NCBI GenBank assembly: GCA_964592525.1
Contig: CAZQFB010000001.1
Span: 65,419 to 129,418, forward strand
Source of the DNA: an uncultured Candidatus Saccharibacteria bacterium
GTDB lineage: Bacteria > Patescibacteriota > WWE3 > CAZQFB01
Length of the DNA: 64,000 nucleotides
Direction of reading: 5' to 3'
Below the pieces are notes generated by a model. The model was not told the origin of the DNA. It was given only the letters and a program-made list of their open reading frames with translations, and searched no databases. Every line of letters starts with the position of its first letter. Positions within the stretch are counted from its first letter, which is position 1. The position numbers and the translations under genes are program-made. This document shows positions 1 to 64,000 of the stretch, piece by piece.

Positions 1-2
1 CT

Positions 3-494
3 TATAATCAACTGGCAGAATTACCTAAAGAGATTGGGTTATTATCAAATTTAAAGCAGCTGCTAGGCTCTAGAAATAGTCTACGAAAGCTTCCCTTAGA
101 AATAGACGCTCTTGAATCTTTAGAGATTATGGACCTGTCTTATAACCGTTTGGAAAGTTTCCCTCCGGAATTAGCGGAAATAACAACTTTGGAAAGCCTT
201 AAATTAAATGATAATCGCATACACTTATTACCAGATACTTTAGGAGATTTAACTTCTTTAGTTACCCTGGACCTGGCACGAAATAGCATCAATCACCTAC
301 CCCCAAGTGTTGGTAAATTGCTTTTTTTAGAAACATTGGACTTGAGAAATAATGGCCTAAATCAGGGTCTACCGAATGAAATATTACTTTTGCAGGCTAA
401 TCTGAATACCCTTTATCTTTCTGGTAATAATATTCCGCTTGCTCAACGTGAAGAAATGCTTAAGGTTTTAGTAGGCACCGATATTTACTTCTAA
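3..494 (+). CDS. Leucine-rich repeat (LRR) protein, 5'-truncated at the window edge
   Basis: The reading frame is open from position 3 and continues into the listed ORF 129..494. It contains repeated LxxLxLxxNxL units (e.g. LESLKLNDNRIHLLPDTLGDLTSLVTLDLARNSINHLPPSVGKL), a typical LRR periodicity. Confidence 0.6.
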   Translation, partial: YNQLAELPKEIGLLSNLKQLLGSRNSLRKLPLEIDALESLEIMDLSYNRLESFPPELAEITTLESLKLNDNRIHLLPDTLGDLTSLVTLDLARNSINHLPPSVGKLLFLETLDLRNNGLNQGLPNEILLLQANLNTLYLSGNNIPLAQREEMLKVLVGTDIYF

Positions 495-512
495 TTTACT
501 GCTCCCAGAGTT

Positions 513-3347
513 ATGAAAACGATTCTTAATGCCGAGCAAAAAGTTGCCGTTCAACACACTTGTGGACCATTATTAGTAATAGCTGGAGCTGGTACTGGTA
601 AAACTAGAGTAATAACCGAAAGAATAATTTATTTAATTAAACAGAAAAAGTATTTGCCACAGTCTATCTTGGCACTCACCTTTACCGAAAAAGCAGCTAG
701 AGAAATGGAAGAGCGGGTGGATATTTCTTTACCATTAGGTGCCCACGATACTTGGATTATGACCTTTCATTCTTTTTGTGATCGTGTTTTAAGGGAAAGT
801 GCAATTGAGCTGGCATTAGCTCCAGATTTTCAGGTTTTAACTGAAGCGGAAAGTTTAAGATTATTGGCGGAAGTGGTTGTGGGTTTGGATCTTAGCTTGC
901 TTAGCCCACCGAATAATCCGACCAAGTTTTTACAGTCAATCTTGTCCTATTTAAATCGGTTACAGGATGAGTTAATTGATGTTGCTAAGCTGACGCAGTT
1001 TTTTGCTGATCAGCAATGGGATAGTGAGGAAGAAAAGCACAAAGCCGAAGATTTAGTCAGTATTTATAAAGAGTATCAAGCAATAAAAAAGCGGCAAGAT
1101 TTATTAGATTATGCTGATTTAATAACATATACATATCAAGCATTTAAGAGCAATAACATCTTTAAAAAAAGATATCAACAACAATTTAAAATGGTTTTGG
1201 TGGATGAATTTCAAGATACAAATTATGCCCAAATCAAATTGTTAGAGGCGCTAGTAGCAGATGATAAAAATATTATGGTTGTTGGAGATGATGATCAAAG
1301 TATCTTCCGGTGGCGAGGTGCTGCGGTATTCAATGTGCTTGAGTTTGAACAGTATTTTCCTGGAGCCAAAACGATCACGCTAGTCGATAATTATAGGTCG
1401 CCTCAAAAACTTTTAGATTGTGCCTACAGGTTGATCCAACATAACAATCCCCATCGTCTGGAGAACAAAATTGGTGTCAGCAAACGTTTGAAAGCGCAAC
1501 TGGATGAGAAGGGTGAGCTCAAAATTATCAAAGCTGTAGATGAGGAAGAAGAGGCGGTGTTTGTTGCACAGGAGATTAAATCTTTAATTGAGAAGGGTTA
1601 TTTATATAATGATATTGCTGTTTTGGTAAGAGCGAACCACCATGGTGACAGTTTTGCGAGAAGATTCTCTCTGGAAAGAATTCCTTATCAAAGAAGTGGT
1701 GTGGATAAGTGGTACCACGAACCGATTGTTAAGGATCTGATAGCTTATGTAATGCTTATAGCCAATCCCTTTGATGACATATATTTTTACCGTTTCCTCA
1801 CCTCTCCTCATTTAAGTATTAGTGGTGTTGAAATATCTAAAATTGTTAATCAGGCTAGAAAGAGCAATAAAAGTTTGTATGAGGTTGCGAAGCAGAGCTT
1901 TAGTATAGAGGTCATGGAATTGTTACAGAAACATCTGACGACACCCAGAAGAAGAATAGGCGAGCTGTTATATGAGTATATTTATGGTTCTGGATTGCTA
2001 GAGAGGTTGAAGGATGGAGCAATAATTCAAGATGTCAAGGATGCTCGTTTAATCTCTAGGTTATTTGAGGAAGTGTCTAGATTTGAAAAGAATAGCTTAG
2101 ACCCGTGTGCTTACTCCTTCTCTAAATATTTAGATTTAGTCTATGCTACCAGTGGCTCTTCGGAAGATTTTGATCTTGAAGAAAACTCTGTAAAGATACT
2201 CACGATACATGCCTCTAAAGGATTAGAGTTTCCAGTTGTCTTTATGGTTAATCTCGTTAAAGGTAGGTTTCCTAGTGTCAACAAACACGATTCCCTGCTA
2301 GTACCAGAAACCCTTATTAAGGAAAAATTGTCTGTTAATATAGCTGATCTTCATCTGCAAGAAGAAAGGAGGCTTTTTTACGTTGGCCTTACTAGAGCCA
2401 AAGCAATAATATATTTTACTTTCGCTGATAAATATGGTGTTGGTAAAAGATATAGAAAAATGAGTCCTTTTGTCACTGAAGCTCTTGATCAGTCTTTAGA
2501 AAAATACATGCTCAAAACCGTACACCACTTGCCGATGTTTCACATGTTTATAAATGATAAGTATAGCGATATAAAGGGTACATATAGTACCCCTATAAAT
2601 AGGTTAGAGTATATAAGCTATTCACATCTAGATACCTTTAATGTATGTCCGTTGCAGTACAAATATCGTTATGTGTTGAAAATACCTGCCATTAGAAGTG
2701 CCGCAGCTTCATATGGGACTGCTTTACATGAAACTCTACGGGATTTTTATACTGGCTTAAAGATTGGTAAAAAGTGGAACAGGAAAAAATTATTAGCTTT
2801 ATACCAAAGCTACTGGTCTGCAGAAGGTTATGAGAGCAGAGAACACGAGGCAAGGAGCAAAAAGGAAGGGGAACTAGCTTTAAGTGAGTACTATAACAAA
2901 CAGCATCATCCAAATCAGCTTCCGCTATATATTGAAAAACAGTTTCTTATTTCTTTTAAGAGCATCTCTATAAAGGGTGTTATTGATAGAATAGATCAAT
3001 TGTCTGATGGTACGATAGAGATAATTGATTACAAAACCTCAAAACCGTTAACGAGTATCCAACTTAAAAAAGATCTGCAACTGTCCTTATATGCGATGGT
3101 TGTCAGCTCGCCTCAATTTTTAGGGGTACCTCTGGCAAAACAAAAGGTTAGTATCTATAACTTTCAGGATCATAACAAAAGAACTTCTACCAGGAGCAAG
3201 GAGGATATTGAAATACTGAAGAAGCATATAGAGGGAGTTGTTGAGGAGATTAATCAGAGCAAGTTTCCTCCAAAAGTTTCTCCATTATGTAAGTATTGTT
3301 CCTATCAGATGCTCTGTGATGCTTATCAAGGAGATTACCAACATTGA
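513..3347 (+). CDS. UvrD/Rep-family SF1 helicase fused to a C-terminal PD-(D/E)XK Cas4/AddB-like nuclease domain with a Cys cluster (AddA/AddB-like helicase-nuclease)
   Basis: The N-terminus has a Walker A motif (GAGTGKTRV) and UvrD motifs (TFTEKAAREM, VLVDEFQDTN). The C-terminus has the EIIDYKTSK PD-(D/E)XK motif plus Cys residues (CPLQYKYRY ... CKYCSYQMLC) typical of Fe-S RecB-family nucleases. Confidence 0.75.
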   Translation: MKTILNAEQKVAVQHTCGPLLVIAGAGTGKTRVITERIIYLIKQKKYLPQSILALTFTEKAAREMEERVDISLPLGAHDTWIMTFHSFCDRVLRESAIELALAPDFQVLTEAESLRLLAEVVVGLDLSLLSPPNNPTKFLQSILSYLNRLQDELIDVAKLTQFFADQQWDSEEEKHKAEDLVSIYKEYQAIKKRQDLLDYADLITYTYQAFKSNNIFKKRYQQQFKMVLVDEFQDTNYAQIKLLEALVADDKNIMVVGDDDQSIFRWRGAAVFNVLEFEQYFPGAKTITLVDNYRSPQKLLDCAYRLIQHNNPHRLENKIGVSKRLKAQLDEKGELKIIKAVDEEEEAVFVAQEIKSLIEKGYLYNDIAVLVRANHHGDSFARRFSLERIPYQRSGVDKWYHEPIVKDLIAYVMLIANPFDDIYFYRFLTSPHLSISGVEISKIVNQARKSNKSLYEVAKQSFSIEVMELLQKHLTTPRRRIGELLYEYIYGSGLLERLKDGAIIQDVKDARLISRLFEEVSRFEKNSLDPCAYSFSKYLDLVYATSGSSEDFDLEENSVKILTIHASKGLEFPVVFMVNLVKGRFPSVNKHDSLLVPETLIKEKLSVNIADLHLQEERRLFYVGLTRAKAIIYFTFADKYGVGKRYRKMSPFVTEALDQSLEKYMLKTVHHLPMFHMFINDKYSDIKGTYSTPINRLEYISYSHLDTFNVCPLQYKYRYVLKIPAIRSAAASYGTALHETLRDFYTGLKIGKKWNRKKLLALYQSYWSAEGYESREHEARSKKEGELALSEYYNKQHHPNQLPLYIEKQFLISFKSISIKGVIDRIDQLSDGTIEIIDYKTSKPLTSIQLKKDLQLSLYAMVVSSPQFLGVPLAKQKVSIYNFQDHNKRTSTRSKEDIEILKKHIEGVVEEINQSKFPPKVSPLCKYCSYQMLCDAYQGDYQH

Positions 3348-3409
3348 AAACGGCACTTGACTAACTATAGGTTTTAAGCAATAATAGCTTTATCTTTCAA
3401 ATCACATTA

Positions 3410-3628
3410 GATCGCAGGAGGTGATCAGTGTGCGTCGACGAAATTAAGAGGGAAGTTCAGGAGGACCCCACGAAGCGCGTTCCTCGTGGGGTATGTCGGT
3501 GTGATTGTGCTCTCTGCGATCGTGGAGAACACAATCTTTGCCCAAGTAGGTTGTGCGGTTTGGGTTATCCCGAGCCTTCAACTCCACATCAGGATCCGTA
3601 ACTAACGTTACGGATCCTCTTTTTTTGC
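3410..3628 (+). ncRNA. Candidate structured small RNA (GC-rich intergenic segment; identity unresolved, 5' end tmRNA-like)
   Basis: It lies in a non-coding gap between convergent genes and is markedly GC-richer than the flanks. There is long-range complementarity between GATCGCAG (3410-3417) and CTGCGATC (3514-3521), and an internal hairpin CCCCACGA/TCGTGGGG (3465-3492). It ends in a hairpin plus T7 run at 3591-3627. The 5' sequence GGAGGTGATCAGTGTGCGTCGACG resembles the tmRNA 5' consensus. Confidence 0.3.
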
Positions 3629-4563
3629 TTAAGTACTTGCCAGCGGATTTTGTCGGCTGTTTGAAAAAGTTTATACCCAACCGGGTCTATGATAAGATCC
3701 CAAGCTCCTGGGTATTCAATTAATTCTGCACCGTAACCTTCTTTAAAACGGTGAAAGCCATACCAAGGATCCTCTCTAGCTACTGGTTGGGGAAGGGCTC
3801 CCCACATATCTAACTGGGAACAGCCAATTTTTTTCCCTAACCTAATCGCTTCCCACATGATTAGGTTGTTAGCCATCACCTCTTTATGTTCAGTACTTGA
3901 ACCACCATAGGGGTAATAAAAAGTATCTTTGTAGCTCATTAAAAAGTAAGCGGCTAAGGGTTTATTTTGGTAAGTGGCTATTAAAAGGTATGCCATATTT
4001 TTAGCAGTCAGCATCTTCCATAAAGTATGGTAGTACTTATCAGGATGAAGGTGAAAACCTTGTCTAATGGCAGTTTCTTGCTGCAAAAGCAAAAAAGTAT
4101 TAATGTCTTCAGCTCTTTCCACCCTTACCCCTTTCTTCTGGGCCAGCTTAATGTTGTATCTGGTTTTGGGGTGCATCTTTGTTAACAGTTCTTCTTCTGA
4201 AGGGGCTATTTCTAGCATAAAGGTAGCCGTGGCAAAGGTTGGTTGAGTTTTCAATAGTTGGTATTTAGTTTGGGGTATTTGGTAGGAAAGGGGTGCATTT
4301 GGCACATCAATTTTGATATGTGTACAATGGTGTTCTTTGCCTGAAGTAAAAAGAATATCCAAATCTAAATCTTTAGGCTGAAGACGGGGTAAATAACCTA
4401 CCTTTTTATTACTAAAGGGTATTGAGTGCAGAGTGTATTGAAGCTGACCAATGCGAACACTAGGGGTACCCATCTTAGTTTTAAATTCTCCCCACTCCGG
4501 TGATTGCACGACATGGTCTGGATATTTATTCATCTTTACTAAAAAGTTTACACCATTCCTCAA
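3589..4563 (-). CDS. FemAB-family peptidoglycan interpeptide-bridge aminoacyltransferase
   Basis: Fem/FemX-like pattern (KTRYNIKLAQKKGVRVERAEDINTFLLLQQETAIRQGF ... YYPYGGSSTEHKEVMANNLIMWEAIRLGKKIGCSQLDMWG). An alternative start is Met11 (4533). Confidence 0.55.
   Translation of the reverse strand: MRNGVNFLVKMNKYPDHVVQSPEWGEFKTKMGTPSVRIGQLQYTLHSIPFSNKKVGYLPRLQPKDLDLDILFTSGKEHHCTHIKIDVPNAPLSYQIPQTKYQLLKTQPTFATATFMLEIAPSEEELLTKMHPKTRYNIKLAQKKGVRVERAEDINTFLLLQQETAIRQGFHLHPDKYYHTLWKMLTAKNMAYLLIATYQNKPLAAYFLMSYKDTFYYPYGGSSTEHKEVMANNLIMWEAIRLGKKIGCSQLDMWGALPQPVAREDPWYGFHRFKEGYGAELIEYPGAWDLIIDPVGYKLFQTADKIRWQVLKQKKRIRNVSYGS
3591..3627 (+). terminator. Rho-independent terminator-like hairpin (AGGATCCGTAAC-TAA-CGTTACGGATCCT) followed by CTTTTTTT
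   Basis: A perfect 12-bp inverted repeat with a 3-4 nt loop followed by a T7 run on the + strand. It has A-rich flanks on the other strand, so it may act bidirectionally for the convergent genes. Confidence 0.55.
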
Positions 4564-5251
4564 AAGTTAGTGTTTCGGCTCTTCTTCTCGGATCAATACC
4601 ACAACTATTAAGCAGCTCTAGCGCAAAGACCTTTTTTAGCATTTTACGGGGATGGGAAAAACCCTTATGAAGAAAATTCATGAACTTAATCTTATTTTCA
4701 ATCTTAGCGGGATCTTTCTTAATAGTGATCAGAGCGCTTTCTACCTTGGGGGGAGGGTTAAAAGCTTGTGGCGGTATGGTTTGAAGGTATTTAGCTACGC
4801 CGTAGAGGAGGACAAAATTTGCTAGGTAAGAGGCTTTAGGTGGTTTAGCAGTTATTTTATCTGCCACCTCTTTTTGTACAAGAAGGGAAAGTTTTTCTAT
4901 CTCTCCCAGCTCGCCCAATACCAGTCTGTGTAGGAACGGAGATGTAATTTGGTAAGGGAGAGAGCTAACAATAGTAAGTGGACTTTGTGTTAATCGGGTA
5001 ATTTTTAAAATGTCACCGGCAATGATTTCTACATTTGTTCCATCAAACTTTTTCTTAAGAAAGGGAATCAGTTCTTGGTCAAATTCTACAGCGATTACTT
5101 TAGCTGCTTGTTTAGCCAACTCTTCTGTGACAGCCCCCTTACCTGGTCCAACCTCCAGCACAATAGTGTTATTTGTTATCTCTCCACTGCTTACCAGTTG
5201 GGCGATAACTTCTTGGTTGATAAGGAAGTGTTGACCTAAAACTTTTTTCAT
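4526..5251 (-). CDS. rsmA: 16S rRNA (adenine1518/1519-N6)-dimethyltransferase RsmA/KsgA
   Basis: QHFLINQEVIAQLV followed by the SAM-binding motif VLEVGPGKGAVTEEL; about 240 aa as for KsgA. Confidence 0.8.
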   Translation of the reverse strand: MKKVLGQHFLINQEVIAQLVSSGEITNNTIVLEVGPGKGAVTEELAKQAAKVIAVEFDQELIPFLKKKFDGTNVEIIAGDILKITRLTQSPLTIVSSLPYQITSPFLHRLVLGELGEIEKLSLLVQKEVADKITAKPPKASYLANFVLLYGVAKYLQTIPPQAFNPPPKVESALITIKKDPAKIENKIKFMNFLHKGFSHPRKMLKKVFALELLNSCGIDPRRRAETLTFEEWCKLFSKDE

Positions 5252-5964
5252 TAGGGAATAATGTAAATATCAGTGTAGCGAGCACTCCACCAACCTTCAT
5301 GGACATTTTCAAATCCGAGATCAACCATATTCCCTTTAATGCCACCACCAATATCTTGAGCGCTGCAGATTCCGTAGGCGGGAACATAGAAAGCTGTGCC
5401 CAGCGGTATTACTTCAGGGTCGACAGCACAAATCCCGTGGGTCACTTTTTTACCGGTTGCTGTTCTTCCTGTACAGCCAAGACAATTACCGTCATAGGAA
5501 GTAGCCCAAACGTTAATTTTTTCCCGATATTTAATTTCTCCAAGATCTTCCGTAGCTAGTCCCCGGATGATGATCTTGGTACCTTTCAAGATTATTTCGT
5601 TGGTTGGTTCTGTGGTTTCAGTATTAATTAAATCTCTACTAACTTCTTGCCCTTGCCAATAAGTCAGGTCGTAAGTTCTGGTAATCTTCCCTACAACCCC
5701 TTCTTGTAATATTTCTTGATATCCCACCTCTTTTTCCTCATCTTCTTGCACCTCAATTTCAAAGGGAATCTCTTCTTCTTCAAGTATCACCTCGCTACTA
5801 AAAGTACTACTTGTTTTAAGGCTGTAGGCGGTATTTTGGACATCTGTATCTTGAGCGGATACTGCTGGCAAGTGACTTATTAAAGCCATATCTTGAGTGA
5901 GTGTTTCACTGAATAGGAGCGGTGAGGTTAAAGCAATAATAGTAGCTACGATAAGAGCTTGCAT
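5251..5964 (-). CDS. Secreted G5-domain + 3D-domain (MltA/YabE-like) cell-wall protein
   Basis: N-terminal signal/TM segment, acidic linker, a G5-like segment (GVVGKITRTYDLTYWQGQEVSRDLINTETTEPTNEIILKGTKI) and a C-terminal 3D domain (ATSYDGNCLGCTGRTATGKKVTHGICAVDPEVIPLGTAFYVPAYG ... DIGGGIKGNMVD). Confidence 0.6.
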   Translation of the reverse strand: MQALIVATIIALTSPLLFSETLTQDMALISHLPAVSAQDTDVQNTAYSLKTSSTFSSEVILEEEEIPFEIEVQEDEEKEVGYQEILQEGVVGKITRTYDLTYWQGQEVSRDLINTETTEPTNEIILKGTKIIIRGLATEDLGEIKYREKINVWATSYDGNCLGCTGRTATGKKVTHGICAVDPEVIPLGTAFYVPAYGICSAQDIGGGIKGNMVDLGFENVHEGWWSARYTDIYIIP

Positions 5965-5981
5965 AAAGTTGAATTAAGCGT

Positions 5982-7835
5982 TTAGACTCTAGCACTAAAG
6001 TGTTCTTGCAGCAAATCAGGCGGTATATCCTGGACAAACCGGGACATCACCCCAAATTGTAGGTTGCCAAAATACCTTCTATTTCGCGCGTAAGTGAGGT
6101 GTAATTTTTTCTTTGCTCTAGTGATCCCTACGTAACAAAGTCTCCTTTCTTCTTCTAGTTCGTCGGGTGATCCTAGAGCTCGGTTGTGGGGAAATAACCC
6201 TTCTTCCATACCAATCATAAAAACAGTCTTAAATTCTAGACCTTTAGCACTATGTAGCGTCATCAAGTTAATAGCCGCAGATTCTTTGGGAAAGTTTACA
6301 TTAGGGAGTTGGTCGTTTTGCACCAGAGAAACATTCTCTAAAAAATCATCAAGATCAGCGAACTGGGCAGCTACTGTCCGTAACTCTCTAACATTTTCTT
6401 TTCTTTCTCTATCTTCTTCTGTGTTGTGAGCATATTTATCAAGATAGGCGGTGACCTTTAGTATTTGATCCAATAACTCGATCACACTCATGCCATCCAC
6501 TTTGATTGAGGGTCTATATTCTTCAAATCGTTGTTTCCTTTTTTTCCCCAATTTAGTCACTCTTTCAAGAGCGACACTATCTTGGGGATTTCTTATCAGT
6601 CTTAAATAGGAGAGCACGTCCTTTACCTCCTTTCGCTCATAAAATTTTATCCCCCCAACGATGCGGTAGGGCATACCCCAACGCATAAAAGTGTCTTCTA
6701 AGGCTCGGGATTGAGCGTTGGTACGATAGAGTACGGCATAATCATCAAAGGAAAGATCTAGATTTTTTATTTCCAGCTCTTCTTTAAGGTTTAACAGGGA
6801 AGAATCAGCCTTAATTTCACTTAGAATCTTCATGGCAATATATTCGCCTTCTTCTTGTTCGTTACTGGCTTCAAATAAAGATACTTTTTCCCCATCGTCA
6901 TTGTTGGTCCATAAGTCTAGTTGGAGGTGGTTTTTACCGTGCTTGATAACCTCGGAAGCAGCCTTGATAATTGATTTAGTGCTGCGGTAGTTTTGTTCCA
7001 AGCGAAAAATTTTTACGTTGTTAAAGTCACGTTCAAATTGAAGAATATTTCTAAAGTCTGCCCCTCGCCAAGAGTATATGGCTTGATTGACATCACCTAC
7101 CACACAGATATTAGAATGGGTTGCGGAAAGAAGCTTAACTAAAGTATATTGGGCGTGATTGGTATCTTGGTATTCGTCCACTAAAATATATTTAAAGCGT
7201 TTTTGGTAAATTTTCAGAATGGTTTGGTTCTGCTTAAATAATTCAACGGTTTTGGTTAAGAGATCACCAAAATCTACGGCATCATTAAGCAGTAATTTTT
7301 TTTGGTAAAGCGGAAATATTTCGGCTACCGTTTTTTGAAAGTAGCCATGGGCATATTGAGCATATTCTTCAGGACCAATTAGTTCGTTTTTAGCTCCATT
7401 TATGGAGTTAAGAACTGAAGCAGCCTTAATATTATTTGGGCTATAACTTGTTTGGTTAATAAGTTGTTTAAGGAGAGCTATGGAATCATTATCATCATAA
7501 ATCGCAAAACTTTTTGACAAGCCCAGATGATGACCTTCGCTGCGAAGCATACGGGCACAAAAAGAGTGAAAGGTGCTGATCCAAGGAGACGCGATGTGAT
7601 CTGTCAGTAGTTGATTAATACGATCTTTCATTTCTAACGCAGCTTTGTTGGTGAAGGTGAGGCACAATATTTCTGATGGTGCTAATTTCTTTTCGTTTAT
7701 TAGATAGGCTACTTTATGTGTTAAGGCTTTAGTTTTGCCGGAGCCTGGACCAGCTATGATTAAGCTCGGTCCTTCCGTTTCAGCTACTGCTTCCTGTTGT
7801 TGCTTGTTTAAATTAGCCAAGATATGATTAGTCAC
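5982..7835 (-). CDS. pcrA: ATP-dependent DNA helicase PcrA/UvrD family
   Basis: Walker A motif AGPGSGKTKALTHKVAYLI, motifs LTFTNKAALEM, ILVDEYQDTNHAQY, VVGDVNQAIYSWRGA and C-terminal LHSAKGLEF ... YVGITRAK. Confidence 0.8.
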   Translation of the reverse strand: MTNHILANLNKQQQEAVAETEGPSLIIAGPGSGKTKALTHKVAYLINEKKLAPSEILCLTFTNKAALEMKDRINQLLTDHIASPWISTFHSFCARMLRSEGHHLGLSKSFAIYDDNDSIALLKQLINQTSYSPNNIKAASVLNSINGAKNELIGPEEYAQYAHGYFQKTVAEIFPLYQKKLLLNDAVDFGDLLTKTVELFKQNQTILKIYQKRFKYILVDEYQDTNHAQYTLVKLLSATHSNICVVGDVNQAIYSWRGADFRNILQFERDFNNVKIFRLEQNYRSTKSIIKAASEVIKHGKNHLQLDLWTNNDDGEKVSLFEASNEQEEGEYIAMKILSEIKADSSLLNLKEELEIKNLDLSFDDYAVLYRTNAQSRALEDTFMRWGMPYRIVGGIKFYERKEVKDVLSYLRLIRNPQDSVALERVTKLGKKRKQRFEEYRPSIKVDGMSVIELLDQILKVTAYLDKYAHNTEEDRERKENVRELRTVAAQFADLDDFLENVSLVQNDQLPNVNFPKESAAINLMTLHSAKGLEFKTVFMIGMEEGLFPHNRALGSPDELEEERRLCYVGITRAKKKLHLTYARNRRYFGNLQFGVMSRFVQDIPPDLLQEHFSARV

Positions 7836-7879
7836 GAGGTCTATCTTAACAAATGTTTAGCTGAAAATAAGGAGGAACA

Positions 7880-8971
7880 ATGGCATTAACTATCGCAATA
7901 AACGGCTTAGGTCGGATTGGGCGGGCGGCATTAAAGATTGCTCTGGATAGAGAGGATATCAAAGTGGTGGCGATAAACGACTTGCAGGATGTTAGGGTTC
8001 TGTCGTACCTGTTAAATTACGATACCGTATATGGTGCTTACGAAAGAATGGTTAGTGCGGAACGGGATGGGGTAGTAGTGGCTATGGAAGATGTGACTCC
8101 TAATTATGAGTATGTGTCAGAGTCTTCCGGCAGTAATCATAGCGATTATTTAATTGTGGATGAGACAAAAATTAAAGTCTTTAACCAGAAAGACCCCAAC
8201 CAGATACCTTGGGGTGAGTTGGGTGTGGATGTTGTTCTGGAGTGTACGGGAGTATTTACTGATTATGAAAAGGCTAAAGCTCATTTGGCAGCGGGGGCAA
8301 AAAAAGTCATTATCTCCGCACCTAGTAAGGGAGAAGGTGGAAAGACACTGGTTTTTGGCACAGAAAGTCTGGAACATGAGTTGAACACAGCGATTATCTC
8401 TAATGCTTCTTGCACCACAAATTGTGTCGCCCCAGTGGTTCAGATTATGGAGGATACGTTTGGTATAGATAAAGCTTGGTTAACCACTATTCATTCTTAT
8501 ACTGCCAGCCAGAATTTAGTTGATGGTTCGCACCACAAAGACCTTCGTAGAGGGCGAGCGGCCGCCGCCAATATTGTACCCACCACTACGGGGGCAACAA
8601 AAGCGGCTACGGAAGCGGTGCCTTCGCTTAAGGACAAGTTTGAAGGAGTGGCTATCAGGGTGCCGACGATTAATGTGTCCTTTAGTATAATTACAGCTAT
8701 TCTCAAACAAGGTACTACTATGGAAGAGCTCAACCAAACTTTTATTAAAGCGAGTGTCGAGGATAGGTACAGGGGAATTGTGACTACCACGGTTGAGCCT
8801 TTGGTATCTTCTGATTACATCAAAAACCCCCATTCAGCTATAGTGGATATGGATCTTACTCGCGTTCAAGAAGGGACCTTTGTGACTGTGTTTGCTTGGT
8901 ATGATAACGAATGGGGTTACGCTACTCGCTTGGTAGAGATGGCAAGTTGGCTGATGGGGCACTCTAACTAG
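7880..8971 (+). CDS. gap: Glyceraldehyde-3-phosphate dehydrogenase
   Basis: INGLGRIGRAALKIAL NAD-binding N-terminus and the catalytic SNASCTTNCVAPVV motif. A GGAGG RBS sits 8 nt upstream of the ATG. Confidence 0.9.
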   Translation: MALTIAINGLGRIGRAALKIALDREDIKVVAINDLQDVRVLSYLLNYDTVYGAYERMVSAERDGVVVAMEDVTPNYEYVSESSGSNHSDYLIVDETKIKVFNQKDPNQIPWGELGVDVVLECTGVFTDYEKAKAHLAAGAKKVIISAPSKGEGGKTLVFGTESLEHELNTAIISNASCTTNCVAPVVQIMEDTFGIDKAWLTTIHSYTASQNLVDGSHHKDLRRGRAAAANIVPTTTGATKAATEAVPSLKDKFEGVAIRVPTINVSFSIITAILKQGTTMEELNQTFIKASVEDRYRGIVTTTVEPLVSSDYIKNPHSAIVDMDLTRVQEGTFVTVFAWYDNEWGYATRLVEMASWLMGHSN

Positions 8972-9138
8972 ACTAACCTTGCTTGCGTTTGGATCAGTTC
9001 TTCTAGCCCTGGTGTGATCAAATCCTTTTCGCTTTAGCCTACGCTTCTCACCTCTGGTCAACCTCAGAGAGAACGACACTGTTAAACTTCCCTTGGGTGA
9101 TTGGATTGGGACATACTAGCACACTATGGGTTTTATGG

Positions 9139-10113
9139 CTAGTCTTCTTCAGAGGGAAGATCGGCTATTCTGGTGGGTATTTTGTTGAACATCTCTTGCG
9201 TGATCGTAAACACACGTTCATCCCCTTCCTTTTGCAGATAGTATTTGGTGTTATCTTGCGGGTTCCCGTTGGTAATGATGTTACCGACCAAAATAGTGGT
9301 GTCTTGCTCGTTCGCCGTGATAATAAATCTTTTAGCTGGGCTGTTAAATCCGGTTAATTCTTCTTCAAGACCTAAATTAACATCAACTGCTTTAAAGTTA
9401 CTCAACAGGGTGAGAAGAGGTGTCATGGCAGTTTCAGAAAGTTCTACTCTCAATGGTTTAGTGATTACCCATTTATCTTCTTGTCTTTCAACTACTAAGC
9501 CATTGCCATTTTCGCGACCCTCTATTTTAGCGATACTGTCTTTTCCTATGGTAAGTATTGTTAAGTCTCTCAACTCTGGTTGGTTAAAAGTCTGTCTGAT
9601 ATTTTCTGGATAAAGATAGACATAGGGCTCTCCCGCCTTTCTAATATAAGTGCTTAAAAAATCGGGACCAGCTTTACCCACGTAAAAATCAGCAATCACT
9701 TCGTCTTTGTTGTTAATACTTACTTTAATGCCCTTTTCATCAACCCCAAATTGCGCTTGATTAATTTCATTTTTGGAGACCAGCTCGGTTCTTTCAAGGG
9801 ATAAACTTTTGTTAATAATAGCTTCAATTAACAACTGATCAGCGGGAACATTATTGCTGGTTTCCACCAACCATTGCTCATCTTTTAGAGTGACTTTTTG
9901 TTCCAGGTTATTAATGATTATGGAAAGTTGGTTAATTTCTTGTTTATCATTGGTATTCAAGAAAGGAGTAGCTTTATCTGCTCTAATTATGTGAAAAGGA
10001 TCTTTAATTAGAATAATCATTAAGACTATTACTACTAAAGCACCAGAGAGCAAGTAGGTGGTGGTAATATTTGACGGCTTGGTTATATCTAGTTTTAAAT
10101 TATTCAAATACAT
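9139..10113 (-). CDS. DUF4340-like membrane-anchored protein, third gene of the ABC/GldG-type exporter cluster
   Basis: Single N-terminal TM segment then a soluble domain. Position and size match the DUF4340 gene that follows GldG-type auxiliary proteins. It overlaps the upstream gene by 14 nt. Confidence 0.4.
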   Translation of the reverse strand: MYLNNLKLDITKPSNITTTYLLSGALVVIVLMIILIKDPFHIIRADKATPFLNTNDKQEINQLSIIINNLEQKVTLKDEQWLVETSNNVPADQLLIEAIINKSLSLERTELVSKNEINQAQFGVDEKGIKVSINNKDEVIADFYVGKAGPDFLSTYIRKAGEPYVYLYPENIRQTFNQPELRDLTILTIGKDSIAKIEGRENGNGLVVERQEDKWVITKPLRVELSETAMTPLLTLLSNFKAVDVNLGLEEELTGFNSPAKRFIITANEQDTTILVGNIITNGNPQDNTKYYLQKEGDERVFTITQEMFNKIPTRIADLPSEED

Positions 10114-12346
10114 ACTTTTTTTTAGCCCGATAACGAGCTCTTACTATGCCAATGGTTAATATTACTAAGATTGGCATCACCATATTAATCAGTTTAATTT
10201 TATTGGTTTGGGTTTCAGTGTTGAAATTAATGAGCGGACGATTTAAATTGGCCTTACTTCTGATACCGATTAATCTTTCATCCTGGGTCATATAATCTAA
10301 GACATTAAGCGTAAAGATAAAGTTACTTTGCGTTCGTTGCAGCATTGAAGGCTCTAAGAAGTTGGCGTCGCCCACGACCATGATTTTGGCTGTTGGATTT
10401 TCCGTGTCTAGAGTGTACTCCTTTTCACCCAAATGGGCTGGGATATCTTCCGTTTTGAATTGAGTGGTATAGCCTCCTGTATAGAGAGCGGCTAATGTAT
10501 AGGGTCCCGCTAAGTCTTCTCTCTTAAAATTTTGTTCCGGAGAAAGGTTAAAAGGTTCTTCTTGGAGAAAACTTTCCTTTGATGATTCCAAGATAGGTAT
10601 TAAGTTTTCTTTATCCGGTGTTAACTCCAAACTACTGACCCAAGGTAACGTAACCGTATCTAATCTGTTTACCGTAATATGTTCCTTCATTCCCTCACCA
10701 ACAACTTTAACCCAAAAAGGGTAGGGGGTGATGATATTCCCAAAACCAGTATTGAAAGTGGCCAGATCTGCTGAAGAATCTAAAACGAGTTTATTGGTTA
10801 AGCCCACCCCAATTTGCTCTAGTAACTGATCCAAACCAGTATTATGGGGTGTAGCCGTAAGGTCATTAGCTACCGCCACACCTTCGGTGGTAATTAACAA
10901 ACCAGTGCCTCTAGTGACTAATTGGTCTAATGTAAATATTTCGTCTTTGGAAAGATCGGTTGGGTTGTGGATGATAATAGCCTTGAGGGCATCGGTGGTG
11001 GGGTTTAAAGACGTGAGCTCGATAAGTTGGGTCGTGTAGAGAGTAGAAAATAGTTCTTGGAGGTCTTGAGCAGTTTCTAAATTAGAGGAGAAGATACCTA
11101 CTACCGGATCAGTTTCCCTTAATAATCTTGTGGTAGCAGCTATGATCTCATATTCTAAGTTATTGGTATTGTTAATTACAGGTAGAACTTCTTTTTTATC
11201 AGCATAGGTAATAAGCATCCCCAAATAGCCGTTACTAACTTGAAAGCGGTCTCTTTCAATTTCATTAAATTGGAGAAGCGGTATGCCTAAGGTTTGTGTT
11301 TCTTGGGCGATAGTAGCTTTTTCTGCTACGTTGATATTTTTAATCACTAAATTACCTTCCGCACTATTTTGCATATCTTGAAGGAGGTCGGCAGCTTGTT
11401 GTTTGACTAAAGCATATTGAGGGGGTAGCTCCGGAGAAAAATAAGTATTAATACTAATAATATCGGGTAATTCTTTGAGGATATTTATTGTTTCTGGAGA
11501 AAGCGAGTTTTGTTTATTTTCGGTTAAATCCCATCTTAGCGGAGATAGGAACACCAAATAATTAAAAGCTAAAGCTAAAGCCAGAATGAGGGCAGCTTGT
11601 ATAGTTGTACTGTGCCAGAAAGAGTGAGTTGTTCTTTTCGTGCGCATGCTAAGTACAACAACATTAAGAGTAATAAATACAATTACTAAAGAAGTGAAAT
11701 AACTAATGTCTCTAAGATCTAATAAGCCTCTTAAACCATTTTCATAATGTGAGGCGGCACCCAGAAATACCGCTATTACTTGAATTATTTCTGGTAGTTG
11801 ACTGGTGATTAAAGTAGAACCCAAAAGATAAATAACGATCGCTAATATTAAGCTGATCATAAAAGCAGCTATCTGATTCTGGGTCAAAGAAGATATTAAT
11901 TGACCTAAAGCTACTAAAGTGGCACTAAATAAGAGAAGGTAAATATATCCAGAAAAAACCGTTCCCCAGCTAAGATTACCTAAAAGAGAAATGCTGAAAG
12001 GAATACTGAACGTCAGGATGACGGTCAGGAATAAGAACAGAAAACAGCCTATAAATTTACCCGCTACTGCTTGAATATTGGTGATAGGTAATGTTAGTAA
12101 CTGCTCGATCGTGCCAGATTTATTTTCCTCCGCCCACAGTCTCATCGTTAATGCCGGGATCATAATTAACAGTAACCAAGGAGCAATATTGAAAAATTCT
12201 CTCATGGAGGCTTGGTTCTGGATAAAAAAGCTGGTCCAAAACAACCAGTTGGTAAATAAAAAGAAGACACTTACAAAAATATATGCGGTGGGTGAATTAA
12301 AATAAAAATTGATTTCCCTTTTAGTTAAAGTTAAAACGGTTTTCAT
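10100..12346 (-). CDS. ABC-2 family permease fused to a GldG-like auxiliary domain
   Basis: The N-terminal roughly 240 aa has multiple hydrophobic helices (ABC-2 permease-like). The C-terminal roughly 480 aa is a periplasmic domain flanked by TM segments, resembling GldG (ABC-type gliding-motility-associated auxiliary component). Its start overlaps the stop of the ABC ATPase (ATGA). Confidence 0.55.
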   Translation of the reverse strand: MKTVLTLTKREINFYFNSPTAYIFVSVFFLFTNWLFWTSFFIQNQASMREFFNIAPWLLLIMIPALTMRLWAEENKSGTIEQLLTLPITNIQAVAGKFIGCFLFLFLTVILTFSIPFSISLLGNLSWGTVFSGYIYLLLFSATLVALGQLISSLTQNQIAAFMISLILAIVIYLLGSTLITSQLPEIIQVIAVFLGAASHYENGLRGLLDLRDISYFTSLVIVFITLNVVVLSMRTKRTTHSFWHSTTIQAALILALALAFNYLVFLSPLRWDLTENKQNSLSPETINILKELPDIISINTYFSPELPPQYALVKQQAADLLQDMQNSAEGNLVIKNINVAEKATIAQETQTLGIPLLQFNEIERDRFQVSNGYLGMLITYADKKEVLPVINNTNNLEYEIIAATTRLLRETDPVVGIFSSNLETAQDLQELFSTLYTTQLIELTSLNPTTDALKAIIIHNPTDLSKDEIFTLDQLVTRGTGLLITTEGVAVANDLTATPHNTGLDQLLEQIGVGLTNKLVLDSSADLATFNTGFGNIITPYPFWVKVVGEGMKEHITVNRLDTVTLPWVSSLELTPDKENLIPILESSKESFLQEEPFNLSPEQNFKREDLAGPYTLAALYTGGYTTQFKTEDIPAHLGEKEYTLDTENPTAKIMVVGDANFLEPSMLQRTQSNFIFTLNVLDYMTQDERLIGIRSKANLNRPLINFNTETQTNKIKLINMVMPILVILTIGIVRARYRAKKKYVFE

Positions 12347-13272
12347 GATTCTTTGGTAGTCAGGTTATGAAAAGTATCTTCTAATGAAGCTTGTTCTTCA
12401 TGTAATTCTAATAATTCAGCTTGGCAATTAACAGCTAGTTTGAAGATTTCGGTTCTGATATCTTCCTGGGAATTAACCTGATATCTAGTTATGCCCTTGC
12501 TGTCCTTTAATTCTTTAATTACAGTGACTCCTTTGAGCTGACCTAACTTATCTTTAGATAAACTGCCTTCCCGCCCTATTTTTATAGATAGAGTGTGCAT
12601 TCCGGAAGATTTTTTCTGTAATTCTTCGAGCGATCCTTCAGCCACAATAGTTCCTTGGTTAATAATTATGACCCGATTACATAAGGCAGCTGCTTCCGGC
12701 AGAATATGAGTACTGATGACAATTGTTTTGGTTTTTCCAATCTCTTTGATTAAATTTCGTATTTCCACAATTTGGTTGGGGTCCAGACCGGCAGTGGGTT
12801 CATCTAAAATTAAAATGTCAGGATTATGGATTAAGGTTTGGGCGAGCCCTAATCTTTGCCGATAACCTTTGGATAATACTGACACTGATTTATTGATGAC
12901 CTCTTTTATTCCGCAAATAGCTGCTACTCTCGTAATGGCGCTTTTGTGGTCTGGGGAGGGTATCTTTCTTAACGCCGCAATGAAATGGAGATATTCACTA
13001 ACCAGCATGTCGGTATAAAGAGGATTTTGTTCAGGTAAATAACCTAAAATCCTTTTTATCTGCAGAGGGTTTTTTTCGACAGTTAAATTATTTATTAATA
13101 CCTGACCTTTAGTGGGACTAATGTAACCAGTGATTATTCTCATGGTAGTTGTTTTACCAGCGCCATTAGGTCCTAAAAATCCCACAATTTCAGAGGGGGT
13201 AACTTTAAAAGAGATATCCTTCAGTACCGTTACTGGTCCAAAGTCTTTGCTGATATTAATAAGTTCAATCAT
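12343..13272 (-). CDS. ABC transporter ATP-binding protein (GldA-like)
   Basis: Walker A GPNGAGKTTTMRII, ABC signature LSKGYRQRLGLAQ, Walker B ILILDEPTAGLD. Confidence 0.85.
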   Translation of the reverse strand: MIELINISKDFGPVTVLKDISFKVTPSEIVGFLGPNGAGKTTTMRIITGYISPTKGQVLINNLTVEKNPLQIKRILGYLPEQNPLYTDMLVSEYLHFIAALRKIPSPDHKSAITRVAAICGIKEVINKSVSVLSKGYRQRLGLAQTLIHNPDILILDEPTAGLDPNQIVEIRNLIKEIGKTKTIVISTHILPEAAALCNRVIIINQGTIVAEGSLEELQKKSSGMHTLSIKIGREGSLSKDKLGQLKGVTVIKELKDSKGITRYQVNSQEDIRTEIFKLAVNCQAELLELHEEQASLEDTFHNLTTKES

Positions 13273-13327
13273 TGCTAGGTTGGTATTTTAATTTTTTTCC
13301 CACTGTAATTCAAGCTTAACACACAAG

Positions 13328-13630
13328 ATGTTTGCTGGGATTAATATCCCCTGCTACAATTTCAAAACGATGAAACCACATCTTATTTTTGCCAATCCTC
13401 AAAGATGTACTGGTTGCGGTTTATGTTCTTTACACGCCTACCCCTTATTGAAAGGTCTTGGAGTTTTTTCTCTAGCCCTGTCGCCAATTATTGTGCAACG
13501 TTCCTCCCCTTCTACAGGGTATTATTTTACGGTGCATTTTGATGAAGCTTTAAGTCATGAGCTTTACTCATTGGTTAAAGTATGTCCTCGCGGTTGCTTT
13601 TCTTGGCAAGAGGGGTCTAAGGATGAGTGA
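13328..13630 (+). CDS. Small ferredoxin-like protein with degenerate 4Fe-4S motifs
   Basis: CTGCGLC ... KVCPRGC resembles the layout of 2x[4Fe-4S] ferredoxins encoded next to AOR genes (CxxCxxCxxxCP ... CP), but several Cys ligands are missing. The start could be the internal Met (MKPHL). Confidence 0.35.
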   Translation: MFAGINIPCYNFKTMKPHLIFANPQRCTGCGLCSLHAYPLLKGLGVFSLALSPIIVQRSSPSTGYYFTVHFDEALSHELYSLVKVCPRGCFSWQEGSKDE

Positions 13631-15275
13631 TATTACACAGCATCGGGTGTTGTACCTTGATCTGACTAATCATAGTAGTGAGATTAAGGTGCATTCAGAT
13701 TATTCTGATACCTTAGGTGGTCTTGGTTTAGCGATGGTCTTATTCCACGATTTAGTTGAGAAACAACCCATTATCATCAGCATTGGTCCTTTGACCGGGT
13801 TATTTCCATTTGCGAGTAGTACCTGTGCCCTATACACATCTCCTTTAACACACTCTGTGGGAGAAAGTTATGTTAATGGTTGGTGGGGTGCGTGTATGAA
13901 ATTTGCAAAGTTAGATGCTGTGGTGATTACAGGTGTATCTAAATATCCAGTTTATATTACTATCGCTGAAGATAAAGTTTATTTTAAAGACGCTTCCTTG
14001 CTCTGGGGTTTAGGTACTGGGGACGCTACTAACAAGCTTAGGGAAATGGAAGGTACTCCAGGAATAACTAGTATTGCCGTTATTGGTCAAGCTGGTGAGA
14101 AACAAGTGTGTTTTTCGGAGGTTGTGGTAGATGAAGTATATCGTTTTAAAAGATTTGGGTTGGGTTGCCAGTTTGGTATGAGAGGCTTGAAGGGTATAGT
14201 GTTGTCGGGTTTTGAGGAAATTAAGGTAGCTGATGCGGATAGGTATCAGCAGGTTTATTCTGAACTTAAGACGGCAGTTTTAAATGAGGGTGCCTCTAAA
14301 TTACTGCCTAATTTTATTAGCGAGATATCCTTAGCAGGCTTAAACTATCAACAAGAATGTGCTGGTTTACCTTTTAAAAATTTAAGTTCTACTCGGGCTG
14401 ATTGTTTTCTGGATATAAATAATTTCAACCAATTATTTTCTACCCAGCTGTTTTCTTCTTTTGGGGCACCTCTGCCTGATCTCTTGGCAGTGACCAGTGA
14501 TCGTAGTTGTATCCCCCTGGATTATGAAAGTATTGTGAGTTTGGGTTTTATGTTAGGGATAACCGATATTAAACATATTGTTCAGTTAATTAATACTGCT
14601 CATCAATACGGGTTAGATCCAGTGTCTTTAGGTGCTGCTTTAGCTTATCTTACCGAGTTAAAAGGAATTTCTTATGGTAAGGTTGAAGTTTATCAAACGC
14701 TGCTTGATAGCTTAGTGTCTAAACGAGAAGATTGGGCTATATTATTGAGTAAGGGTGTAATGGCAGCGGTTTCAGAATTTGGTGGTTTTGAGCACACCTT
14801 TATGTTAAATGGTATGGAAGCGGAACCTTTCCATAATGGTTACGCTACTCTTCTTTCGCAACTGTTAAACCCAGCTGTAACGTTAAGACAAGCTGAAGGC
14901 GAGCAAATTGATATTGGTTTGAGGGGTTGTGAGTTTAAAGACGAAGACTTGATCGATTTAATACATTCAAAAATTTTAGCTTCATACTTTTTTGATAGTT
15001 TATTAATTGATTACCCTGCTCGTTCTCTATATGCAGAAGGAGCTTTTGTGAGTAATGCTTTGCGGTCTGTTGGTTTATCTTATAGCCCAGAAAGAGTGGA
15101 AAAGATTATCTTGGGTTTGTATGATTTAAAGAGAGAATTGGTTGCTCAACTGCCACTTAAAATTAGGGACAGGAAATGGTCGCCCAGATTTTTTTCTACT
15201 CCTAGTGCTTATGGTATGTTACGCGAGGATAGAATGGTTAATTTAATTACTTTGTTCCAGAATAAATATCTATGA
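13623..15275 (+). CDS. Aldehyde:ferredoxin oxidoreductase (AOR)-family protein lacking the canonical Fe-S cysteine ligands
   Basis: Clear AFOR_N-like N-terminus (GGLGLAMVL, GPLTG, SPLT, WWGACMKFAKLDAVVITG, PVYITIAEDKVYFKDASLLWG) and FGLGCQFGMRGLKGIVLSG. There are no CxxC/CxxxC motifs in the C-terminal half. The start is taken at the internal MSDITQH. Confidence 0.6.
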   Translation: MSDITQHRVLYLDLTNHSSEIKVHSDYSDTLGGLGLAMVLFHDLVEKQPIIISIGPLTGLFPFASSTCALYTSPLTHSVGESYVNGWWGACMKFAKLDAVVITGVSKYPVYITIAEDKVYFKDASLLWGLGTGDATNKLREMEGTPGITSIAVIGQAGEKQVCFSEVVVDEVYRFKRFGLGCQFGMRGLKGIVLSGFEEIKVADADRYQQVYSELKTAVLNEGASKLLPNFISEISLAGLNYQQECAGLPFKNLSSTRADCFLDINNFNQLFSTQLFSSFGAPLPDLLAVTSDRSCIPLDYESIVSLGFMLGITDIKHIVQLINTAHQYGLDPVSLGAALAYLTELKGISYGKVEVYQTLLDSLVSKREDWAILLSKGVMAAVSEFGGFEHTFMLNGMEAEPFHNGYATLLSQLLNPAVTLRQAEGEQIDIGLRGCEFKDEDLIDLIHSKILASYFFDSLLIDYPARSLYAEGAFVSNALRSVGLSYSPERVEKIILGLYDLKRELVAQLPLKIRDRKWSPRFFSTPSAYGMLREDRMVNLITLFQNKYL

Positions 15276-16300
15276 TTCGAGGTGACCGTCGGCAAATAAA
15301 TTTTAAAATAGTTGTGGTTATTCTTGCTTTATTGTTATTGGTTGTTTTGGTGCTCATTAAAAGAGACCCCCTTGGCTTTGTTCTATCCCCACTAAAAGTG
15401 TTTTCTAAATTATCTGGGGAAGCTTCACTGGTAGAAAAAGAAGGCTATACTCACATCTTATTGGTGGGATTAGACCGTCGTATGACGGATATGACTCCAG
15501 GTGGTCTGAATGATACTTTGGTTGTTGCGTCTATTAGTCCGGAAAAGCAAAGAATTGTGCTGACCACAATACCAAGAGATCTTTGGGTACCAATGAGTGG
15601 TGATTATCAAGGAAAAATAAACTCTGCCTTTGGTTATGGGGGAATTGAAGAAGTTATTAATGTTGTTCGAGGAATATTGGGTATTCCCATTCATTATTAT
15701 GTTTCTGTTGATTTTAAAGGTTTTAAAATGGGAGTTGATATTTTGGGGGGATTAGATGTATATGTCGAGCAATCCTTTGATGATTATAAGTTTCCGATAG
15801 AAGGAAAAGAAGATGCTCCAGAAGAAGCTGATCGTTATGAACACATTCATTTTGATCGTGGTTGGCAGCATATGGATGGTGAAACAGCCCTCCGCTTTGC
15901 GCGTTCCAGAAATGCGGTTGGTCCGGAAGGATCTGATTTTGCACGAAGCGAACGCCAAAAGAAAGTGCTTCTGGCAGCGAAGGAAAAAGCTTTATCTGCT
16001 TCTACGCTGTTTAATCCGGTTAAATTAAAAGAACTGTATGAATTATTTGGAGCTACAGTTGGCACAGATATCACGATCAGTGAAGTGCAAAGCTTATACC
16101 AGTTGGTTCGGGAGATACCTAACGAAAATATTCTTTCCGTGACTGTTGATCATACTTCCAGTTCAGGTCAACGGTTTTTGTATACACCACAAGATTTAAT
16201 GCCTTATGATGGCGCGTGGGTTTTAGTGCCTACTGTTGGTGATTTTAGCGAAATCCAAGAATATCTTAAGCAACTTCTTTTTACAGAATATTCTAATTAA
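15272..16300 (+). CDS. LytR-CpsA-Psr (LCP) family cell-envelope phosphotransferase
   Basis: N-terminal TM segment, HILLVGLDRR ... DTLVVASISPEKQRIVLTTIPRDLWV ... INSAFGYGG, a typical LCP core. Confidence 0.75.
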   Translation: MIRGDRRQINFKIVVVILALLLLVVLVLIKRDPLGFVLSPLKVFSKLSGEASLVEKEGYTHILLVGLDRRMTDMTPGGLNDTLVVASISPEKQRIVLTTIPRDLWVPMSGDYQGKINSAFGYGGIEEVINVVRGILGIPIHYYVSVDFKGFKMGVDILGGLDVYVEQSFDDYKFPIEGKEDAPEEADRYEHIHFDRGWQHMDGETALRFARSRNAVGPEGSDFARSERQKKVLLAAKEKALSASTLFNPVKLKELYELFGATVGTDITISEVQSLYQLVREIPNENILSVTVDHTSSSGQRFLYTPQDLMPYDGAWVLVPTVGDFSEIQEYLKQLLFTEYSN

Positions 16301-16987
16301 ATGTTGTATCTCTATCACGGAGCTGATCCAACTATCAGTCGACGTTTATTAACCGATTTTATCTCTGGGCATGAGCAGAAAAACCCACTACGCCTAGCTG
16401 TTACTGATGTAACATTATCGGCGCTGAAAGAGGTGTTACTACCCCAGCCGATGTTTGGGCAAAAGACACTTCTTATAATTGAAGGCGACCCAGTCAAAAT
16501 TAAAGAGGAAATGCTCTCTTTTCTGGCGACTCCTTCTCCACATGCCGATGTTGTTTTTTGGTTTAGTGATAAGTTAGGGAAAACAGATCAGTTATTTAAA
16601 TTAATCGCTCAAAGAGGGCAGGTGTTTGAAGGAAATGGTGCTGCGGTGCCAGAAGAAATATTTTCTTTTTTAGATAAAGTGTCGCAAAGAGATAAAGTGG
16701 CTATGCAACAAGAGCTGTTATTACTTACCCAACAAGGGTCAGAAGCATATTATTTACTAAGCATGATTATTTGGCAGTATCGTAATCTTCTTGGTGCTCA
16801 CTTTGATACTAAATATATGCGCACTATCCATCCCTATGTTCTCAAAAAAGCTAAAACTGCTCAAAAAAAATTTACTCGTCAAGAACTCTTGCGTCATTAT
16901 CAGTTTTTGTTAGAGTGTGATCGCCTTATTAAGCATGGTACTCTTAGTAGGGATGATGCAATTTTTTCTTTATTATTGAAGTTATGA
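16301..16987 (+). CDS. holA: DNA polymerase III delta subunit (HolA)-like, short form
   Basis: The N-terminal LYLYHG.D motif and overall length/helical C-terminus resemble short HolA proteins. The similarity is weak. Confidence 0.35.
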   Translation: MLYLYHGADPTISRRLLTDFISGHEQKNPLRLAVTDVTLSALKEVLLPQPMFGQKTLLIIEGDPVKIKEEMLSFLATPSPHADVVFWFSDKLGKTDQLFKLIAQRGQVFEGNGAAVPEEIFSFLDKVSQRDKVAMQQELLLLTQQGSEAYYLLSMIIWQYRNLLGAHFDTKYMRTIHPYVLKKAKTAQKKFTRQELLRHYQFLLECDRLIKHGTLSRDDAIFSLLLKL

Positions 16988-17682
16988 TGGAAGTAACAAG
17001 ATACATTAAAAGGACCCCACGTGATTTGGTGGTAGCCGAAAAAAGGAAGGTTCGATATTTCATTAATTTGTTTAGCTCTGTGCTTTTCTTTATGGGTTTG
17101 GTGGTGTTAACTTATCAGTATGTTTCTCCTTTGCAAAGTATGGCTTCCAAAGCAGTTCACCTTAGACCTGTTCCCGATGAGTATTTAAATCAGCTAATCT
17201 CCAGTCACAGGGATTTTGCTTTTTTGGAGTTGCAGAATGAGTTGGAATATCTGGAGGGTAATTACCCACCTGAATTTTCTCTTAGTATTCCGAATTTAGA
17301 GCTTTATGACCTGCGCGTGGAGACCAACAGTCATTCTCTTTCGCCTAATGAGGCTCTAGGTCATTTATCGGGTAGTGCTTATCCTGGTCGTGTGGGGAAA
17401 GTAGTTATTTATGGTCATTCAACGATACCTTTTTTGTTTGACTCCAAGGATTATCGAACCGTTTTTTCTCGCCTTGATAAATTAAATACTGGTAACCTAA
17501 TAACCGTTGATTTTGCCGGGCAGGTTTATACTTATATTGTTAAATCAAACCAAATAAGCCTGCCACAGGAACTAAATTTAAACTCTTTTTCTCGTAATCA
17601 GAGTAACTTGGTACTAATTACTTGTTATCCTTTTGGGTCAACAGAGCAACGGTTGGTAGTGGTTGCTGACTTAGTTAATTAG
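16984..17682 (+). CDS. Sortase-family transpeptidase
   Basis: N-terminal TM segment; LSIPNLELYDLRV; a His motif GKVVIYGHS; FSRLDKLNTGNLITV; the catalytic Cys motif LVLITCYP; a downstream Arg. Confidence 0.75.
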   Translation: MMEVTRYIKRTPRDLVVAEKRKVRYFINLFSSVLFFMGLVVLTYQYVSPLQSMASKAVHLRPVPDEYLNQLISSHRDFAFLELQNELEYLEGNYPPEFSLSIPNLELYDLRVETNSHSLSPNEALGHLSGSAYPGRVGKVVIYGHSTIPFLFDSKDYRTVFSRLDKLNTGNLITVDFAGQVYTYIVKSNQISLPQELNLNSFSRNQSNLVLITCYPFGSTEQRLVVVADLVN

Positions 17683-18536
17683 AGGACGGCTAATTTTAAC
17701 AATTGTTTTCTAAGCCACACTTTAGCTGCAGAATCTCTTTTTTGTACTACGCCCAGGTTAATATTGATTCCCTTGACTAGGTCTTGCTTGGTTAAATCTT
17801 CAATACGTCCTTGAGGCGTTAACTTGATTGTGGGAGAAGGTTGTGATTGCTTGGTATTGATTATAATACTGGCTGTTTCCTCATTGACTCCTATCGCGGA
17901 AATCTCTAATTGATCTGTTTCGTGGGAATAAAAAAAAGGTCCCAGCCAGTTATTAGTGAGGGCGTCTTGGAGATTAATGGAGTAAATCCCTTCTGGGTTA
18001 GTGATAGCTGATAATTGGGAGGAAATACCAGACGTGCCTTGAGCATCAGCATCTTTGATGACCAAATAGACTAAAGCGTTTTCTACCGGTTCATTAGTTA
18101 TATCAATAACTTGACCGAAAACGCGATGTGGCTCCCCCAGATTATTTTTGAAAGCTGTTTTGATCATTGATGTTTTTGATATTTCGTATTGCTGTTTACC
18201 TACGCCAATCAACACCTCATAGACAGTGTTTGGTTGGAGCCCATCAATAGTGAGATGGTGGTTAGTGGCAAGATAGGGAGAAAAATCTTCCCATTGTTGG
18301 TTGTTATTAGTGAGGGTTAGATAACCAGTAGTTGGAATTTCTGTATGCCAAGATACGGTAAGAGCAGTGGCGGTCACGTTGGTTATTCTGACATGACCGG
18401 GTTTTTGGGTAACGTTAGCGGAGGTAAAAAGAATAAGCGCGGTTTTTCCCACGCGGGCAACTGCAAAAGTACCCAGTCCGAGAAAAACTAAAATAAGAAA
18501 AGTTTTAAATCCTTTTTGGGGTGGTTCATAGTTCAT
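17679..18536 (-). CDS. Secreted fibronectin-III / carboxypeptidase-regulatory-like domain protein
   Basis: Signal/TM N-terminus, an FN3-like segment (VTATALTVSWH ... LQPNTVYEV) and GQVIDITNEPVENALVYL (CarboxypepD_reg-like). It overlaps the large surface protein gene by 4 nt. Confidence 0.45.
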   Translation of the reverse strand: MNYEPPQKGFKTFLILVFLGLGTFAVARVGKTALILFTSANVTQKPGHVRITNVTATALTVSWHTEIPTTGYLTLTNNNQQWEDFSPYLATNHHLTIDGLQPNTVYEVLIGVGKQQYEISKTSMIKTAFKNNLGEPHRVFGQVIDITNEPVENALVYLVIKDADAQGTSGISSQLSAITNPEGIYSINLQDALTNNWLGPFFYSHETDQLEISAIGVNEETASIIINTKQSQPSPTIKLTPQGRIEDLTKQDLVKGININLGVVQKRDSAAKVWLRKQLLKLAVL

Positions 18537-20776
18537 CTCTTATTTTTTTCGGTATTGTTATGTCGAGTTAGAAAATAATTAAGACTGGGAAAGATAATTC
18601 CCATCATAACTAAAGCAACGCCAAGATAAGTTAATAATTTTGAGTAGGCAGTTATACCAGTGGCTGGCAAGCTAATAATTACTCCACCGGAGGCTTCGGT
18701 GGCTTCTTTTTGCACAATGGGTACAGTCACTACTGGTGTTTTGAGAGCTGGGGTTTGGGTGATTGTGTTTTCTGGTACTGTCGTTGGGCTCACTGGTGTG
18801 GTGGTGAGGGCTGCGGCTTCAACTTCTGTTTCTGCTGCTGTTTGCGATGCGGCTTCGGCAAAAACCCCATAGGTCGAAAATTTAGTAGTCGTACAGGTGA
18901 CTTGGTGCGCGGTGGTATCCACTTGGCAATTACTTAATTCTTCCCAATAATCTCCATTCCAGCGGTGAATTTTAAGGGACTCTTCGGCTAAACTGGGATT
19001 TAGATCTAGTGGGTTATAGCTCACGGTTATCGCGATTGGTTTTTGGAAAGAAGTGATAGTTGTATTTTCATCTACCAAAGCATCTAGTTCGTAAAAGTTG
19101 CTGCCAACGGCTGTTTTATTAGTTGGTGTACTAGTGCTGTCTATAACAGCTTGTTCTTCAAGTTTCTTAATTTGCATTATGGTATCGGTTTCATGATAGT
19201 CGGTGGGGGCTTCAATCTTAATACTTTCCCCTCCTTCAGTCAGAGAAACCGCACCACCATAACTAGCATTTATCTCGCTACTAGTTTCGGTTAAGGCTTT
19301 AGAATCGCCGATGCATCCGGTGGTAGTAAACATGAAATTACCACTCAATGATTGCTCGTTGTCAACTTTGGACAAGGTTTGGAAGTTATAGGTGGTGCAA
19401 TTAGTAAGACCTTCAAGTGTGACGGTGTGTTCTGTCACAGGAGTATCTAAATCTTTAACTGGGGTTTGGTTAGAATAGGCGCTAGCGATGCCATATTCCA
19501 CTTGAGAGGAGGCTTCTTTATCAGTAGACCAGAGAATGGTAGCTGAATCTTCGGTGATATTTACAGTGGAGACACTCGTAGTATTAAAGTCTTGCACCAA
19601 GCATTCGGCATTAGGGCTGACCGTACCGTTGATAGCTAAACATTCACTAGTAGTAGTTGTACCGAGAATGGTAGTAATGGTAATTTTATCTGTTTTGGCT
19701 GAAGGTGGTACTTCGGCTTCGATTAAAACGTTACTCCAAGTATAAAAGGTGGCGATTGGGGTTTCTCCAATAGTAACAGTGCTTGTTTCTTGAGAAGTAC
19801 CGAAATTGGTACCAATAATTGTCACCGGTGCTTCAGTGGAAATGTTTTTGGGGTGAAAAGATTCAATTTTAGGGCCTAAGTCCCCACTTTCTGGCGCTAC
19901 TATCTCAAACAATTCTGTACTGATTGCAGAACCGTTAGCAGTGTTGACTTGGATTTTTCCAGTGCTGGCGTCTGCTGGTACTAAGACCGTGATGTTGCTA
20001 TTACTCCAGCCTTTAATATCACTTTTGGCGGTTTGTATTTCTCCAAAGGCGATAGTGGCTTCTTTTTGATCTTCCCCAAAGTTTTCACCGGTGATAATGA
20101 CGGTGTTACCTGTGCTACCTCTGGTTGGGTACACGGAACTTATCTTTGGGCTGTTAGTCGTACTCTGACCAGAGATAGTGATGGTAGCATCATTTGGAAT
20201 AAGTAAGATATCTTCACCAGAATCAGTAGTTATCTTAGTGTTTTGAGGGTCAAAGTATAAAGGTGTTTTTTCGGTGGGATTAAGAGCCAGAAACTTAATT
20301 GAGCCGAAAATGGTATCGTCGTTAGCTATGAAGGGTTTGGTACTGTCTGGAGTGACGCCATCTAATCTAATAATAACTTGGTGCTGATTAGTGCCTGGGG
20401 TGATATTGTCAGAGGTATCATTAGTAACATAATTAAGTTCACTAATATTACCAGGTTTGACTTGGACGAGGTCAGCCTTGGTGCCTTGCGAATCAACAAC
20501 TTCAAAAGGAGCAGTATCTGATTCATAGGCGTAAAGAAGGCGTGTTTGAACGATACTGGTAGGGATGCCTCTGGTATTAATCTTGATAGCCACTTCAAAC
20601 TCTTCTCCCACTTCGGCATTAATTACTTGGGGATCTAAGGTGATTGAGGCTATTTGACCCCCATTGCTGGGTGCTGCTGCTCTGTTAATATACCCTGTTT
20701 TTTGGAGCAGAAAAAACACTGTTATTGGTAATGCTATCAGCACTAAGGCAGAAATAATTAACCCAATTCGTCGCAT
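18533..20776 (-). CDS. Large LPXTG-anchored multidomain surface protein (cohesin-like, 2x IPT/TIG, FN3), a sortase substrate
   Basis: N-terminal signal peptide, IPT/TIG-like repeats (PKISSVYPTRGSTGNTVIITGENFG; PKIESFHPKNISTEAPVTIIGTNFG), an FN3-like segment (ITEDSATILWSTD ... TYNFQTLS) and a Thr/Pro-rich stalk. The C-terminal sorting signal is LPATG + hydrophobic segment + RHNNTEKNKR. Confidence 0.7.
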   Translation of the reverse strand: MRRIGLIISALVLIALPITVFFLLQKTGYINRAAAPSNGGQIASITLDPQVINAEVGEEFEVAIKINTRGIPTSIVQTRLLYAYESDTAPFEVVDSQGTKADLVQVKPGNISELNYVTNDTSDNITPGTNQHQVIIRLDGVTPDSTKPFIANDDTIFGSIKFLALNPTEKTPLYFDPQNTKITTDSGEDILLIPNDATITISGQSTTNSPKISSVYPTRGSTGNTVIITGENFGEDQKEATIAFGEIQTAKSDIKGWSNSNITVLVPADASTGKIQVNTANGSAISTELFEIVAPESGDLGPKIESFHPKNISTEAPVTIIGTNFGTSQETSTVTIGETPIATFYTWSNVLIEAEVPPSAKTDKITITTILGTTTTSECLAINGTVSPNAECLVQDFNTTSVSTVNITEDSATILWSTDKEASSQVEYGIASAYSNQTPVKDLDTPVTEHTVTLEGLTNCTTYNFQTLSKVDNEQSLSGNFMFTTTGCIGDSKALTETSSEINASYGGAVSLTEGGESIKIEAPTDYHETDTIMQIKKLEEQAVIDSTSTPTNKTAVGSNFYELDALVDENTTITSFQKPIAITVSYNPLDLNPSLAEESLKIHRWNGDYWEELSNCQVDTTAHQVTCTTTKFSTYGVFAEAASQTAAETEVEAAALTTTPVSPTTVPENTITQTPALKTPVVTVPIVQKEATEASGGVIISLPATGITAYSKLLTYLGVALVMMGIIFPSLNYFLTRHNNTEKNKR

Positions 20777-20849
20777 ACTCTTGGTTTATCCAGTACTAGT
20801 TTTTCTTAATAAAATACTGCCTTGAGTTTAGCATAAATAGTGGTTGGAA

Positions 20850-21077
20850 TTAATTATTGTTAAGGCGTTTTAATTGCTTTAGATATTCTAAATCTAAGGT
20901 GGGTTCTATGGGCTGGGCTAGGTCTAGTATTTCTTGGGAAACATAGATTGAACTGCTGCTGTGGTAAATTTCAAACACTACCCAAGCTATTACGGTAATA
21001 AAAGTGACTATTAGAATGGCAATTAGGTCTTTACTCATTAAGTTATTATGGTGCTGCTTGCAGACTATAAATCTCAA
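20850..21077 (-). CDS. Small single-pass membrane protein (hypothetical)
   Basis: 75-aa ORF with one hydrophobic helix (LIAILIVTFITVIAWVVF), placed between the PilO-like gene and the LPXTG protein gene. Confidence 0.3.
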   Translation of the reverse strand: MRFIVCKQHHNNLMSKDLIAILIVTFITVIAWVVFEIYHSSSSIYVSQEILDLAQPIEPTLDLEYLKQLKRLNNN

Positions 21078-21645
21078 AGGTAAGATGACCTTTAAGCTTT
21101 TCTTGCTGTTTATAATCTCTACTGGTCAAGTTAATATTGGTGAGATGGATCTTTCTTAGGTTAGTTTCCGTTAAGCTAATAAAATCCAAAAAGTCTTGGT
21201 AAGTGCCGGAATAATCTGTTTCGATAGAGGTTGTTACCACAGTGTTGTCGCTTTCAGTTTTTTGATTATGAATCGTTAAATTACTTAAGCTTAGGTTCGT
21301 TTTTACTGCTAAGGTAGTGACAGTGTTTAATATTTCTGGGATTTCTGGTTCGTCTGGGAGGGCTATGTCTAGAAGATAAAGATCGTTTTTAGCCAGTTTA
21401 TATTGGGTTTGAATGAGGGCTAAATTATCCATTTTAGTGTTTAATTGGGCGTCTATTTTGATCAAATCTGCCATTTCCTTTCTTAAGCTTACTATGGTAG
21501 CTAAAGCAGGTCTAATCGCAAAGGCGCCAAATACAATCAAGGCAATTAAAGTCATACCCGCTAGCGTGTAAGCTTTCTTTTGGGGATCCCGTAAATAAGG
21601 CATCACCCCCTTTTGATAATAGAATTGTAAATCCATCGTCATCAT
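21046..21645 (-). CDS. pilO: PilO-like type IV pilus/competence assembly protein
   Basis: Single TM segment followed by a coiled-coil and a C-terminal beta-rich domain. It directly follows, and overlaps by 4 nt, the PilN-like gene. Confidence 0.45.
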   Translation of the reverse strand: MMTMDLQFYYQKGVMPYLRDPQKKAYTLAGMTLIALIVFGAFAIRPALATIVSLRKEMADLIKIDAQLNTKMDNLALIQTQYKLAKNDLYLLDIALPDEPEIPEILNTVTTLAVKTNLSLSNLTIHNQKTESDNTVVTTSIETDYSGTYQDFLDFISLTETNLRKIHLTNINLTSRDYKQQEKLKGHLTFEIYSLQAAP

Positions 21646-22202
21646 GGTGTGTAATATCCCTGCTCAATTTTAATGGTAATAAAAAACAAGTAAGAATCAG
21701 TCAGATAATCGTATTGAGTACTAGTCAGTCTTATTTCTTGAACATCTTCACTAGAGATTAAAGAAGAGATTAATAAAGCAAACGAAGCAGCTGTATCAGC
21801 GATAGCGTTGAATTGAATTTGCTGCGGTTGGAGGTTTATTTTAGTGAACCGTACTTCTTGGGGAGACAGGGCGGATAGTTTGTTTAAACCCTGACTAAAA
21901 AAGATTTTTTCTTGCTCTAATTCTTTGAGGAGCTTAATTTTGTTTTGGTATCTGCGGACATTAGTTTCAAATCTTTTGGAGGTGGCTACACTAGCTGCCT
22001 TGTTTTCAATGTTCTCTTGAAGAGTGGTTATTTGGTAATCTAAGTTAAAGCGAGAGAGCCAGACCAATACTGCTACTAGTTCTGTGATAATAATAATCAC
22101 TCTGCCTACACCCACCATCCAAATAAAAACTTTGCGCGAGCGAGAGTGTTCTTCAAACTTTTTAGAGGGAATTAAATTGATTTCTCTATTTGATGTAGGC
22201 AT
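21642..22202 (-). CDS. pilN: PilN-like type IV pilus/competence assembly protein
   Basis: N-terminal REINLIPS (PilN INLLP-type motif), a basic stretch, a TM helix and a coiled-coil periplasmic domain. Confidence 0.5.
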   Translation of the reverse strand: MPTSNREINLIPSKKFEEHSRSRKVFIWMVGVGRVIIIITELVAVLVWLSRFNLDYQITTLQENIENKAASVATSKRFETNVRRYQNKIKLLKELEQEKIFFSQGLNKLSALSPQEVRFTKINLQPQQIQFNAIADTAASFALLISSLISSEDVQEIRLTSTQYDYLTDSYLFFITIKIEQGYYTP

Positions 22203-22222
22203 TGAGCAGGCATAACTTGAGT

Positions 22223-22474
22223 TTAAGAATCAAGCTTTTTAGCGAGTCTTGCTTTTAGGCGAGCAGCTTTTTGGGGGTGTAGGACCTTATTTTTAGCTGC
22301 CTTGTCTATTATTTTTTGGAGTCTGGTAAAAACTTGACCTACCCCGTCCTTATTTTTAATAGCTTCTTCGAGCGCACGTTTTTCTTGGTGTAAAGTCTTT
22401 TTCCAGACATAGTTCTGCTGCCTGTGTTTTAGTGCTTGTTTAGCCCTTTTACGAGCTGATTGGATATTTGCCAT
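22223..22474 (-). CDS. rpsT: 30S ribosomal protein S20
   Basis: MANIQSARKRAKQALKHRQ ... basic helical 83-aa protein typical of S20. Confidence 0.8.
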   Translation of the reverse strand: MANIQSARKRAKQALKHRQQNYVWKKTLHQEKRALEEAIKNKDGVGQVFTRLQKIIDKAAKNKVLHPQKAARLKARLAKKLDS

Positions 22475-22509
22475 GCCTGGATACTAGCAATATCTTGTAG
22501 GTAGCGCAA

Positions 22510-24222
22510 GTGGCATGGTATGCTGAACGCCGTATGGTTAAAGCTTTTTTCCGTAATGGGGCTTCGGTTATTCTGCGTCGTCAATCAACGATTTTATCGG
22601 CTGCCAGTGTATTGATGTTGGCGGCGTTACTTTCGGCTGTACTTGGCTTTGTGCGTTGGAGAATATTATTTACTTATTTCGGTAATTCTTCAGATTTGGG
22701 TATCTTTTTGTTAGCTGATCGTATTCCCAGTTTTATTTTTAATATTATGATTTCTGGTACTTTTGCTTCGGTTTTTATTCCTGTTTTTTCCTCGTGGCGT
22801 AGGCAAAATGAAACAGAAGCTTGGCAAATAGCGAGAACCATGTTTTCTGTAATGATGCTTATTTTTAGCTTTCTTATTTTAGCTCTTTTGATTGGTGCGA
22901 GACCAATTTCCCAACTAATTTCTGTGAACCAATTAAATGAGGAACAGTTGTCGTTGATGGTTAAATTATTAAGGCTAATGCTTTTTGCCCAGTTAGGTTT
23001 GGTAGCTTCAGCTTTTTTTACGGGTTTGTTGCATTCCTTCCAACATTTTATTATCCCCGCCCTAGCGCCTGTTTTTTATTGGGCAAGTTCGATTTTGTTT
23101 ATCATATATTTTGTAGATGAATTGGGTATTGCGGCGGCGGCTTGGGGCATGATTTTGGGCTCTTTACTGCATGTACTGGTCCAAATTCCAATAGCTAAAA
23201 AACTGGGTTTTACGCTAGCCCCTTTGTTTGAAATAAGAAGTTATGGTTTTAGGCAAATTTTAAAATTAATGGGTCCCCGAATGTTAGGTCAAATTGCCCC
23301 TGAAGTAGCAAGGTTGGTGGAAGGGTCTTTAGCGGTTTCAATCACCATTTTTTCTACGGCGCTTCTTACTGCTGCTCAAACTTTATATTACTTTCCTATT
23401 ACTTTGTTTGCGGTGGCTATCGCGCAAGCCGCCTTTCCGTTTCTGGCGGATAAAGCTATGGAGAATGACCTGCAAGATTTTAAGAAAACCTTTATTGCTT
23501 CTTTTCACCAAACCTTATTTTTTATGGTCCCCTTGGTTTTTATTGTGGTAGTTTTGAGACTGCCTGCGGTGAGATTAGTGTTTGGTTCGGATGAGTTTCG
23601 ATGGGAGTCTACGGTCATGACAGGTTACACGTTAGCTTACCTAGCGATTGGTATGTTAGCCCAATCTTTGGTCCATCTGTTAGTTAGAAGTTTCTACGCG
23701 CTTCAGGATACGGTGACCCCCTTGAAAGCTGGGGTGGTAATGTCTCTGGTGCAAGTGGGCTTGGGGTTATATCTAATTACTAAAGAAGGGTTACCTGTTT
23801 GGGGTTTGGCTCTTGCCTATGCTATTGCGGTTAATATTCAAGCTCTAATTTTGTTTAGGGCTTTATATAAAAAAATTGGTGGTTTTGGCTTGAGAGTTTT
23901 TTTCCGACCAGTGGTGAGAATGCTTACGGCTGGTTTTGTAACTGGAGCTTTGACCTATATGGTTTTTAAGATGTTGGACCGTTATTCTTGGGGTCATAAT
24001 CTCTCTTTAGGTCCCATCCAACTCCCCACCACTTTATATAACGTGATTATTGACACTAGTTTTACTATAAATTTAATCTACTTTACCTTTATTGTGGGTT
24101 GTTTTAGCTTAGGGATGTATTTATTGTTGACTTATCTTATGGGCGTGGAAGAGATCAGGGTGATTATGAGAATGATTGGCGAGAGATTAGCCCGTGTTAG
24201 CTTAAAAAGCTCGCAGAGGTAA
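22510..24222 (+). CDS. murJ: Lipid II flippase MurJ (MviN)
   Basis: About 14 predicted TM helices, 570 aa, MurJ-like N-terminus (RNGASVILRRQSTILSAASVLMLAALLSAVLGFVRWRIL). Start is GTG at 22510 or ATG at 22534. Confidence 0.75.
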   Translation: MAWYAERRMVKAFFRNGASVILRRQSTILSAASVLMLAALLSAVLGFVRWRILFTYFGNSSDLGIFLLADRIPSFIFNIMISGTFASVFIPVFSSWRRQNETEAWQIARTMFSVMMLIFSFLILALLIGARPISQLISVNQLNEEQLSLMVKLLRLMLFAQLGLVASAFFTGLLHSFQHFIIPALAPVFYWASSILFIIYFVDELGIAAAAWGMILGSLLHVLVQIPIAKKLGFTLAPLFEIRSYGFRQILKLMGPRMLGQIAPEVARLVEGSLAVSITIFSTALLTAAQTLYYFPITLFAVAIAQAAFPFLADKAMENDLQDFKKTFIASFHQTLFFMVPLVFIVVVLRLPAVRLVFGSDEFRWESTVMTGYTLAYLAIGMLAQSLVHLLVRSFYALQDTVTPLKAGVVMSLVQVGLGLYLITKEGLPVWGLALAYAIAVNIQALILFRALYKKIGGFGLRVFFRPVVRMLTAGFVTGALTYMVFKMLDRYSWGHNLSLGPIQLPTTLYNVIIDTSFTINLIYFTFIVGCFSLGMYLLLTYLMGVEEIRVIMRMIGERLARVSLKSSQR

Positions 24223-24360
24223 CTGGGTCAAATACTAGTTTGACTTATTTCCTGTATTTCTTGCTCTTTAACCACCAAATATATTAGCAAGGTTTATCTT
24301 GTCGCCACAGTTTTATAATTTTTATGTTCTAATTTCTAATTACTGGTATATTTACCTCCG

Positions 24361-26148
24361 ATGAAACAAGAAAATATACGTAACTTCGCTATTATTAGCC
24401 ATATTGATCATGGCAAGTCTACCTTAGCCGACAGGATGTTGGAAATTACGGGTACAGTGGAAAAGCGCAAGATGAAAGAGCGGTTTCTGGATTCACTTGA
24501 GGCAGAGCGAGAGCATGGTGTGACCATTAAAATGCAGGCGGCAAGAATGGAGTATCAGTTTGAAAAAGAGACCTATATTCTTAATTTGATAGATACTCCC
24601 GGTCACGTTGATTTTGGGTATGAAGTCTCTAGGGCTTTAGCTGCTTGTGAAGGCGCCTTGCTTTTGGTGGATGCTAGCCAGGGTATTCAAGCGCAAACGC
24701 TATCCACAGCCTCTAAAGCTATTAGTCAGGGGGTGACCTTAATACCCGTTATTAATAAAATTGATCTGCCCAATGCTGACGTGTTGAGAGTTACAGAACA
24801 ACTTACAGAAGTATTTGGTTTTCACAAGGAAGACATATTAAAGCTTTCGGCTAAGACTGGGGAAGGGGTTCATGATCTATTAACCTTAATTGTAAAAAAA
24901 ATAAAACCACCTTCTGGAGATAGCACCGGTTCTCTTAGAGCTTTGGTTTTTGATACTGTTTACTCTTCTCATAAAGGGGTGATTGCCTATGTCAAAGTAG
25001 TGGATGGTACCCTGAATAAAAGTAACAACATCTTTCTCATGAGGGGTAAAGTTAAAGGTAAACCTTTAGAACTAGGAGTAATTAGGGAAGGCTTTGTGCC
25101 TCAAGAAAAATTAAGTGCTGGGGAGGTGGGGTATATTGCTACTGGTTTTAAAAATATCAATAAATGTCGGGTTGGGGATACGGTAACTTTGAGTGACTTT
25201 CCAGCAACGGTGCCTTTAGCAGGGTATCAGTATATTAAACCGCTAGTTTTTGCGTCTCTTTTTCCTGTGGACAGTGATGATTATGAATCTTTTAGTGATG
25301 CTTTAGAGAAATTGGCTCTAAATGATTCTTCTCTTGAATATCGAAAGGAAAATTCGTCCGCCTTAGGTTTTGGCTATCGGGTAGGTTTTTTGGGTAGTTT
25401 TCATGCGGAAATTATTAAAGAAAGATTAGAAAAGGAATTTTTGTTGGATCTAATCATTACCTACCCTACCGTGTCCTATAACGTTGTTTTAATTGATGGG
25501 TCGGAAATTGCTATTACTTCTCCTGTGGAGTTACCAGAAGTTACAAAGATCAAAGAAGTTAGAGAACCTTGGGTGAGAGTGACTATTATGACTCCTGTTG
25601 ACTACCTTTCAGCTATTACCCAACTAATTTCCAAGTATCGTGGGTTGATGGTTAAGGTTGAGGATGTTAAACGTCAGTTGCTACTTAATTGTGAGATACC
25701 TCTTGCCGAAATTGTGATAAATTTTCATGATGATTTGAAATCACTTTCTGCTGGTTACGCCTCTTTTGATTATGAGCTAATTAATCATCGTCCAGTTGAT
25801 CTGGTGCGGGTGGATATTTTAGTGCACAAAGAGATGGTTCCTCCTTTTTCACGATTAGTTGTGCGCGATCAAGCGGAGAAAGTAGGTCGTAAGGTGGTAG
25901 AGACATTAAAAGTAGTATTGCCCAAACAACAATTTGCTATACCTATTCAGGCGGCTATTGGTGGTAAGGTTTTGGCTCGGGAGACTTTATCCGCTTACCG
26001 CAAAGATGTGACTGCTAAGTTGTATGGTGGTGATAGAACGCGCAAAGACAAATTGTTAAAAAAGCAGGTCCGGGGTAAAAAAAGAATGCGGGAAATGGGT
26101 AATGTGCAAATTCCCAAAGAAGCCTTTTATCAGGTGATGAAGAGCTAA
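24361..26148 (+). CDS. lepA: Elongation factor 4 (LepA)
   Basis: IRNFAIISHIDHGKSTLADRML ... DTPGHVDF ... NKIDLP and the LepA-specific C-terminus. Confidence 0.9.
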   Translation: MKQENIRNFAIISHIDHGKSTLADRMLEITGTVEKRKMKERFLDSLEAEREHGVTIKMQAARMEYQFEKETYILNLIDTPGHVDFGYEVSRALAACEGALLLVDASQGIQAQTLSTASKAISQGVTLIPVINKIDLPNADVLRVTEQLTEVFGFHKEDILKLSAKTGEGVHDLLTLIVKKIKPPSGDSTGSLRALVFDTVYSSHKGVIAYVKVVDGTLNKSNNIFLMRGKVKGKPLELGVIREGFVPQEKLSAGEVGYIATGFKNINKCRVGDTVTLSDFPATVPLAGYQYIKPLVFASLFPVDSDDYESFSDALEKLALNDSSLEYRKENSSALGFGYRVGFLGSFHAEIIKERLEKEFLLDLIITYPTVSYNVVLIDGSEIAITSPVELPEVTKIKEVREPWVRVTIMTPVDYLSAITQLISKYRGLMVKVEDVKRQLLLNCEIPLAEIVINFHDDLKSLSAGYASFDYELINHRPVDLVRVDILVHKEMVPPFSRLVVRDQAEKVGRKVVETLKVVLPKQQFAIPIQAAIGGKVLARETLSAYRKDVTAKLYGGDRTRKDKLLKKQVRGKKRMREMGNVQIPKEAFYQVMKS

Positions 26149-26957
26149 GCGATAATTTTAATTGCCAGCTCCTTTATTTGTTCTAGTTTTTTCTCGGGTA
26201 TACTGGTTTGATTAGTTATATCTTTAGGGTTGAGAATGGCAGCATCGCTGCACAAAACTATTCCGGCTTGGACTAATTGTTGTAGGTCTTGTCTGTTAAG
26301 ATTTGCGCATTCGGTTATGGGATGAAGCTTAGCTTGTTCTATTAGTTCTGGTAAACTGTGCCCCTTAGGGTAATCCCAGCTTAGAATACTCATGCCTTTA
26401 CAGAGAGCAAATTGAGTCGCATCGTTGGTTGTTTTAGTGTTGGTGGCTAGGCAAATAGCCGTCAGATTATGTTTATTCTTTAGGTCTTCATACCTGGACC
26501 AAACATACATCATGGTTTTAGCGTCAGTACGAGTACCGGCCTGATTGTGGAATTTAGCTTCAATGATAATTTTTTCGTTTCCTCTGGTAATGATGACATC
26601 AGTTTCGTGGGATATGCACTCTCCGTCTAAAGTGAGGTTAGTTACTGTTTGGTAACCTTGCGTTGCATATAGTTTGGCGATAAATTTTTCAAACGGAAAA
26701 CCTGTTGGACCAAGTGCCATAATGGCGCCTTTAAGTGAATATTTTGCTGCTAATGTTTTGTTATTTTGCTCAAGGAATTGATATAGCTTGGTGTATATTT
26801 CTTTGGTACTTATGCCCGGGTATAAAGATGGTTGTAGATTGTTAAGGGCTTGTTGTTGGAGAGCTGGGGGTATTCCCGCTCGGTGCATGGAATGGATTAA
26901 CTTTTGAGCATCAAAAGTTACCTTTTCACCATTAGCCTTTATTATCTGAATATTCAT
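26145..26957 (-). CDS. ATP-cone domain protein fused to a restriction-endonuclease-like PD-(D/E)XK (Mrr-cat-like) domain
   Basis: The N-terminus (IKANGEKVTFDAQKLIHSMHRAG ... ISTKEIYTKLYQFL) matches the ATP-cone pattern V-KR-G--E-FD--KI. The C-terminal HETDVII ... KIIIEAKFH is a D...E-x-K nuclease core. Confidence 0.45.
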   Translation of the reverse strand: MNIQIIKANGEKVTFDAQKLIHSMHRAGIPPALQQQALNNLQPSLYPGISTKEIYTKLYQFLEQNNKTLAAKYSLKGAIMALGPTGFPFEKFIAKLYATQGYQTVTNLTLDGECISHETDVIITRGNEKIIIEAKFHNQAGTRTDAKTMMYVWSRYEDLKNKHNLTAICLATNTKTTNDATQFALCKGMSILSWDYPKGHSLPELIEQAKLHPITECANLNRQDLQQLVQAGIVLCSDAAILNPKDITNQTSIPEKKLEQIKELAIKIIA

Positions 26958-28020
26958 GGGAATAGTGTAACAGAAATTAAGAGTGGGCTAACAGAACTCT
27001 ATACAACTCTAAAATCAGGGAAGATTCCTTCAAAGCATTCAGAGGGGTGTATTTACGAGGATTATAACCTGTAACTTTGTATATGTTTTTAGATATTTAC
27101 CTTGCAAGCATAGTTTTTGAACTCTAAGTAGATTTGAGTTAGTAAAAGACGGTGGACCAGAGGATCATTTTAGGACCGTGTTGTTTGCTTATTTGTGAAG
27201 AAATTAAAAAGGGTGAGCGAGGTGATAGCTATGGATACTAGGTCAAAAAGAAAAGTATAAGGTGGTTTTTTTTGTGACGCTTGTTATTACGAAGGATTCA
27301 GAGCTAGCTTTAACATTAACTTAAAGCCCATAGATAAATTTAAGTTAGTTAAGGTTTAGTTTCTTGCTGAAATTACTACTGGTTTTTAAGCAATCAACAT
27401 TATTCACCACAGCGCTAGTGGTATGTAAATTGAGGTGCTTGAGCTTTTTGTAATGGTTGGTACTCCTGTAATAGATAGAATTATAGTAATGCTTGTAATA
27501 ATTATAATGAATTTATTATTATGACGTTTGTAATTATTGGGTTGTTGGGAGTTCTCTGCGTGTTCGCATAGGTACTGATATATTAATTCAGTTAATTAAT
27601 TAACACGGTAATACAGTCTTTTTGTATCCTGTGATTAACTGTTTTTATTAGTTATTTTAAAAACGCTTATTCTCCCACCTGGCCGGTTTTGGTAGTGTTT
27701 TGAGCCTCCCCGCTTTCACTTATCAGGTTTGATAGTGGTTCTGTTTCTATTTATCCACCTAGCTGTGTTGTCAGTATATTTTGCTTCCATTACTCACCTA
27801 ACCGGTTGGGTTCTGGTTTGTGCTTCTTGATTTTTGTTTTAACATTAAGGCTACAAAGCCATGTTTAACCGAATTAGCTTTTAGTGACTTGCTTTAAACA
27901 ACTTTTTAAAATAATAAGTTTGAGCAGTAGTAATTAAACAAGGCATCCTCTGCGTTTTAAACGCTAGAGCTTCTTTATTTTCTCTTTCTTGCCCCAAAGC
28001 AGTATGCTTGTGAAAAGACC

Positions 28021-28057
28021 TTGACACCCCTTAGCACGTGCAATAGTATAGTGCCAA
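28021..28057 (+). promoter_or_regulatory. Sigma70-like promoter overlapping a CIRCE-like HrcA operator upstream of hrcA
   Basis: TTGACA at 28021-28026 with a TAGTAT/TATAGT -10 candidate 17-20 nt downstream. TTAGCAC-N13-GTGCCAA (28031-28057) has the same spacing as the CIRCE consensus TTAGCACTC-N9-GAGTGCTAA, with 7/9 matches per half-site. Confidence 0.55.
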
Positions 28058-28069
28058 ATAGATATTAAT

Positions 28070-28789
28070 ATGAAAGATTTAACAGAACGACGTATTGAAC
28101 TTTTAAAAGCTATTATTGAAGAGTATGTGCGTACTGCTGAACCAGTTGGTTCTAAGAATCTGGTTAAACGTTACAGACTTAGGTGTAGTCCGGCTACAGT
28201 TCGTAATGAAATGGCGGTGTTAGTTGAAGGTGGTTTTTTAAATCAACCCCACACCTCGGCGGGTAGAATTCCAGCGCCTATGGGTATACGCTATTACATT
28301 AGAAGTTTGATGGAAGAAGAAGCCTTGCCTGTACTTGAGGAAGTAGCTGTCAAACAGCGTTTGCTTGATGTGTCCGAGGATACCGCTTTGTTGCTTAAGA
28401 ACGCTGTTAATGCTTTAGCAGATCGTACGGAATTAGCAGCGGTAGTGCTAATGGATAATAATCTATTGCTCAATTCTGGTTTAGTAAACCTCCTTGAATG
28501 TCCGGAGTTTTACGATATTGATGTAACCAAAGCAGTTTTATCTACTTTAGACAATCCCACCCTGTTAAAAGAAATATTTTCTAAAGGTTTGTCTGAAGAA
28601 GTAGTGCATGTTTTGATTGGTGATGAGCTGGAAATGGTAAATTTTGAGGATGTGGGGACGGTTTTTGCTGATTTTAATTTTGGTAGTACTGGGGGAACTA
28701 TTGCGGTATTTGGACCTAGGAGAATGCATTTTCCTTCTGTCCTTCCCACGGTACGCTACTTCAGCGCCCTCCTTAGCGAATTATCTTAA
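28070..28789 (+). CDS. hrcA: Heat-inducible transcription repressor HrcA (short form)
   Basis: N-terminal winged HTH EPVGSKNLVKRYRLRCSPATVRNEMAVLVEGGFLNQPHTSAGRIPAPMGIRYY, a classic HrcA signature. Confidence 0.85.
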   Translation: MKDLTERRIELLKAIIEEYVRTAEPVGSKNLVKRYRLRCSPATVRNEMAVLVEGGFLNQPHTSAGRIPAPMGIRYYIRSLMEEEALPVLEEVAVKQRLLDVSEDTALLLKNAVNALADRTELAAVVLMDNNLLLNSGLVNLLECPEFYDIDVTKAVLSTLDNPTLLKEIFSKGLSEEVVHVLIGDELEMVNFEDVGTVFADFNFGSTGGTIAVFGPRRMHFPSVLPTVRYFSALLSELS

Positions 28790-28812
28790 GATTAGTATAT
28801 TTTTTACTAACA

Positions 28813-29262
28813 ATGAGTAAAAATAAAACAACTGGTGACAGTCAAAATTACGAAGCAGAAATAGAACAGCTAACAGAAAAATGGAAAAGAGCTTTGGCTG
28901 ACTATGAAAATTTACAAAAGAGAGTCTTGGCTGATAGTTTGGTATATGAGCTTAAATTTACTGCTCGGCTGGTAAAGGAGTTTTTGCCTCTTTATGATAG
29001 TTTGCAGGAAGCTCTTAACCAGGTTAGTCAAAAGGAGGGTTACCAGAGTTTGCTAACCCAGTTTGAAAATATTCTAGCTAGCTTTGGCGTTCATAAAATC
29101 ACACTTGAGGTTGGAGAAGAATTTAATCCTCAATTGCATGAAGCAGTGGAAGTGGTAAAAGAAGGTAAGGAAAATACAATCGCGCGGATAATTACTAATG
29201 GGTTTATGATTCAAGATAATAAAGTAATTAGACCGGTTAAAGTTGCTGTTAATAAGACATGA
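28813..29262 (+). CDS. grpE: Nucleotide exchange factor GrpE
   Basis: Coiled-coil N-terminus (YENLQKRV) and a C-terminal beta domain; position between hrcA and dnaK. Confidence 0.8.
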   Translation: MSKNKTTGDSQNYEAEIEQLTEKWKRALADYENLQKRVLADSLVYELKFTARLVKEFLPLYDSLQEALNQVSQKEGYQSLLTQFENILASFGVHKITLEVGEEFNPQLHEAVEVVKEGKENTIARIITNGFMIQDNKVIRPVKVAVNKT

Positions 29263-29278
29263 CAGGAGGTAAACAATT

Positions 29279-31177
29279 ATGGCAAAAGTAATTGGCATTG
29301 ATTTAGGTACTACTAATTCGGTAGCGGCGGTGGTGGAAGGTGGAAAACCTAAGGTGATCCATTCAGCCGAGGGGGAAAATACTACTCCTTCAGTAGTGGA
29401 ACCAGAAAAAAATTTAGTGGGTCGTTTGGCTAAACGACAGCAGGTTGTTAATCCCCATAACACCGTTTTTTCGGTTAAGCGGTTAATGGGTAGAAAAATG
29501 AGTGATAAGGAAGTCAGTGCAGAAAAAGACTATCTTCCTTATGACATTGTCGAGGGTAAGAATGGTATGGTGGTTGTGGAGATTAACGGTAAAAAATATA
29601 CCCCCCAAGAAATTGCCTCTCGCATTTTAGCGAAAATAAAAACTGATGCGGAAAGTTACTTGGGAGGAAAAGTTGCTCAAGCAGTAATTACCGTACCTGC
29701 TTATTTTGATGATGCGCAACGTCAGGCGACAAAACAAGCTGGAGAAATCGCTGGTTTGGAAGTAGTGCGGATTATTAATGAGCCTACAGCTGCTGTTTTA
29801 GCTTACGGTTTGGATAAAAACGCTAATCAAAAAGTGGCTATCTATGATTTAGGTGGTGGCACTTTTGATATCTCTATTCTGGAAATAGAAGCCGGTGGGC
29901 AGGGAGAAGATGATCGCAATATTTACCAAGTTGTAGCGACAGCAGGAGATACTCATTTGGGTGGTGATGACTTTGATAAGAAGTTGGTTGATCACGTTGT
30001 CACCGAATTTAAAAAAGAACAAGGAGTTGATCTCACTAAGGATCGACAGGCTATGCAAAGAGTAAGGGATGCAGCCGAGAAAGCTAAAATTGAACTTTCT
30101 CAAAAAGGGGAAGCCGAAGTCAACATACCTTACATTACAGCTGATGATACAGGTCCAAAGCATCTGTTGCTGACGATTAGTCGGGCTGAACTAGAGCATC
30201 TAACGCAAGACTTAATTGAACGCACTTTTACTTCAGTGAGTTCCGCACTTAAAGACGCCAATTTAACGGCGAAGGATATTGACGAAGTGATCTTAGTTGG
30301 TGGTCAAACGAGAATGCCTTTAGTGAGAGAGCGCGTTAAAGAGTATTTTGGCAAAGACCCGCATAAAGGGGTTAATCCTGATGAAGTGGTAGCGATGGGC
30401 GCTGCTCTTCAAGGAGGTGTGCTAACAGGTGAAGCTAAAGATGTTCTGCTGCTCGACGTTACCCCCCTGACTCTGGGTATCGAAACATTAGGTGGTGTGC
30501 GGACACCCTTAATTGATAGAAACACTACTATTCCAACTTCTAAGAGCCAAATATTTAGTACTGCTGCGGATAACCAAACGTCGGTTGAAGTTAATGTGCT
30601 CCAAGGAGAAAGAGAAATGGCCCTGGATAATAAATCTTTGGGACGGTTTATTTTGGAAGGTATTCCACCAGCTCCTCGTGGGATGCCACAAGTTGAGGTG
30701 ACCTTTGATATTGATAGTAATGGTATCTTGAAGGTTACGGCTAAAGATAAAGCGACTGGTAAAGAACAGAAAATTACGATTACTGGTTCAACTGGGTTGG
30801 ATAAAGACGAGGTGTCCTCTTTAGTGCAAGAAGCCAAAGCTCATGAGGCTGAAGATCAGGCAAAAAAAGAAGCAGTCGAAGCGCGAAATAATGCCGAAGC
30901 CTTAATCTTTAGTGCCGAAAAAGCCTTGCAAGAAGCTGGGGATAAGGTCAGTGGCGAAATCAAGAGCAAGGTTGAGGAAAAGATATCTGCCTTGAAAGAG
31001 GTTTTGAAAACCGCAGCAGTAGCGGAATTAAAAACAAAAACTGAAGCTCTGGCAAAGGTGTTGCAAGAAGTGGGTGCAGCGCTTTATAGTCAGCCAGAAA
31101 CAAAAGAAGCACCCTCTGATGATTCCGCCACAAATAATACGGGAGAGGTCAGTGAAGGAGAAGTGGTTGAGGAATAG
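29279..31177 (+). CDS. dnaK: Molecular chaperone DnaK (Hsp70)
   Basis: [46 protein letters not shown] upstream. Confidence 0.95.
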
Positions 31178-31203
31178 ACGACGTACATATTAACTGAAAG
31201 CTC

Positions 31204-31227
31204 AAAGGCGGCTTTTTAGCCGCCTTT
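31204..31227 (+). terminator. Hairpin AAAGGCGGCT-TTTT-AGCCGCCTTT downstream of dnaK
   Basis: A perfect 10-bp stem with a 4-nt loop 27 nt after the dnaK stop; the U-tail is weak and partly inside the stem. Confidence 0.4.
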
Positions 31228-31246
31228 GTGGGTATGTTAAGAAGTA

Positions 31247-32164
31247 ATGAACAACGATTACTACGAAATATTAGGTCTTGATAAAGGAGCTTCTGTAGAT
31301 GAGGTTAAAAAAGCTTACCGCAGGTTGGCTCGTAAATATCACCCGGATGTCAATAAAGCACCAGATGCGGAAGAACAATTTAAAAAGATAAATGAAGCGT
31401 TTCAAGTCTTAAGTGATCCGAAAAAGAAACAGCAGTATGATCAATTCGGAGCAAATCCTTTTTATTCAGGCACACAGTCTGGGGGGTTTCCTTTTGGTGG
31501 TGGTCAAGAACCATATTCTTATACCTATTCAACTAAAGGAATTAATCTTGAAGATCTCTTTGGTGGCGAGATGGGTTCTATTTTTGATTCTTTTTTTGGG
31601 GGGGGGTTTAGTCGTAGAGGTAAGGATTTGCGTTATAGCTTAAAGATAAATTTTGTTGATGCGGTGCGAGGATTTGAGGAAGAAGTCAAGGTGGGGGGGA
31701 GGAAAATAAAGGTCAAAATACCAGCTGGGGTGAGGACTGGAAGTGAAATAAGGTTTGTGGGTAAAGGCGAACCGGGTCCGGTAGTTCAGGGAGCGACTTT
31801 ACCTTCAGGTGATTTGTATGTGCACATTGTTATTGACGAAAACTCTCTACCTGAATTTGAATTGCATAATGCTGATATTTTAGTTCGCAAATCTATTTCT
31901 TTTCCGCAAGCAGCTTTGGGTGATAAGGTGGCCGTGACCGTAGTCGATCCAGCTAATTACCGGGGATACTCACAGGTCACCTTGAAGATTCCTGCTGGCA
32001 CTCAAAGTGGTGAGCAATTTAGATTAAAGGGTAAGGGGATGCCTAAAATAAAAGGGTTGGGTAGAGGAGATGCTTATGTGAAAGTTGTTGTAGTTGTGCC
32101 AGAAAAGTTGGATAAAGAAGTTAAACACTTGATTGAAGAATTAGGTAAGCTTTTGGCAAAATAA
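31247..32164 (+). CDS. dnaJ: DnaJ-class chaperone, type II (J domain + G/F region + C-terminal domains, no Cys-rich zinc finger)
   Basis: J domain [33 protein letters not shown] with HPD; Gly/Phe-rich linker; there are no CxxCxGxG repeats. Confidence 0.7.
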
Positions 32165-32278
32165 TTAAAGGTGGCTTTTCCTTCTTGCTTTTAATTAGAG
32201 CACATTCTTTGGCTTAAAAATCATTAAGTGGTATATTAACCCCGCGGTTTCGTTTCTCCTTAAGAAAGGTATCAAGCA

Positions 32279-33064
32279 ATGCGATTGGTCGAACCGCAGG
32301 TTTTTTTGGTGGGAGGTACTGCCCTTGACGAGGAGCAACTGCTAGCTTATCTGGAGCAAATTGACGCTGCGGATTGGTCAACCGATGCCCCTACAGCCGC
32401 AGAGAAACTGCTGGAGGTAGCAGGGCGGATTTGTTACCGGTCGTTTAGACCTAGGTTAAATGCTAATGTGACCAAAGTGCGTGAGGGTAATGCCGCTTAT
32501 TTGGCTCATATTCTTGAGACTAGGCACGGGTCCGTGCTCGAACATGTGACTTTGAATTTCATTTTTTTAAATGTCAGTCGTGTCTTTACTCATGAATTGG
32601 TGCGTCATCGGAGTGGGGTAGCGATCTCGCAGGAGAGTCTGCGTTTTGTACGCTTAACCGATCTAGCTTGTTGGCTCCCGACGGTAATTCGCGAAAATTC
32701 GTCGGCACGGGCTATCTTTACGGAAACGATCGCCTTCCTAGAGGAACAGCAGGCTAAACTAGCGGAACTTTATCGGCTAGATGTTGAAGGTGTACCTTTT
32801 GCGGTCAAAAAAGAGGTTACTTCAGCTATGAGGCGTATTGCTCCCATTGGTTTAGCGACGACTATTGGTTGGTCAGCGAATTTACGTGCTTTGCGCTGGG
32901 TACTGCAGGAACGCACCAGTCCTTCAGCTGAAGAAGAAATCCGCTTGGTCTTTGCTAAAGTTGCGGAAATAGTGTTGACCCAATTTCCCAATGTGTTTGC
33001 CGATTTTACTAGTGAGCTGGTTAACGGACTACCCTGTTACACGCCTGCTAACCCAAAGGTTTAA
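32279..33064 (+). CDS. thyX: FAD-dependent thymidylate synthase ThyX
   Basis: ThyX signature RHR-x7-S (HELVRHRSGVAISQESLRF). Confidence 0.8.
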   Translation: MRLVEPQVFLVGGTALDEEQLLAYLEQIDAADWSTDAPTAAEKLLEVAGRICYRSFRPRLNANVTKVREGNAAYLAHILETRHGSVLEHVTLNFIFLNVSRVFTHELVRHRSGVAISQESLRFVRLTDLACWLPTVIRENSSARAIFTETIAFLEEQQAKLAELYRLDVEGVPFAVKKEVTSAMRRIAPIGLATTIGWSANLRALRWVLQERTSPSAEEEIRLVFAKVAEIVLTQFPNVFADFTSELVNGLPCYTPANPKV

Positions 33065-33132
33065 TTTCTGCCCGTGGACCCCTCGTAAAATAATTTGCGA
33101 GGGGTCTGTTGCTTTGTGATACAATTTTCGCT

Positions 33133-33639
33133 ATGAAGGATAACGCTCTTATGATCATTATTGGAGTGGTGCTCGTGTTAGCTATTCTGGTTTTGGGGGG
33201 GCGTGGTAAAGAGACTCCAGAGCAACTGGCTCAACCAGTTAATCAAAATGATGTCAGTGATGAAGTAGTTAACCCAGAGCATAATAACGATGTAATACCG
33301 CAAGTAGTAGATACGGGCGAGCTACAGATTATTGATTTGAAGGAAGGTGTTGGCGAAGCAGTGACACTAGGTACGAGTGTCTCCGTCCATTACACTGGCA
33401 CTTTGATAGATGGCACACCTTTTGATAGTAGTTACGATAGAGGCGTACCCTTTCAAGTTACAGTCGGTTCTGGTCAGGTAATTAAAGGTTGGGAGCAAGG
33501 CTTGCTGGGGATGAAAGTTGGCGGGCAAAGACAATTAGTTATTCCTGCGGCTTTAGCTTATGGTGATCGTAGTCCTTCACCAACAATACCGGCTAATGCC
33601 ACCCTAGTTTTTGTGCTTGAACTTTTGGAAATCAACTAA
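33133..33639 (+). CDS. FKBP-type peptidyl-prolyl cis-trans isomerase, membrane-anchored/secreted
   Basis: N-terminal hydrophobic segment followed by an FKBP domain (VSVHYTGTLIDGTPFDSSYDRGVPFQVTVGSGQVIKGWEQGLLGMKVGGQRQLVIPAALAYG). Confidence 0.8.
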   Translation: MKDNALMIIIGVVLVLAILVLGGRGKETPEQLAQPVNQNDVSDEVVNPEHNNDVIPQVVDTGELQIIDLKEGVGEAVTLGTSVSVHYTGTLIDGTPFDSSYDRGVPFQVTVGSGQVIKGWEQGLLGMKVGGQRQLVIPAALAYGDRSPSPTIPANATLVFVLELLEIN

Positions 33640-33736
33640 GCTTGCTTTTTTCATCAGCACAACTTTTTTACTTGCTTAGATGAGTAGTTTTAGTTTGACT
33701 ACGCTTGTATTTTTCGTTAATATTGCGCTGTAAATG

Positions 33737-33773
33737 AAAGGTGGGTTGCTAAAGCGCACCTTTTATTTTTATT
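33737..33773 (+). terminator. Hairpin AAAGGTG...CACCTTT followed by a T-rich run between the FKBP gene and nusA
   Basis: 7-bp stem with a 13-nt loop, then TTTTATTTTTATT. It may be a terminator or a nusA leader element. Confidence 0.3.
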
Positions 33774-33788
33774 ACCAGGAATTAAATT

Positions 33789-35225
33789 ATGTTACAGTCT
33801 GAATTTGCCTCTGCCTTAAATCAAGTAGCTTCCGAAAGGGGAGTATCTCCAGAAGCGGTTATTAATACTATTAAAGAAGCGATGGTTTCCGCCTACCGTA
33901 AGGAATATGAGATTGAACCCGAAAAAGCAGAAAATATTGAGGTTATTATTGATTCTGAATCAGGTGAAACTAAGTTAATGCTTCTTGGCAAAGATATTAC
34001 GCCTTCTGGTTTTGGACGTATCGCTGCTCAAACCGCTAAACAGGTAATTCTACAAAAGATTAATGAGGCCGAGAAAGAGGCTATTATTAATGAGTACCGA
34101 CAAAAACTAGGCTCAATTGTGTCGGGTACTGTTTTTAGGATGGAAAGAGGTGTCGTGATTGTGGATTTAGGTAAGGCGCATGGTATTATGCCACCAGCTG
34201 AACAAATACCCGGAGAGCACTTCCCTATTGGTCGCCGGATTAGAAGTTTACTAAAAGAAATTCAAGATACTGATCGGGGTGCCGAGGTTATCTTGTCTCG
34301 TTCCGCCCCTGATTTTGTCAGTGAGTTGTTTGCTTTAGAAGTACCGGAGATTAGCGCCGGCACAGTTAAAATTGAAGGTGTCGCCCGGGAAGCTGGTTTA
34401 AGATCAAAAGTTGCTGTTTCGGCTAATGTTGAAAGAGTTGATCCGGTGGGATCTTGTGTGGGTCAAAAAGGTGTTCGCGTGCAGGCAGTAATGGATGAGT
34501 TGGGCGAGGAGCGGATTGATATTATCCCCTATGATCCTTTTATTACTAACTATATCTCTAATGCGTTGTCTCCAGCTAAAGTTCGGGAAGTGGTGGTCAC
34601 CGAGAAAGAAAAGCAGGCCACAGTTGAAGTGGTTGAAGACCAGCTTTCCTTGGCTATCGGTAAGGGGGGTCAAAATGTTCGTTTAGCAGCTAAACTTACT
34701 GGTTGGAAAATAGATGTTAAGGGTGCGGAATTGTTGGATGCTAAGGAGATTGGAGCTGATTTAGGGAAAATAGCGTTGCCATCTCGAGTTGAGAAAGCGC
34801 TGATTGCAGCGGGGATCGTTACCATAGCCACGCTCGCCACTTTATCTGATGAGGAGCTTAGGGAAGTCAAGGGTTTAGGACCCCGAGCTATCAGGGATAT
34901 AAAAGAAGCCTTAACACGGTTCAAAGATTTACCCGATGAGGTTGAAAGCACAAATGAAGAAAGCAAAGAGTCTTTACTTGAGGTCTCTGCACCAGAAACA
35001 GCACCAAACCAGAGTTTGGTTAAGGCGCTGCCAGAGACAGAGTTGGAAAACCCCCAAACAGTATCTACTGGGGATGATTTAGCCCCACAAAAGGAAAAGG
35101 AGACAGACCCAGAAATTGAGGCTCATCCGGAGGTTACAGTGACTACGGCTGAAGCTGCTTTAGAACAACCTGTCGCTCATCAACAAGTTATAGAGGAAAC
35201 CACAGCCGAAAATGCTGAAGCATAG
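33789..35225 (+). CDS. nusA: Transcription termination/antitermination factor NusA with an acidic C-terminal extension
   Basis: N-terminal domain, S1 domain and two KH domains (VGQKGVRVQAVMDELGEERIDII; IGKGGQNVRLAAKLTGWKIDV). Confidence 0.85.
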   Translation: MLQSEFASALNQVASERGVSPEAVINTIKEAMVSAYRKEYEIEPEKAENIEVIIDSESGETKLMLLGKDITPSGFGRIAAQTAKQVILQKINEAEKEAIINEYRQKLGSIVSGTVFRMERGVVIVDLGKAHGIMPPAEQIPGEHFPIGRRIRSLLKEIQDTDRGAEVILSRSAPDFVSELFALEVPEISAGTVKIEGVAREAGLRSKVAVSANVERVDPVGSCVGQKGVRVQAVMDELGEERIDIIPYDPFITNYISNALSPAKVREVVVTEKEKQATVEVVEDQLSLAIGKGGQNVRLAAKLTGWKIDVKGAELLDAKEIGADLGKIALPSRVEKALIAAGIVTIATLATLSDEELREVKGLGPRAIRDIKEALTRFKDLPDEVESTNEESKESLLEVSAPETAPNQSLVKALPETELENPQTVSTGDDLAPQKEKETDPEIEAHPEVTVTTAEAALEQPVAHQQVIEETTAENAEA

Positions 35226-35240
35226 TCAAAGAATTCAATC

Positions 35241-36695
35241 ATGCCAACTAAAAAAACCAGTCTTAATAATGCACGACCACCTATTGTTACTATTATGGGG
35301 CATGTTGATCATGGTAAAACCTCTATTCTTGATCGCGTCAGAAAAAGCAATTTAGCCTCTAAGGAAGCAGGTGCTATCACTCAACATATCGGTGCTTATC
35401 AAGTAGTGTATAAGACTACACAAGGAGAAGAGAAGAAAATCACTTTTATTGATACTCCCGGACATGAAGCCTTTTCAGCTATGAGAGCTAGAGGGGGTCA
35501 CGCAGCAGATATTGTGGTGTTAGTGGTGGCAGCTGATGATAGTGTTAAGGCGCAAACTAAAGAAGCTATTATTCACGCTAAAGAGTCTGGGGTACCAATA
35601 ATTATAGCTATTAATAAAATTGATTTGCCTAATGCTGATCCCGAGAAAGTCAAACAAGATTTATTAAAAGAAGGTATTCAGGTTGAATCATTAGGAGGTC
35701 AGGTAGTCTGTGTGGAGTTGTCAGCTAAAACTGATAAGGGTATAGCGGAATTGTTGGAGTTAATCAATGTGGTGGCGGAGTTGGAAGAATTAACATGTGA
35801 TCTAGGTGCTTCTTTGAGTATGGTCGTAATTGAAGCTAATGTTAGTGCGCAAAAAGGACATACCGCTGCGGTGGTCGTTCTTAATGGCAAGCTTACTACT
35901 GGTCTTAGTCTCTACAGTGGTGAAAAATATCTTGGTAAAGTCAGAGCAGTTTATAATGATTGGGGGAAAAAGATAACCCAGGCTTTACCAGGAGATCCGG
36001 TTGAGATCTTAGGGTTTAAAGAACTACCCATTATTGGCTCTTTACTTACCAATGAACCCAGTAGTGAGCTAGTCACTACTCCGGAAATAGTAACAACAGA
36101 GCCGGATGAGCGGGCTCATTTATCTTTAGTGGTTAAAGCTGATACCCAAGGTACTCTAGAGGCGGTGGTTGCTTCTTTACAAAGATTGGATGACGACGAA
36201 GCTTCAGTGGCGTTAATCTTTCAAGGTGTAGGAGAAGTGACGGAAGCGGATGTTTTATTAGCGTCGGCTGCTAAAGCAATGATTGTTGGTTTTAATGTTG
36301 TCTTTCCAGCTAATGTCATTTCTTTAGCCGAGAGTATGGGAGTTTCGCACAGAACTTATACCATTATTTACCAATTGCTGGAGGATATAACAAAACGTCT
36401 CGCTGGTTTGGAAATTGATGATGGTTATGTTGGTAAAGGTTTGGCGGTGGTAGTGGCCATTTTCCCCTTAACTTCTGGTGATACAGTAGCGGGGTCCCTG
36501 GTTACTCATGGGCAGTTTAAAGAAGGTGATAAAGTACGAGTACTTAGAGAAGGAGAAGAAGTTGCTCGAGGAGTGGTTAAGCAAATAAAAGTCGGTCAAG
36601 ACCGAGTTACTAAGGTTACTAAAGGTGGAGAGTGTGGTGTGTTGTTGAAACCTGGATTTGCTTTGCTGGTTCAGGATGTTTTAGAGGTTGTTTAA
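35241..36695 (+). CDS. infB: Translation initiation factor IF-2 (short form beginning near the G domain)
   Basis: PPIVTIMGHVDHGKTSILD, IDTPGHEAF, NKIDLPNADP; it lies downstream of nusA. Confidence 0.9.
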   Translation: MPTKKTSLNNARPPIVTIMGHVDHGKTSILDRVRKSNLASKEAGAITQHIGAYQVVYKTTQGEEKKITFIDTPGHEAFSAMRARGGHAADIVVLVVAADDSVKAQTKEAIIHAKESGVPIIIAINKIDLPNADPEKVKQDLLKEGIQVESLGGQVVCVELSAKTDKGIAELLELINVVAELEELTCDLGASLSMVVIEANVSAQKGHTAAVVVLNGKLTTGLSLYSGEKYLGKVRAVYNDWGKKITQALPGDPVEILGFKELPIIGSLLTNEPSSELVTTPEIVTTEPDERAHLSLVVKADTQGTLEAVVASLQRLDDDEASVALIFQGVGEVTEADVLLASAAKAMIVGFNVVFPANVISLAESMGVSHRTYTIIYQLLEDITKRLAGLEIDDGYVGKGLAVVVAIFPLTSGDTVAGSLVTHGQFKEGDKVRVLREGEEVARGVVKQIKVGQDRVTKVTKGGECGVLLKPGFALLVQDVLEVV

Positions 36696-36712
36696 ATCTT
36701 GGAGTACTGATT

Positions 36713-37363
36713 ATGAGGATTGACTCGACTGGCGGGTCTTTTTTAAATCTTTTAAAAGAATCAGACTCTGCCCTAGTAGTTGCCAATCCTGTAGCAGGTG
36801 AGGAGGTGGTGGCTTCTTTATTGGCTTTGAAGTTCTTGTTGGAACGGATGGGACAAAAAGTGACTTTGGTTTATCCGGCTCAATTACCGACCTCGGCTAA
36901 TGAATTGCCGGGGTTTGCCGAAATCAGGACCACGCTTCCAGCCAGAAGTTTAAAGGTCAGTTTTGGTATTAATAAAACTGTCAAAAAAGTGGGTTATCAA
37001 GTCAAGGATGGTGTTTTTACGATGTTGGTTGAACCGTCGGAAGGTTGTTTGTATGCTAGCAATATCACTTTAGCGCCACAACCACTCAAGATCGATTTAG
37101 CTATATTTTTAGGCTATTCTTCTTGGCAGGAAATTGGTGTTTTAGCCCAAGAAATCGGTTTAGAGACAAGAGCTCTTCCGGTAATAAATATTGATAACCA
37201 TCACCATAACACTTTGTATGGTCAACTTAATATTGTTGATACTAGTGCAGCTAGTATTGCGGAGATACTCTTTAAAGCGATCCCCAGCTGGGGTCTTAAG
37301 CCGACCTATAGCTCGGCTAAATGTCTGTTGTATGGCTTGGGTTTAACAGATTCTTCATCCTAA
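36713..37363 (+). pseudogene. DHH-family phosphoesterase (NrnA-like) lacking the DHHA1 domain; a truncated gene or gene remnant
   Basis: The DHH motif NIDNHHHN is present, but the ORF stops right after CLLYGLGLTDSSS (equivalent to the NrnA GIxTDTG motif). No DHHA1-coding capacity remains before rpsO. Confidence 0.4.
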
Positions 37364-37464
37364 GCCAGAGACCAATACACACTAGATAATAAGTTACCTG
37401 GAGCTAATTATTCTCGGTTATATTTTCTGCTGCAGTATTTGTAATTTTGGTATTTAATAAAGTA

Positions 37465-37495
37465 GATATCCCATAAGATATTGATTAGGATATCT
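37465..37495 (+). promoter_or_regulatory. Inverted repeat AGATATCC-N15-GGATATCT in the rpsO 5' leader
   Basis: A perfect 8-bp inverted repeat about 55 nt upstream of the rpsO ATG. S15 commonly autoregulates through 5'UTR structure. Confidence 0.25.
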
Positions 37496-37549
37496 AGTTC
37501 TGTTAAAATATTTCAAGCTAACAATTACTTTTTATGGAAGTTAATTATT

Positions 37550-37819
37550 ATGTCTTTGGAAAAGAACACCAAACAGTCTATTATTGGCGATTTTGCCAAG
37601 CACGAGAAAGATACCGGCTCACCGGAGGTTCAGGTTGCGCTCTTGACTCGTAGAATTTTAGAGCTACAAAAACATCTAAGAGAACACAAGAAAGATAATC
37701 ATTCTCGAAAGGGTTTATTGCAGTTAGTTAACAAGCGTCGACGTATTTTGTCTTATCTGCAGCGGGTAGATGAATCAAGATATAAATTGGTGCTTGATCG
37801 GGTGGGTTTATCAAAATAA
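37550..37819 (+). CDS. rpsO: 30S ribosomal protein S15
   Basis: MSLEKNTKQSIIGDFAKHEKDTGSPEVQVALLTRRI ... HLREHKKDNHSRKGLL. The start is at the internal ATG of the listed ORF. Confidence 0.9.
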   Translation: MSLEKNTKQSIIGDFAKHEKDTGSPEVQVALLTRRILELQKHLREHKKDNHSRKGLLQLVNKRRRILSYLQRVDESRYKLVLDRVGLSK

Positions 37820-37939
37820 ATAAATTATTAATGGAGGTGGGTTAGTAGGTATTGGTGTTGGATAGTGAACATGGTGCAGATAAAAGTTATTGCCCCATTT
37901 GCATTATTCAGCTCTTTACCATATTTTCCCAGATATTAA

Positions 37940-40096
37940 ATGGATGATACAAAATTATTAAGTCAAAATTTTGCTGGGCGTGAGCTTAGTTTCGAAAGTA
38001 ATAAATATGCTCCTTACGCTAACGTCTCGGTTAAGATTCAATATGGTGATACGGTGGTTTTAGCAACGGTGACCTCTGCCGAGCCTTTGGAGGGAACTGA
38101 TTTTTTCCCCTTACGGGTTGATTATGAAGAAAAATTATATGCGGGTGGTTTAATAAAAGGTTCTAGGTTTATTAAACGAGAGGGTCGACCGACTGATGAG
38201 GCTATTTTAGGTTCTCGGTTGATTGATCGGGCGATTAGACCATATTTTCCTAAGGATTACATGGATCAGGTGCAGGTGATAGCGACGGTTCTTTCGGTGG
38301 ATGACGAGAATGACCCCCAATTAGTAGCTTTATGGGGGGTTTTAACGGCCCTCCATATCTCCGATATTCCTTGGCAGGGACCAATGGGGGCAGTGCAGGT
38401 TGGTTTGATTGATAATAATTTAGTGATTAATCCCACCGCGACGCAGAAAGTCAACGCCACCTTAAATTTATTGGTCTGTGCTAGTAGTGAACGTGTAGTG
38501 ATGCTTGAGGCGGAAGGTCATGAAGTTGCAGATGAGCAGGTGGCTGAAGCTATTATTTTTGGTCACACTAAGGTGCAAGAGCTGCTTGCCATTATTGATC
38601 AGTATCGGCAGCAAGTGGGTCAAGAGAAGTATGATTATCAGTCAACTGCTATTGCTGAAGAACTGTTGCTTGAGCTTAGAAAAAGTTATGGTGGGGAAAT
38701 TAAGCAGGCACTTGAGCAAGACTTTGATAATCAAAATTTAATCAAGAATATTGTGGCTAAAGCTTTAATTAGTTATCAGGAGGTTTATAGCGAAAATGTT
38801 ATTTCGTGCGCGATAAACAAAATAAAAAAGGAGTTTATCAGAGAGAATATTTTAGTCAACGAGCACCGAGTTGATGGTCGAAAGTTGGATCAAATTAGGG
38901 AGTTATCAATAGAAATTGGTCTGTTGCCTAGAACTCATGGGAGTGCTTTATTCCAAAGGGGTTATACGCAAGTATTAACGATTGCCACTTTAGGTTCAGC
39001 TTCTAGTGGCCAGTTATTAGAAGGGATGCATGGTACGAGCACCAAAAATTATCTTCATCATTATAATGCACCACCTTTTTCTAGTGGTGAGGTGGGGGTG
39101 ATGCGCGGACCAGGTAGGCGGGAAATTGGCCATGGGGCTTTAGCGGAAAAAGCGTTAGCTCCCGTATTGCCTAAAGAAGAAGAATTTCCCTACACCATTC
39201 GCTTGGTCTCGGAAGTGTTAGCCCAGAACGGGTCTAGTTCTATGGCATCAACGTGTGGTTCGTCTCTAGCTTTAATGGATGCAGGTGTGCCTATTAGCAA
39301 ACATGTAGCTGGTATTTCTATTGGTTTAGTTGAAGGTGATAATGCCAATTACAAGTTATTAACTGATATTAGAGGTGTGGAAGATTTTAATGGTGATATG
39401 GATTATAAAGTGGCGGGTACCAAAGATGGGGTGACGGCCATACAGCTTGATGTTAAAAATAGCGGTTTAACACCTGAAATGGTGAAAGAAGTAATGCAGA
39501 AAGCTAAAAGTGGTCGCCTTTATATTTTGGAACAGATGGCTAAGGTCATTGCGGAACCTAAAAAGGATATTTCTAAGTATGCCCCTATGGTATTCACGCT
39601 CAAGATAGATCCGGAGAAAATCGGGGCGGTGATTGGTAGTGGTGGAAAAGTGATTAAGGGGTTGATTGAAAAAACTGGGGCGGATATCAGCGTGGAAGAC
39701 GATGGTAGTATTTTTGTTGCGAGTGAAGATCGGGCAGCAGCCGAAAAAGCGCTTAATTTGATTAAAGGGATAGTGGCTGAACCAGAGGTTGGCAAAGTAT
39801 ATCCTGGTCGGGTCATGCGGATTATGGATTTTGGTGCTTTTGTGGAATTTTTACCTGGTAAAGAAGGGTTGGTTCACATTTCAGAGTTGTCACATGAACA
39901 CGTTAATAAGGTTACAGATGTGGTTAAGGTGGGTGACGAGCTTGAGGTTAAGATCATTGAAATTGATAATTTGGGTAGAGTAAATTTGTCGCTCAAGGCT
40001 CTGCAGACTAAACCCTCCAAGCCGGATGCTTCCAAAAAAGACAACTTCAGAAAACAGAAGCCTGCTGCGACGAATGGTTGGTCTCCACGCCACTAA
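37940..40096 (+). CDS. pnp: Polyribonucleotide nucleotidyltransferase (PNPase)
   Basis: Two RNase PH-like domains, a KH domain (IGAVIGSGGKVIKGLIEKTGA) and an S1 domain (GKVYPGRVMRIMDFGAFVEF); 718 aa. Confidence 0.9.
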   Translation: MDDTKLLSQNFAGRELSFESNKYAPYANVSVKIQYGDTVVLATVTSAEPLEGTDFFPLRVDYEEKLYAGGLIKGSRFIKREGRPTDEAILGSRLIDRAIRPYFPKDYMDQVQVIATVLSVDDENDPQLVALWGVLTALHISDIPWQGPMGAVQVGLIDNNLVINPTATQKVNATLNLLVCASSERVVMLEAEGHEVADEQVAEAIIFGHTKVQELLAIIDQYRQQVGQEKYDYQSTAIAEELLLELRKSYGGEIKQALEQDFDNQNLIKNIVAKALISYQEVYSENVISCAINKIKKEFIRENILVNEHRVDGRKLDQIRELSIEIGLLPRTHGSALFQRGYTQVLTIATLGSASSGQLLEGMHGTSTKNYLHHYNAPPFSSGEVGVMRGPGRREIGHGALAEKALAPVLPKEEEFPYTIRLVSEVLAQNGSSSMASTCGSSLALMDAGVPISKHVAGISIGLVEGDNANYKLLTDIRGVEDFNGDMDYKVAGTKDGVTAIQLDVKNSGLTPEMVKEVMQKAKSGRLYILEQMAKVIAEPKKDISKYAPMVFTLKIDPEKIGAVIGSGGKVIKGLIEKTGADISVEDDGSIFVASEDRAAAEKALNLIKGIVAEPEVGKVYPGRVMRIMDFGAFVEFLPGKEGLVHISELSHEHVNKVTDVVKVGDELEVKIIEIDNLGRVNLSLKALQTKPSKPDASKKDNFRKQKPAATNGWSPRH

Positions 40097-40123
40097 ATTT
40101 TCTAGATACGGTATCATAGTAGT

Positions 40124-40906
40124 ATGGGTAAAAATCAAACTAAGCCTGAATCTGTTTTTGAGCCTTTGCCGTTAGTTAAGTATTTGCTGGGGATCCCTTT
40201 AGCGATTGTTGTTTTGGGCTTGAGTGTTTATGGTCTTGGTTATTTAATCAAAACTTATAACAAGCAAGAAACAGTTAATTACCAGGAATATCCAGTAAAG
40301 ATGAAAGTGGCTATAGCCCCTTTTCCTAATGCTCTCCTTCATGAAATTGGCTGTGCTAGTATCACTCCGGAGGAGCTCTGGTTATATTTGGAATCAGGTT
40401 CTTTGCTTGGCACATTAAGTATTTTAGGGTCACAATATGATCTAAACCAATTAGGGGAGGTGTTGGGTCAGGATGAAGCGGTTTTGACAAATTTAGACCC
40501 AAGATTTTCTCTTGTTCAGGAGGAGGGTATGCTCGCGCTCATTTTTAAGATTTTGTCTCGTGAAGAAGTGACCAGTTGGGCAGAAGATACTACGTGGCCA
40601 GAAACCTGGGCGCCTTATTTTATTGGTGATTTTATGGTAGTCACTAATGCGGAGGAAATGGCTGACAAGATAGACAGTGCTTTTAAAAAAAGAATTGTGT
40701 CGCTTAGCTTAAATTCTTCTTTTCAAGGAAGTATTAATCATTTAGATAAAGAAGGTATGATGTTTATCTACCTACCTTTGAGAAATAAAAAGCAAGATTT
40801 TCCAACGGTGTTGACCGGAACCAGTTTGCATTGGGACGATAAGGTTACAGGCACGGCCTTTGTTCTTAAGGAGGATCAGGGTACAGTTGTATTAATTGAG
40901 GAATAA
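40124..40906 (+). CDS. Hypothetical single-pass membrane protein
   Basis: One N-terminal TM helix (LLGIPLAIVVLGLSVYGLGYLI) and no recognisable motifs. Its stop lies 4 nt before the ATG of the Lon-like ATPase gene. Confidence 0.4.
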   Translation: MGKNQTKPESVFEPLPLVKYLLGIPLAIVVLGLSVYGLGYLIKTYNKQETVNYQEYPVKMKVAIAPFPNALLHEIGCASITPEELWLYLESGSLLGTLSILGSQYDLNQLGEVLGQDEAVLTNLDPRFSLVQEEGMLALIFKILSREEVTSWAEDTTWPETWAPYFIGDFMVVTNAEEMADKIDSAFKKRIVSLSLNSSFQGSINHLDKEGMMFIYLPLRNKKQDFPTVLTGTSLHWDDKVTGTAFVLKEDQGTVVLIEE

Positions 40907-40910
40907 ATAT

Positions 40911-41972
40911 ATGGATGCTAATGCTGCCCCAGAAAACTACGAATTTAAGGAGTTAGAAGAACTACAGCGAGTTTTAACATCCTCCGAAATGCCAGAAGAT
41001 CTTAAGGAAAAAGCCTTTCGGATGTTGGAAAGACTTAACCGGATGGCTACTCATGGGGGTTATAGCGCTGAGTTTGAAGTAGTTTCTCGTTATATTTCTT
41101 GGACGGTGTCTTTGCCCTGGAATGAAAAAACTAGTGATACTTTGGATCTGAAAAAGGCCCAACAAACCTTGGATGCCACTCATTATGGGATGCAAAAAGT
41201 CAAAGATCGCATATTAGAGTATTTGTCAGTATTAACCTTAACGCATACTCGTGAAAACAACGTCCAATCGGCGGTTCTTTGTTTAATTGGTTTACCTGGT
41301 TTGGGTAAAACTTCGGTGGCTAAATCAATTGCTACGGCTTTAGGAAGACAATTTGTTCGGGTGGCAATGGGTGGTTTGGGAAGTGCTTCACAGCTTAGAG
41401 GGGTACCGAAAACCGTAGTAAGTGCTGAACCAGGAGATATTATCAAAGGTATAAAAAGAGCGGGTACGAAAAATCCGGTGATTTTACTTGATGAAATTGA
41501 TCGGGTTAGTGAAAATGTACGCGCGGATGTAATGGGAGTGCTTTTGGAGTTATTGGATCCAGAACAGAATAACGCTTTTATTGATTATTACATTGATTAT
41601 CCGTTTGATCTTTCTAATGCCTTGTTTATCTGTAGTGGGAATAATACTGGGGGGGTGGCTAATGCGGTGTTGGATCGGTTAGAAATCTTGGAAATGCCGT
41701 CATATACTGATGAGGAGAAAAAAGTGATCGGCAAAGATTACTTATTGCCGAAAGCTTTATATGAGGCAGGTCTACAACCAGAGCAATTATTAATAGAAGA
41801 TACTTTGTGGAATAGCATTATCCGGCCTTTAGGCTATGATGCTGGTATTAGAACGCTTGATCGAACAGTCCGTGGTATTACTCGCAAGGTTGCTCGTAAG
41901 ATTGTTGAAGGGGAAGCGACGTCTTTTACTATTACCGAACAAAATGTTAAAAACTTTTTACCTACCTGGTGA
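40911..41972 (+). CDS. Stand-alone Lon-type AAA+ ATPase module (no Lon N-domain and no protease domain)
   Basis: Collinear with Lon residues from the pre-AAA helix to the AAA+ lid. Matches include YISWTVSLPWN, HYGMQKVKDRILEYL, LCLIGLPGLGKTSVAKSIATALGRQFVRVAMGG, ILLDEIDR, LLELLDPEQNNAF and DAGIRTLDR. The ORF ends about 350 aa in, where Lon would continue into its S16 protease domain. Confidence 0.6.
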   Translation: MDANAAPENYEFKELEELQRVLTSSEMPEDLKEKAFRMLERLNRMATHGGYSAEFEVVSRYISWTVSLPWNEKTSDTLDLKKAQQTLDATHYGMQKVKDRILEYLSVLTLTHTRENNVQSAVLCLIGLPGLGKTSVAKSIATALGRQFVRVAMGGLGSASQLRGVPKTVVSAEPGDIIKGIKRAGTKNPVILLDEIDRVSENVRADVMGVLLELLDPEQNNAFIDYYIDYPFDLSNALFICSGNNTGGVANAVLDRLEILEMPSYTDEEKKVIGKDYLLPKALYEAGLQPEQLLIEDTLWNSIIRPLGYDAGIRTLDRTVRGITRKVARKIVEGEATSFTITEQNVKNFLPTW

Positions 41973-42604
41973 GCAGTATGGTTAGCAAGGAGGATTTAGT
42001 TAAAGAGCTTGAGATGGAGGTGTTAACCTGTCAACGTTGCCGTTTATGTCAAACGGCTAAACAGGCAGTACCGGGAGCTGGTTCAGCGCAAGCAAAAATT
42101 ATGTTTGTCGGGGAAGCCCCGGGGTATTATGAGGATCAACAGGGAATTCCTTTTGTTGGTCAAGCGGGTAAATTGCTAGACAAGTTATTGGCTGATATTT
42201 CGATCAAGCGCGCAGAAGTGTACATTACTAATGTGGTCAAACACCGACCGCCGGAAAATCGGGATCCTTTTCCCGATGAAATTAAATTCTGTAAGCCTTT
42301 TTTGGATAGGCAGTTGGAGATCATTAATCCACAAGTCATTGTGGCTTTGGGTAGGTTTGGGTTGCAGTATTTTTTTCCAGACAGCAAAATCTCGGCTGAT
42401 CATGGGGTGCCCAGATTTTGGGGTGTGCGTTTAGTTTACCCGGTTTATCATCCTGCGGCAGCTTTGAGAAATCCCGCTGTTGGCAGGGTACTTAGGGAAG
42501 ATTTTTTAAAGCTACCAGAAATTATTAGCAAAAAAGAGGAGTTACTATATCAACCGTTAATAACTGAAGATGATAGTAATCCGCAAATGAGGTTATTTAA
42601 ATAA
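41969..42604 (+). CDS. Uracil-DNA glycosylase, family 4
   Basis: CQRCRLC ... MFVGEAPGYYEDQQGIPFVGQAGKLLDKLL ... ITNVVKHRPPENRDP, the family 4 UDG signature. Confidence 0.8.
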   Translation: MSSMVSKEDLVKELEMEVLTCQRCRLCQTAKQAVPGAGSAQAKIMFVGEAPGYYEDQQGIPFVGQAGKLLDKLLADISIKRAEVYITNVVKHRPPENRDPFPDEIKFCKPFLDRQLEIINPQVIVALGRFGLQYFFPDSKISADHGVPRFWGVRLVYPVYHPAAALRNPAVGRVLREDFLKLPEIISKKEELLYQPLITEDDSNPQMRLFK

Positions 42605-42608
42605 AACA

Positions 42609-44312
42609 ATGAAACAATATCATCAACATTCGGGTAAAAACGATCGCCGTGGGGTATTAAAGTTGCTGCCTCTAGGTGGTATGGGAGATGTTACGAAAAA
42701 TATTTATGTTTATGAATATAATCAGGAAATAATTGTTGTTGATTGTGGTATTGGTTTTCCTGAAGGAGACTTGCTGGGTATAGACATTGTTATTCCAGAT
42801 GTCACTTACCTAAAGAAAAAAGCCTCACAAGTGAAAGCGATGCTCATAACCCATGGTCATAACGATCATTACTCGGCTTTGCCCTATGTCATACCACAGA
42901 TACCGGCTAGTTTTCCGGTTTACGCGACTAAATTGGTACGAGGCTTCATTAAAAACTCATTAAATGAATTTGGGTTACTCGAAAAAGTTGATGTTCGTGA
43001 GATTGATCCCGAAGGTACACCACTGAAAATCGGGTCTTTTGAAATTATTCCTTTTCGGGTTAACCATTCCGTGCCTGATGCTGTGGGGTTTATTATTAAA
43101 ACCCCAGGTGCTTCGGTAGTTCATGTTAGTGACTTTAAATTTGACTGGACCCCAGTTGATGGTAAGGTGTTTGCTGTTAACCGTTTGTGTAAGTACATTG
43201 AAAATGGGGTTGATTTACTGCTCTCTGATTGTTTGGGCTCACATAAACAGGGTTTCACCCAATCGGAGAAAGATATTGAACACTCTTTTGATGATTTGTT
43301 GGATACTGCTAAGGGGCAAGTGTTTATCACGGCGACTTCTTCCAGTGTAGCGCGAATTCAGCAGGCTATTAATTCTTCTGTTAGACACAATCGCCAGGTA
43401 GTTCTGCTAGGTAAATCTGTACGTGATAATGTCACTATTGCTAACGAGCTGGGTTACATGTCTATTCCTAAAGGGGTTTTAGTGGAGACTAGAAAGGTAA
43501 GTCAGTTTCCAGCGCATAAGGTAACTTATATTGTGGCGGGGTGTTATGGTCAGAAGGGTTCAGCGATGCACCGGTTGGCCGAAGGCGATTCAAAGTATGC
43601 CCAGATTGGTAAAGGTGATATGGTTATTTTTTCTGGAGACCCTGCTCCTTCTGGAGTGAAGGATGCAGTGGACCGAGTGGTTGATAAATTAACGGCTTTA
43701 GGGGCAGATGTACATCACTATGAAATTCAAGAAAACCTACATGTTTCTGGTCATGGTGCGCAAGGTGACATGCTAATGTTGGCGCAGATTGTGAAGCCTA
43801 AGTATTTTGTGCCGATTGGGGGTACCGCCAGTACAATGAGAGGTTACACCAAATTAATGGAAAAGGCAGGTTACAGTACTGACTGTGTTTTTGAGCTGGA
43901 AAATGGTGAAACTTTAGAGATTAGAAATGCCAAAGCGCGTCTTGGGCAAAAAATTAAAGTGGCTGATATCTTTGTTGATGGTTTGGGGGTAGGAGATGTG
44001 GGGCGTAAAGTCTTAGAAGAAAGAACCGAATTATCAGAATCGGGGGTATTGGTTGTGGCTATTCCTCTGCAGAAAGGCACCAATCGTTTGGTGGGTGAGG
44101 TGCAAGTTTCCTCTCGTGGTTTTGTGTTTGAGAAAGATTCAGCACCGCTGCTGACAGAAATTAAAAAATTGTCTACTAAGTTGCTCAATGAAAAATTAAA
44201 TCAAAGTAAGTTAACGGTTCTCAAAAAAGAGTTGGAGGTTGAGATAGCCAAGTATGTTTTTAAAGAAACTGAACGTGAACCTATTATTGTTTCCATGCTG
44301 ATTTATGTATGA
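42609..44312 (+). CDS. rnj: Ribonuclease J (metallo-beta-lactamase/beta-CASP)
   Basis: LPLGGMGDVTKNIYVYEY, HGHNDHYSALPYV, beta-CASP and C-terminal domains; 567 aa. Confidence 0.8.
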   Translation: MKQYHQHSGKNDRRGVLKLLPLGGMGDVTKNIYVYEYNQEIIVVDCGIGFPEGDLLGIDIVIPDVTYLKKKASQVKAMLITHGHNDHYSALPYVIPQIPASFPVYATKLVRGFIKNSLNEFGLLEKVDVREIDPEGTPLKIGSFEIIPFRVNHSVPDAVGFIIKTPGASVVHVSDFKFDWTPVDGKVFAVNRLCKYIENGVDLLLSDCLGSHKQGFTQSEKDIEHSFDDLLDTAKGQVFITATSSSVARIQQAINSSVRHNRQVVLLGKSVRDNVTIANELGYMSIPKGVLVETRKVSQFPAHKVTYIVAGCYGQKGSAMHRLAEGDSKYAQIGKGDMVIFSGDPAPSGVKDAVDRVVDKLTALGADVHHYEIQENLHVSGHGAQGDMLMLAQIVKPKYFVPIGGTASTMRGYTKLMEKAGYSTDCVFELENGETLEIRNAKARLGQKIKVADIFVDGLGVGDVGRKVLEERTELSESGVLVVAIPLQKGTNRLVGEVQVSSRGFVFEKDSAPLLTEIKKLSTKLLNEKLNQSKLTVLKKELEVEIAKYVFKETEREPIIVSMLIYV

Positions 44313-44349
44313 TGAGTGTATTAGTATTTAGGTAGGATTGACGATTATA

Positions 44350-46620
44350 ATGCTCAAGCGAAAAAGGAAATACCGAAAGAAGAGTTCCTTAAGATTAAAG
44401 GCTTCTACGCTTAAATCGTTGCTGTCTATATTTTTGTGGGTGGCAGCCATTTTCACACTGTTTTCTTTTTTTGGTCAGGCAGCAGATTTTGGTTTTGCGG
44501 CACAGGAACACATTAATCGCTTATTTGGTTGGGGAGCTTTTTTGCTACCTTTTTTGTTAGCTGACTTGGGATATATCCTTTTTGATTATCAACGCAACCG
44601 CTATGCTACTTGGCCTTTTTTGCTTGGGTTGGTGTTGTTAATGTTAAGTGTTATTACCCTTGCTCATTTATTTCTTCCCGTGGAAACTGCTAAAACCGAA
44701 GCTACTCTAGGACAAGGGGGTGGGATGATTGGTTTTTATCTGCAACTCGTGCTAAGGCGCAGTATCTCACCTTTGCTGACTCTGCTCCTATTATTGGGTA
44801 CTTTTGTGGCTGCCATATTAATTCTTTTTAATACTTCTTTGTCTGTTTTGGTTAATCATTTGGGTCGGTTGTTTAATAAGTGTTATACGTGGGTACACCT
44901 TTATTTTGGCTCAATTTTTGCACCCTTATTACGAATGTGGAAACAAAGGGAAGCACCGGAAGCCTTGGCTACCGAGGAACCAACGACCTTTACTATTGGG
45001 GGTACAGAAGCGTTGGTGGAGAATGTGCCAGCAGCCAAACCAGCACCGCTTTTTGAAGAGCTCACGCCTTCTTTTCAGCCAGTCATTCCCGGTGAGCTGC
45101 CTTTAAGTCAAAGAGAAGTACGGATTGAAACGGTGACCAACCCACCTTTTCTCGAAGGTGTTTGGGAATACCCACCGATGAGTTTATTGCAGGAGGAAAC
45201 CAAAACCAAACCGGATCAAACTCGTTTGAATGCTAGTGCCAAAATAATTGAGAGTACTTTGGAGAAATTTGGGGTGTTAGCCAAAGTGGTGGAAGTTAAT
45301 TTAGGACCAGCTATTACTCAATACGCCCTTAAGTTAAACGATGGGACCAAGATAAGTAAGGTCACTAATTTGCAGAGTGATTTGGCTTTAGCTTTGGCTG
45401 CTCCGGGGGGTACGGTTCGCATAGAAGCGCCAATTCCTGGCAAATCTTTGATTGGGATTGAAGTTCCTAATCCTGGTTTAAAATTAGTGCCCTTAAAGAA
45501 GATGTTAACCTCCAAAAAAATGCAAGAGATGAAATCGGTTTTGGCGGTAGCTTTGGGGGAAGATGTGTCTGGTAACCCGGTAATAACTGATTTGACGAAG
45601 ATGCCACATGTGTTAATTGCTGGTTCTACGGGTAGTGGTAAGTCGGTCATGATTAATGCCATGATAGCTGCCATTCTGTTTCGAGCCTCCCCAGCGGAAG
45701 TGAAACTGATTTTAGTTGATCCAAAACGGGTGGAGTTGAGTCAGTATCGTGGTATTCCGCATTTGTTGACCGATGTGGTGGTTGAACCTGAAAAAGTATT
45801 GTCAGCTTTGAGGTGGGCAATGTCAGAAATGGAGAAAAGGTATAAGTTATTTGAAAAAGCAGGTGTGCGAAACATTGCCGGATATAATGAAGCGTTGGGT
45901 TTTCAATCACTTCCTTACATAGTGATTATCATTGATGAGTTAGCTGATATTATGATGACTGCACCCCGAGAGGTTGAAAGTGCAATCTGTCGCATATCCC
46001 AACTAGCCCGAGCGACTGGTATTCATCTGATTGTGGCTACCCAACGTCCTTCAGTGGATGTTTTAACTGGGTTGATAAAAGCGAATGTACCTTGCCGGAT
46101 TGCTTTTAATGTTTTTTCTATGGTTGATTCCAGGGTGATTATTGATGGTCCTGGGGCGGAGAAATTACTGGGTCGGGGTGATATGTTATATGTGCCTCCA
46201 GATTCATCAAAACCAATGAGAATTCAAGGGGTGTATATGTTTGATAAAGAAATCAACGCCTTGATAAATTTTTTGCGGTCAAGTGGCTTTGCGCCCGAGT
46301 TAAAAGAAGAAATATTAACATTTGTTGACCAGCATCATGGCATTGATGCCAAGTCTCGTGATGAGTGTTTTGAGGAAGCATTGTTAATGGTAGTGGCTGA
46401 AGGGTTGGCTAGCACCAGCATGCTACAAAGAAAGCTTAAGATCGGTTACAATAGAGCGGCTAATATTATGGAGGCGTTGGAGATTGCTGGGGTTGTTAGT
46501 CCTCCAGATAAGGCTAAAAAGAGAAATGTATTAATCACGGATCCTCAACAAGTGTTAGGAAATCAAGAAGATGAAAATGAAGAAAGTCGGAAGTATCCTT
46601 CGGAAGGCTCGGGAGGATAA
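44350..46620 (+). CDS. ftsK: DNA translocase FtsK/SpoIIIE
   Basis: N-terminal TM helices; motor domain with Walker A motif IAGSTGSGKSVMINAMI and IIIDELAD; C-terminal gamma domain. Confidence 0.85.
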   Translation: MLKRKRKYRKKSSLRLKASTLKSLLSIFLWVAAIFTLFSFFGQAADFGFAAQEHINRLFGWGAFLLPFLLADLGYILFDYQRNRYATWPFLLGLVLLMLSVITLAHLFLPVETAKTEATLGQGGGMIGFYLQLVLRRSISPLLTLLLLLGTFVAAILILFNTSLSVLVNHLGRLFNKCYTWVHLYFGSIFAPLLRMWKQREAPEALATEEPTTFTIGGTEALVENVPAAKPAPLFEELTPSFQPVIPGELPLSQREVRIETVTNPPFLEGVWEYPPMSLLQEETKTKPDQTRLNASAKIIESTLEKFGVLAKVVEVNLGPAITQYALKLNDGTKISKVTNLQSDLALALAAPGGTVRIEAPIPGKSLIGIEVPNPGLKLVPLKKMLTSKKMQEMKSVLAVALGEDVSGNPVITDLTKMPHVLIAGSTGSGKSVMINAMIAAILFRASPAEVKLILVDPKRVELSQYRGIPHLLTDVVVEPEKVLSALRWAMSEMEKRYKLFEKAGVRNIAGYNEALGFQSLPYIVIIIDELADIMMTAPREVESAICRISQLARATGIHLIVATQRPSVDVLTGLIKANVPCRIAFNVFSMVDSRVIIDGPGAEKLLGRGDMLYVPPDSSKPMRIQGVYMFDKEINALINFLRSSGFAPELKEEILTFVDQHHGIDAKSRDECFEEALLMVVAEGLASTSMLQRKLKIGYNRAANIMEALEIAGVVSPPDKAKKRNVLITDPQQVLGNQEDENEESRKYPSEGSGG

Positions 46621-47659
46621 ACTCCTTGAATACAAAGATGTAGCTGCTCAAACCAAAATCCATCCTCGCTACTTGAAAGCACTGGAGGATGAAGATTATG
46701 GTGTTTTTAGTTCTGATGTTCACTTGCAAGGGTTTCTTAAAGCCTATGTAGAATATTTGGGCTTGAATGAAACTGAAATTGTGGCCTTTTTCCGTCGCGA
46801 CTATGCTTTGGGATCTCTAGATAAAAAGAAAAAACAAGCGGTTACTCCCCTTAACATGCCAAAATTCCTAATCACTCCCAGCTTAGTGGTGTCTAGTGCT
46901 ATCTTATTATTAGTGTTGGCTTTTTTCGGGTACCTCTTTTTTGAGTATCGTTCTTTTGCGGGGGCGCCATTGTTGCTTATTGAATCTCCAGCCGAAGAGG
47001 TAACAACAATCAACACTAGTTCGGTGGTTATTGCTGGTAAGACTGATCCCGATGCAGTGGTGTCTATTAATGGACAGAAAATAACGCTGGGAGAGAAGGG
47101 TCTTTTTTCGACGCCGATAACTTTGGTAGATGGTATTAATGTATTAACGATTACCGCTGAAAATAAACTGGGTAAGCAATCAAGAGAATCTAAGACAGTA
47201 GTGGTGGAAAGGGCTAAGACGGCTGTTACTAGCGGTGCCGAAGCAGTAGCGGAAGTACTTTACGAGGGGGTGCAGTTGGTTGTGACGGTTGGTCCAAGTG
47301 CTGCTTGGGTGGAGATTACCACTGATGGTAAAAAAGAATTTGATGGCTTACTGGCTTCTGGAGTAACGCGAGCGGTTAAGGCAGTGAGTGTGGTTCGGGT
47401 TTTGTCGGGTAATGCTGGTTCCACTGCCGTTGCGGTTAATGGTAAGGATGTGGGTAAAATGGGGGAGGAAGGAGCTGTGGTGGAAAAGGTGTATAGAGCG
47501 GAGGAGCAGGGTATTAGTGTTGAGGATTCTCCCGCAGAAGGTGAGGAGGTGGAAGCCGATTTAGCTATTGAGGAAAATATTGACGCAGGTACGCAAAACT
47601 TAGAAACAGAGGTGGAGGTTAATGATACGCTTGAGCTACCGGACAGCGAAAATCCTTAA
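46571..47659 (+). CDS. rodZ: RodZ-like HTH-membrane cytoskeletal protein
   Basis: N-terminal XRE-type HTH (LRKAREDKLLEYKDVAAQTKIHPRYLKALED), one TM helix and a C-terminal beta-rich domain. It overlaps the ftsK 3' end. Confidence 0.55.
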   Translation: MKMKKVGSILRKAREDKLLEYKDVAAQTKIHPRYLKALEDEDYGVFSSDVHLQGFLKAYVEYLGLNETEIVAFFRRDYALGSLDKKKKQAVTPLNMPKFLITPSLVVSSAILLLVLAFFGYLFFEYRSFAGAPLLLIESPAEEVTTINTSSVVIAGKTDPDAVVSINGQKITLGEKGLFSTPITLVDGINVLTITAENKLGKQSRESKTVVVERAKTAVTSGAEAVAEVLYEGVQLVVTVGPSAAWVEITTDGKKEFDGLLASGVTRAVKAVSVVRVLSGNAGSTAVAVNGKDVGKMGEEGAVVEKVYRAEEQGISVEDSPAEGEEVEADLAIEENIDAGTQNLETEVEVNDTLELPDSENP

Positions 47660-48419
47660 AGTCGTCAATCCCGAGAAGAAGACGTTTTAACCAGTATTGT
47701 GTTTGGAGAGCACAAAGTTGGTAGTTTCGCTCTATTAGTAGAGTATTCAGATTAGGAAATAAGTGTGGTTCAACTTCATGCTCGTGTAGACAGAGAGCGT
47801 GTGGTGTGTAGGTGATATCCCAACCACAAACGTGCAAAAACCAAGCGTATTCAGCGTCCTCTCCGACTCTTAGCTTTTCATTAAAAGGTCTTTTGTCCCA
47901 GATTGCTTTGCGGATGCTACAGCAGGCTCTCGCAAAATCAGTCAACCGATTCTTTTTATTTATGCCAGAAAAAGGTCCGACCTTTTTAAGGCTGATGGTT
48001 GTAGTGTTCTCGGGAAACCTTTTAGCTGGCCAGTAGTTTGGGTAATAATACCCCTCCCTGTGGGAAATCACGTATTTACCGTAGGTTCCGCCAACCTTTG
48101 GGTTTGTATAAGGTTTAATTAATTCCGCCACGAAGTTGGTGCCTTGGGGAAGCGCATCTCCTGAAAGTCTGATCAGATATGCTCCTTTTGCTTGGGAGGC
48201 GCCCACATTAAAGGCGTTGGCATAGTTGAAATATTTGGGTTGGATTTCAAGCAAAGTAATTTTTTCTCTTTTTAGGTATTCTCGTGCACCATCAGTTGAT
48301 CCCGAATCTACCACGATGATTTCTAAATCTTCTTTAAGAGTTTGTGTCAGAAGTGTGGAGATGGTTTTGCGTAGATATTCTTTCTGATTTTTGGTGATCA
48401 GGATAGCGGAGGCTAACAT
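47619..48419 (-). CDS. Family 2 glycosyltransferase
   Basis: ASAILITKNQKEYLRKTISTLLTQT ... IIVVDSGSTDGA, a GT2 DxD-type fold. It overlaps the rodZ 3' end convergently. Confidence 0.7.
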   Translation of the reverse strand: MLASAILITKNQKEYLRKTISTLLTQTLKEDLEIIVVDSGSTDGAREYLKREKITLLEIQPKYFNYANAFNVGASQAKGAYLIRLSGDALPQGTNFVAELIKPYTNPKVGGTYGKYVISHREGYYYPNYWPAKRFPENTTTISLKKVGPFSGINKKNRLTDFARACCSIRKAIWDKRPFNEKLRVGEDAEYAWFLHVCGWDITYTPHALCLHEHEVEPHLFPNLNTLLIERNYQLCALQTQYWLKRLLLGIDDFKDFRCPVAQAYH

Positions 48420-48523
48420 TTGTTGAAATTGTAATCTAATTGCTTAATAGCTGCAAACCATACTGGCTAGTAGTCTTGACACCCCAGCTTTGTTGTTTTA
48501 GTCTGAAAGTAGAATAACTGCCT

Positions 48524-48784
48524 ATGACCAACGATCAAATAATCCTCATTATTATCTTTCTGTTGACCTTGAACTTATTGGTGGTTGGTTTTTATTTGGT
48601 TTTGGTTCTTAAGGAGGTACGACAGACGGTGCAGCGAGTTAATGCTGTGTTGGGAACGATGGAAGAGGTGTCAGAAGCTTTGGCTAAGCCTCTGGTTGGC
48701 GCTTCGGGGATGGTTCTTGGTTTAATGAAAGGTTTGCAGTATCTTAATAAGTTTAAAGATCATCGGGAGGAAGAAGATGCGTGA
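48524..48784 (+). CDS. Small membrane protein (DUF948/YtxH-like)
   Basis: 86 aa with an N-terminal TM helix and a C-terminal amphipathic region. Confidence 0.3.
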   Translation: MTNDQIILIIIFLLTLNLLVVGFYLVLVLKEVRQTVQRVNAVLGTMEEVSEALAKPLVGASGMVLGLMKGLQYLNKFKDHREEEDA

Positions 48785-49112
48785 AAAAGAAAAACCTTCC
48801 CACCTAGGTGGGTTTTTGGCCGGGTTATTTTCTGGGGTGGTTTTGGGGGTTCTTTTTGCACCACAAGAAGGCAAAAAGACCAGAGCAAAGTTAGATGAAA
48901 AATCCAAACCAGCACGAACAGAAGCAAAAAGGGTTGCCCACAAAGCTAAACAATCACCAGTATTTCAAGATGTAGCAGCGGTGGTTGAGAAAGCCGTGGG
49001 GGAAAGAATTGATAAAATTGGTGAGAAGTACCCAGTGTTAAAAAAAGAATTTAGCCTGGCACCTAAATCAGCCCATAAGAAAAGAACTTTTAAAAAGACT
49101 AAAAAATCTTAA
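48777..49112 (+). CDS. YtxH-like small membrane-associated protein
   Basis: GFLAGLFSGVVLGVLFAPQEGKKTRAKL is the YtxH/DUF948 N-terminal pattern, followed by a Lys-rich tail. Confidence 0.4.
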   Translation: MREKEKPSHLGGFLAGLFSGVVLGVLFAPQEGKKTRAKLDEKSKPARTEAKRVAHKAKQSPVFQDVAAVVEKAVGERIDKIGEKYPVLKKEFSLAPKSAHKKRTFKKTKKS

Positions 49113-49213
49113 TTCCATCTGCTGGCGTTTAGTGACGTGTTATAGTTGTGTAGGGGAATTTTATGTTTTCCCGCCATTGTGAATTATATTTGTTAAACCT
49201 ATAATAAAGGGTG

Positions 49214-50986
49214 ATGACCAGTAGAGAAATAAAAGCCACATTTATTGATTTTTTTAAAAGTAGGGATCATTTGGAAATTCCTAATTCCTCTTTAATTCCA
49301 GAACACGATCCGACGCTATTGTTTATTAACGCAGGAATGGCTCCCCTTAAAAATTATTTTTTAAATCGACAAAAACCACCCCAAGAAAGATTAGTTAACG
49401 TTCAACGTTGTTTGCGGACTGAAGATTTGGATAAAGTTGGTCATAGTTCAGGTCACTTAACTTTTTTTGAGATGTTAGGGAGTTGGTCAATTGGCGGTTA
49501 TGGTAAGAGTGAAGCCGTTAATTTTGCCTATACCTTATTAACCGAAGGTTTTAAGTTGGACCCCGAGCGCTTGTACGCAACTTATTTTGCTGGAGATGAG
49601 CAAGTAGCGGAGGATAGGGAGACAGCCGAGGCTTGGGCATTGGTTGGTCTAGCTGCAGAGAGGATTATTCCTTTACCGACTGCGGATAATTTTTGGTGCT
49701 CTGGTCCAGTTGGTCCTTGTGGGCCTTGTACAGAAGTGCTTTATGATCGTGGTGAAGTATGCGCTAGTCGATCAGACAGTACGCCAGCTACTGATAGTGA
49801 GCGCTTTATGGAAATCTGGAATGCTGGTGTCTTTATGCAGTATGATCGTCAAGAAGATGGTTCGTTAACAGAGTTGCCACTAAAAAGTGTGGATACTGGG
49901 GCTGGGTTAGAGAGGTTAGCCGTGGTATTACAAGAGGTACCTTCGGTTTATGAAACGGATTTATTTTTACCACTACTAAGGTCGATTGAAGCTCTTACCG
50001 AGCAGTCTTTTGGCGTGGATACTGGTTTAGACCCGGCCTTTCGCGTAATTGCTGATCATGTGCGAGCCGTTACTTTTGCGATTGCTGATGGGGTTAGACC
50101 AGCCAATACCGAAAGAGGTTATGTGATCCGACGCTTGCTGCGTCGCGCCATCTTACATGGACGGGATCTAGGTATTTATGGTTACTTTATGAATCAACTT
50201 AGCCAGAGTGTGGTTGATCATTATGCCTTGGACTACCCCCACCTGTTAGTAAGTCTCAACCAAATTAAGGAAGCGATTTTCCAAGAGGAAGTACAGTTTC
50301 AACAGGTTTTGGCTAAAGGCGAAAAAATACTCAAGAAAGCAATGGCGTCTGGTGAAACCGAGGTTAGTGGTGCCTTAGCCTTTAAATTATATGATACCCA
50401 TGGGTTACCTCTGACGGTGACTAAAACGATTGCTAAAGAGTTGGGTTACACTGTTGATGCGCAAGGGTTTGCAGCCTATTTAGATAAACAAAAAGATCGT
50501 TCCAGAGAAGCGGGTTTAGATCGAAAGAAAGCTATGGCAGCGCTAAGCCCTGCGGTCGCAAAAAATCATACCGCTGCCCATTTATTAAATGAAGCCTTGC
50601 GTCGGGTTGTGAGTATGAATATAAAGCAAGCTGGTCAGGATTTAAAAGAAGACCGACTTCGTTTTGATTTTACCTTAGATCGGGCGTTGACTCCGGAAGA
50701 GTTAGTGGCGGTAGAAGCAGAAGTCCAAGCCCAGATCGAGGCTGACTTGCCTATTGAAGTAGTGCAAACAACTTATGAAAAAGCCAAAGAGCTGGGAGCG
50801 CAAGCTTTATTTGAGGATAAATATCGTGCTGTGGATAAGGTTACTTTGTATCGAGTAGGTGATTATTCTCAAGAATTATGTGGTGGTCCTCACGTCACCC
50901 ATACCGGAGAAATTAACACCTTTAAGATTATTAAACAGGAAGCAGTGGGTCAAGGTGTCCGCCGAATTAGAGCCACAACTTCTTAA
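49214..50986 (+). CDS. alaS: Alanine--tRNA ligase, short form (catalytic + tRNA-binding + editing core, no C-Ala domain)
   Basis: FIDFFKSRDHLEIPNSSLIPEHDPTLLFINAGMAPLKNYF; editing-domain HxxxH/CGGPHV motif near the C-terminus. Confidence 0.85.
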   Translation: MTSREIKATFIDFFKSRDHLEIPNSSLIPEHDPTLLFINAGMAPLKNYFLNRQKPPQERLVNVQRCLRTEDLDKVGHSSGHLTFFEMLGSWSIGGYGKSEAVNFAYTLLTEGFKLDPERLYATYFAGDEQVAEDRETAEAWALVGLAAERIIPLPTADNFWCSGPVGPCGPCTEVLYDRGEVCASRSDSTPATDSERFMEIWNAGVFMQYDRQEDGSLTELPLKSVDTGAGLERLAVVLQEVPSVYETDLFLPLLRSIEALTEQSFGVDTGLDPAFRVIADHVRAVTFAIADGVRPANTERGYVIRRLLRRAILHGRDLGIYGYFMNQLSQSVVDHYALDYPHLLVSLNQIKEAIFQEEVQFQQVLAKGEKILKKAMASGETEVSGALAFKLYDTHGLPLTVTKTIAKELGYTVDAQGFAAYLDKQKDRSREAGLDRKKAMAALSPAVAKNHTAAHLLNEALRRVVSMNIKQAGQDLKEDRLRFDFTLDRALTPEELVAVEAEVQAQIEADLPIEVVQTTYEKAKELGAQALFEDKYRAVDKVTLYRVGDYSQELCGGPHVTHTGEINTFKIIKQEAVGQGVRRIRATTS

Positions 50987-51024
50987 ATTGAGAGCTTTGG
51001 TTGCCGAGCTTATTTATCGGCGGT

Positions 51025-52242
51025 ATGATAGCCATAATGAGTTTGCTGCCTTTTTTGTTTGCCACTGCACCGCAAATTGGTGATTCTTTCACCGTTATTG
51101 ATTTGGGTACTCTCTATACCAAAATAGGTGTTTTCAAAATTGAAGATAGTCGTGTGGTTTTGCAGGGTGTTAGTGAAGTGTCACATGGTGTGGAACATTT
51201 AAGGTTTGGTGAGATTGTTGATACCCAAGCGGTTAAGAATAGCCTTACTAAGGCTCTGGCACAAGTTACTTCTTCAGGGATTAACCTTCCCGCCGAGGTG
51301 GTGGTGGGGGTTTCTGGGGAAAATTTGGGGGGGATTTCAACAGTCGTAAGGTTAAATAGGACCAACCCTAATGAGCCGATAATTGAAAGCGAGCTTAACT
51401 CTTTACAAGCTAGGATTGAGGAGGTGTCTTTAAGTAAAGCCACTAAAAATTTATATTTAGCAGGAAAGCCATTGGAAATCGTCAGTTCCAAAATCACCAA
51501 TATTATCGTGGATGATGTGGCGGTAACCGATCCTGTAGGTCGGTTGGGCAGTAAAATTGATATGTATAATTTTGCCGTGTATGCCACTGCTAGTCAGTTA
51601 GAAGGAATCCAAAATTTAGTAGCTTCTCTTAATCTTAAATTGGTGACGGTGGTGCCAATCATGTATTCGTTAATTGAATCTTTAGAGTCAAAGCTTCATG
51701 AGGGTATGAACGAAGTGCTCATTGATGTTGGTGGTGCAACCACTGAAATCGGATTAGTGTATGGTGGGGGTTTAGTTGCGCTAGGCTCTGTATCTATTGG
51801 GGGAGCAGCTATTACTAGAGCTATCGCTGATGTTTTTAGTCTTGATTGTGAAGATGCTGAAGAATTTAAGAAAACTGGTGGTTGGAGCAGTGCGGATGAA
51901 AATGAGTTTACCCAACAAGTGGCAGAGGAAGTGCAAAGTATCATGTCGATGTGGTTAGCTGGAGTGGTGCTGGTACTTAGCGAGTTTCCAGATGTTAAAA
52001 GACTACCTTCTAATGTCTATTTAACTGGTGGAGGAGCTTTATTTCCAAGTTTCAAAGAAGCCTTACTCACTAGCGGTTGGGCTAGGGAATTGCCTTTTAT
52101 TTCTTTCCCCAAAACACGTTTATTGAGTGAGGGAGATTTATACGGTATTCAGGTACAATCAGATAAGTTAAATATTAGTAATCCCTACGGCTTAATTTCC
52201 TTGGGTTTTGTAGGGATGCAAATAAAAGGAAAAAATGATTGA
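51025..52242 (+). CDS. ftsA: Cell division protein FtsA (actin-like ATPase)
   Basis: VIDLGTLYTKIGVF, GEIVDTQAVKNSLTKALAQ, DVGGATTEIGL, and a C-terminal amphipathic tail (LISLGFVGMQIKGK). The listed ORF starts at TTG 51001; I chose an ATG. Confidence 0.65.
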   Translation: MIAIMSLLPFLFATAPQIGDSFTVIDLGTLYTKIGVFKIEDSRVVLQGVSEVSHGVEHLRFGEIVDTQAVKNSLTKALAQVTSSGINLPAEVVVGVSGENLGGISTVVRLNRTNPNEPIIESELNSLQARIEEVSLSKATKNLYLAGKPLEIVSSKITNIIVDDVAVTDPVGRLGSKIDMYNFAVYATASQLEGIQNLVASLNLKLVTVVPIMYSLIESLESKLHEGMNEVLIDVGGATTEIGLVYGGGLVALGSVSIGGAAITRAIADVFSLDCEDAEEFKKTGGWSSADENEFTQQVAEEVQSIMSMWLAGVVLVLSEFPDVKRLPSNVYLTGGGALFPSFKEALLTSGWARELPFISFPKTRLLSEGDLYGIQVQSDKLNISNPYGLISLGFVGMQIKGKND

Positions 52243-53827
52243 GCTTCGTCTTAATGCCACCGACGATCTGTTAACAGCAAAAAAGAAGATTGATGATGCT
52301 GGTACTAACCAAGCGATTTTGGTTATACCTTCTGGTTCCGTTTTAAGTACGCCTGTTAATATGCGCTTATTAATAAGAGAAGTACAGAAGAACGGGATTA
52401 GTTTAACCCTTCGTTCTGATGATGCAAAGATTCAAACGGTGATTGATAATTTGCGTCAGGTCGAAGTTCCTTCCCCGGGGGAGGAGCTTAGTGGGACTGC
52501 TTTTGTAGTAGGACAAGACGTGGCGACTGGAGTATCGCCGAAGATTGGTAGCGAAGGCTCTGTAACCAAGACACTGACCTTATCTTTTTATGTTAATAAA
52601 CTTGTTACGCTGATCAATAAGTTACAGGTGAGTTTAGCTGCTAAGGGGGTAGCGGCGGTGTTAACTGTAATTGTGGGGGTGGGAGTGTTTTTAGCAGTCC
52701 TCTTTTCTTTATTTAACTACTCTCACAAAGCGGTGGTACGGATAACCGTTGTGCCTGAAGGTGTGGTCAAAAACTTTGCCGTTGTTGCTTCACCCAAATT
52801 AGAAGAAGTTGATGCTATTCATAAAATAATTCCAGCCCAATTAGTGACTATTAAAGAAGTGGGTTCGGAGAGTACTAAAGCTACTGGTTCTCAAGTGGTG
52901 GGAGAGAGAGCTACGGGTGTAGTGACCATCTATAATAAAACGGATGAAGCAAAACAGTTTGCCAAGGGGGATAAAATCACTTTGGTACACACCGCAGATG
53001 ATATCCGTAATTTTTATTTAGAAGAATCAGTTAGTGTTAATAAAAGAGAAATCACGATTACGGAAAGTAGCCCGGGAAATGAACTTGCTGAATTTGTATC
53101 AGGCAAAAGTGAGGTAAGTGTTATTGCCGAGCAAATTGGTGAAGAGTACAACCTAAAAGAAGGGGAGACTTTTACCATTGCGGATTTACCAATTTCTTCA
53201 TTTGTGGTTCAGAACGATAATTCTTTTAAAGGTGGTTCTAAAAAAGAGGTCATTGCCGTAGCAGCTGAAGATCTAACTCGGTTAGAATCTTCTTTGCAGG
53301 AAAGTCTGTCTAACACTTCTTTAAAGAGGTTACAGGATGAGGTTAAGGATGTGGTTGTCCATGAAGGAGCGATTGAAATCAAAGTATTATCCAGGAATTA
53401 TGACCAGCAGGTGGGTGCAACTGCTGCCGAAGTCACCCTGACGATGGAAGTTGAAGCTTTAGCGTACACCTATGATTCAGAGGATTTACAGCAATTACTT
53501 GAGGATGCTCTAGGCGGTCATGTTCCTGATCGGTTTGTTTTATCTGGGGAAGAGCAACAAATTGACATTGAGGGAGTACTAGTTAAAAATGGAGAACTAA
53601 ATTTTTACGCTAAAGTAACTGGTTTGGCGATACCAAAATTAGATGACGATAAAATTAAAGAAGATATTAAGGGCAAACGGGAAGACGCTGTTTATGGTTA
53701 TTTGACTAGTCTATCTAATGTAGCTTCGGTGAATATTGTGTTATCTCCCAGATTACCTAAGAGCTTGCAAAGGTTTCCCAGTGATGTAAGTAAAATTACA
53801 GTTGATATTTCACATGAGCGAGAATAG
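52235..53827 (+). CDS. Hypothetical bitopic membrane protein (cytoplasmic N-domain, one TM helix, large extracytoplasmic domain)
   Basis: 530 aa with a TM helix around AAVLTVIVGVGVFLAVLFSLF. It is overlap-coupled to ftsA upstream and ruvX downstream and has no tubulin/FtsZ motifs. Confidence 0.4.
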   Translation: MIELRLNATDDLLTAKKKIDDAGTNQAILVIPSGSVLSTPVNMRLLIREVQKNGISLTLRSDDAKIQTVIDNLRQVEVPSPGEELSGTAFVVGQDVATGVSPKIGSEGSVTKTLTLSFYVNKLVTLINKLQVSLAAKGVAAVLTVIVGVGVFLAVLFSLFNYSHKAVVRITVVPEGVVKNFAVVASPKLEEVDAIHKIIPAQLVTIKEVGSESTKATGSQVVGERATGVVTIYNKTDEAKQFAKGDKITLVHTADDIRNFYLEESVSVNKREITITESSPGNELAEFVSGKSEVSVIAEQIGEEYNLKEGETFTIADLPISSFVVQNDNSFKGGSKKEVIAVAAEDLTRLESSLQESLSNTSLKRLQDEVKDVVVHEGAIEIKVLSRNYDQQVGATAAEVTLTMEVEALAYTYDSEDLQQLLEDALGGHVPDRFVLSGEEQQIDIEGVLVKNGELNFYAKVTGLAIPKLDDDKIKEDIKGKREDAVYGYLTSLSNVASVNIVLSPRLPKSLQRFPSDVSKITVDISHERE

Positions 53828-54200
53828 CGAAGTAATCTTAGCGATTGATCATGGACTTAACAATATCGGTTTAGCATATAGTCGGTCAGGTTTTGTGGGC
53901 ACGCTCCCAGCTTTAAAGGGAGCTAAAGCCACTTCTTTAGAGGTTATTAAAGTCGCAAAAGAGTATCAGGCAACTAAATTGCTGGTGGGTGAACCAGAAG
54001 AACGGCAAAGAAAGGTGGTGCTATCATTTACGGAAGAATTACGTCAACAGTTTACTGGTGACATTGTTTTATGGAACGAGGTTTTAACTACTAATCAGGC
54101 TAAGGCATTAGCGCGAGAACAAAATTTGGCAGTAGCTAAAGCTAACCTGGACTCATTAGCAGCAGCTATTATGCTAAATGAATACCTTAATTGTTGCTAA
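53814..54200 (+). CDS. ruvX: Putative pre-16S rRNA nuclease / Holliday junction resolvase-like YqgF (RuvX)
   Basis: ILAIDHGLNNIGLA ... LLVGEP pattern of the YqgF/RuvX family. Confidence 0.7.
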   Translation: MSENSEVILAIDHGLNNIGLAYSRSGFVGTLPALKGAKATSLEVIKVAKEYQATKLLVGEPEERQRKVVLSFTEELRQQFTGDIVLWNEVLTTNQAKALAREQNLAVAKANLDSLAAAIMLNEYLNCC

Positions 54201-54242
54201 ATTGGGTCTTGGTGTCTTGGTAGGCTATGCTATAATTTTTTC

Positions 54243-55232
54243 ATGAGAAACCTTAAATTATCGGTAGTTATTGGTGTTTTGCTAATCGGTTTTTTTACCT
54301 ACTATAAGTTTTCTATAAATTATCCGGTAGTTAAAGATAGTGAGTCAGTAACGGCGGTTACGATTAAACAAGGCGACAGTGTCTCTACGATTGCATCTGC
54401 GTTAAAGGAAAAAGGGTTGATAAGGTCAGTTACAATGTTTAAGTTGTTTGTCCGTTTGAATGGTTACAGTAATTCTTTGCAAGCTGGGGCTTATGATTTA
54501 AAGCCGTCTCAAGCAACTAAAGAGATTGTGTCTCAATTACAACACGGGACTTTTGATGTCCGTTTAACTTTTTTGGAAGGTTGGCGGGTTGAAGAAATGG
54601 CTGATTATCTTAATGCTAATGGTAGTCTTGGCTTTAGTAGTGTTGAGTTTGTGCAACTGGCTAAGGAACATGAAGGACATTTGTTTCCAGATACCTATCA
54701 AGTACCAAAATATATTTCCGTAAGAGATTTAATTGATTTAATGTTATCAAACTTTAATGCGAAAACCAGCCCATACCAAGAACTCATAAACTCATCAGCC
54801 TTAACTTGGCAGGAGGTAATTACCTTTGCTTCAATTGTGGAACGGGAAGCTCCAGATCCTGATTCACAGGCGGTGGTGGCGGGGATACTTTTGAAAAGAT
54901 TAGCCAACGAGTGGCCTCTGCAAGCTGATGCCACGGTGCAATATGTTTTAGGTTATCAAACGGAAACAGCTAAAAATGGTGAAGTGGTTGGTTCTTGGTG
55001 GAAGAGCGAATTATCTGCTACGGATTTGCAGGTGGCGTCTCCTTACAATACTCGGCAAGTTCCCACACTACCACCCGGACCAATTTGTAATCCTGGGTTG
55101 TCCTCAATTGAGGCGGTTTTGAAACCCAAGCAAAGCGAATATTGGTATTATCTTTCCGATCCAGACGGTCAGATGCATTATGCTGTTACTCTTGAGGAGC
55201 ATAATGCTAACATAGCGCGTTATTTGCGTTGA
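54243..55232 (+). CDS. mltG: Endolytic murein transglycosylase MltG (YceG family)
   Basis: N-terminal TM helix, a LysM-like segment (VTIKQGDSVSTIASALKEKGLI) and the YceG core. Confidence 0.75.
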   Translation: MRNLKLSVVIGVLLIGFFTYYKFSINYPVVKDSESVTAVTIKQGDSVSTIASALKEKGLIRSVTMFKLFVRLNGYSNSLQAGAYDLKPSQATKEIVSQLQHGTFDVRLTFLEGWRVEEMADYLNANGSLGFSSVEFVQLAKEHEGHLFPDTYQVPKYISVRDLIDLMLSNFNAKTSPYQELINSSALTWQEVITFASIVEREAPDPDSQAVVAGILLKRLANEWPLQADATVQYVLGYQTETAKNGEVVGSWWKSELSATDLQVASPYNTRQVPTLPPGPICNPGLSSIEAVLKPKQSEYWYYLSDPDGQMHYAVTLEEHNANIARYLR

Positions 55233-56599
55233 GGTTATTCCAGCGCGTGATGAAAAAAGAAAACATTCTTCTGTTATTAATAATCGTCCTTATCGGTTTT
55301 TCCACGGTGGTTGTTTTTCCGGAAATACAAGTAGCCACTCTTTTTTCGCGACCACTTAATTGGGATATTGGGCATCGGGTTTGGCAGTTACCTGGTTTGG
55401 GAGAGCGAGAAATGAAAATTTCTAAGGGGTTGGATCTACAAGGGGGTGTGCAGGTGGTTTATAGCGTGGATTTAAATAATATTGTCTCCGAGGATAAAGA
55501 AGCTGCTTTTGAGGGGGTAAGAGCGGTTATGGAAAGGCGGGTTAATTTTTTTGGGGTGAGTGAAGCAAATGTTCAGACTGCGCACAGTGGTGACGAACGG
55601 CGGGTGCTCATCGAATTACCGGGTATTAATGATATTGCTCAAGCCTTGGCAATGATTGGGCAAACGGCGCAATTAGACTTTAGAACCCAAGCGCCAGAAG
55701 GCACCGAAGCAACGGAACCCTTTGTGAGAACAGAACTAACGGGAGCACAATTAGAACGCGCATCAGTTCAGTTTGATCCGTACACTGGTGAGCCTACGGT
55801 ACTACTGACTTTTGCTGATGAGGGCCGGGAATTATTTGCCCAATTGACGGAAGCTAATGTAGGTAAGCAATTAGCCATTTACTTAGATGAGTATCCTTTA
55901 ACGGCACCGGTTGTTCAAACAGCGATTACTGATGGTAAAGCTGTCATTAGTGGTAGCTTCACACCGGAAGAAGCTAAGAATTTAGCGATTCAACTCAACT
56001 CTGGTGCCCTGCCAGCGCCAGTTGAGATCATTGAACAACGGACGATTGGTGCTGCCTTGGGAGAGGAATCAGTTAAATTGAGTGTGGTGGCTGGGTTGGT
56101 GGGTTTGGGGTTGGTTGTTTTTTTCATGTGGGGATATTATGGTACCTTAGGATTTATCGCGGTGTTAGCTTTGGGGGCTTATACTTTGATCACTTTAATG
56201 TTGTATAAGTTGATACCAGTAACGCTGACTCTCTCTGGGGTAGCGGGTTTCATTTTGAGTGTGGGTATGGCTGTTGATGCTAACATCCTAATTTTTGAGC
56301 GCTATAAAGAAGAAAAAAGGGCGGGGATACCTAAAAACCACGCCGTGGAAAGGGCTTTTGGGAGGGCTTGGGATAGTATTAGAGATGCCAACACGAACAC
56401 TTTAATTATCGCGTTCATTCTTTTCAATCCCTTTAATTGGTCAATACTAAGTACTTCTGGGGTAGTTCGCGGTTTTGCGCTCACATTAGGTTTGGGTGTG
56501 TTTTTAAGTTTATTTACTGGGGTGGTTATTGTCAGAACTTTGATCCGAGTTTTTTACATGGATCCAGTGCAGATAATTGGGGGGTCTAAAAATGTATGA
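55229..56599 (+). CDS. secD: Protein translocase subunit SecD
   Basis: N-terminal TM helix, a periplasmic domain and a C-terminal 6-TM bundle; it is followed by secF. Confidence 0.8.
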   Translation: MRLFQRVMKKENILLLLIIVLIGFSTVVVFPEIQVATLFSRPLNWDIGHRVWQLPGLGEREMKISKGLDLQGGVQVVYSVDLNNIVSEDKEAAFEGVRAVMERRVNFFGVSEANVQTAHSGDERRVLIELPGINDIAQALAMIGQTAQLDFRTQAPEGTEATEPFVRTELTGAQLERASVQFDPYTGEPTVLLTFADEGRELFAQLTEANVGKQLAIYLDEYPLTAPVVQTAITDGKAVISGSFTPEEAKNLAIQLNSGALPAPVEIIEQRTIGAALGEESVKLSVVAGLVGLGLVVFFMWGYYGTLGFIAVLALGAYTLITLMLYKLIPVTLTLSGVAGFILSVGMAVDANILIFERYKEEKRAGIPKNHAVERAFGRAWDSIRDANTNTLIIAFILFNPFNWSILSTSGVVRGFALTLGLGVFLSLFTGVVIVRTLIRVFYMDPVQIIGGSKNV

Positions 56600-57485
56600 T
56601 TTTATGAAATATAAACCCGTGTGGTTTGCTCTGTCTTTGCTGATCATCATACCCAGTATTTACTCCCTCGCCACTTTTGGTCTGAAGCCTGGTATTGATT
56701 TTAGCGGAGGCTCTTTGTATGAGGTCAGCTCGTCTTTAACAGCTCAAGAACTAGAGCAGCAGCTTAATGAAGCTATTTCTGCTCAAGAGTTATTAACTGG
56801 TTTGGAAGTGGTGAGTGTGCAAGTAAGTGGTCAGTCTAGATTACTGGTGAAAATGAATGCGCTTACCGAACCACAACGGCAAGTGTTAACGGAACATTTG
56901 CGAGCAAGTGGTAGCTTAAATGAGGTTTTACGGTTTGAATCGGTAGGACCAAGTGTGGGTCGTGAATTACTGCAGAAAACCTTGCTAGCGGTGGTGATCG
57001 CTTCCTTTGCGATTCTTTCTTATGTGGCGCTGGCTTTTAAAAAACTGACCTTTGGGGTAGCCGCACTGTTGGCGATGTTGCACGATACTCTAATTTTAAT
57101 CGGGGTGTTTTCGCTTTTAGGTAAGTATTACGGGATTGAAATTGATGTCCTTTTTGTCGCAGCGGTTTTGACGATATTGAGTTTTTCGGTCCATGATACA
57201 GTGGTGGTGTTTGATCGGATTAGAGAAACGATTAAGTTAGGAAAATATGGTAGTGACTTTACCAAAGTGTGTAATGTGGCAGTGGGTGAAACCCTGGTGA
57301 GGTCGCTGAATAACTCACTAACGATTATTTTTATGTTGTTAGCGTTGGCTATCTTGGGTGGGGATTCGATTCGTTGGTTTGTGGTCGCTTTATTGGTGGG
57401 GACCGTAGTGGGTACTTATTCTTCTACTTTTACAGCCGTACCTATTCTCCATTTTTTAATAACTAAACACCGAAGCAGTGGTTAA
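56592..57485 (+). CDS. secF: Protein translocase subunit SecF
   Basis: SecF topology and motifs (GIDFSGGS ... C-terminal TM bundle). Confidence 0.8.
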   Translation: MYDFMKYKPVWFALSLLIIIPSIYSLATFGLKPGIDFSGGSLYEVSSSLTAQELEQQLNEAISAQELLTGLEVVSVQVSGQSRLLVKMNALTEPQRQVLTEHLRASGSLNEVLRFESVGPSVGRELLQKTLLAVVIASFAILSYVALAFKKLTFGVAALLAMLHDTLILIGVFSLLGKYYGIEIDVLFVAAVLTILSFSVHDTVVVFDRIRETIKLGKYGSDFTKVCNVAVGETLVRSLNNSLTIIFMLLALAILGGDSIRWFVVALLVGTVVGTYSSTFTAVPILHFLITKHRSSG

Positions 57486-59136
57486 AGAATGGCAGTTGAA
57501 ACCCTCTCAAGCTAAGGAGCTGCTTGACCATTTATTAGCGTTACGAGGTGTCGCTACTGGAGAGAAGGCGACCTTTTTAAATCCACCTTATCCTCTGAAA
57601 CAAGAAATAGCCGAGTTGGCGGGTATTGCTCCTCAAAGACTAGCGCAAGCAGCTGCTCTGATTATTACTGCCACCCAGAACAACAGACCAATTGTCATTC
57701 ATGGTGATTATGATGCTGATGGTATTACCGCCACAGCTATTCTCTGGGAAGTAATTTACCGCGCTTTTAATTATCAGCGAGTATTTCCCTATCTTCCTAA
57801 GCGATTGAGCGAGGGTTATGGTCTTTCTGCCCAGTCTTTGGAAGCGATCAGTCACCAATACCCGGGAGCTTTAGTGGTAACAGTGGATTGTGGGATTACG
57901 GCTTTAGCGGCTAGTCAATATGCGACCAAGCTGGGCTTAGAGCTGATTATCACTGACCATCATGCTGCGCTTATGGAGTCTCCCAAGTCACTAGTAACTC
58001 TGCATAGCACGGCTTTAACTGGATCAGCTCTTGCTTGGTTATTAGCTGAAGAATTGTTAGCACAGTGGGGTGTGGGGGAACGGGAAGGCTTGTTAGAGTT
58101 AGCGGCTTTAGGCGTTATTGCCGATATTCAGCCTTTAAGGGGGGCTAACCGACAGCTTGTTAGTCATGGTTTAAGTGCTCTGCAGCGGACAACGCGCCCG
58201 GGGTTGCGAGCTTTATTAGCGGTAGCCGGTGTAGCTGAAAAAGAATTAACCCCTGGAGTTGTAGGTTGGTGGCTTACTCCTCGAATTAATGCGGCGGGTA
58301 GGCTTGATGATGCTTATTTGGCTTTAAGGCTGTTGTGTACTGAATCACCAGCTCAAGCGGAAAAGTATGCTGTTGAGTTAAATAAAATGAATGCCTTGCG
58401 TCAGGAGCTGACTACTAAATCCTGGCAGGAAGCGTTGACTTTGGTTAATGAGGATCAGTTGGTTCAAGTTTTAGCCAGCAGTGCTTGGCATGAGGGTATT
58501 ATTGGCTTGATTGCGGGGAAGATACGAGAGGAGCTTAATAAGCCAACAGTGGTGATCGCCACCTCCGGTAAAGTGGGTAAAGGTTCTGCCAGATCAATCG
58601 CGGGTTTTGATATTACGGCGGCATTAAGAAGTTTAGCCTCGCTGCTGCCGGAGGTAGGGGGTCACCCGCAGGCAGCTGGTTTTTCAATTTGTACGAAAGA
58701 CATTGAGGCCTTACGTGAGGGCTTAAATGACTATGCAGCTGTGCGGATAACTAAGACCATGCTTACGCCTGTGCTGGAGTTGGATGCTGCCCTGCCTTTA
58801 GCGGAAATATCTTTAGCCACAGCAGCCACAGTTAATACGCTGAAACCTTTTGGTCCAGGTAATCCGCAACCGCTGTTTATGACTGACCAAGTAGAGGTTT
58901 TGCAGGTAAACACCGTTGGTGCTGATAACCAACATCTCAAAATATTAGCCGGTGACAGGCGCTCTCCGCTATCGGTAATTGGGTTTGGTTTGGGCACTCG
59001 TATAAGTGAGTTAGCTAGAGGGGAGATGGTTTCGCTCGCCTATCATATTGGTATTAATGACTATCAGGGTACAAAAAGACTACAGCTGGAACTGAAGGAT
59101 TTTAAGAGAGCTCACGAAAACGGTTTTTCATATTAA
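57478..59136 (+). CDS. recJ: Single-stranded-DNA-specific exonuclease RecJ
   Basis: DHH motifs IVIHGDYDADGITATAIL and ITDHH, with a DHHA1 region. Confidence 0.8.
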   Translation: MVKEWQLKPSQAKELLDHLLALRGVATGEKATFLNPPYPLKQEIAELAGIAPQRLAQAAALIITATQNNRPIVIHGDYDADGITATAILWEVIYRAFNYQRVFPYLPKRLSEGYGLSAQSLEAISHQYPGALVVTVDCGITALAASQYATKLGLELIITDHHAALMESPKSLVTLHSTALTGSALAWLLAEELLAQWGVGEREGLLELAALGVIADIQPLRGANRQLVSHGLSALQRTTRPGLRALLAVAGVAEKELTPGVVGWWLTPRINAAGRLDDAYLALRLLCTESPAQAEKYAVELNKMNALRQELTTKSWQEALTLVNEDQLVQVLASSAWHEGIIGLIAGKIREELNKPTVVIATSGKVGKGSARSIAGFDITAALRSLASLLPEVGGHPQAAGFSICTKDIEALREGLNDYAAVRITKTMLTPVLELDAALPLAEISLATAATVNTLKPFGPGNPQPLFMTDQVEVLQVNTVGADNQHLKILAGDRRSPLSVIGFGLGTRISELARGEMVSLAYHIGINDYQGTKRLQLELKDFKRAHENGFSY

Positions 59137-59283
59137 GAAATTTTATTTTCCCACTATTATTAATAGTTTGATTAATAAATGAACAATCCTTACCTGCACT
59201 TTTTTATGCCGTGTGTCTAATTTTGGGGTGGCTTATTTTTTCAGCTTGTTTAAATAAGACTTGTTGTGTGACATAATCTTACT

Positions 59284-59955
59284 GTGATAGCACTAACCGA
59301 TCTTCTCTCTAAATCTTGGCATCTTTATAAAAGAAAATTTAAGGTGCTTATGGCGATTGTTCTTATTATGTGGGGTGCCTCTGTTGTTAGTGCGGTTCTA
59401 ATCTCTATTTTAGTTAGTCCGGAAAACGCTTTACTATCCTTGCTGGTAATGATAATCAGTTTAGTGCCTTTTGTAGTTCAAATCTGGGCTTCATTGGCTA
59501 TGCTTTATGTTTTGAGGGATGATAAGCTGGCTGCTCTAGAGTCTTATCGGGTAAGCAAGGAAAAGTTAGCTTCTTTCGCGTGGCTGATGATTTTAACGGG
59601 TTGTATCATAATTCTTGGTTTTATGCTTTTGATTATTCCTGGTTTTCTCTTTATCGTTTGGTTCTCCTTTGCGGGCTTTATTTTTCTTGATGAGGGTTTG
59701 CTTGGTCTGGAAGCTCTGAAAAGAAGTAAGCAATGTGTGAGCGGTAAAGAGGTAGCGGTGGCTGTTCGTTTGGGTTTTTTAATACTGGCAATGGTGCTCA
59801 TCAGCCTTTTAGCCTCAAAACTTGTCAAAGGTCTGGAAAATACCGCTGGTTCCGATCTCACCTATTTAAAGGACATCCTCTTATTTGGCTTAGTCACGCC
59901 ATTTTCAACCGTCTATTCTTACCTATTATATAAAAACGTAAAGTCTTTAAAATAA
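59284..59955 (+). CDS. Hypothetical polytopic membrane protein
   Basis: Five to six hydrophobic helices and no catalytic motifs. Confidence 0.35.
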   Translation: MIALTDLLSKSWHLYKRKFKVLMAIVLIMWGASVVSAVLISILVSPENALLSLLVMIISLVPFVVQIWASLAMLYVLRDDKLAALESYRVSKEKLASFAWLMILTGCIIILGFMLLIIPGFLFIVWFSFAGFIFLDEGLLGLEALKRSKQCVSGKEVAVAVRLGFLILAMVLISLLASKLVKGLENTAGSDLTYLKDILLFGLVTPFSTVYSYLLYKNVKSLK

Positions 59956-60107
59956 ACTTACGCTTTTCCCCCATTCCTCAATTTTGAGTCTTACCAATAA
60001 ATTATCAATAATAATCTAGGTTTGAAGTAAGGGGGTTATAAGAGCGGAGCGGAATCGTTGCCTCTGGTTATTTTTATCTGTAGTATAAGCCTATTAAGCT
60101 TTTGTTC

Positions 60108-61475
60108 ATGACCAAAACTTATATTTCCGAACTAATCAATAAAAAAAGTGATATGGTTAACCTTCTTGGCTGGGTGGAAAATCGTCGGGATTTAGGTAAA
60201 AAGATTTTTATTGATCTTCGTGATAGTACCGGTTTGGTGCAAGTGGTCTGTGACGACTCGGCTGGAGATATCCGCAACGAATATATCATAGGGGTTAAGG
60301 GTAGAGTTCAGCAGCGCCAGGTACGGGAGGGTGATAGTGAGGTCTTACCAGTTGAGGTCGTGGCAGATGAGTTGGTGATTGTAGCTAAGTCTCAAACACC
60401 GCCTTTCCCTATTAATACTATTGGTGATGATATTGATGATACGCTGCGCTTGAAGTATCGGTATTTAGATCTACGCCGTAAACGTTTACAAAGAAACATT
60501 AAGTTTAGACATCAATACGTGAGCGCGATTCGTGAATTTCTAAACAGCCGTAAGTTTACGGAGATTGAGACACCGCTTCTCACCAAAACCACTCCCGAAG
60601 GAGCGCGGGATTTTGTGGTCCCTTCTCGTCTTAATACGGGCTATTTTTACGCTTTGCCACAAAGCCCGCAACAGTATAAGCAACTGCTCATGTTGGCTGG
60701 TTTTGAGCGGTATTATCAACTCGCCCGGTGTTTGCGCGATGAAGATTTAAGAGGTGATCGGAGCTTTGAGCACACCCAGATTGATCTGGAAATGTCTTTT
60801 GTCAACAGAGAGAATGTGATGGCTTTGGTGGAGGAAATGGTAGTGCAAGTGGCAGAAAAACTAGGTTATGAATTAAAAGATAAGCCCTTCCCTCGCTTTA
60901 CTTATCAGGAGGTGCTGGCTAAATTTGGTGCTGATAAATTTGATCTGCGTACGGAATCTGAAAAAGAGAAGGGTATGTTGTCTTATGCTTGGGTAATAGA
61001 TTTCCCTTTGTTTGAGAAAAAAGGAGAAGGGTGGACCTTTAGTCATAACCCCTTTTCCAATCCCATACCAGAGCATCGGGATAAGTTGTTGGCTGGGGAA
61101 ATAGAAGGCATTCTCTCGTCACAGTACGACTTAGTGTGTAATGGTTACGAAGTGGGGGGTGGTAGTATTCGCAGTCACGAGCCAAAGGTATTAAAAAGAG
61201 TGTTGGAAGTTATAGGTCATTCGGCAACAGAAATAGAGACGGAGTTTGGTCACATGCTGGAGGCTTTGACTTATGGCGCTCCCCCTCATGGTGGGATTGC
61301 TTTGGGTATAGAACGCTTGGTAACGCTGATGCTACGTGAGGATAACATTAGAGAAGTACAAGCTTTTCCTCTTTCGTATCGAGGAAAAACCGCTGTCATG
61401 GATGCCCCCAGCCCACTTTTACCGGACCAGCTTAAGGAATTGGGTTTGGCAATTGCTCAAGACGAAAAGGTATGA
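60108..61475 (+). CDS. aspS: Aspartate--tRNA ligase, short archaeal/bacterial-reduced type
   Basis: N-terminal OB fold, class II motif 1 (LRYRYLDLRR), motif 2 (FERYYQLARCLRDEDLRGDRSFEHTQIDLEMSF) and motif 3 (GGGSIRSHE). Confidence 0.85.
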   Translation: MTKTYISELINKKSDMVNLLGWVENRRDLGKKIFIDLRDSTGLVQVVCDDSAGDIRNEYIIGVKGRVQQRQVREGDSEVLPVEVVADELVIVAKSQTPPFPINTIGDDIDDTLRLKYRYLDLRRKRLQRNIKFRHQYVSAIREFLNSRKFTEIETPLLTKTTPEGARDFVVPSRLNTGYFYALPQSPQQYKQLLMLAGFERYYQLARCLRDEDLRGDRSFEHTQIDLEMSFVNRENVMALVEEMVVQVAEKLGYELKDKPFPRFTYQEVLAKFGADKFDLRTESEKEKGMLSYAWVIDFPLFEKKGEGWTFSHNPFSNPIPEHRDKLLAGEIEGILSSQYDLVCNGYEVGGGSIRSHEPKVLKRVLEVIGHSATEIETEFGHMLEALTYGAPPHGGIALGIERLVTLMLREDNIREVQAFPLSYRGKTAVMDAPSPLLPDQLKELGLAIAQDEKV

Positions 61476-62470
61476 AAATCTTTGATCTGGAGTATTACCT
61501 GTTTCGTTTAGTACGCTATAGCCGGTATCGGGTTAGAAAAAGAAAACGACAGCGAGGCTACTTGCTTCCCCCCCAATTGTTGAAAAAGATATTGTGGTTA
61601 GGGGTATTGTTGTTAGCTTCTCTTTTGCTCATTACTTATTTAAGTACGGTGGGGGAACTTCCACCAGAAGTAGTAGTTGAACTTCCGCCTCCCGTAGTGG
61701 CAGAACAGAAAGTGATTAAGCCACGTCGTATTCCTGATGCTGCCGCTGCCCCAGTTGGTACCGCTAAAGCAGTTGCCCTTTATGATACAACTTCTGGTAG
61801 TTGGCTTTTAGAGCGGAACATTGACCAGCTTTTACCGCCCGCTTCTATCACGAAACTGCTTACGGCGATAGTGGCTTTGGAAAACTATCAATTATCCGAT
61901 CCGGTAAGGGTGCCATCTAAATGTGTGGGTCTTGAAGGTAATCAAATTGGTTTGTTGACCGAAGAAGTTTGGACGGTGGAAGAATTAATGTATGGGATGT
62001 TGGTCTCATCAGCTTCCGATGCTACTTGTGCTTTGGCTTCTCATGTGGCGCAGGTCACTGATTATGTGGCGGCCATGAATTTAAGAGCGAGGTCTTTGGG
62101 TTTAAGTAACACCACCTTTATTAACCCCATTGGTCTTGATGATGAGGGGCATTTATCCACTGCTCGGGATATCATCTTGTTAGGTGATTATGTCCTTAAA
62201 GATGAAGCCTTAAGGCGAATTGTGGTTACTGATCAAATAGAAATTAAGGGCAGGTTGCTGGAGAACACTAATGAGTTGTTAGGTCAAGTTAAAGGTTTAA
62301 TTGGGGTTAAAACTGGTTACACCGAAGGTGCTAATGAGTGTTTGTTATTTGCCGTTAACCGTGAGCAACACTTAGTGCTGGGGGTGGTATTGGGAAGCGA
62401 GGATCGGTTTAAAGAAGCGTCAGCTTTAATTGAGTGGGTTTTTGCTACTCATGAATGGGTTATTGAGTAG
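61472..62470 (+). CDS. dacA: D-alanyl-D-alanine carboxypeptidase (peptidase S11, PBP5-like)
   Basis: SxxK motif SITKLLT, an SxN-like SASD motif and KTG motif KTGYT; N-terminal TM helix. Confidence 0.75.
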   Translation: MKIFDLEYYLFRLVRYSRYRVRKRKRQRGYLLPPQLLKKILWLGVLLLASLLLITYLSTVGELPPEVVVELPPPVVAEQKVIKPRRIPDAAAAPVGTAKAVALYDTTSGSWLLERNIDQLLPPASITKLLTAIVALENYQLSDPVRVPSKCVGLEGNQIGLLTEEVWTVEELMYGMLVSSASDATCALASHVAQVTDYVAAMNLRARSLGLSNTTFINPIGLDDEGHLSTARDIILLGDYVLKDEALRRIVVTDQIEIKGRLLENTNELLGQVKGLIGVKTGYTEGANECLLFAVNREQHLVLGVVLGSEDRFKEASALIEWVFATHEWVIE

Positions 62471-63674
62471 TGAGACTGCAAGGAGTGCCTAAGGTATCTG
62501 CTTCACCCCAGCAAATGGGGTTAATAGCTGGCACATAGGCATAATAATCAGCGCGCAGGTCTTCGGTGGTGATAGCTTCTCCTTGAAAAACATAGATGGG
62601 TTGGAGATATTTTTTAAAAGAGATACCTGTGTCATAGTAAGAAAGAAAAATACCGGTAATATCTACTTGTTTGACACCTAAAGGAAGATAAGACCCAATG
62701 GACATGTCGCCTTTAATTCTAAGATGAGCGATGTAAGCTTGACCATCTTTTAATTCCTGCCAGGCTTGGTTGATAGATTTAAGGGGGTAGGTTGATTTGC
62801 TCTTTTTGTTATCTAAATTTAATCTTTGTGAACTAAAGTGGATAGTGGGTTTTAGATAATCACTATTAGTGCTGTTGGTCAGGTACATTTCCACGACGCC
62901 TGTATTGGGGTTATCCGTGACAATCCAGTAGTTACCAGGTATCAATCGGCTACTCATTCCAGGATAATCTTTAGTATCAACGGGCAGTTCAATAAAAAAG
63001 TTAACCTGGACCATTTGGGCTTCGGATTGGCGATCAACTTCTTCTACTTGGGTACCTTTAATCTGTATATATTTGGCGTTTAATCTGGCTTCGTTGAGAT
63101 GATAGGATTCGTTTTGGGACGTAATGCTGGCGATGAAATCTTTAGCAGTGGCCATAGCACTGTCTAGATTAGGGGCTGATCCTCGTGGTACGGTAGGAGC
63201 TACTTTAACCAAGTTAGTTTCCAGATGAAAATCATTAGTTAAAATATTCATCTCCAGTGTTCTGTCATCAGCTTCATCACGCCAAATCCAATCAGTAGCA
63301 GACTGTTCAATTCTTGGCTCGGTGAACCCCAAGGAGATGGCAAAATTTACGGCTGCCTTTTCGCTTGACAGCACACTGACACTATCATCTAGCTTATAAA
63401 CAGGTGCTCGATCGGGTACTACGGGAAGTTCGGCTTGGATAGTTTCCAAGCGGTAATTTGGAGTTGAACCTTGTTTGAGGGGTAGTGAGTTTAGTTTTAG
63501 TTTGGGTAATTTACCATAAGCCATTTCAGCTGGAGAGATGGGTGTGGGATTGAGGTTTTGCCAGATATAGTACCCCAGGTTGACAAATATTTTACCGACC
63601 ACAACCATGATCAAAAAAACAGCGGTCAGGTTGATGGCCAGTTTGGTTTTTTTGGCTGCGGTATATAAAGACAT
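62460..63674 (-). CDS. Hypothetical secreted/membrane-anchored protein
   Basis: N-terminal TM helix then a roughly 370-aa domain with no recognisable motif; the C-terminus contains two Cys (CWGEADTLGTPC). Confidence 0.35.
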   Translation of the reverse strand: MSLYTAAKKTKLAINLTAVFLIMVVVGKIFVNLGYYIWQNLNPTPISPAEMAYGKLPKLKLNSLPLKQGSTPNYRLETIQAELPVVPDRAPVYKLDDSVSVLSSEKAAVNFAISLGFTEPRIEQSATDWIWRDEADDRTLEMNILTNDFHLETNLVKVAPTVPRGSAPNLDSAMATAKDFIASITSQNESYHLNEARLNAKYIQIKGTQVEEVDRQSEAQMVQVNFFIELPVDTKDYPGMSSRLIPGNYWIVTDNPNTGVVEMYLTNSTNSDYLKPTIHFSSQRLNLDNKKSKSTYPLKSINQAWQELKDGQAYIAHLRIKGDMSIGSYLPLGVKQVDITGIFLSYYDTGISFKKYLQPIYVFQGEAITTEDLRADYYAYVPAINPICWGEADTLGTPCSLTTQ

Positions 63675-63886
63675 ACTGTTAGTGTAAAGCTAAAAGTGTA
63701 AAGTTGAAAGTTAATGACACCCAACTCACCAAGTGAGTGGTCGCTTGCTATGTTTTGGTACTTTTGTCTTCCGCTTAACATGCTGTCTGTTAGCCTCAAG
63801 ATCAATAAATTGCTCTTCGCGTACTTAAGATAGCTTAATGGTAATGCTTAAAGATCTCTAGATGATAAAATCAAGGGTATGCATCA

Positions 63887-64000
63887 GATACGCACTCGCT
63901 TTGCGCCTTCTCCCACTGGTTTTGTTCATGTGGGTAGTCTGTATTCAGCCCTTTTTGCCTATGCTTTTGCTAAAAGTCACCAGGGTGCTTTTATTGTTCG
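63887..64000 (+). CDS. gltX: Glutamyl-tRNA synthetase, 5' end (runs off the window)
   Basis: [32 protein letters not shown] is the class I GluRS N-terminus with the HIGH-region equivalent. Confidence 0.7.

Follow-up and report, generated by a model that had tools for sequence, protein, structure and literature searches.

A stand-alone LonA-type AAA+ ATPase without N-domain or protease domain in Microgenomates-type Patescibacteria

The window, as we call the whole 64-kb stretch of DNA that was analysed, encodes an AAA+ ATPase that our comparisons support as a genuine stand-alone derivative of LonA, ending at LonA domain boundaries and made up of an NTD-3H helical bundle, an AAA+ alpha/beta subdomain and a Lon lid. 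The ATPase family is specific to Microgenomates (OP11-type Patescibacteria), and 582 loci were confirmed in species-representative genomes of Microgenomates-type Patescibacteria. No description of the family was found in the literature on Lon in Patescibacteria, CPR or Microgenomates, or on Lon-like ATPases without a protease domain. With moderate confidence, we interpret its members as LonA-derived, Microgenomates-specific, ring-forming remodelling ATPases that act independently of a protease, and for which the membrane protein encoded upstream in the window (ORF-X) is not a required subunit.

The gene extends from an ATG at 40911 to a stop codon at 41970–41972 (Table 1). Its product has 353 aa, not the 354 aa of the first-pass annotation, which was right about the ORF itself. 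The sequence GAGGAA lies 8–13 nt 5' of the ATG, and the stop of ORF-X is 4 nt away from it, in agreement with the earlier description of a 260-aa single-pass ORF ending just before the ATPase. All four motifs listed at that time (GLPGLGKTS, ILLDEIDR, LLELLDPEQN and DAGIRTLDR) are present in the ORF.

Table 1 Features of the ATPase gene and its neighbours in the window.
Feature	Position	Strand	Remark
pnp (PNPase)	37940..40096	+	among upstream neighbours of the family, the most conserved
ORF-X, 260-aa single-pass membrane protein	40124..40906	+	lineage-specific upstream neighbour
Predicted transmembrane/signal-anchor helix of ORF-X, residues ~17–39	40172..40240	+	hydropathy/model
Stand-alone LonA-type AAA+ ATPase gene	40911..41972	+	353 aa plus stop
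N-terminal three-helix bundle (residues ~13–70, equivalent to LonA NTD-3H)	40947..41120	+	ends in invariant LPW
Walker A GLPGLGKTS (Lys133 = E. coli Lys362)	41289..41315	+	197/197 conserved
Remodelled pore-loop 1, RGVPKTVVSAEPG	41397..41435	+	Val169 at E. coli Tyr398 position
Walker B VILLDEID (Asp194, Glu195 = E. coli Asp423, Glu424)	41478..41501	+	Asp and Glu 197/197
Sensor-1 Asn244 (41640–41642) and arginine finger Arg256 (41676–41678)	41640..41678	+	Asn 177/197, Arg 197/197
Sensor-2 Arg314 in DAGIRTLDR of the Lon lid	41850..41852	+	197/197
C-terminal FLPTW-COOH (family [FY]LPxW)	41955..41969	+	at the start of the linker that leads to the protease domain in LonA
Family-4 uracil-DNA glycosylase (UDG)	41969..42604	+	nothing Lon-like after the ATPase

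The likeness of the ATPase to Lon is well above chance level. Residues 250–579 of E. coli Lon are collinear with it in blastp (39.6% identity, E 1e-84), as had been noticed from the sequence, and further matches were obtained with B. subtilis LonA (5e-90) and the E. coli Lon AAA+ module (6.6e-80). Pfam placed an AAA domain at residues 128–264 (8e-20) and a Lon_lid at residues 290–341 (2.5e-10). The NCBIfam model TIGR00763 'lon' was matched with an E value of 6.9e-108, but only over positions 253–571 of its 795, and the scores were below the curated equivalog cutoffs (362 versus 608 bits for TIGR00763, 282 versus 891 for NF008053). The AF2 model (pLDDT 86) resembled LONP1/LonA, as well as 6n2i, a structure of the E. 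coli AAA+ module on its own, at a Foldseek TM of ~0.8. The protein has no hydrophobic segment, with a top 19-residue hydropathy of 1.27.

Compared with E. coli Lon, B. subtilis LonA and human LONP1, the ATPase shares the NTD-3H, AAA+ alpha/beta and lid parts at 40–45% identity, together with the Walker spacing, the equivalents of the Tyr456/Glu458 hairpin, sensor-1, the arginine finger and sensor-2. These LonA proteins (MEROPS S16.001), however, have a PUA-like/long-helix N-domain and an S16 Ser-Lys peptidase domain, and the window ATPase has neither. Neither LON_substr_bdg (PF02190) nor Lon_C was matched by the ATPase in Pfam, and neither the N-domain (1–240) nor the P-domain (585–784) of E. 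coli Lon had a match in any frame of the window (phmmer E<=10, tblastn E<=1). The same two domains were absent from phmmer and tblastn matches within ±6 kb at 86 related loci, about 1 Mb in total. The first-pass observation that both domains are absent is confirmed. The space upstream, where a Lon N-domain would be, is filled by ORF-X or pnp, and a degenerate N-domain inside ORF-X was ruled out by the lack of a sequence match and by the different fold of its model. At the other end, the chain stops at the A/P linker of LonA and is followed by the UDG gene. The earlier annotation had correctly named UDG as the next gene but had placed it 1 nt later; it starts either at GTG 41969, a 4-nt overlap with the ATPase stop as in the public gene call, or at ATG 41978. 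A hidden or frameshifted protease domain downstream, which would have undermined the first-pass interpretation, was ruled out, as no Lon_C similarity was detected in any frame.

The truncated architecture, and nothing more, could suggest a lon pseudogene in decay, or an artefact of assembly or frameshift. We regard this reading as having a negligible probability, and the conservation data refute it: hundreds of independent assemblies share the boundaries, the catalytic residues are invariant, and no Lon_C remnant lies 3' of the gene in any frame. The best 120 homologues are all 342–389 aa long. The alignment with LonA bears out the earlier proposal that the ends of the ORF are domain boundaries, and the length is conserved across hundreds of genomes.

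Residue conservation was counted over 197 family members, with numbering by E. coli Lon equivalents. All 197 keep the equivalents of Lys362, Asp423, Glu424, Arg484 and Arg542, and 177 keep that of Asn473; the functions of these residues follow the account for Lon in PMC7239648. In the pre-sensor-1 hairpin, the Tyr456 position is filled by Tyr or Phe and the Glu458 position by Asp in 189/197. In the window copy, Walker A Lys133 and Walker B Asp194 are 61 positions apart, the same as Lys362 and Asp423 of E. coli Lon, which is the LonA-type spacing (60 residues between Lys and Asp). Judged from these alignments, the residue set appears complete for an active ring-forming AAA+ ATPase of the HCLR clade. 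In LonA, the P-domain ring adds to hexamer stability; for the present family, the invariant arginine finger is the feature suggesting that oligomers may form without a P-domain.

The family departs from LonA in pore-loop 1 and at the entry pore. In place of the LonA Tyr-Ile pair, pore-loop 1 has a variable residue followed by Pro, and then a conserved Glu, with the consensus R-x-[F/H/L/Y]-P-[D/E]-A-E-P-G. The Tyr398 position is occupied by Phe in 52 members, His in 45, Leu in 37, Tyr in 25, Ser in 9, Arg in 8 and Val in 6; the Ile399 position is Pro in 151/197, and the Met402 position is Glu in 190/197. The window copy has Val-Val at the Tyr398-Ile399 pair and so lacks the substrate-grip pair of LonA. 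At the entry pore, Met284 is replaced by Tyr in 148 members and by Phe in 30. In the NTD-3H bundle of the window copy, this residue is Tyr51, while Tyr61 and Trp64 are the equivalents of E. coli Lon Tyr294 and Trp297. Among the roles assigned to Lon residues, pore-loop-1 Tyr398-Ile399 is needed for substrate threading (PMC7239648). The loss of this pincer, the gain of Pro and Glu, and the change of Met284 to Tyr or Phe suggest that substrate would be contacted differently than in Lon. As the pore-loop residue is still Phe or Tyr in ~39% of members, the family may yet use classical threading. Of the earlier description as a Lon-derived unfoldase or remodeller, the Lon-derived ATPase without both domains is thus retained, and the unfoldase part is less certain, since the pore-loop-1 Tyr is not conserved.

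The C-terminus is also distinctive. The family ends in [FY]LPxW, and the chain stops exactly 42 aa past sensor-2 in 142/197 members, with Trp as the last residue in 148/197. By analogy with HbYX tails, an aromatic C-terminus conserved in this way might be able to bind the ring of a partner. The motif could be a docking site for a separately encoded partner, in which case the ATPase would not be stand-alone. The ATPase is likewise a separate polypeptide in ClpX/ClpP, HslU/HslV and the HbYX-tailed proteasomal ATPases, although the window ATPase falls in the Lon branch and not in the ClpX, HslU or PAN branches. By analogy with ClpX/ClpP and HslU/HslV, the ATPase might be the motor half of a split Lon and dock, perhaps via [FY]LPxW, to a peptidase ring whose gene lies elsewhere in the genome. 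The position of the tail, exactly where LonA runs on into the P-domain, and the full conservation of the ATPase machinery are consistent with such an arrangement. We nevertheless consider it unlikely: no S16/Lon-like domain was detected within ±6 kb at 86 loci or in the window, the Tyr-Ile pair required for Lon threading is not conserved, and the described Lons are all single chains, with the ATPase fused to the peptidase in the published classification (PMC9569914).

The ATPase gene is carried in a block with the order rpsO-pnp-[variable slot]-ATPase-[udg]-rnj-ftsK. We found pnp directly upstream of the ATPase in 38/84 loci, with unrelated genes in the slot in other lineages. More broadly, pnp was located on the same strand no more than two genes upstream in 57/80 loci and rnj no more than three genes downstream in 48/82, both occurring in 36. 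These associations would fit an ATPase of RNA metabolism or the ribosome, which would remodel RNA-protein complexes or aid a PNPase/RNase J degradation machinery. However, nusA-infB-rpsO-pnp...rnj-ftsK is a conserved housekeeping order, and the adjacency may only be inherited. In Roizmanbacteria the ATPase is located elsewhere, and the protein has no nucleic-acid-binding domain. Residues R306/K308/K310/K311 of E. coli Lon, which we take to be its basic DNA-binding patch, align with K/S/T/L in the window ATPase. On balance, we see little likelihood in an RNA-linked function. Scanning the window for tRNAs and Rfam families gave no hits, and a promoter/terminator scan around the ORF-X and ATPase genes gave nothing above shuffled expectation.

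ORF-X has one N-terminal hydrophobic segment (residues 17–35, mean Kyte-Doolittle 2.2) and no match to sequence-family models (Pfam, NCBIfam). A word-indexed search with ORF-X alone found only ORF-X itself, a 5-sequence profile found 12 proteins, and a full HMMER scan reached 244 representatives, including 82 at or below 1e-10. ORF-X is therefore fast-evolving and no orphan, and by sequence its family appears small. In 74/89 family representatives, a Zn-ribbon is followed by one transmembrane segment and then a ~230-aa alpha/beta domain; the window copy lacks the Zn-ribbon. The position of the Zn-ribbon before the transmembrane segment, together with a positive-inside bias, predicts an N-in, C-out topology, in which only a ~16-residue tail of the window protein would be cytoplasmic and the bulk of ORF-X is predicted to be outside the cell. 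The ORF-X model had a pLDDT of 68, with core residues 80–190 above 80, and its best fold resemblance was to the extracytoplasmic lipoprotein TP0453 of Treponema pallidum (PDB 3k8g). Identity to TP0453 and other extracytoplasmic alpha/beta lipoprotein/sensor domains was 12%, at moderate model confidence. ORF-X is probably a cell-surface membrane protein and not a required subunit of the ATPase.

The first-pass annotation had regarded ORF-X and the ATPase as a two-gene module and had suggested membrane anchoring or substrate recognition by ORF-X, as in LonB. A dedicated system of this kind, with ORF-X anchoring the ATPase to the membrane or recruiting its substrates, has several observations on its side. 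ORF-X directly precedes the ATPase, usually overlapping it, in 11/12 X-family loci sampled, distant members included, and at one locus (L005) the pair is intact though four genes part the ATPase from udg. Curtissbacteria carry another single-pass membrane protein in the slot, with a 4-nt overlap, and this protein gave a weak collinear hhalign match to ORF-X (E 1e-3). Homology between the two was not demonstrated: hhalign gave a probability of 6% from 5 sequences and of 22% when 89 were used. Tight spacing is common to every gene of the block and is therefore not specific evidence for coupling. The co-occurrence check suggested with the original claim upheld co-location within the X lineage but not co-conservation wherever either gene occurs: about 70 of the 84 ATPase loci lack ORF-X, and at another locus (L091) the X gene keeps its position although the ATPase is missing. 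LonB/LonBA, from which the membrane-association idea came, likewise lack the LonA N-domain, but the layout found in 74/89 representatives would place the bulk of ORF-X outside the cell and weakens the analogy. The membrane anchor lies inside the AAA+ module in LonB and is N-terminal in LonBA, and both retain a protease domain (PMC9569914). The transmembrane insertion between Walker A and B and the B-type protease domain that mark LonB are both missing from the window ATPase. We therefore hold a dedicated, LonB-like X-ATPase system to be improbable; ORF-X is a lineage-specific neighbour in a variable slot, dispensable and no fixed partner of the ATPase.

In the scenario that we favour, a protease-independent ATPase, the family would derive from LonA by loss of the substrate-recognition N-domain and the C-terminal S16 peptidase domain, leaving the NTD-3H bundle and the AAA+ module. 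The remaining protein would assemble into a Lon-like ring, hydrolyse ATP and act as a remodelling or chaperone-type machine with a substrate contact unlike that of Lon, while its gene lies in a housekeeping block whose variable slot ORF-X occupies. Proteolysis-independent chaperone activity of Lon has been reported for yeast PIM1; there the protease domain was present but inactivated, whereas in the window ATPase it is wholly absent. The PIM1 case would be a precedent for a useful Lon ATPase that does not cleave proteins. A bolder and quite doubtful reading is a re-tooled protease-free Lon motor retained throughout the Microgenomates, a new AAA+ machine for RNA-degradation or ribosome complexes or for a non-Lon partner, wired in one sub-lineage to the Zn-ribbon, transmembrane, sensor-like ORF-X. 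The Pro/Glu pore loop, the aromatic entry collar and the docking-like C-terminal [FY]LPxW are the features behind it.

Some pipelines (JGI names) label these genes 'ATP-dependent Lon protease', a label that misleads, since the proteins alone cannot be proteases. A widely conserved protease-less LonA module with intact catalytic residues would be a natural experiment on the lone Lon motor, possibly as a chaperone or remodeller, and on the way in which machines without proteolytic activity arise from AAA+ proteases. Little is known about protein quality control in the ultra-small Patescibacteria, and the family also bears on their proteostasis.

The AAA+ protein encoded directly downstream of ORF-X (the gene for a single-pass membrane protein, X) contains only two Pfam domains, AAA (residues 128–264) and Lon_lid (290–341). 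The NCBIfam 'lon' equivalog model TIGR00763 matched it at 6.9e-108 over only model positions 253–571 of 795, and the score of 362 bits was below the cutoff of 608. The solved structures that matched best are B. subtilis LonA (5e-90), the isolated AAA+ module of E. coli Lon (6n2i, 6.6e-80) and Lon proteins of Thermus, Yersinia, Meiothermus and human; residues 250–579 of E. coli Lon were 39.6% identical (blastp). An AlphaFold2 model built from 24 family members (pLDDT 86, pTM 0.77) gave query-normalised TM-scores of ~0.75–0.81 against LONP1 and LonA chains, and 0.80 and 0.83 against 6n2i. The N-terminal ~70 residues correspond to NTD-3H, the three-helix bundle capping the Lon ATPase ring, and the C-terminus lies at the start of the LonA linker to the protease domain (FLPTW here versus DYLGVQRF in E. 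coli). The Walker A Lys and Walker B Asp are 61 positions apart, matching the value given for LonA (PMC9569914), and the hydropathy of the protein revealed no LonB-type hydrophobic insertion. Judged by these sequence and model comparisons, the ATPase consists solely of a LonA A-domain.

Searches with the N-domain (residues 1–240) and P-domain (585–784) of E. coli Lon found no match in the 64-kb window (phmmer, E ≤ 10; tblastn, E ≤ 1), and hence no frameshifted protease domain, which the first-pass annotation had named as a refuting result. Across 86 related loci (about 1 Mb), the same queries yielded one marginal tblastn match (L012, E 0.31), which according to the cluster map probably falls inside the downstream RNase J-type gene. 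The best 120 database homologues were all 342–389 aa long, with 52–76% identity, and when a single genome of each species was scanned, at least 582 loci were confirmed, all with the same short protein. The negative domain searches and the constant length rule out a truncation artefact or frameshift split, and the probability of a pseudogene or artefact is negligible. The annotation of a genuine Lon-derived ATPase without N-domain and protease domain was thus upheld by the Pfam content, the TIGR00763 range and the short-protein loci.

Among 197 non-redundant family members, 142 end exactly 42 residues past sensor-2, and 172 carry a C-terminal [FY][LI]P-x-aromatic. The nearly invariant ending is [FY]LPxW-COOH, with Trp as the last residue in 148/197, and it may be a docking motif or mere packing on the lid domain. 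In a split Lon, the ATPase would dock through this tail on a peptidase encoded elsewhere; neither a peptidase nor a Lon N-domain was found in cis or nearby (64-kb window, 86 related loci), and we regard this arrangement as unlikely.

ATPase records with a specific Patescibacteria label were of the Microgenomates/OP11 type, comprising Gottesman-, Curtiss-, Roizman-, Collier-, Shapiro-, Ames-, Woese- and Beckwithbacteria and WWE3. Many others were labelled Gammaproteobacteria, Pseudomonadales, Saccharibacteria or otherwise; because their gene context was the same, we infer that these are mislabelled bins. The window has the typical features: a short IF2 (484 aa only), a compact same-strand housekeeping block, and upstream dnaK, FKBP and nusA. 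No tRNA genes or Rfam families at gathering score were found in window positions 1..64000.

Coordinates of features in the window and in related loci
Feature	Locus	Coordinates	Orientation	Length	Remark
UvrD-family helicase	window	513..3347	+	944 aa	fused to PD-(D/E)XK nuclease (AddA-like)
UvrD-family helicase	window	5982..7835	-		
Aldehyde:ferredoxin oxidoreductase-like protein	window	13557..15275	+		AFOR_N 1e-44, partial AFOR_C; in a Patescibacteria genome
Chaperone cluster	window	28070..33639	+		upstream of nusA
dnaK	window	29279..31177			HSP70, confirmed by Pfam
ORF between infB and rpsO	window	36632..37363	+	~243 aa	no Pfam match
pnp	window	37940..40096			upstream of ORF-X
ORF-X	window	40124..40906	co-directional with ATPase	260 aa	
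ATPase ORF	window	ATG 40911 to stop 41970-41972	co-directional with ORF-X	353 aa	
C-terminal motif of ATPase	window	41955..41969			
Family-4 UDG gene	window	41969..42604			downstream of ATPase
Curtissbacteria single-pass membrane protein	L016	4973..5986		~335 aa	also L029, L034, L043, L046, L053, L055, L075
Cys/Met-metabolism PLP enzyme	L078	4795..5949			PF01053, 1e-148; one Gottesmanbacteria genome
X-family gene	L091	2025..2990			JGI 3300033150 contig Ga0366835_1029812

ORF-X and the ATPase ORF run in the same direction between pnp and UDG, separated by 4 nt, with GAGGAA 8–13 nt 5' of the ATPase ATG; an identical protein in a public gene call (P0001) has the same start. The UDG gene starts either at a GTG overlapping the ATPase stop by 4 nt or at an ATG 5 nt after it. 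The first-pass ORF details were correct overall, except for the ATPase length (given as 354 aa) and the UDG start (given as 1 nt later). Junctions across the block were all short (27, 4, -4, 4 and 25 nt), and no promoter or terminator signal above chance was found around the pair, so the X/ATPase junction is not special.

The comparison of gene context took in the window, three relatives from metagenomes and 80 species genomes, 84 loci in all. The immediate same-strand upstream gene was pnp in 38 of the 84, and pnp lay at most two genes upstream in 57/80; within three genes downstream, rnj occurred in 48/82 loci and udg in 29, and 36 loci had both pnp and rnj as flanks. Ancestrally, the genes run nusA-infB-(unknown)-rpsO-pnp-[slot]-ATPase-[udg]-rnj-ftsK. 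Given these neighbours, the ATPase could work with PNPase and RNase J as a remodeller; in Roizmanbacteria the gene is located elsewhere, and we consider this role very unlikely. The ORF between infB and rpsO is conserved in place across 46 Microgenomates loci (cluster 6) and contains 'NIDNHHHN', resembling a degenerate DHH (NrnA-like) motif. Owing to the chaperone cluster, in which grpE, dnaJ and FKBP are putative (from ORF size, position and analogy to L003), protein-folding genes lie less than 10 kb from the Lon-type ATPase, with translation genes between.

Most lineages have nothing in the slot that separates pnp from the ATPase. In the window's lineage the slot is occupied by X, in Curtissbacteria by a different single-pass protein (4-nt overlap in every listed locus; possibly a remote homologue of X, to which its profile aligned collinearly but weakly, at an hhalign probability of 22%) and in Collierbacteria by yet another small membrane protein; the PLP enzyme in L078 shows that it is open to unrelated genes.

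X itself had no Pfam or NCBIfam match, and a word-indexed search found nothing beyond X. Syntenic ORFs were 32–33% (L003, L004) and 17–19% (L005, L007) identical, a profile search gave 12 proteins, and when 1.84 billion representatives were scanned exhaustively with HMMER, 244 matched, 82 of them at 1e-10 or better; most are ~300–320 aa long. Of 89 representatives, 87 reached the hydropathy threshold and 84 had exactly one TM segment (sliding-window count). A CxxC...CxxC zinc-ribbon precedes the TM segment in 74 (Pfam zinc-ribbon matches sub-threshold), and the N-terminal side of the segment is the more basic flank in 57 and the less basic one in 13. The N-terminal ribbon, single TM and basic N-flank indicate a predicted layout with the Zn-ribbon in the cytoplasm, a single membrane pass and a ~230-aa domain outside the cell; the ribbon has been lost from the window's X and the proteins closest to it. 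X lies directly 5' of the ATPase in 11 loci (window, L003, L004, L005, L007, L088, L089, L090, L092, L093, L094). The order in L091 is pnp-X-udg-rnj, and this locus lacks a Lon-type ATPase, so at least one lineage retaining X has lost the ATPase or has it elsewhere. Together with the ATPase loci lacking X, this makes the two neighbours, each able to occur without the other. The two-gene membrane module proposed by the first-pass annotation was therefore not borne out and has little probability; in the X lineage the cytoplasmic Zn-ribbon may link the two functionally, but such a link cannot define the ATPase family.

Residue counts come from an alignment of the 197 members to E. coli Lon, with roles taken from Yersinia/E. 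coli Lon (PMC7239648). Equivalents of Walker A Lys362, Walker B Asp423 and Glu424, arginine finger Arg484 and sensor-2 Arg542 are present in 197/197, and sensor-1 Asn473 in 177/197; the pre-sensor-1 hairpin Tyr456 position is Tyr/Phe in all, and Glu458 is Asp in 189/197. This conservation argues for an ATP-hydrolysing, ring-forming ATPase, an oligomer being suggested by the invariant arginine finger, which acts in trans. In pore-loop 1, the substrate-gripping Tyr398 position varies (F52/H45/L37/Y25/S9/R8/V6; the window protein has Val), Pro replaces Ile399 in 151/197, Gly400 is Asp/Glu in 133/197, Met402 is Glu in 190/197, and Arg395 is lost. The loop has therefore been remodelled under a constraint of its own and has not merely decayed. 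At the entry position of NTD-3H, Met284 is replaced by Tyr in 148/197 and Phe in 30/197, and these changes suggest that the client is engaged differently from Lon. They leave a classical Lon-like unfoldase less certain than the first-pass annotation assumed.

By sequence, the ATPase is a catalytically equipped, LonA-derived NTD-3H + AAA+ protein kept across the whole lineage. We lean towards a model in which it would assemble into Lon-like rings and use ATP to remodel clients without degradation, contacting them through an aromatic NTD-3H collar and the Pro/Glu-bearing pore loop. It descends from LonA and would work like it, yet belongs to none of the Lon protease subfamilies A, B, BA and C, all single chains with a P-domain (PMC9569914). 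In databases the family goes under 'AAA family ATPase' or the misleading 'ATP-dependent Lon protease', and literature searches found no description of it. What is new is not the proposed two-gene system; the family represents an uncharacterised, lineage-wide, protease-less Lon motor.
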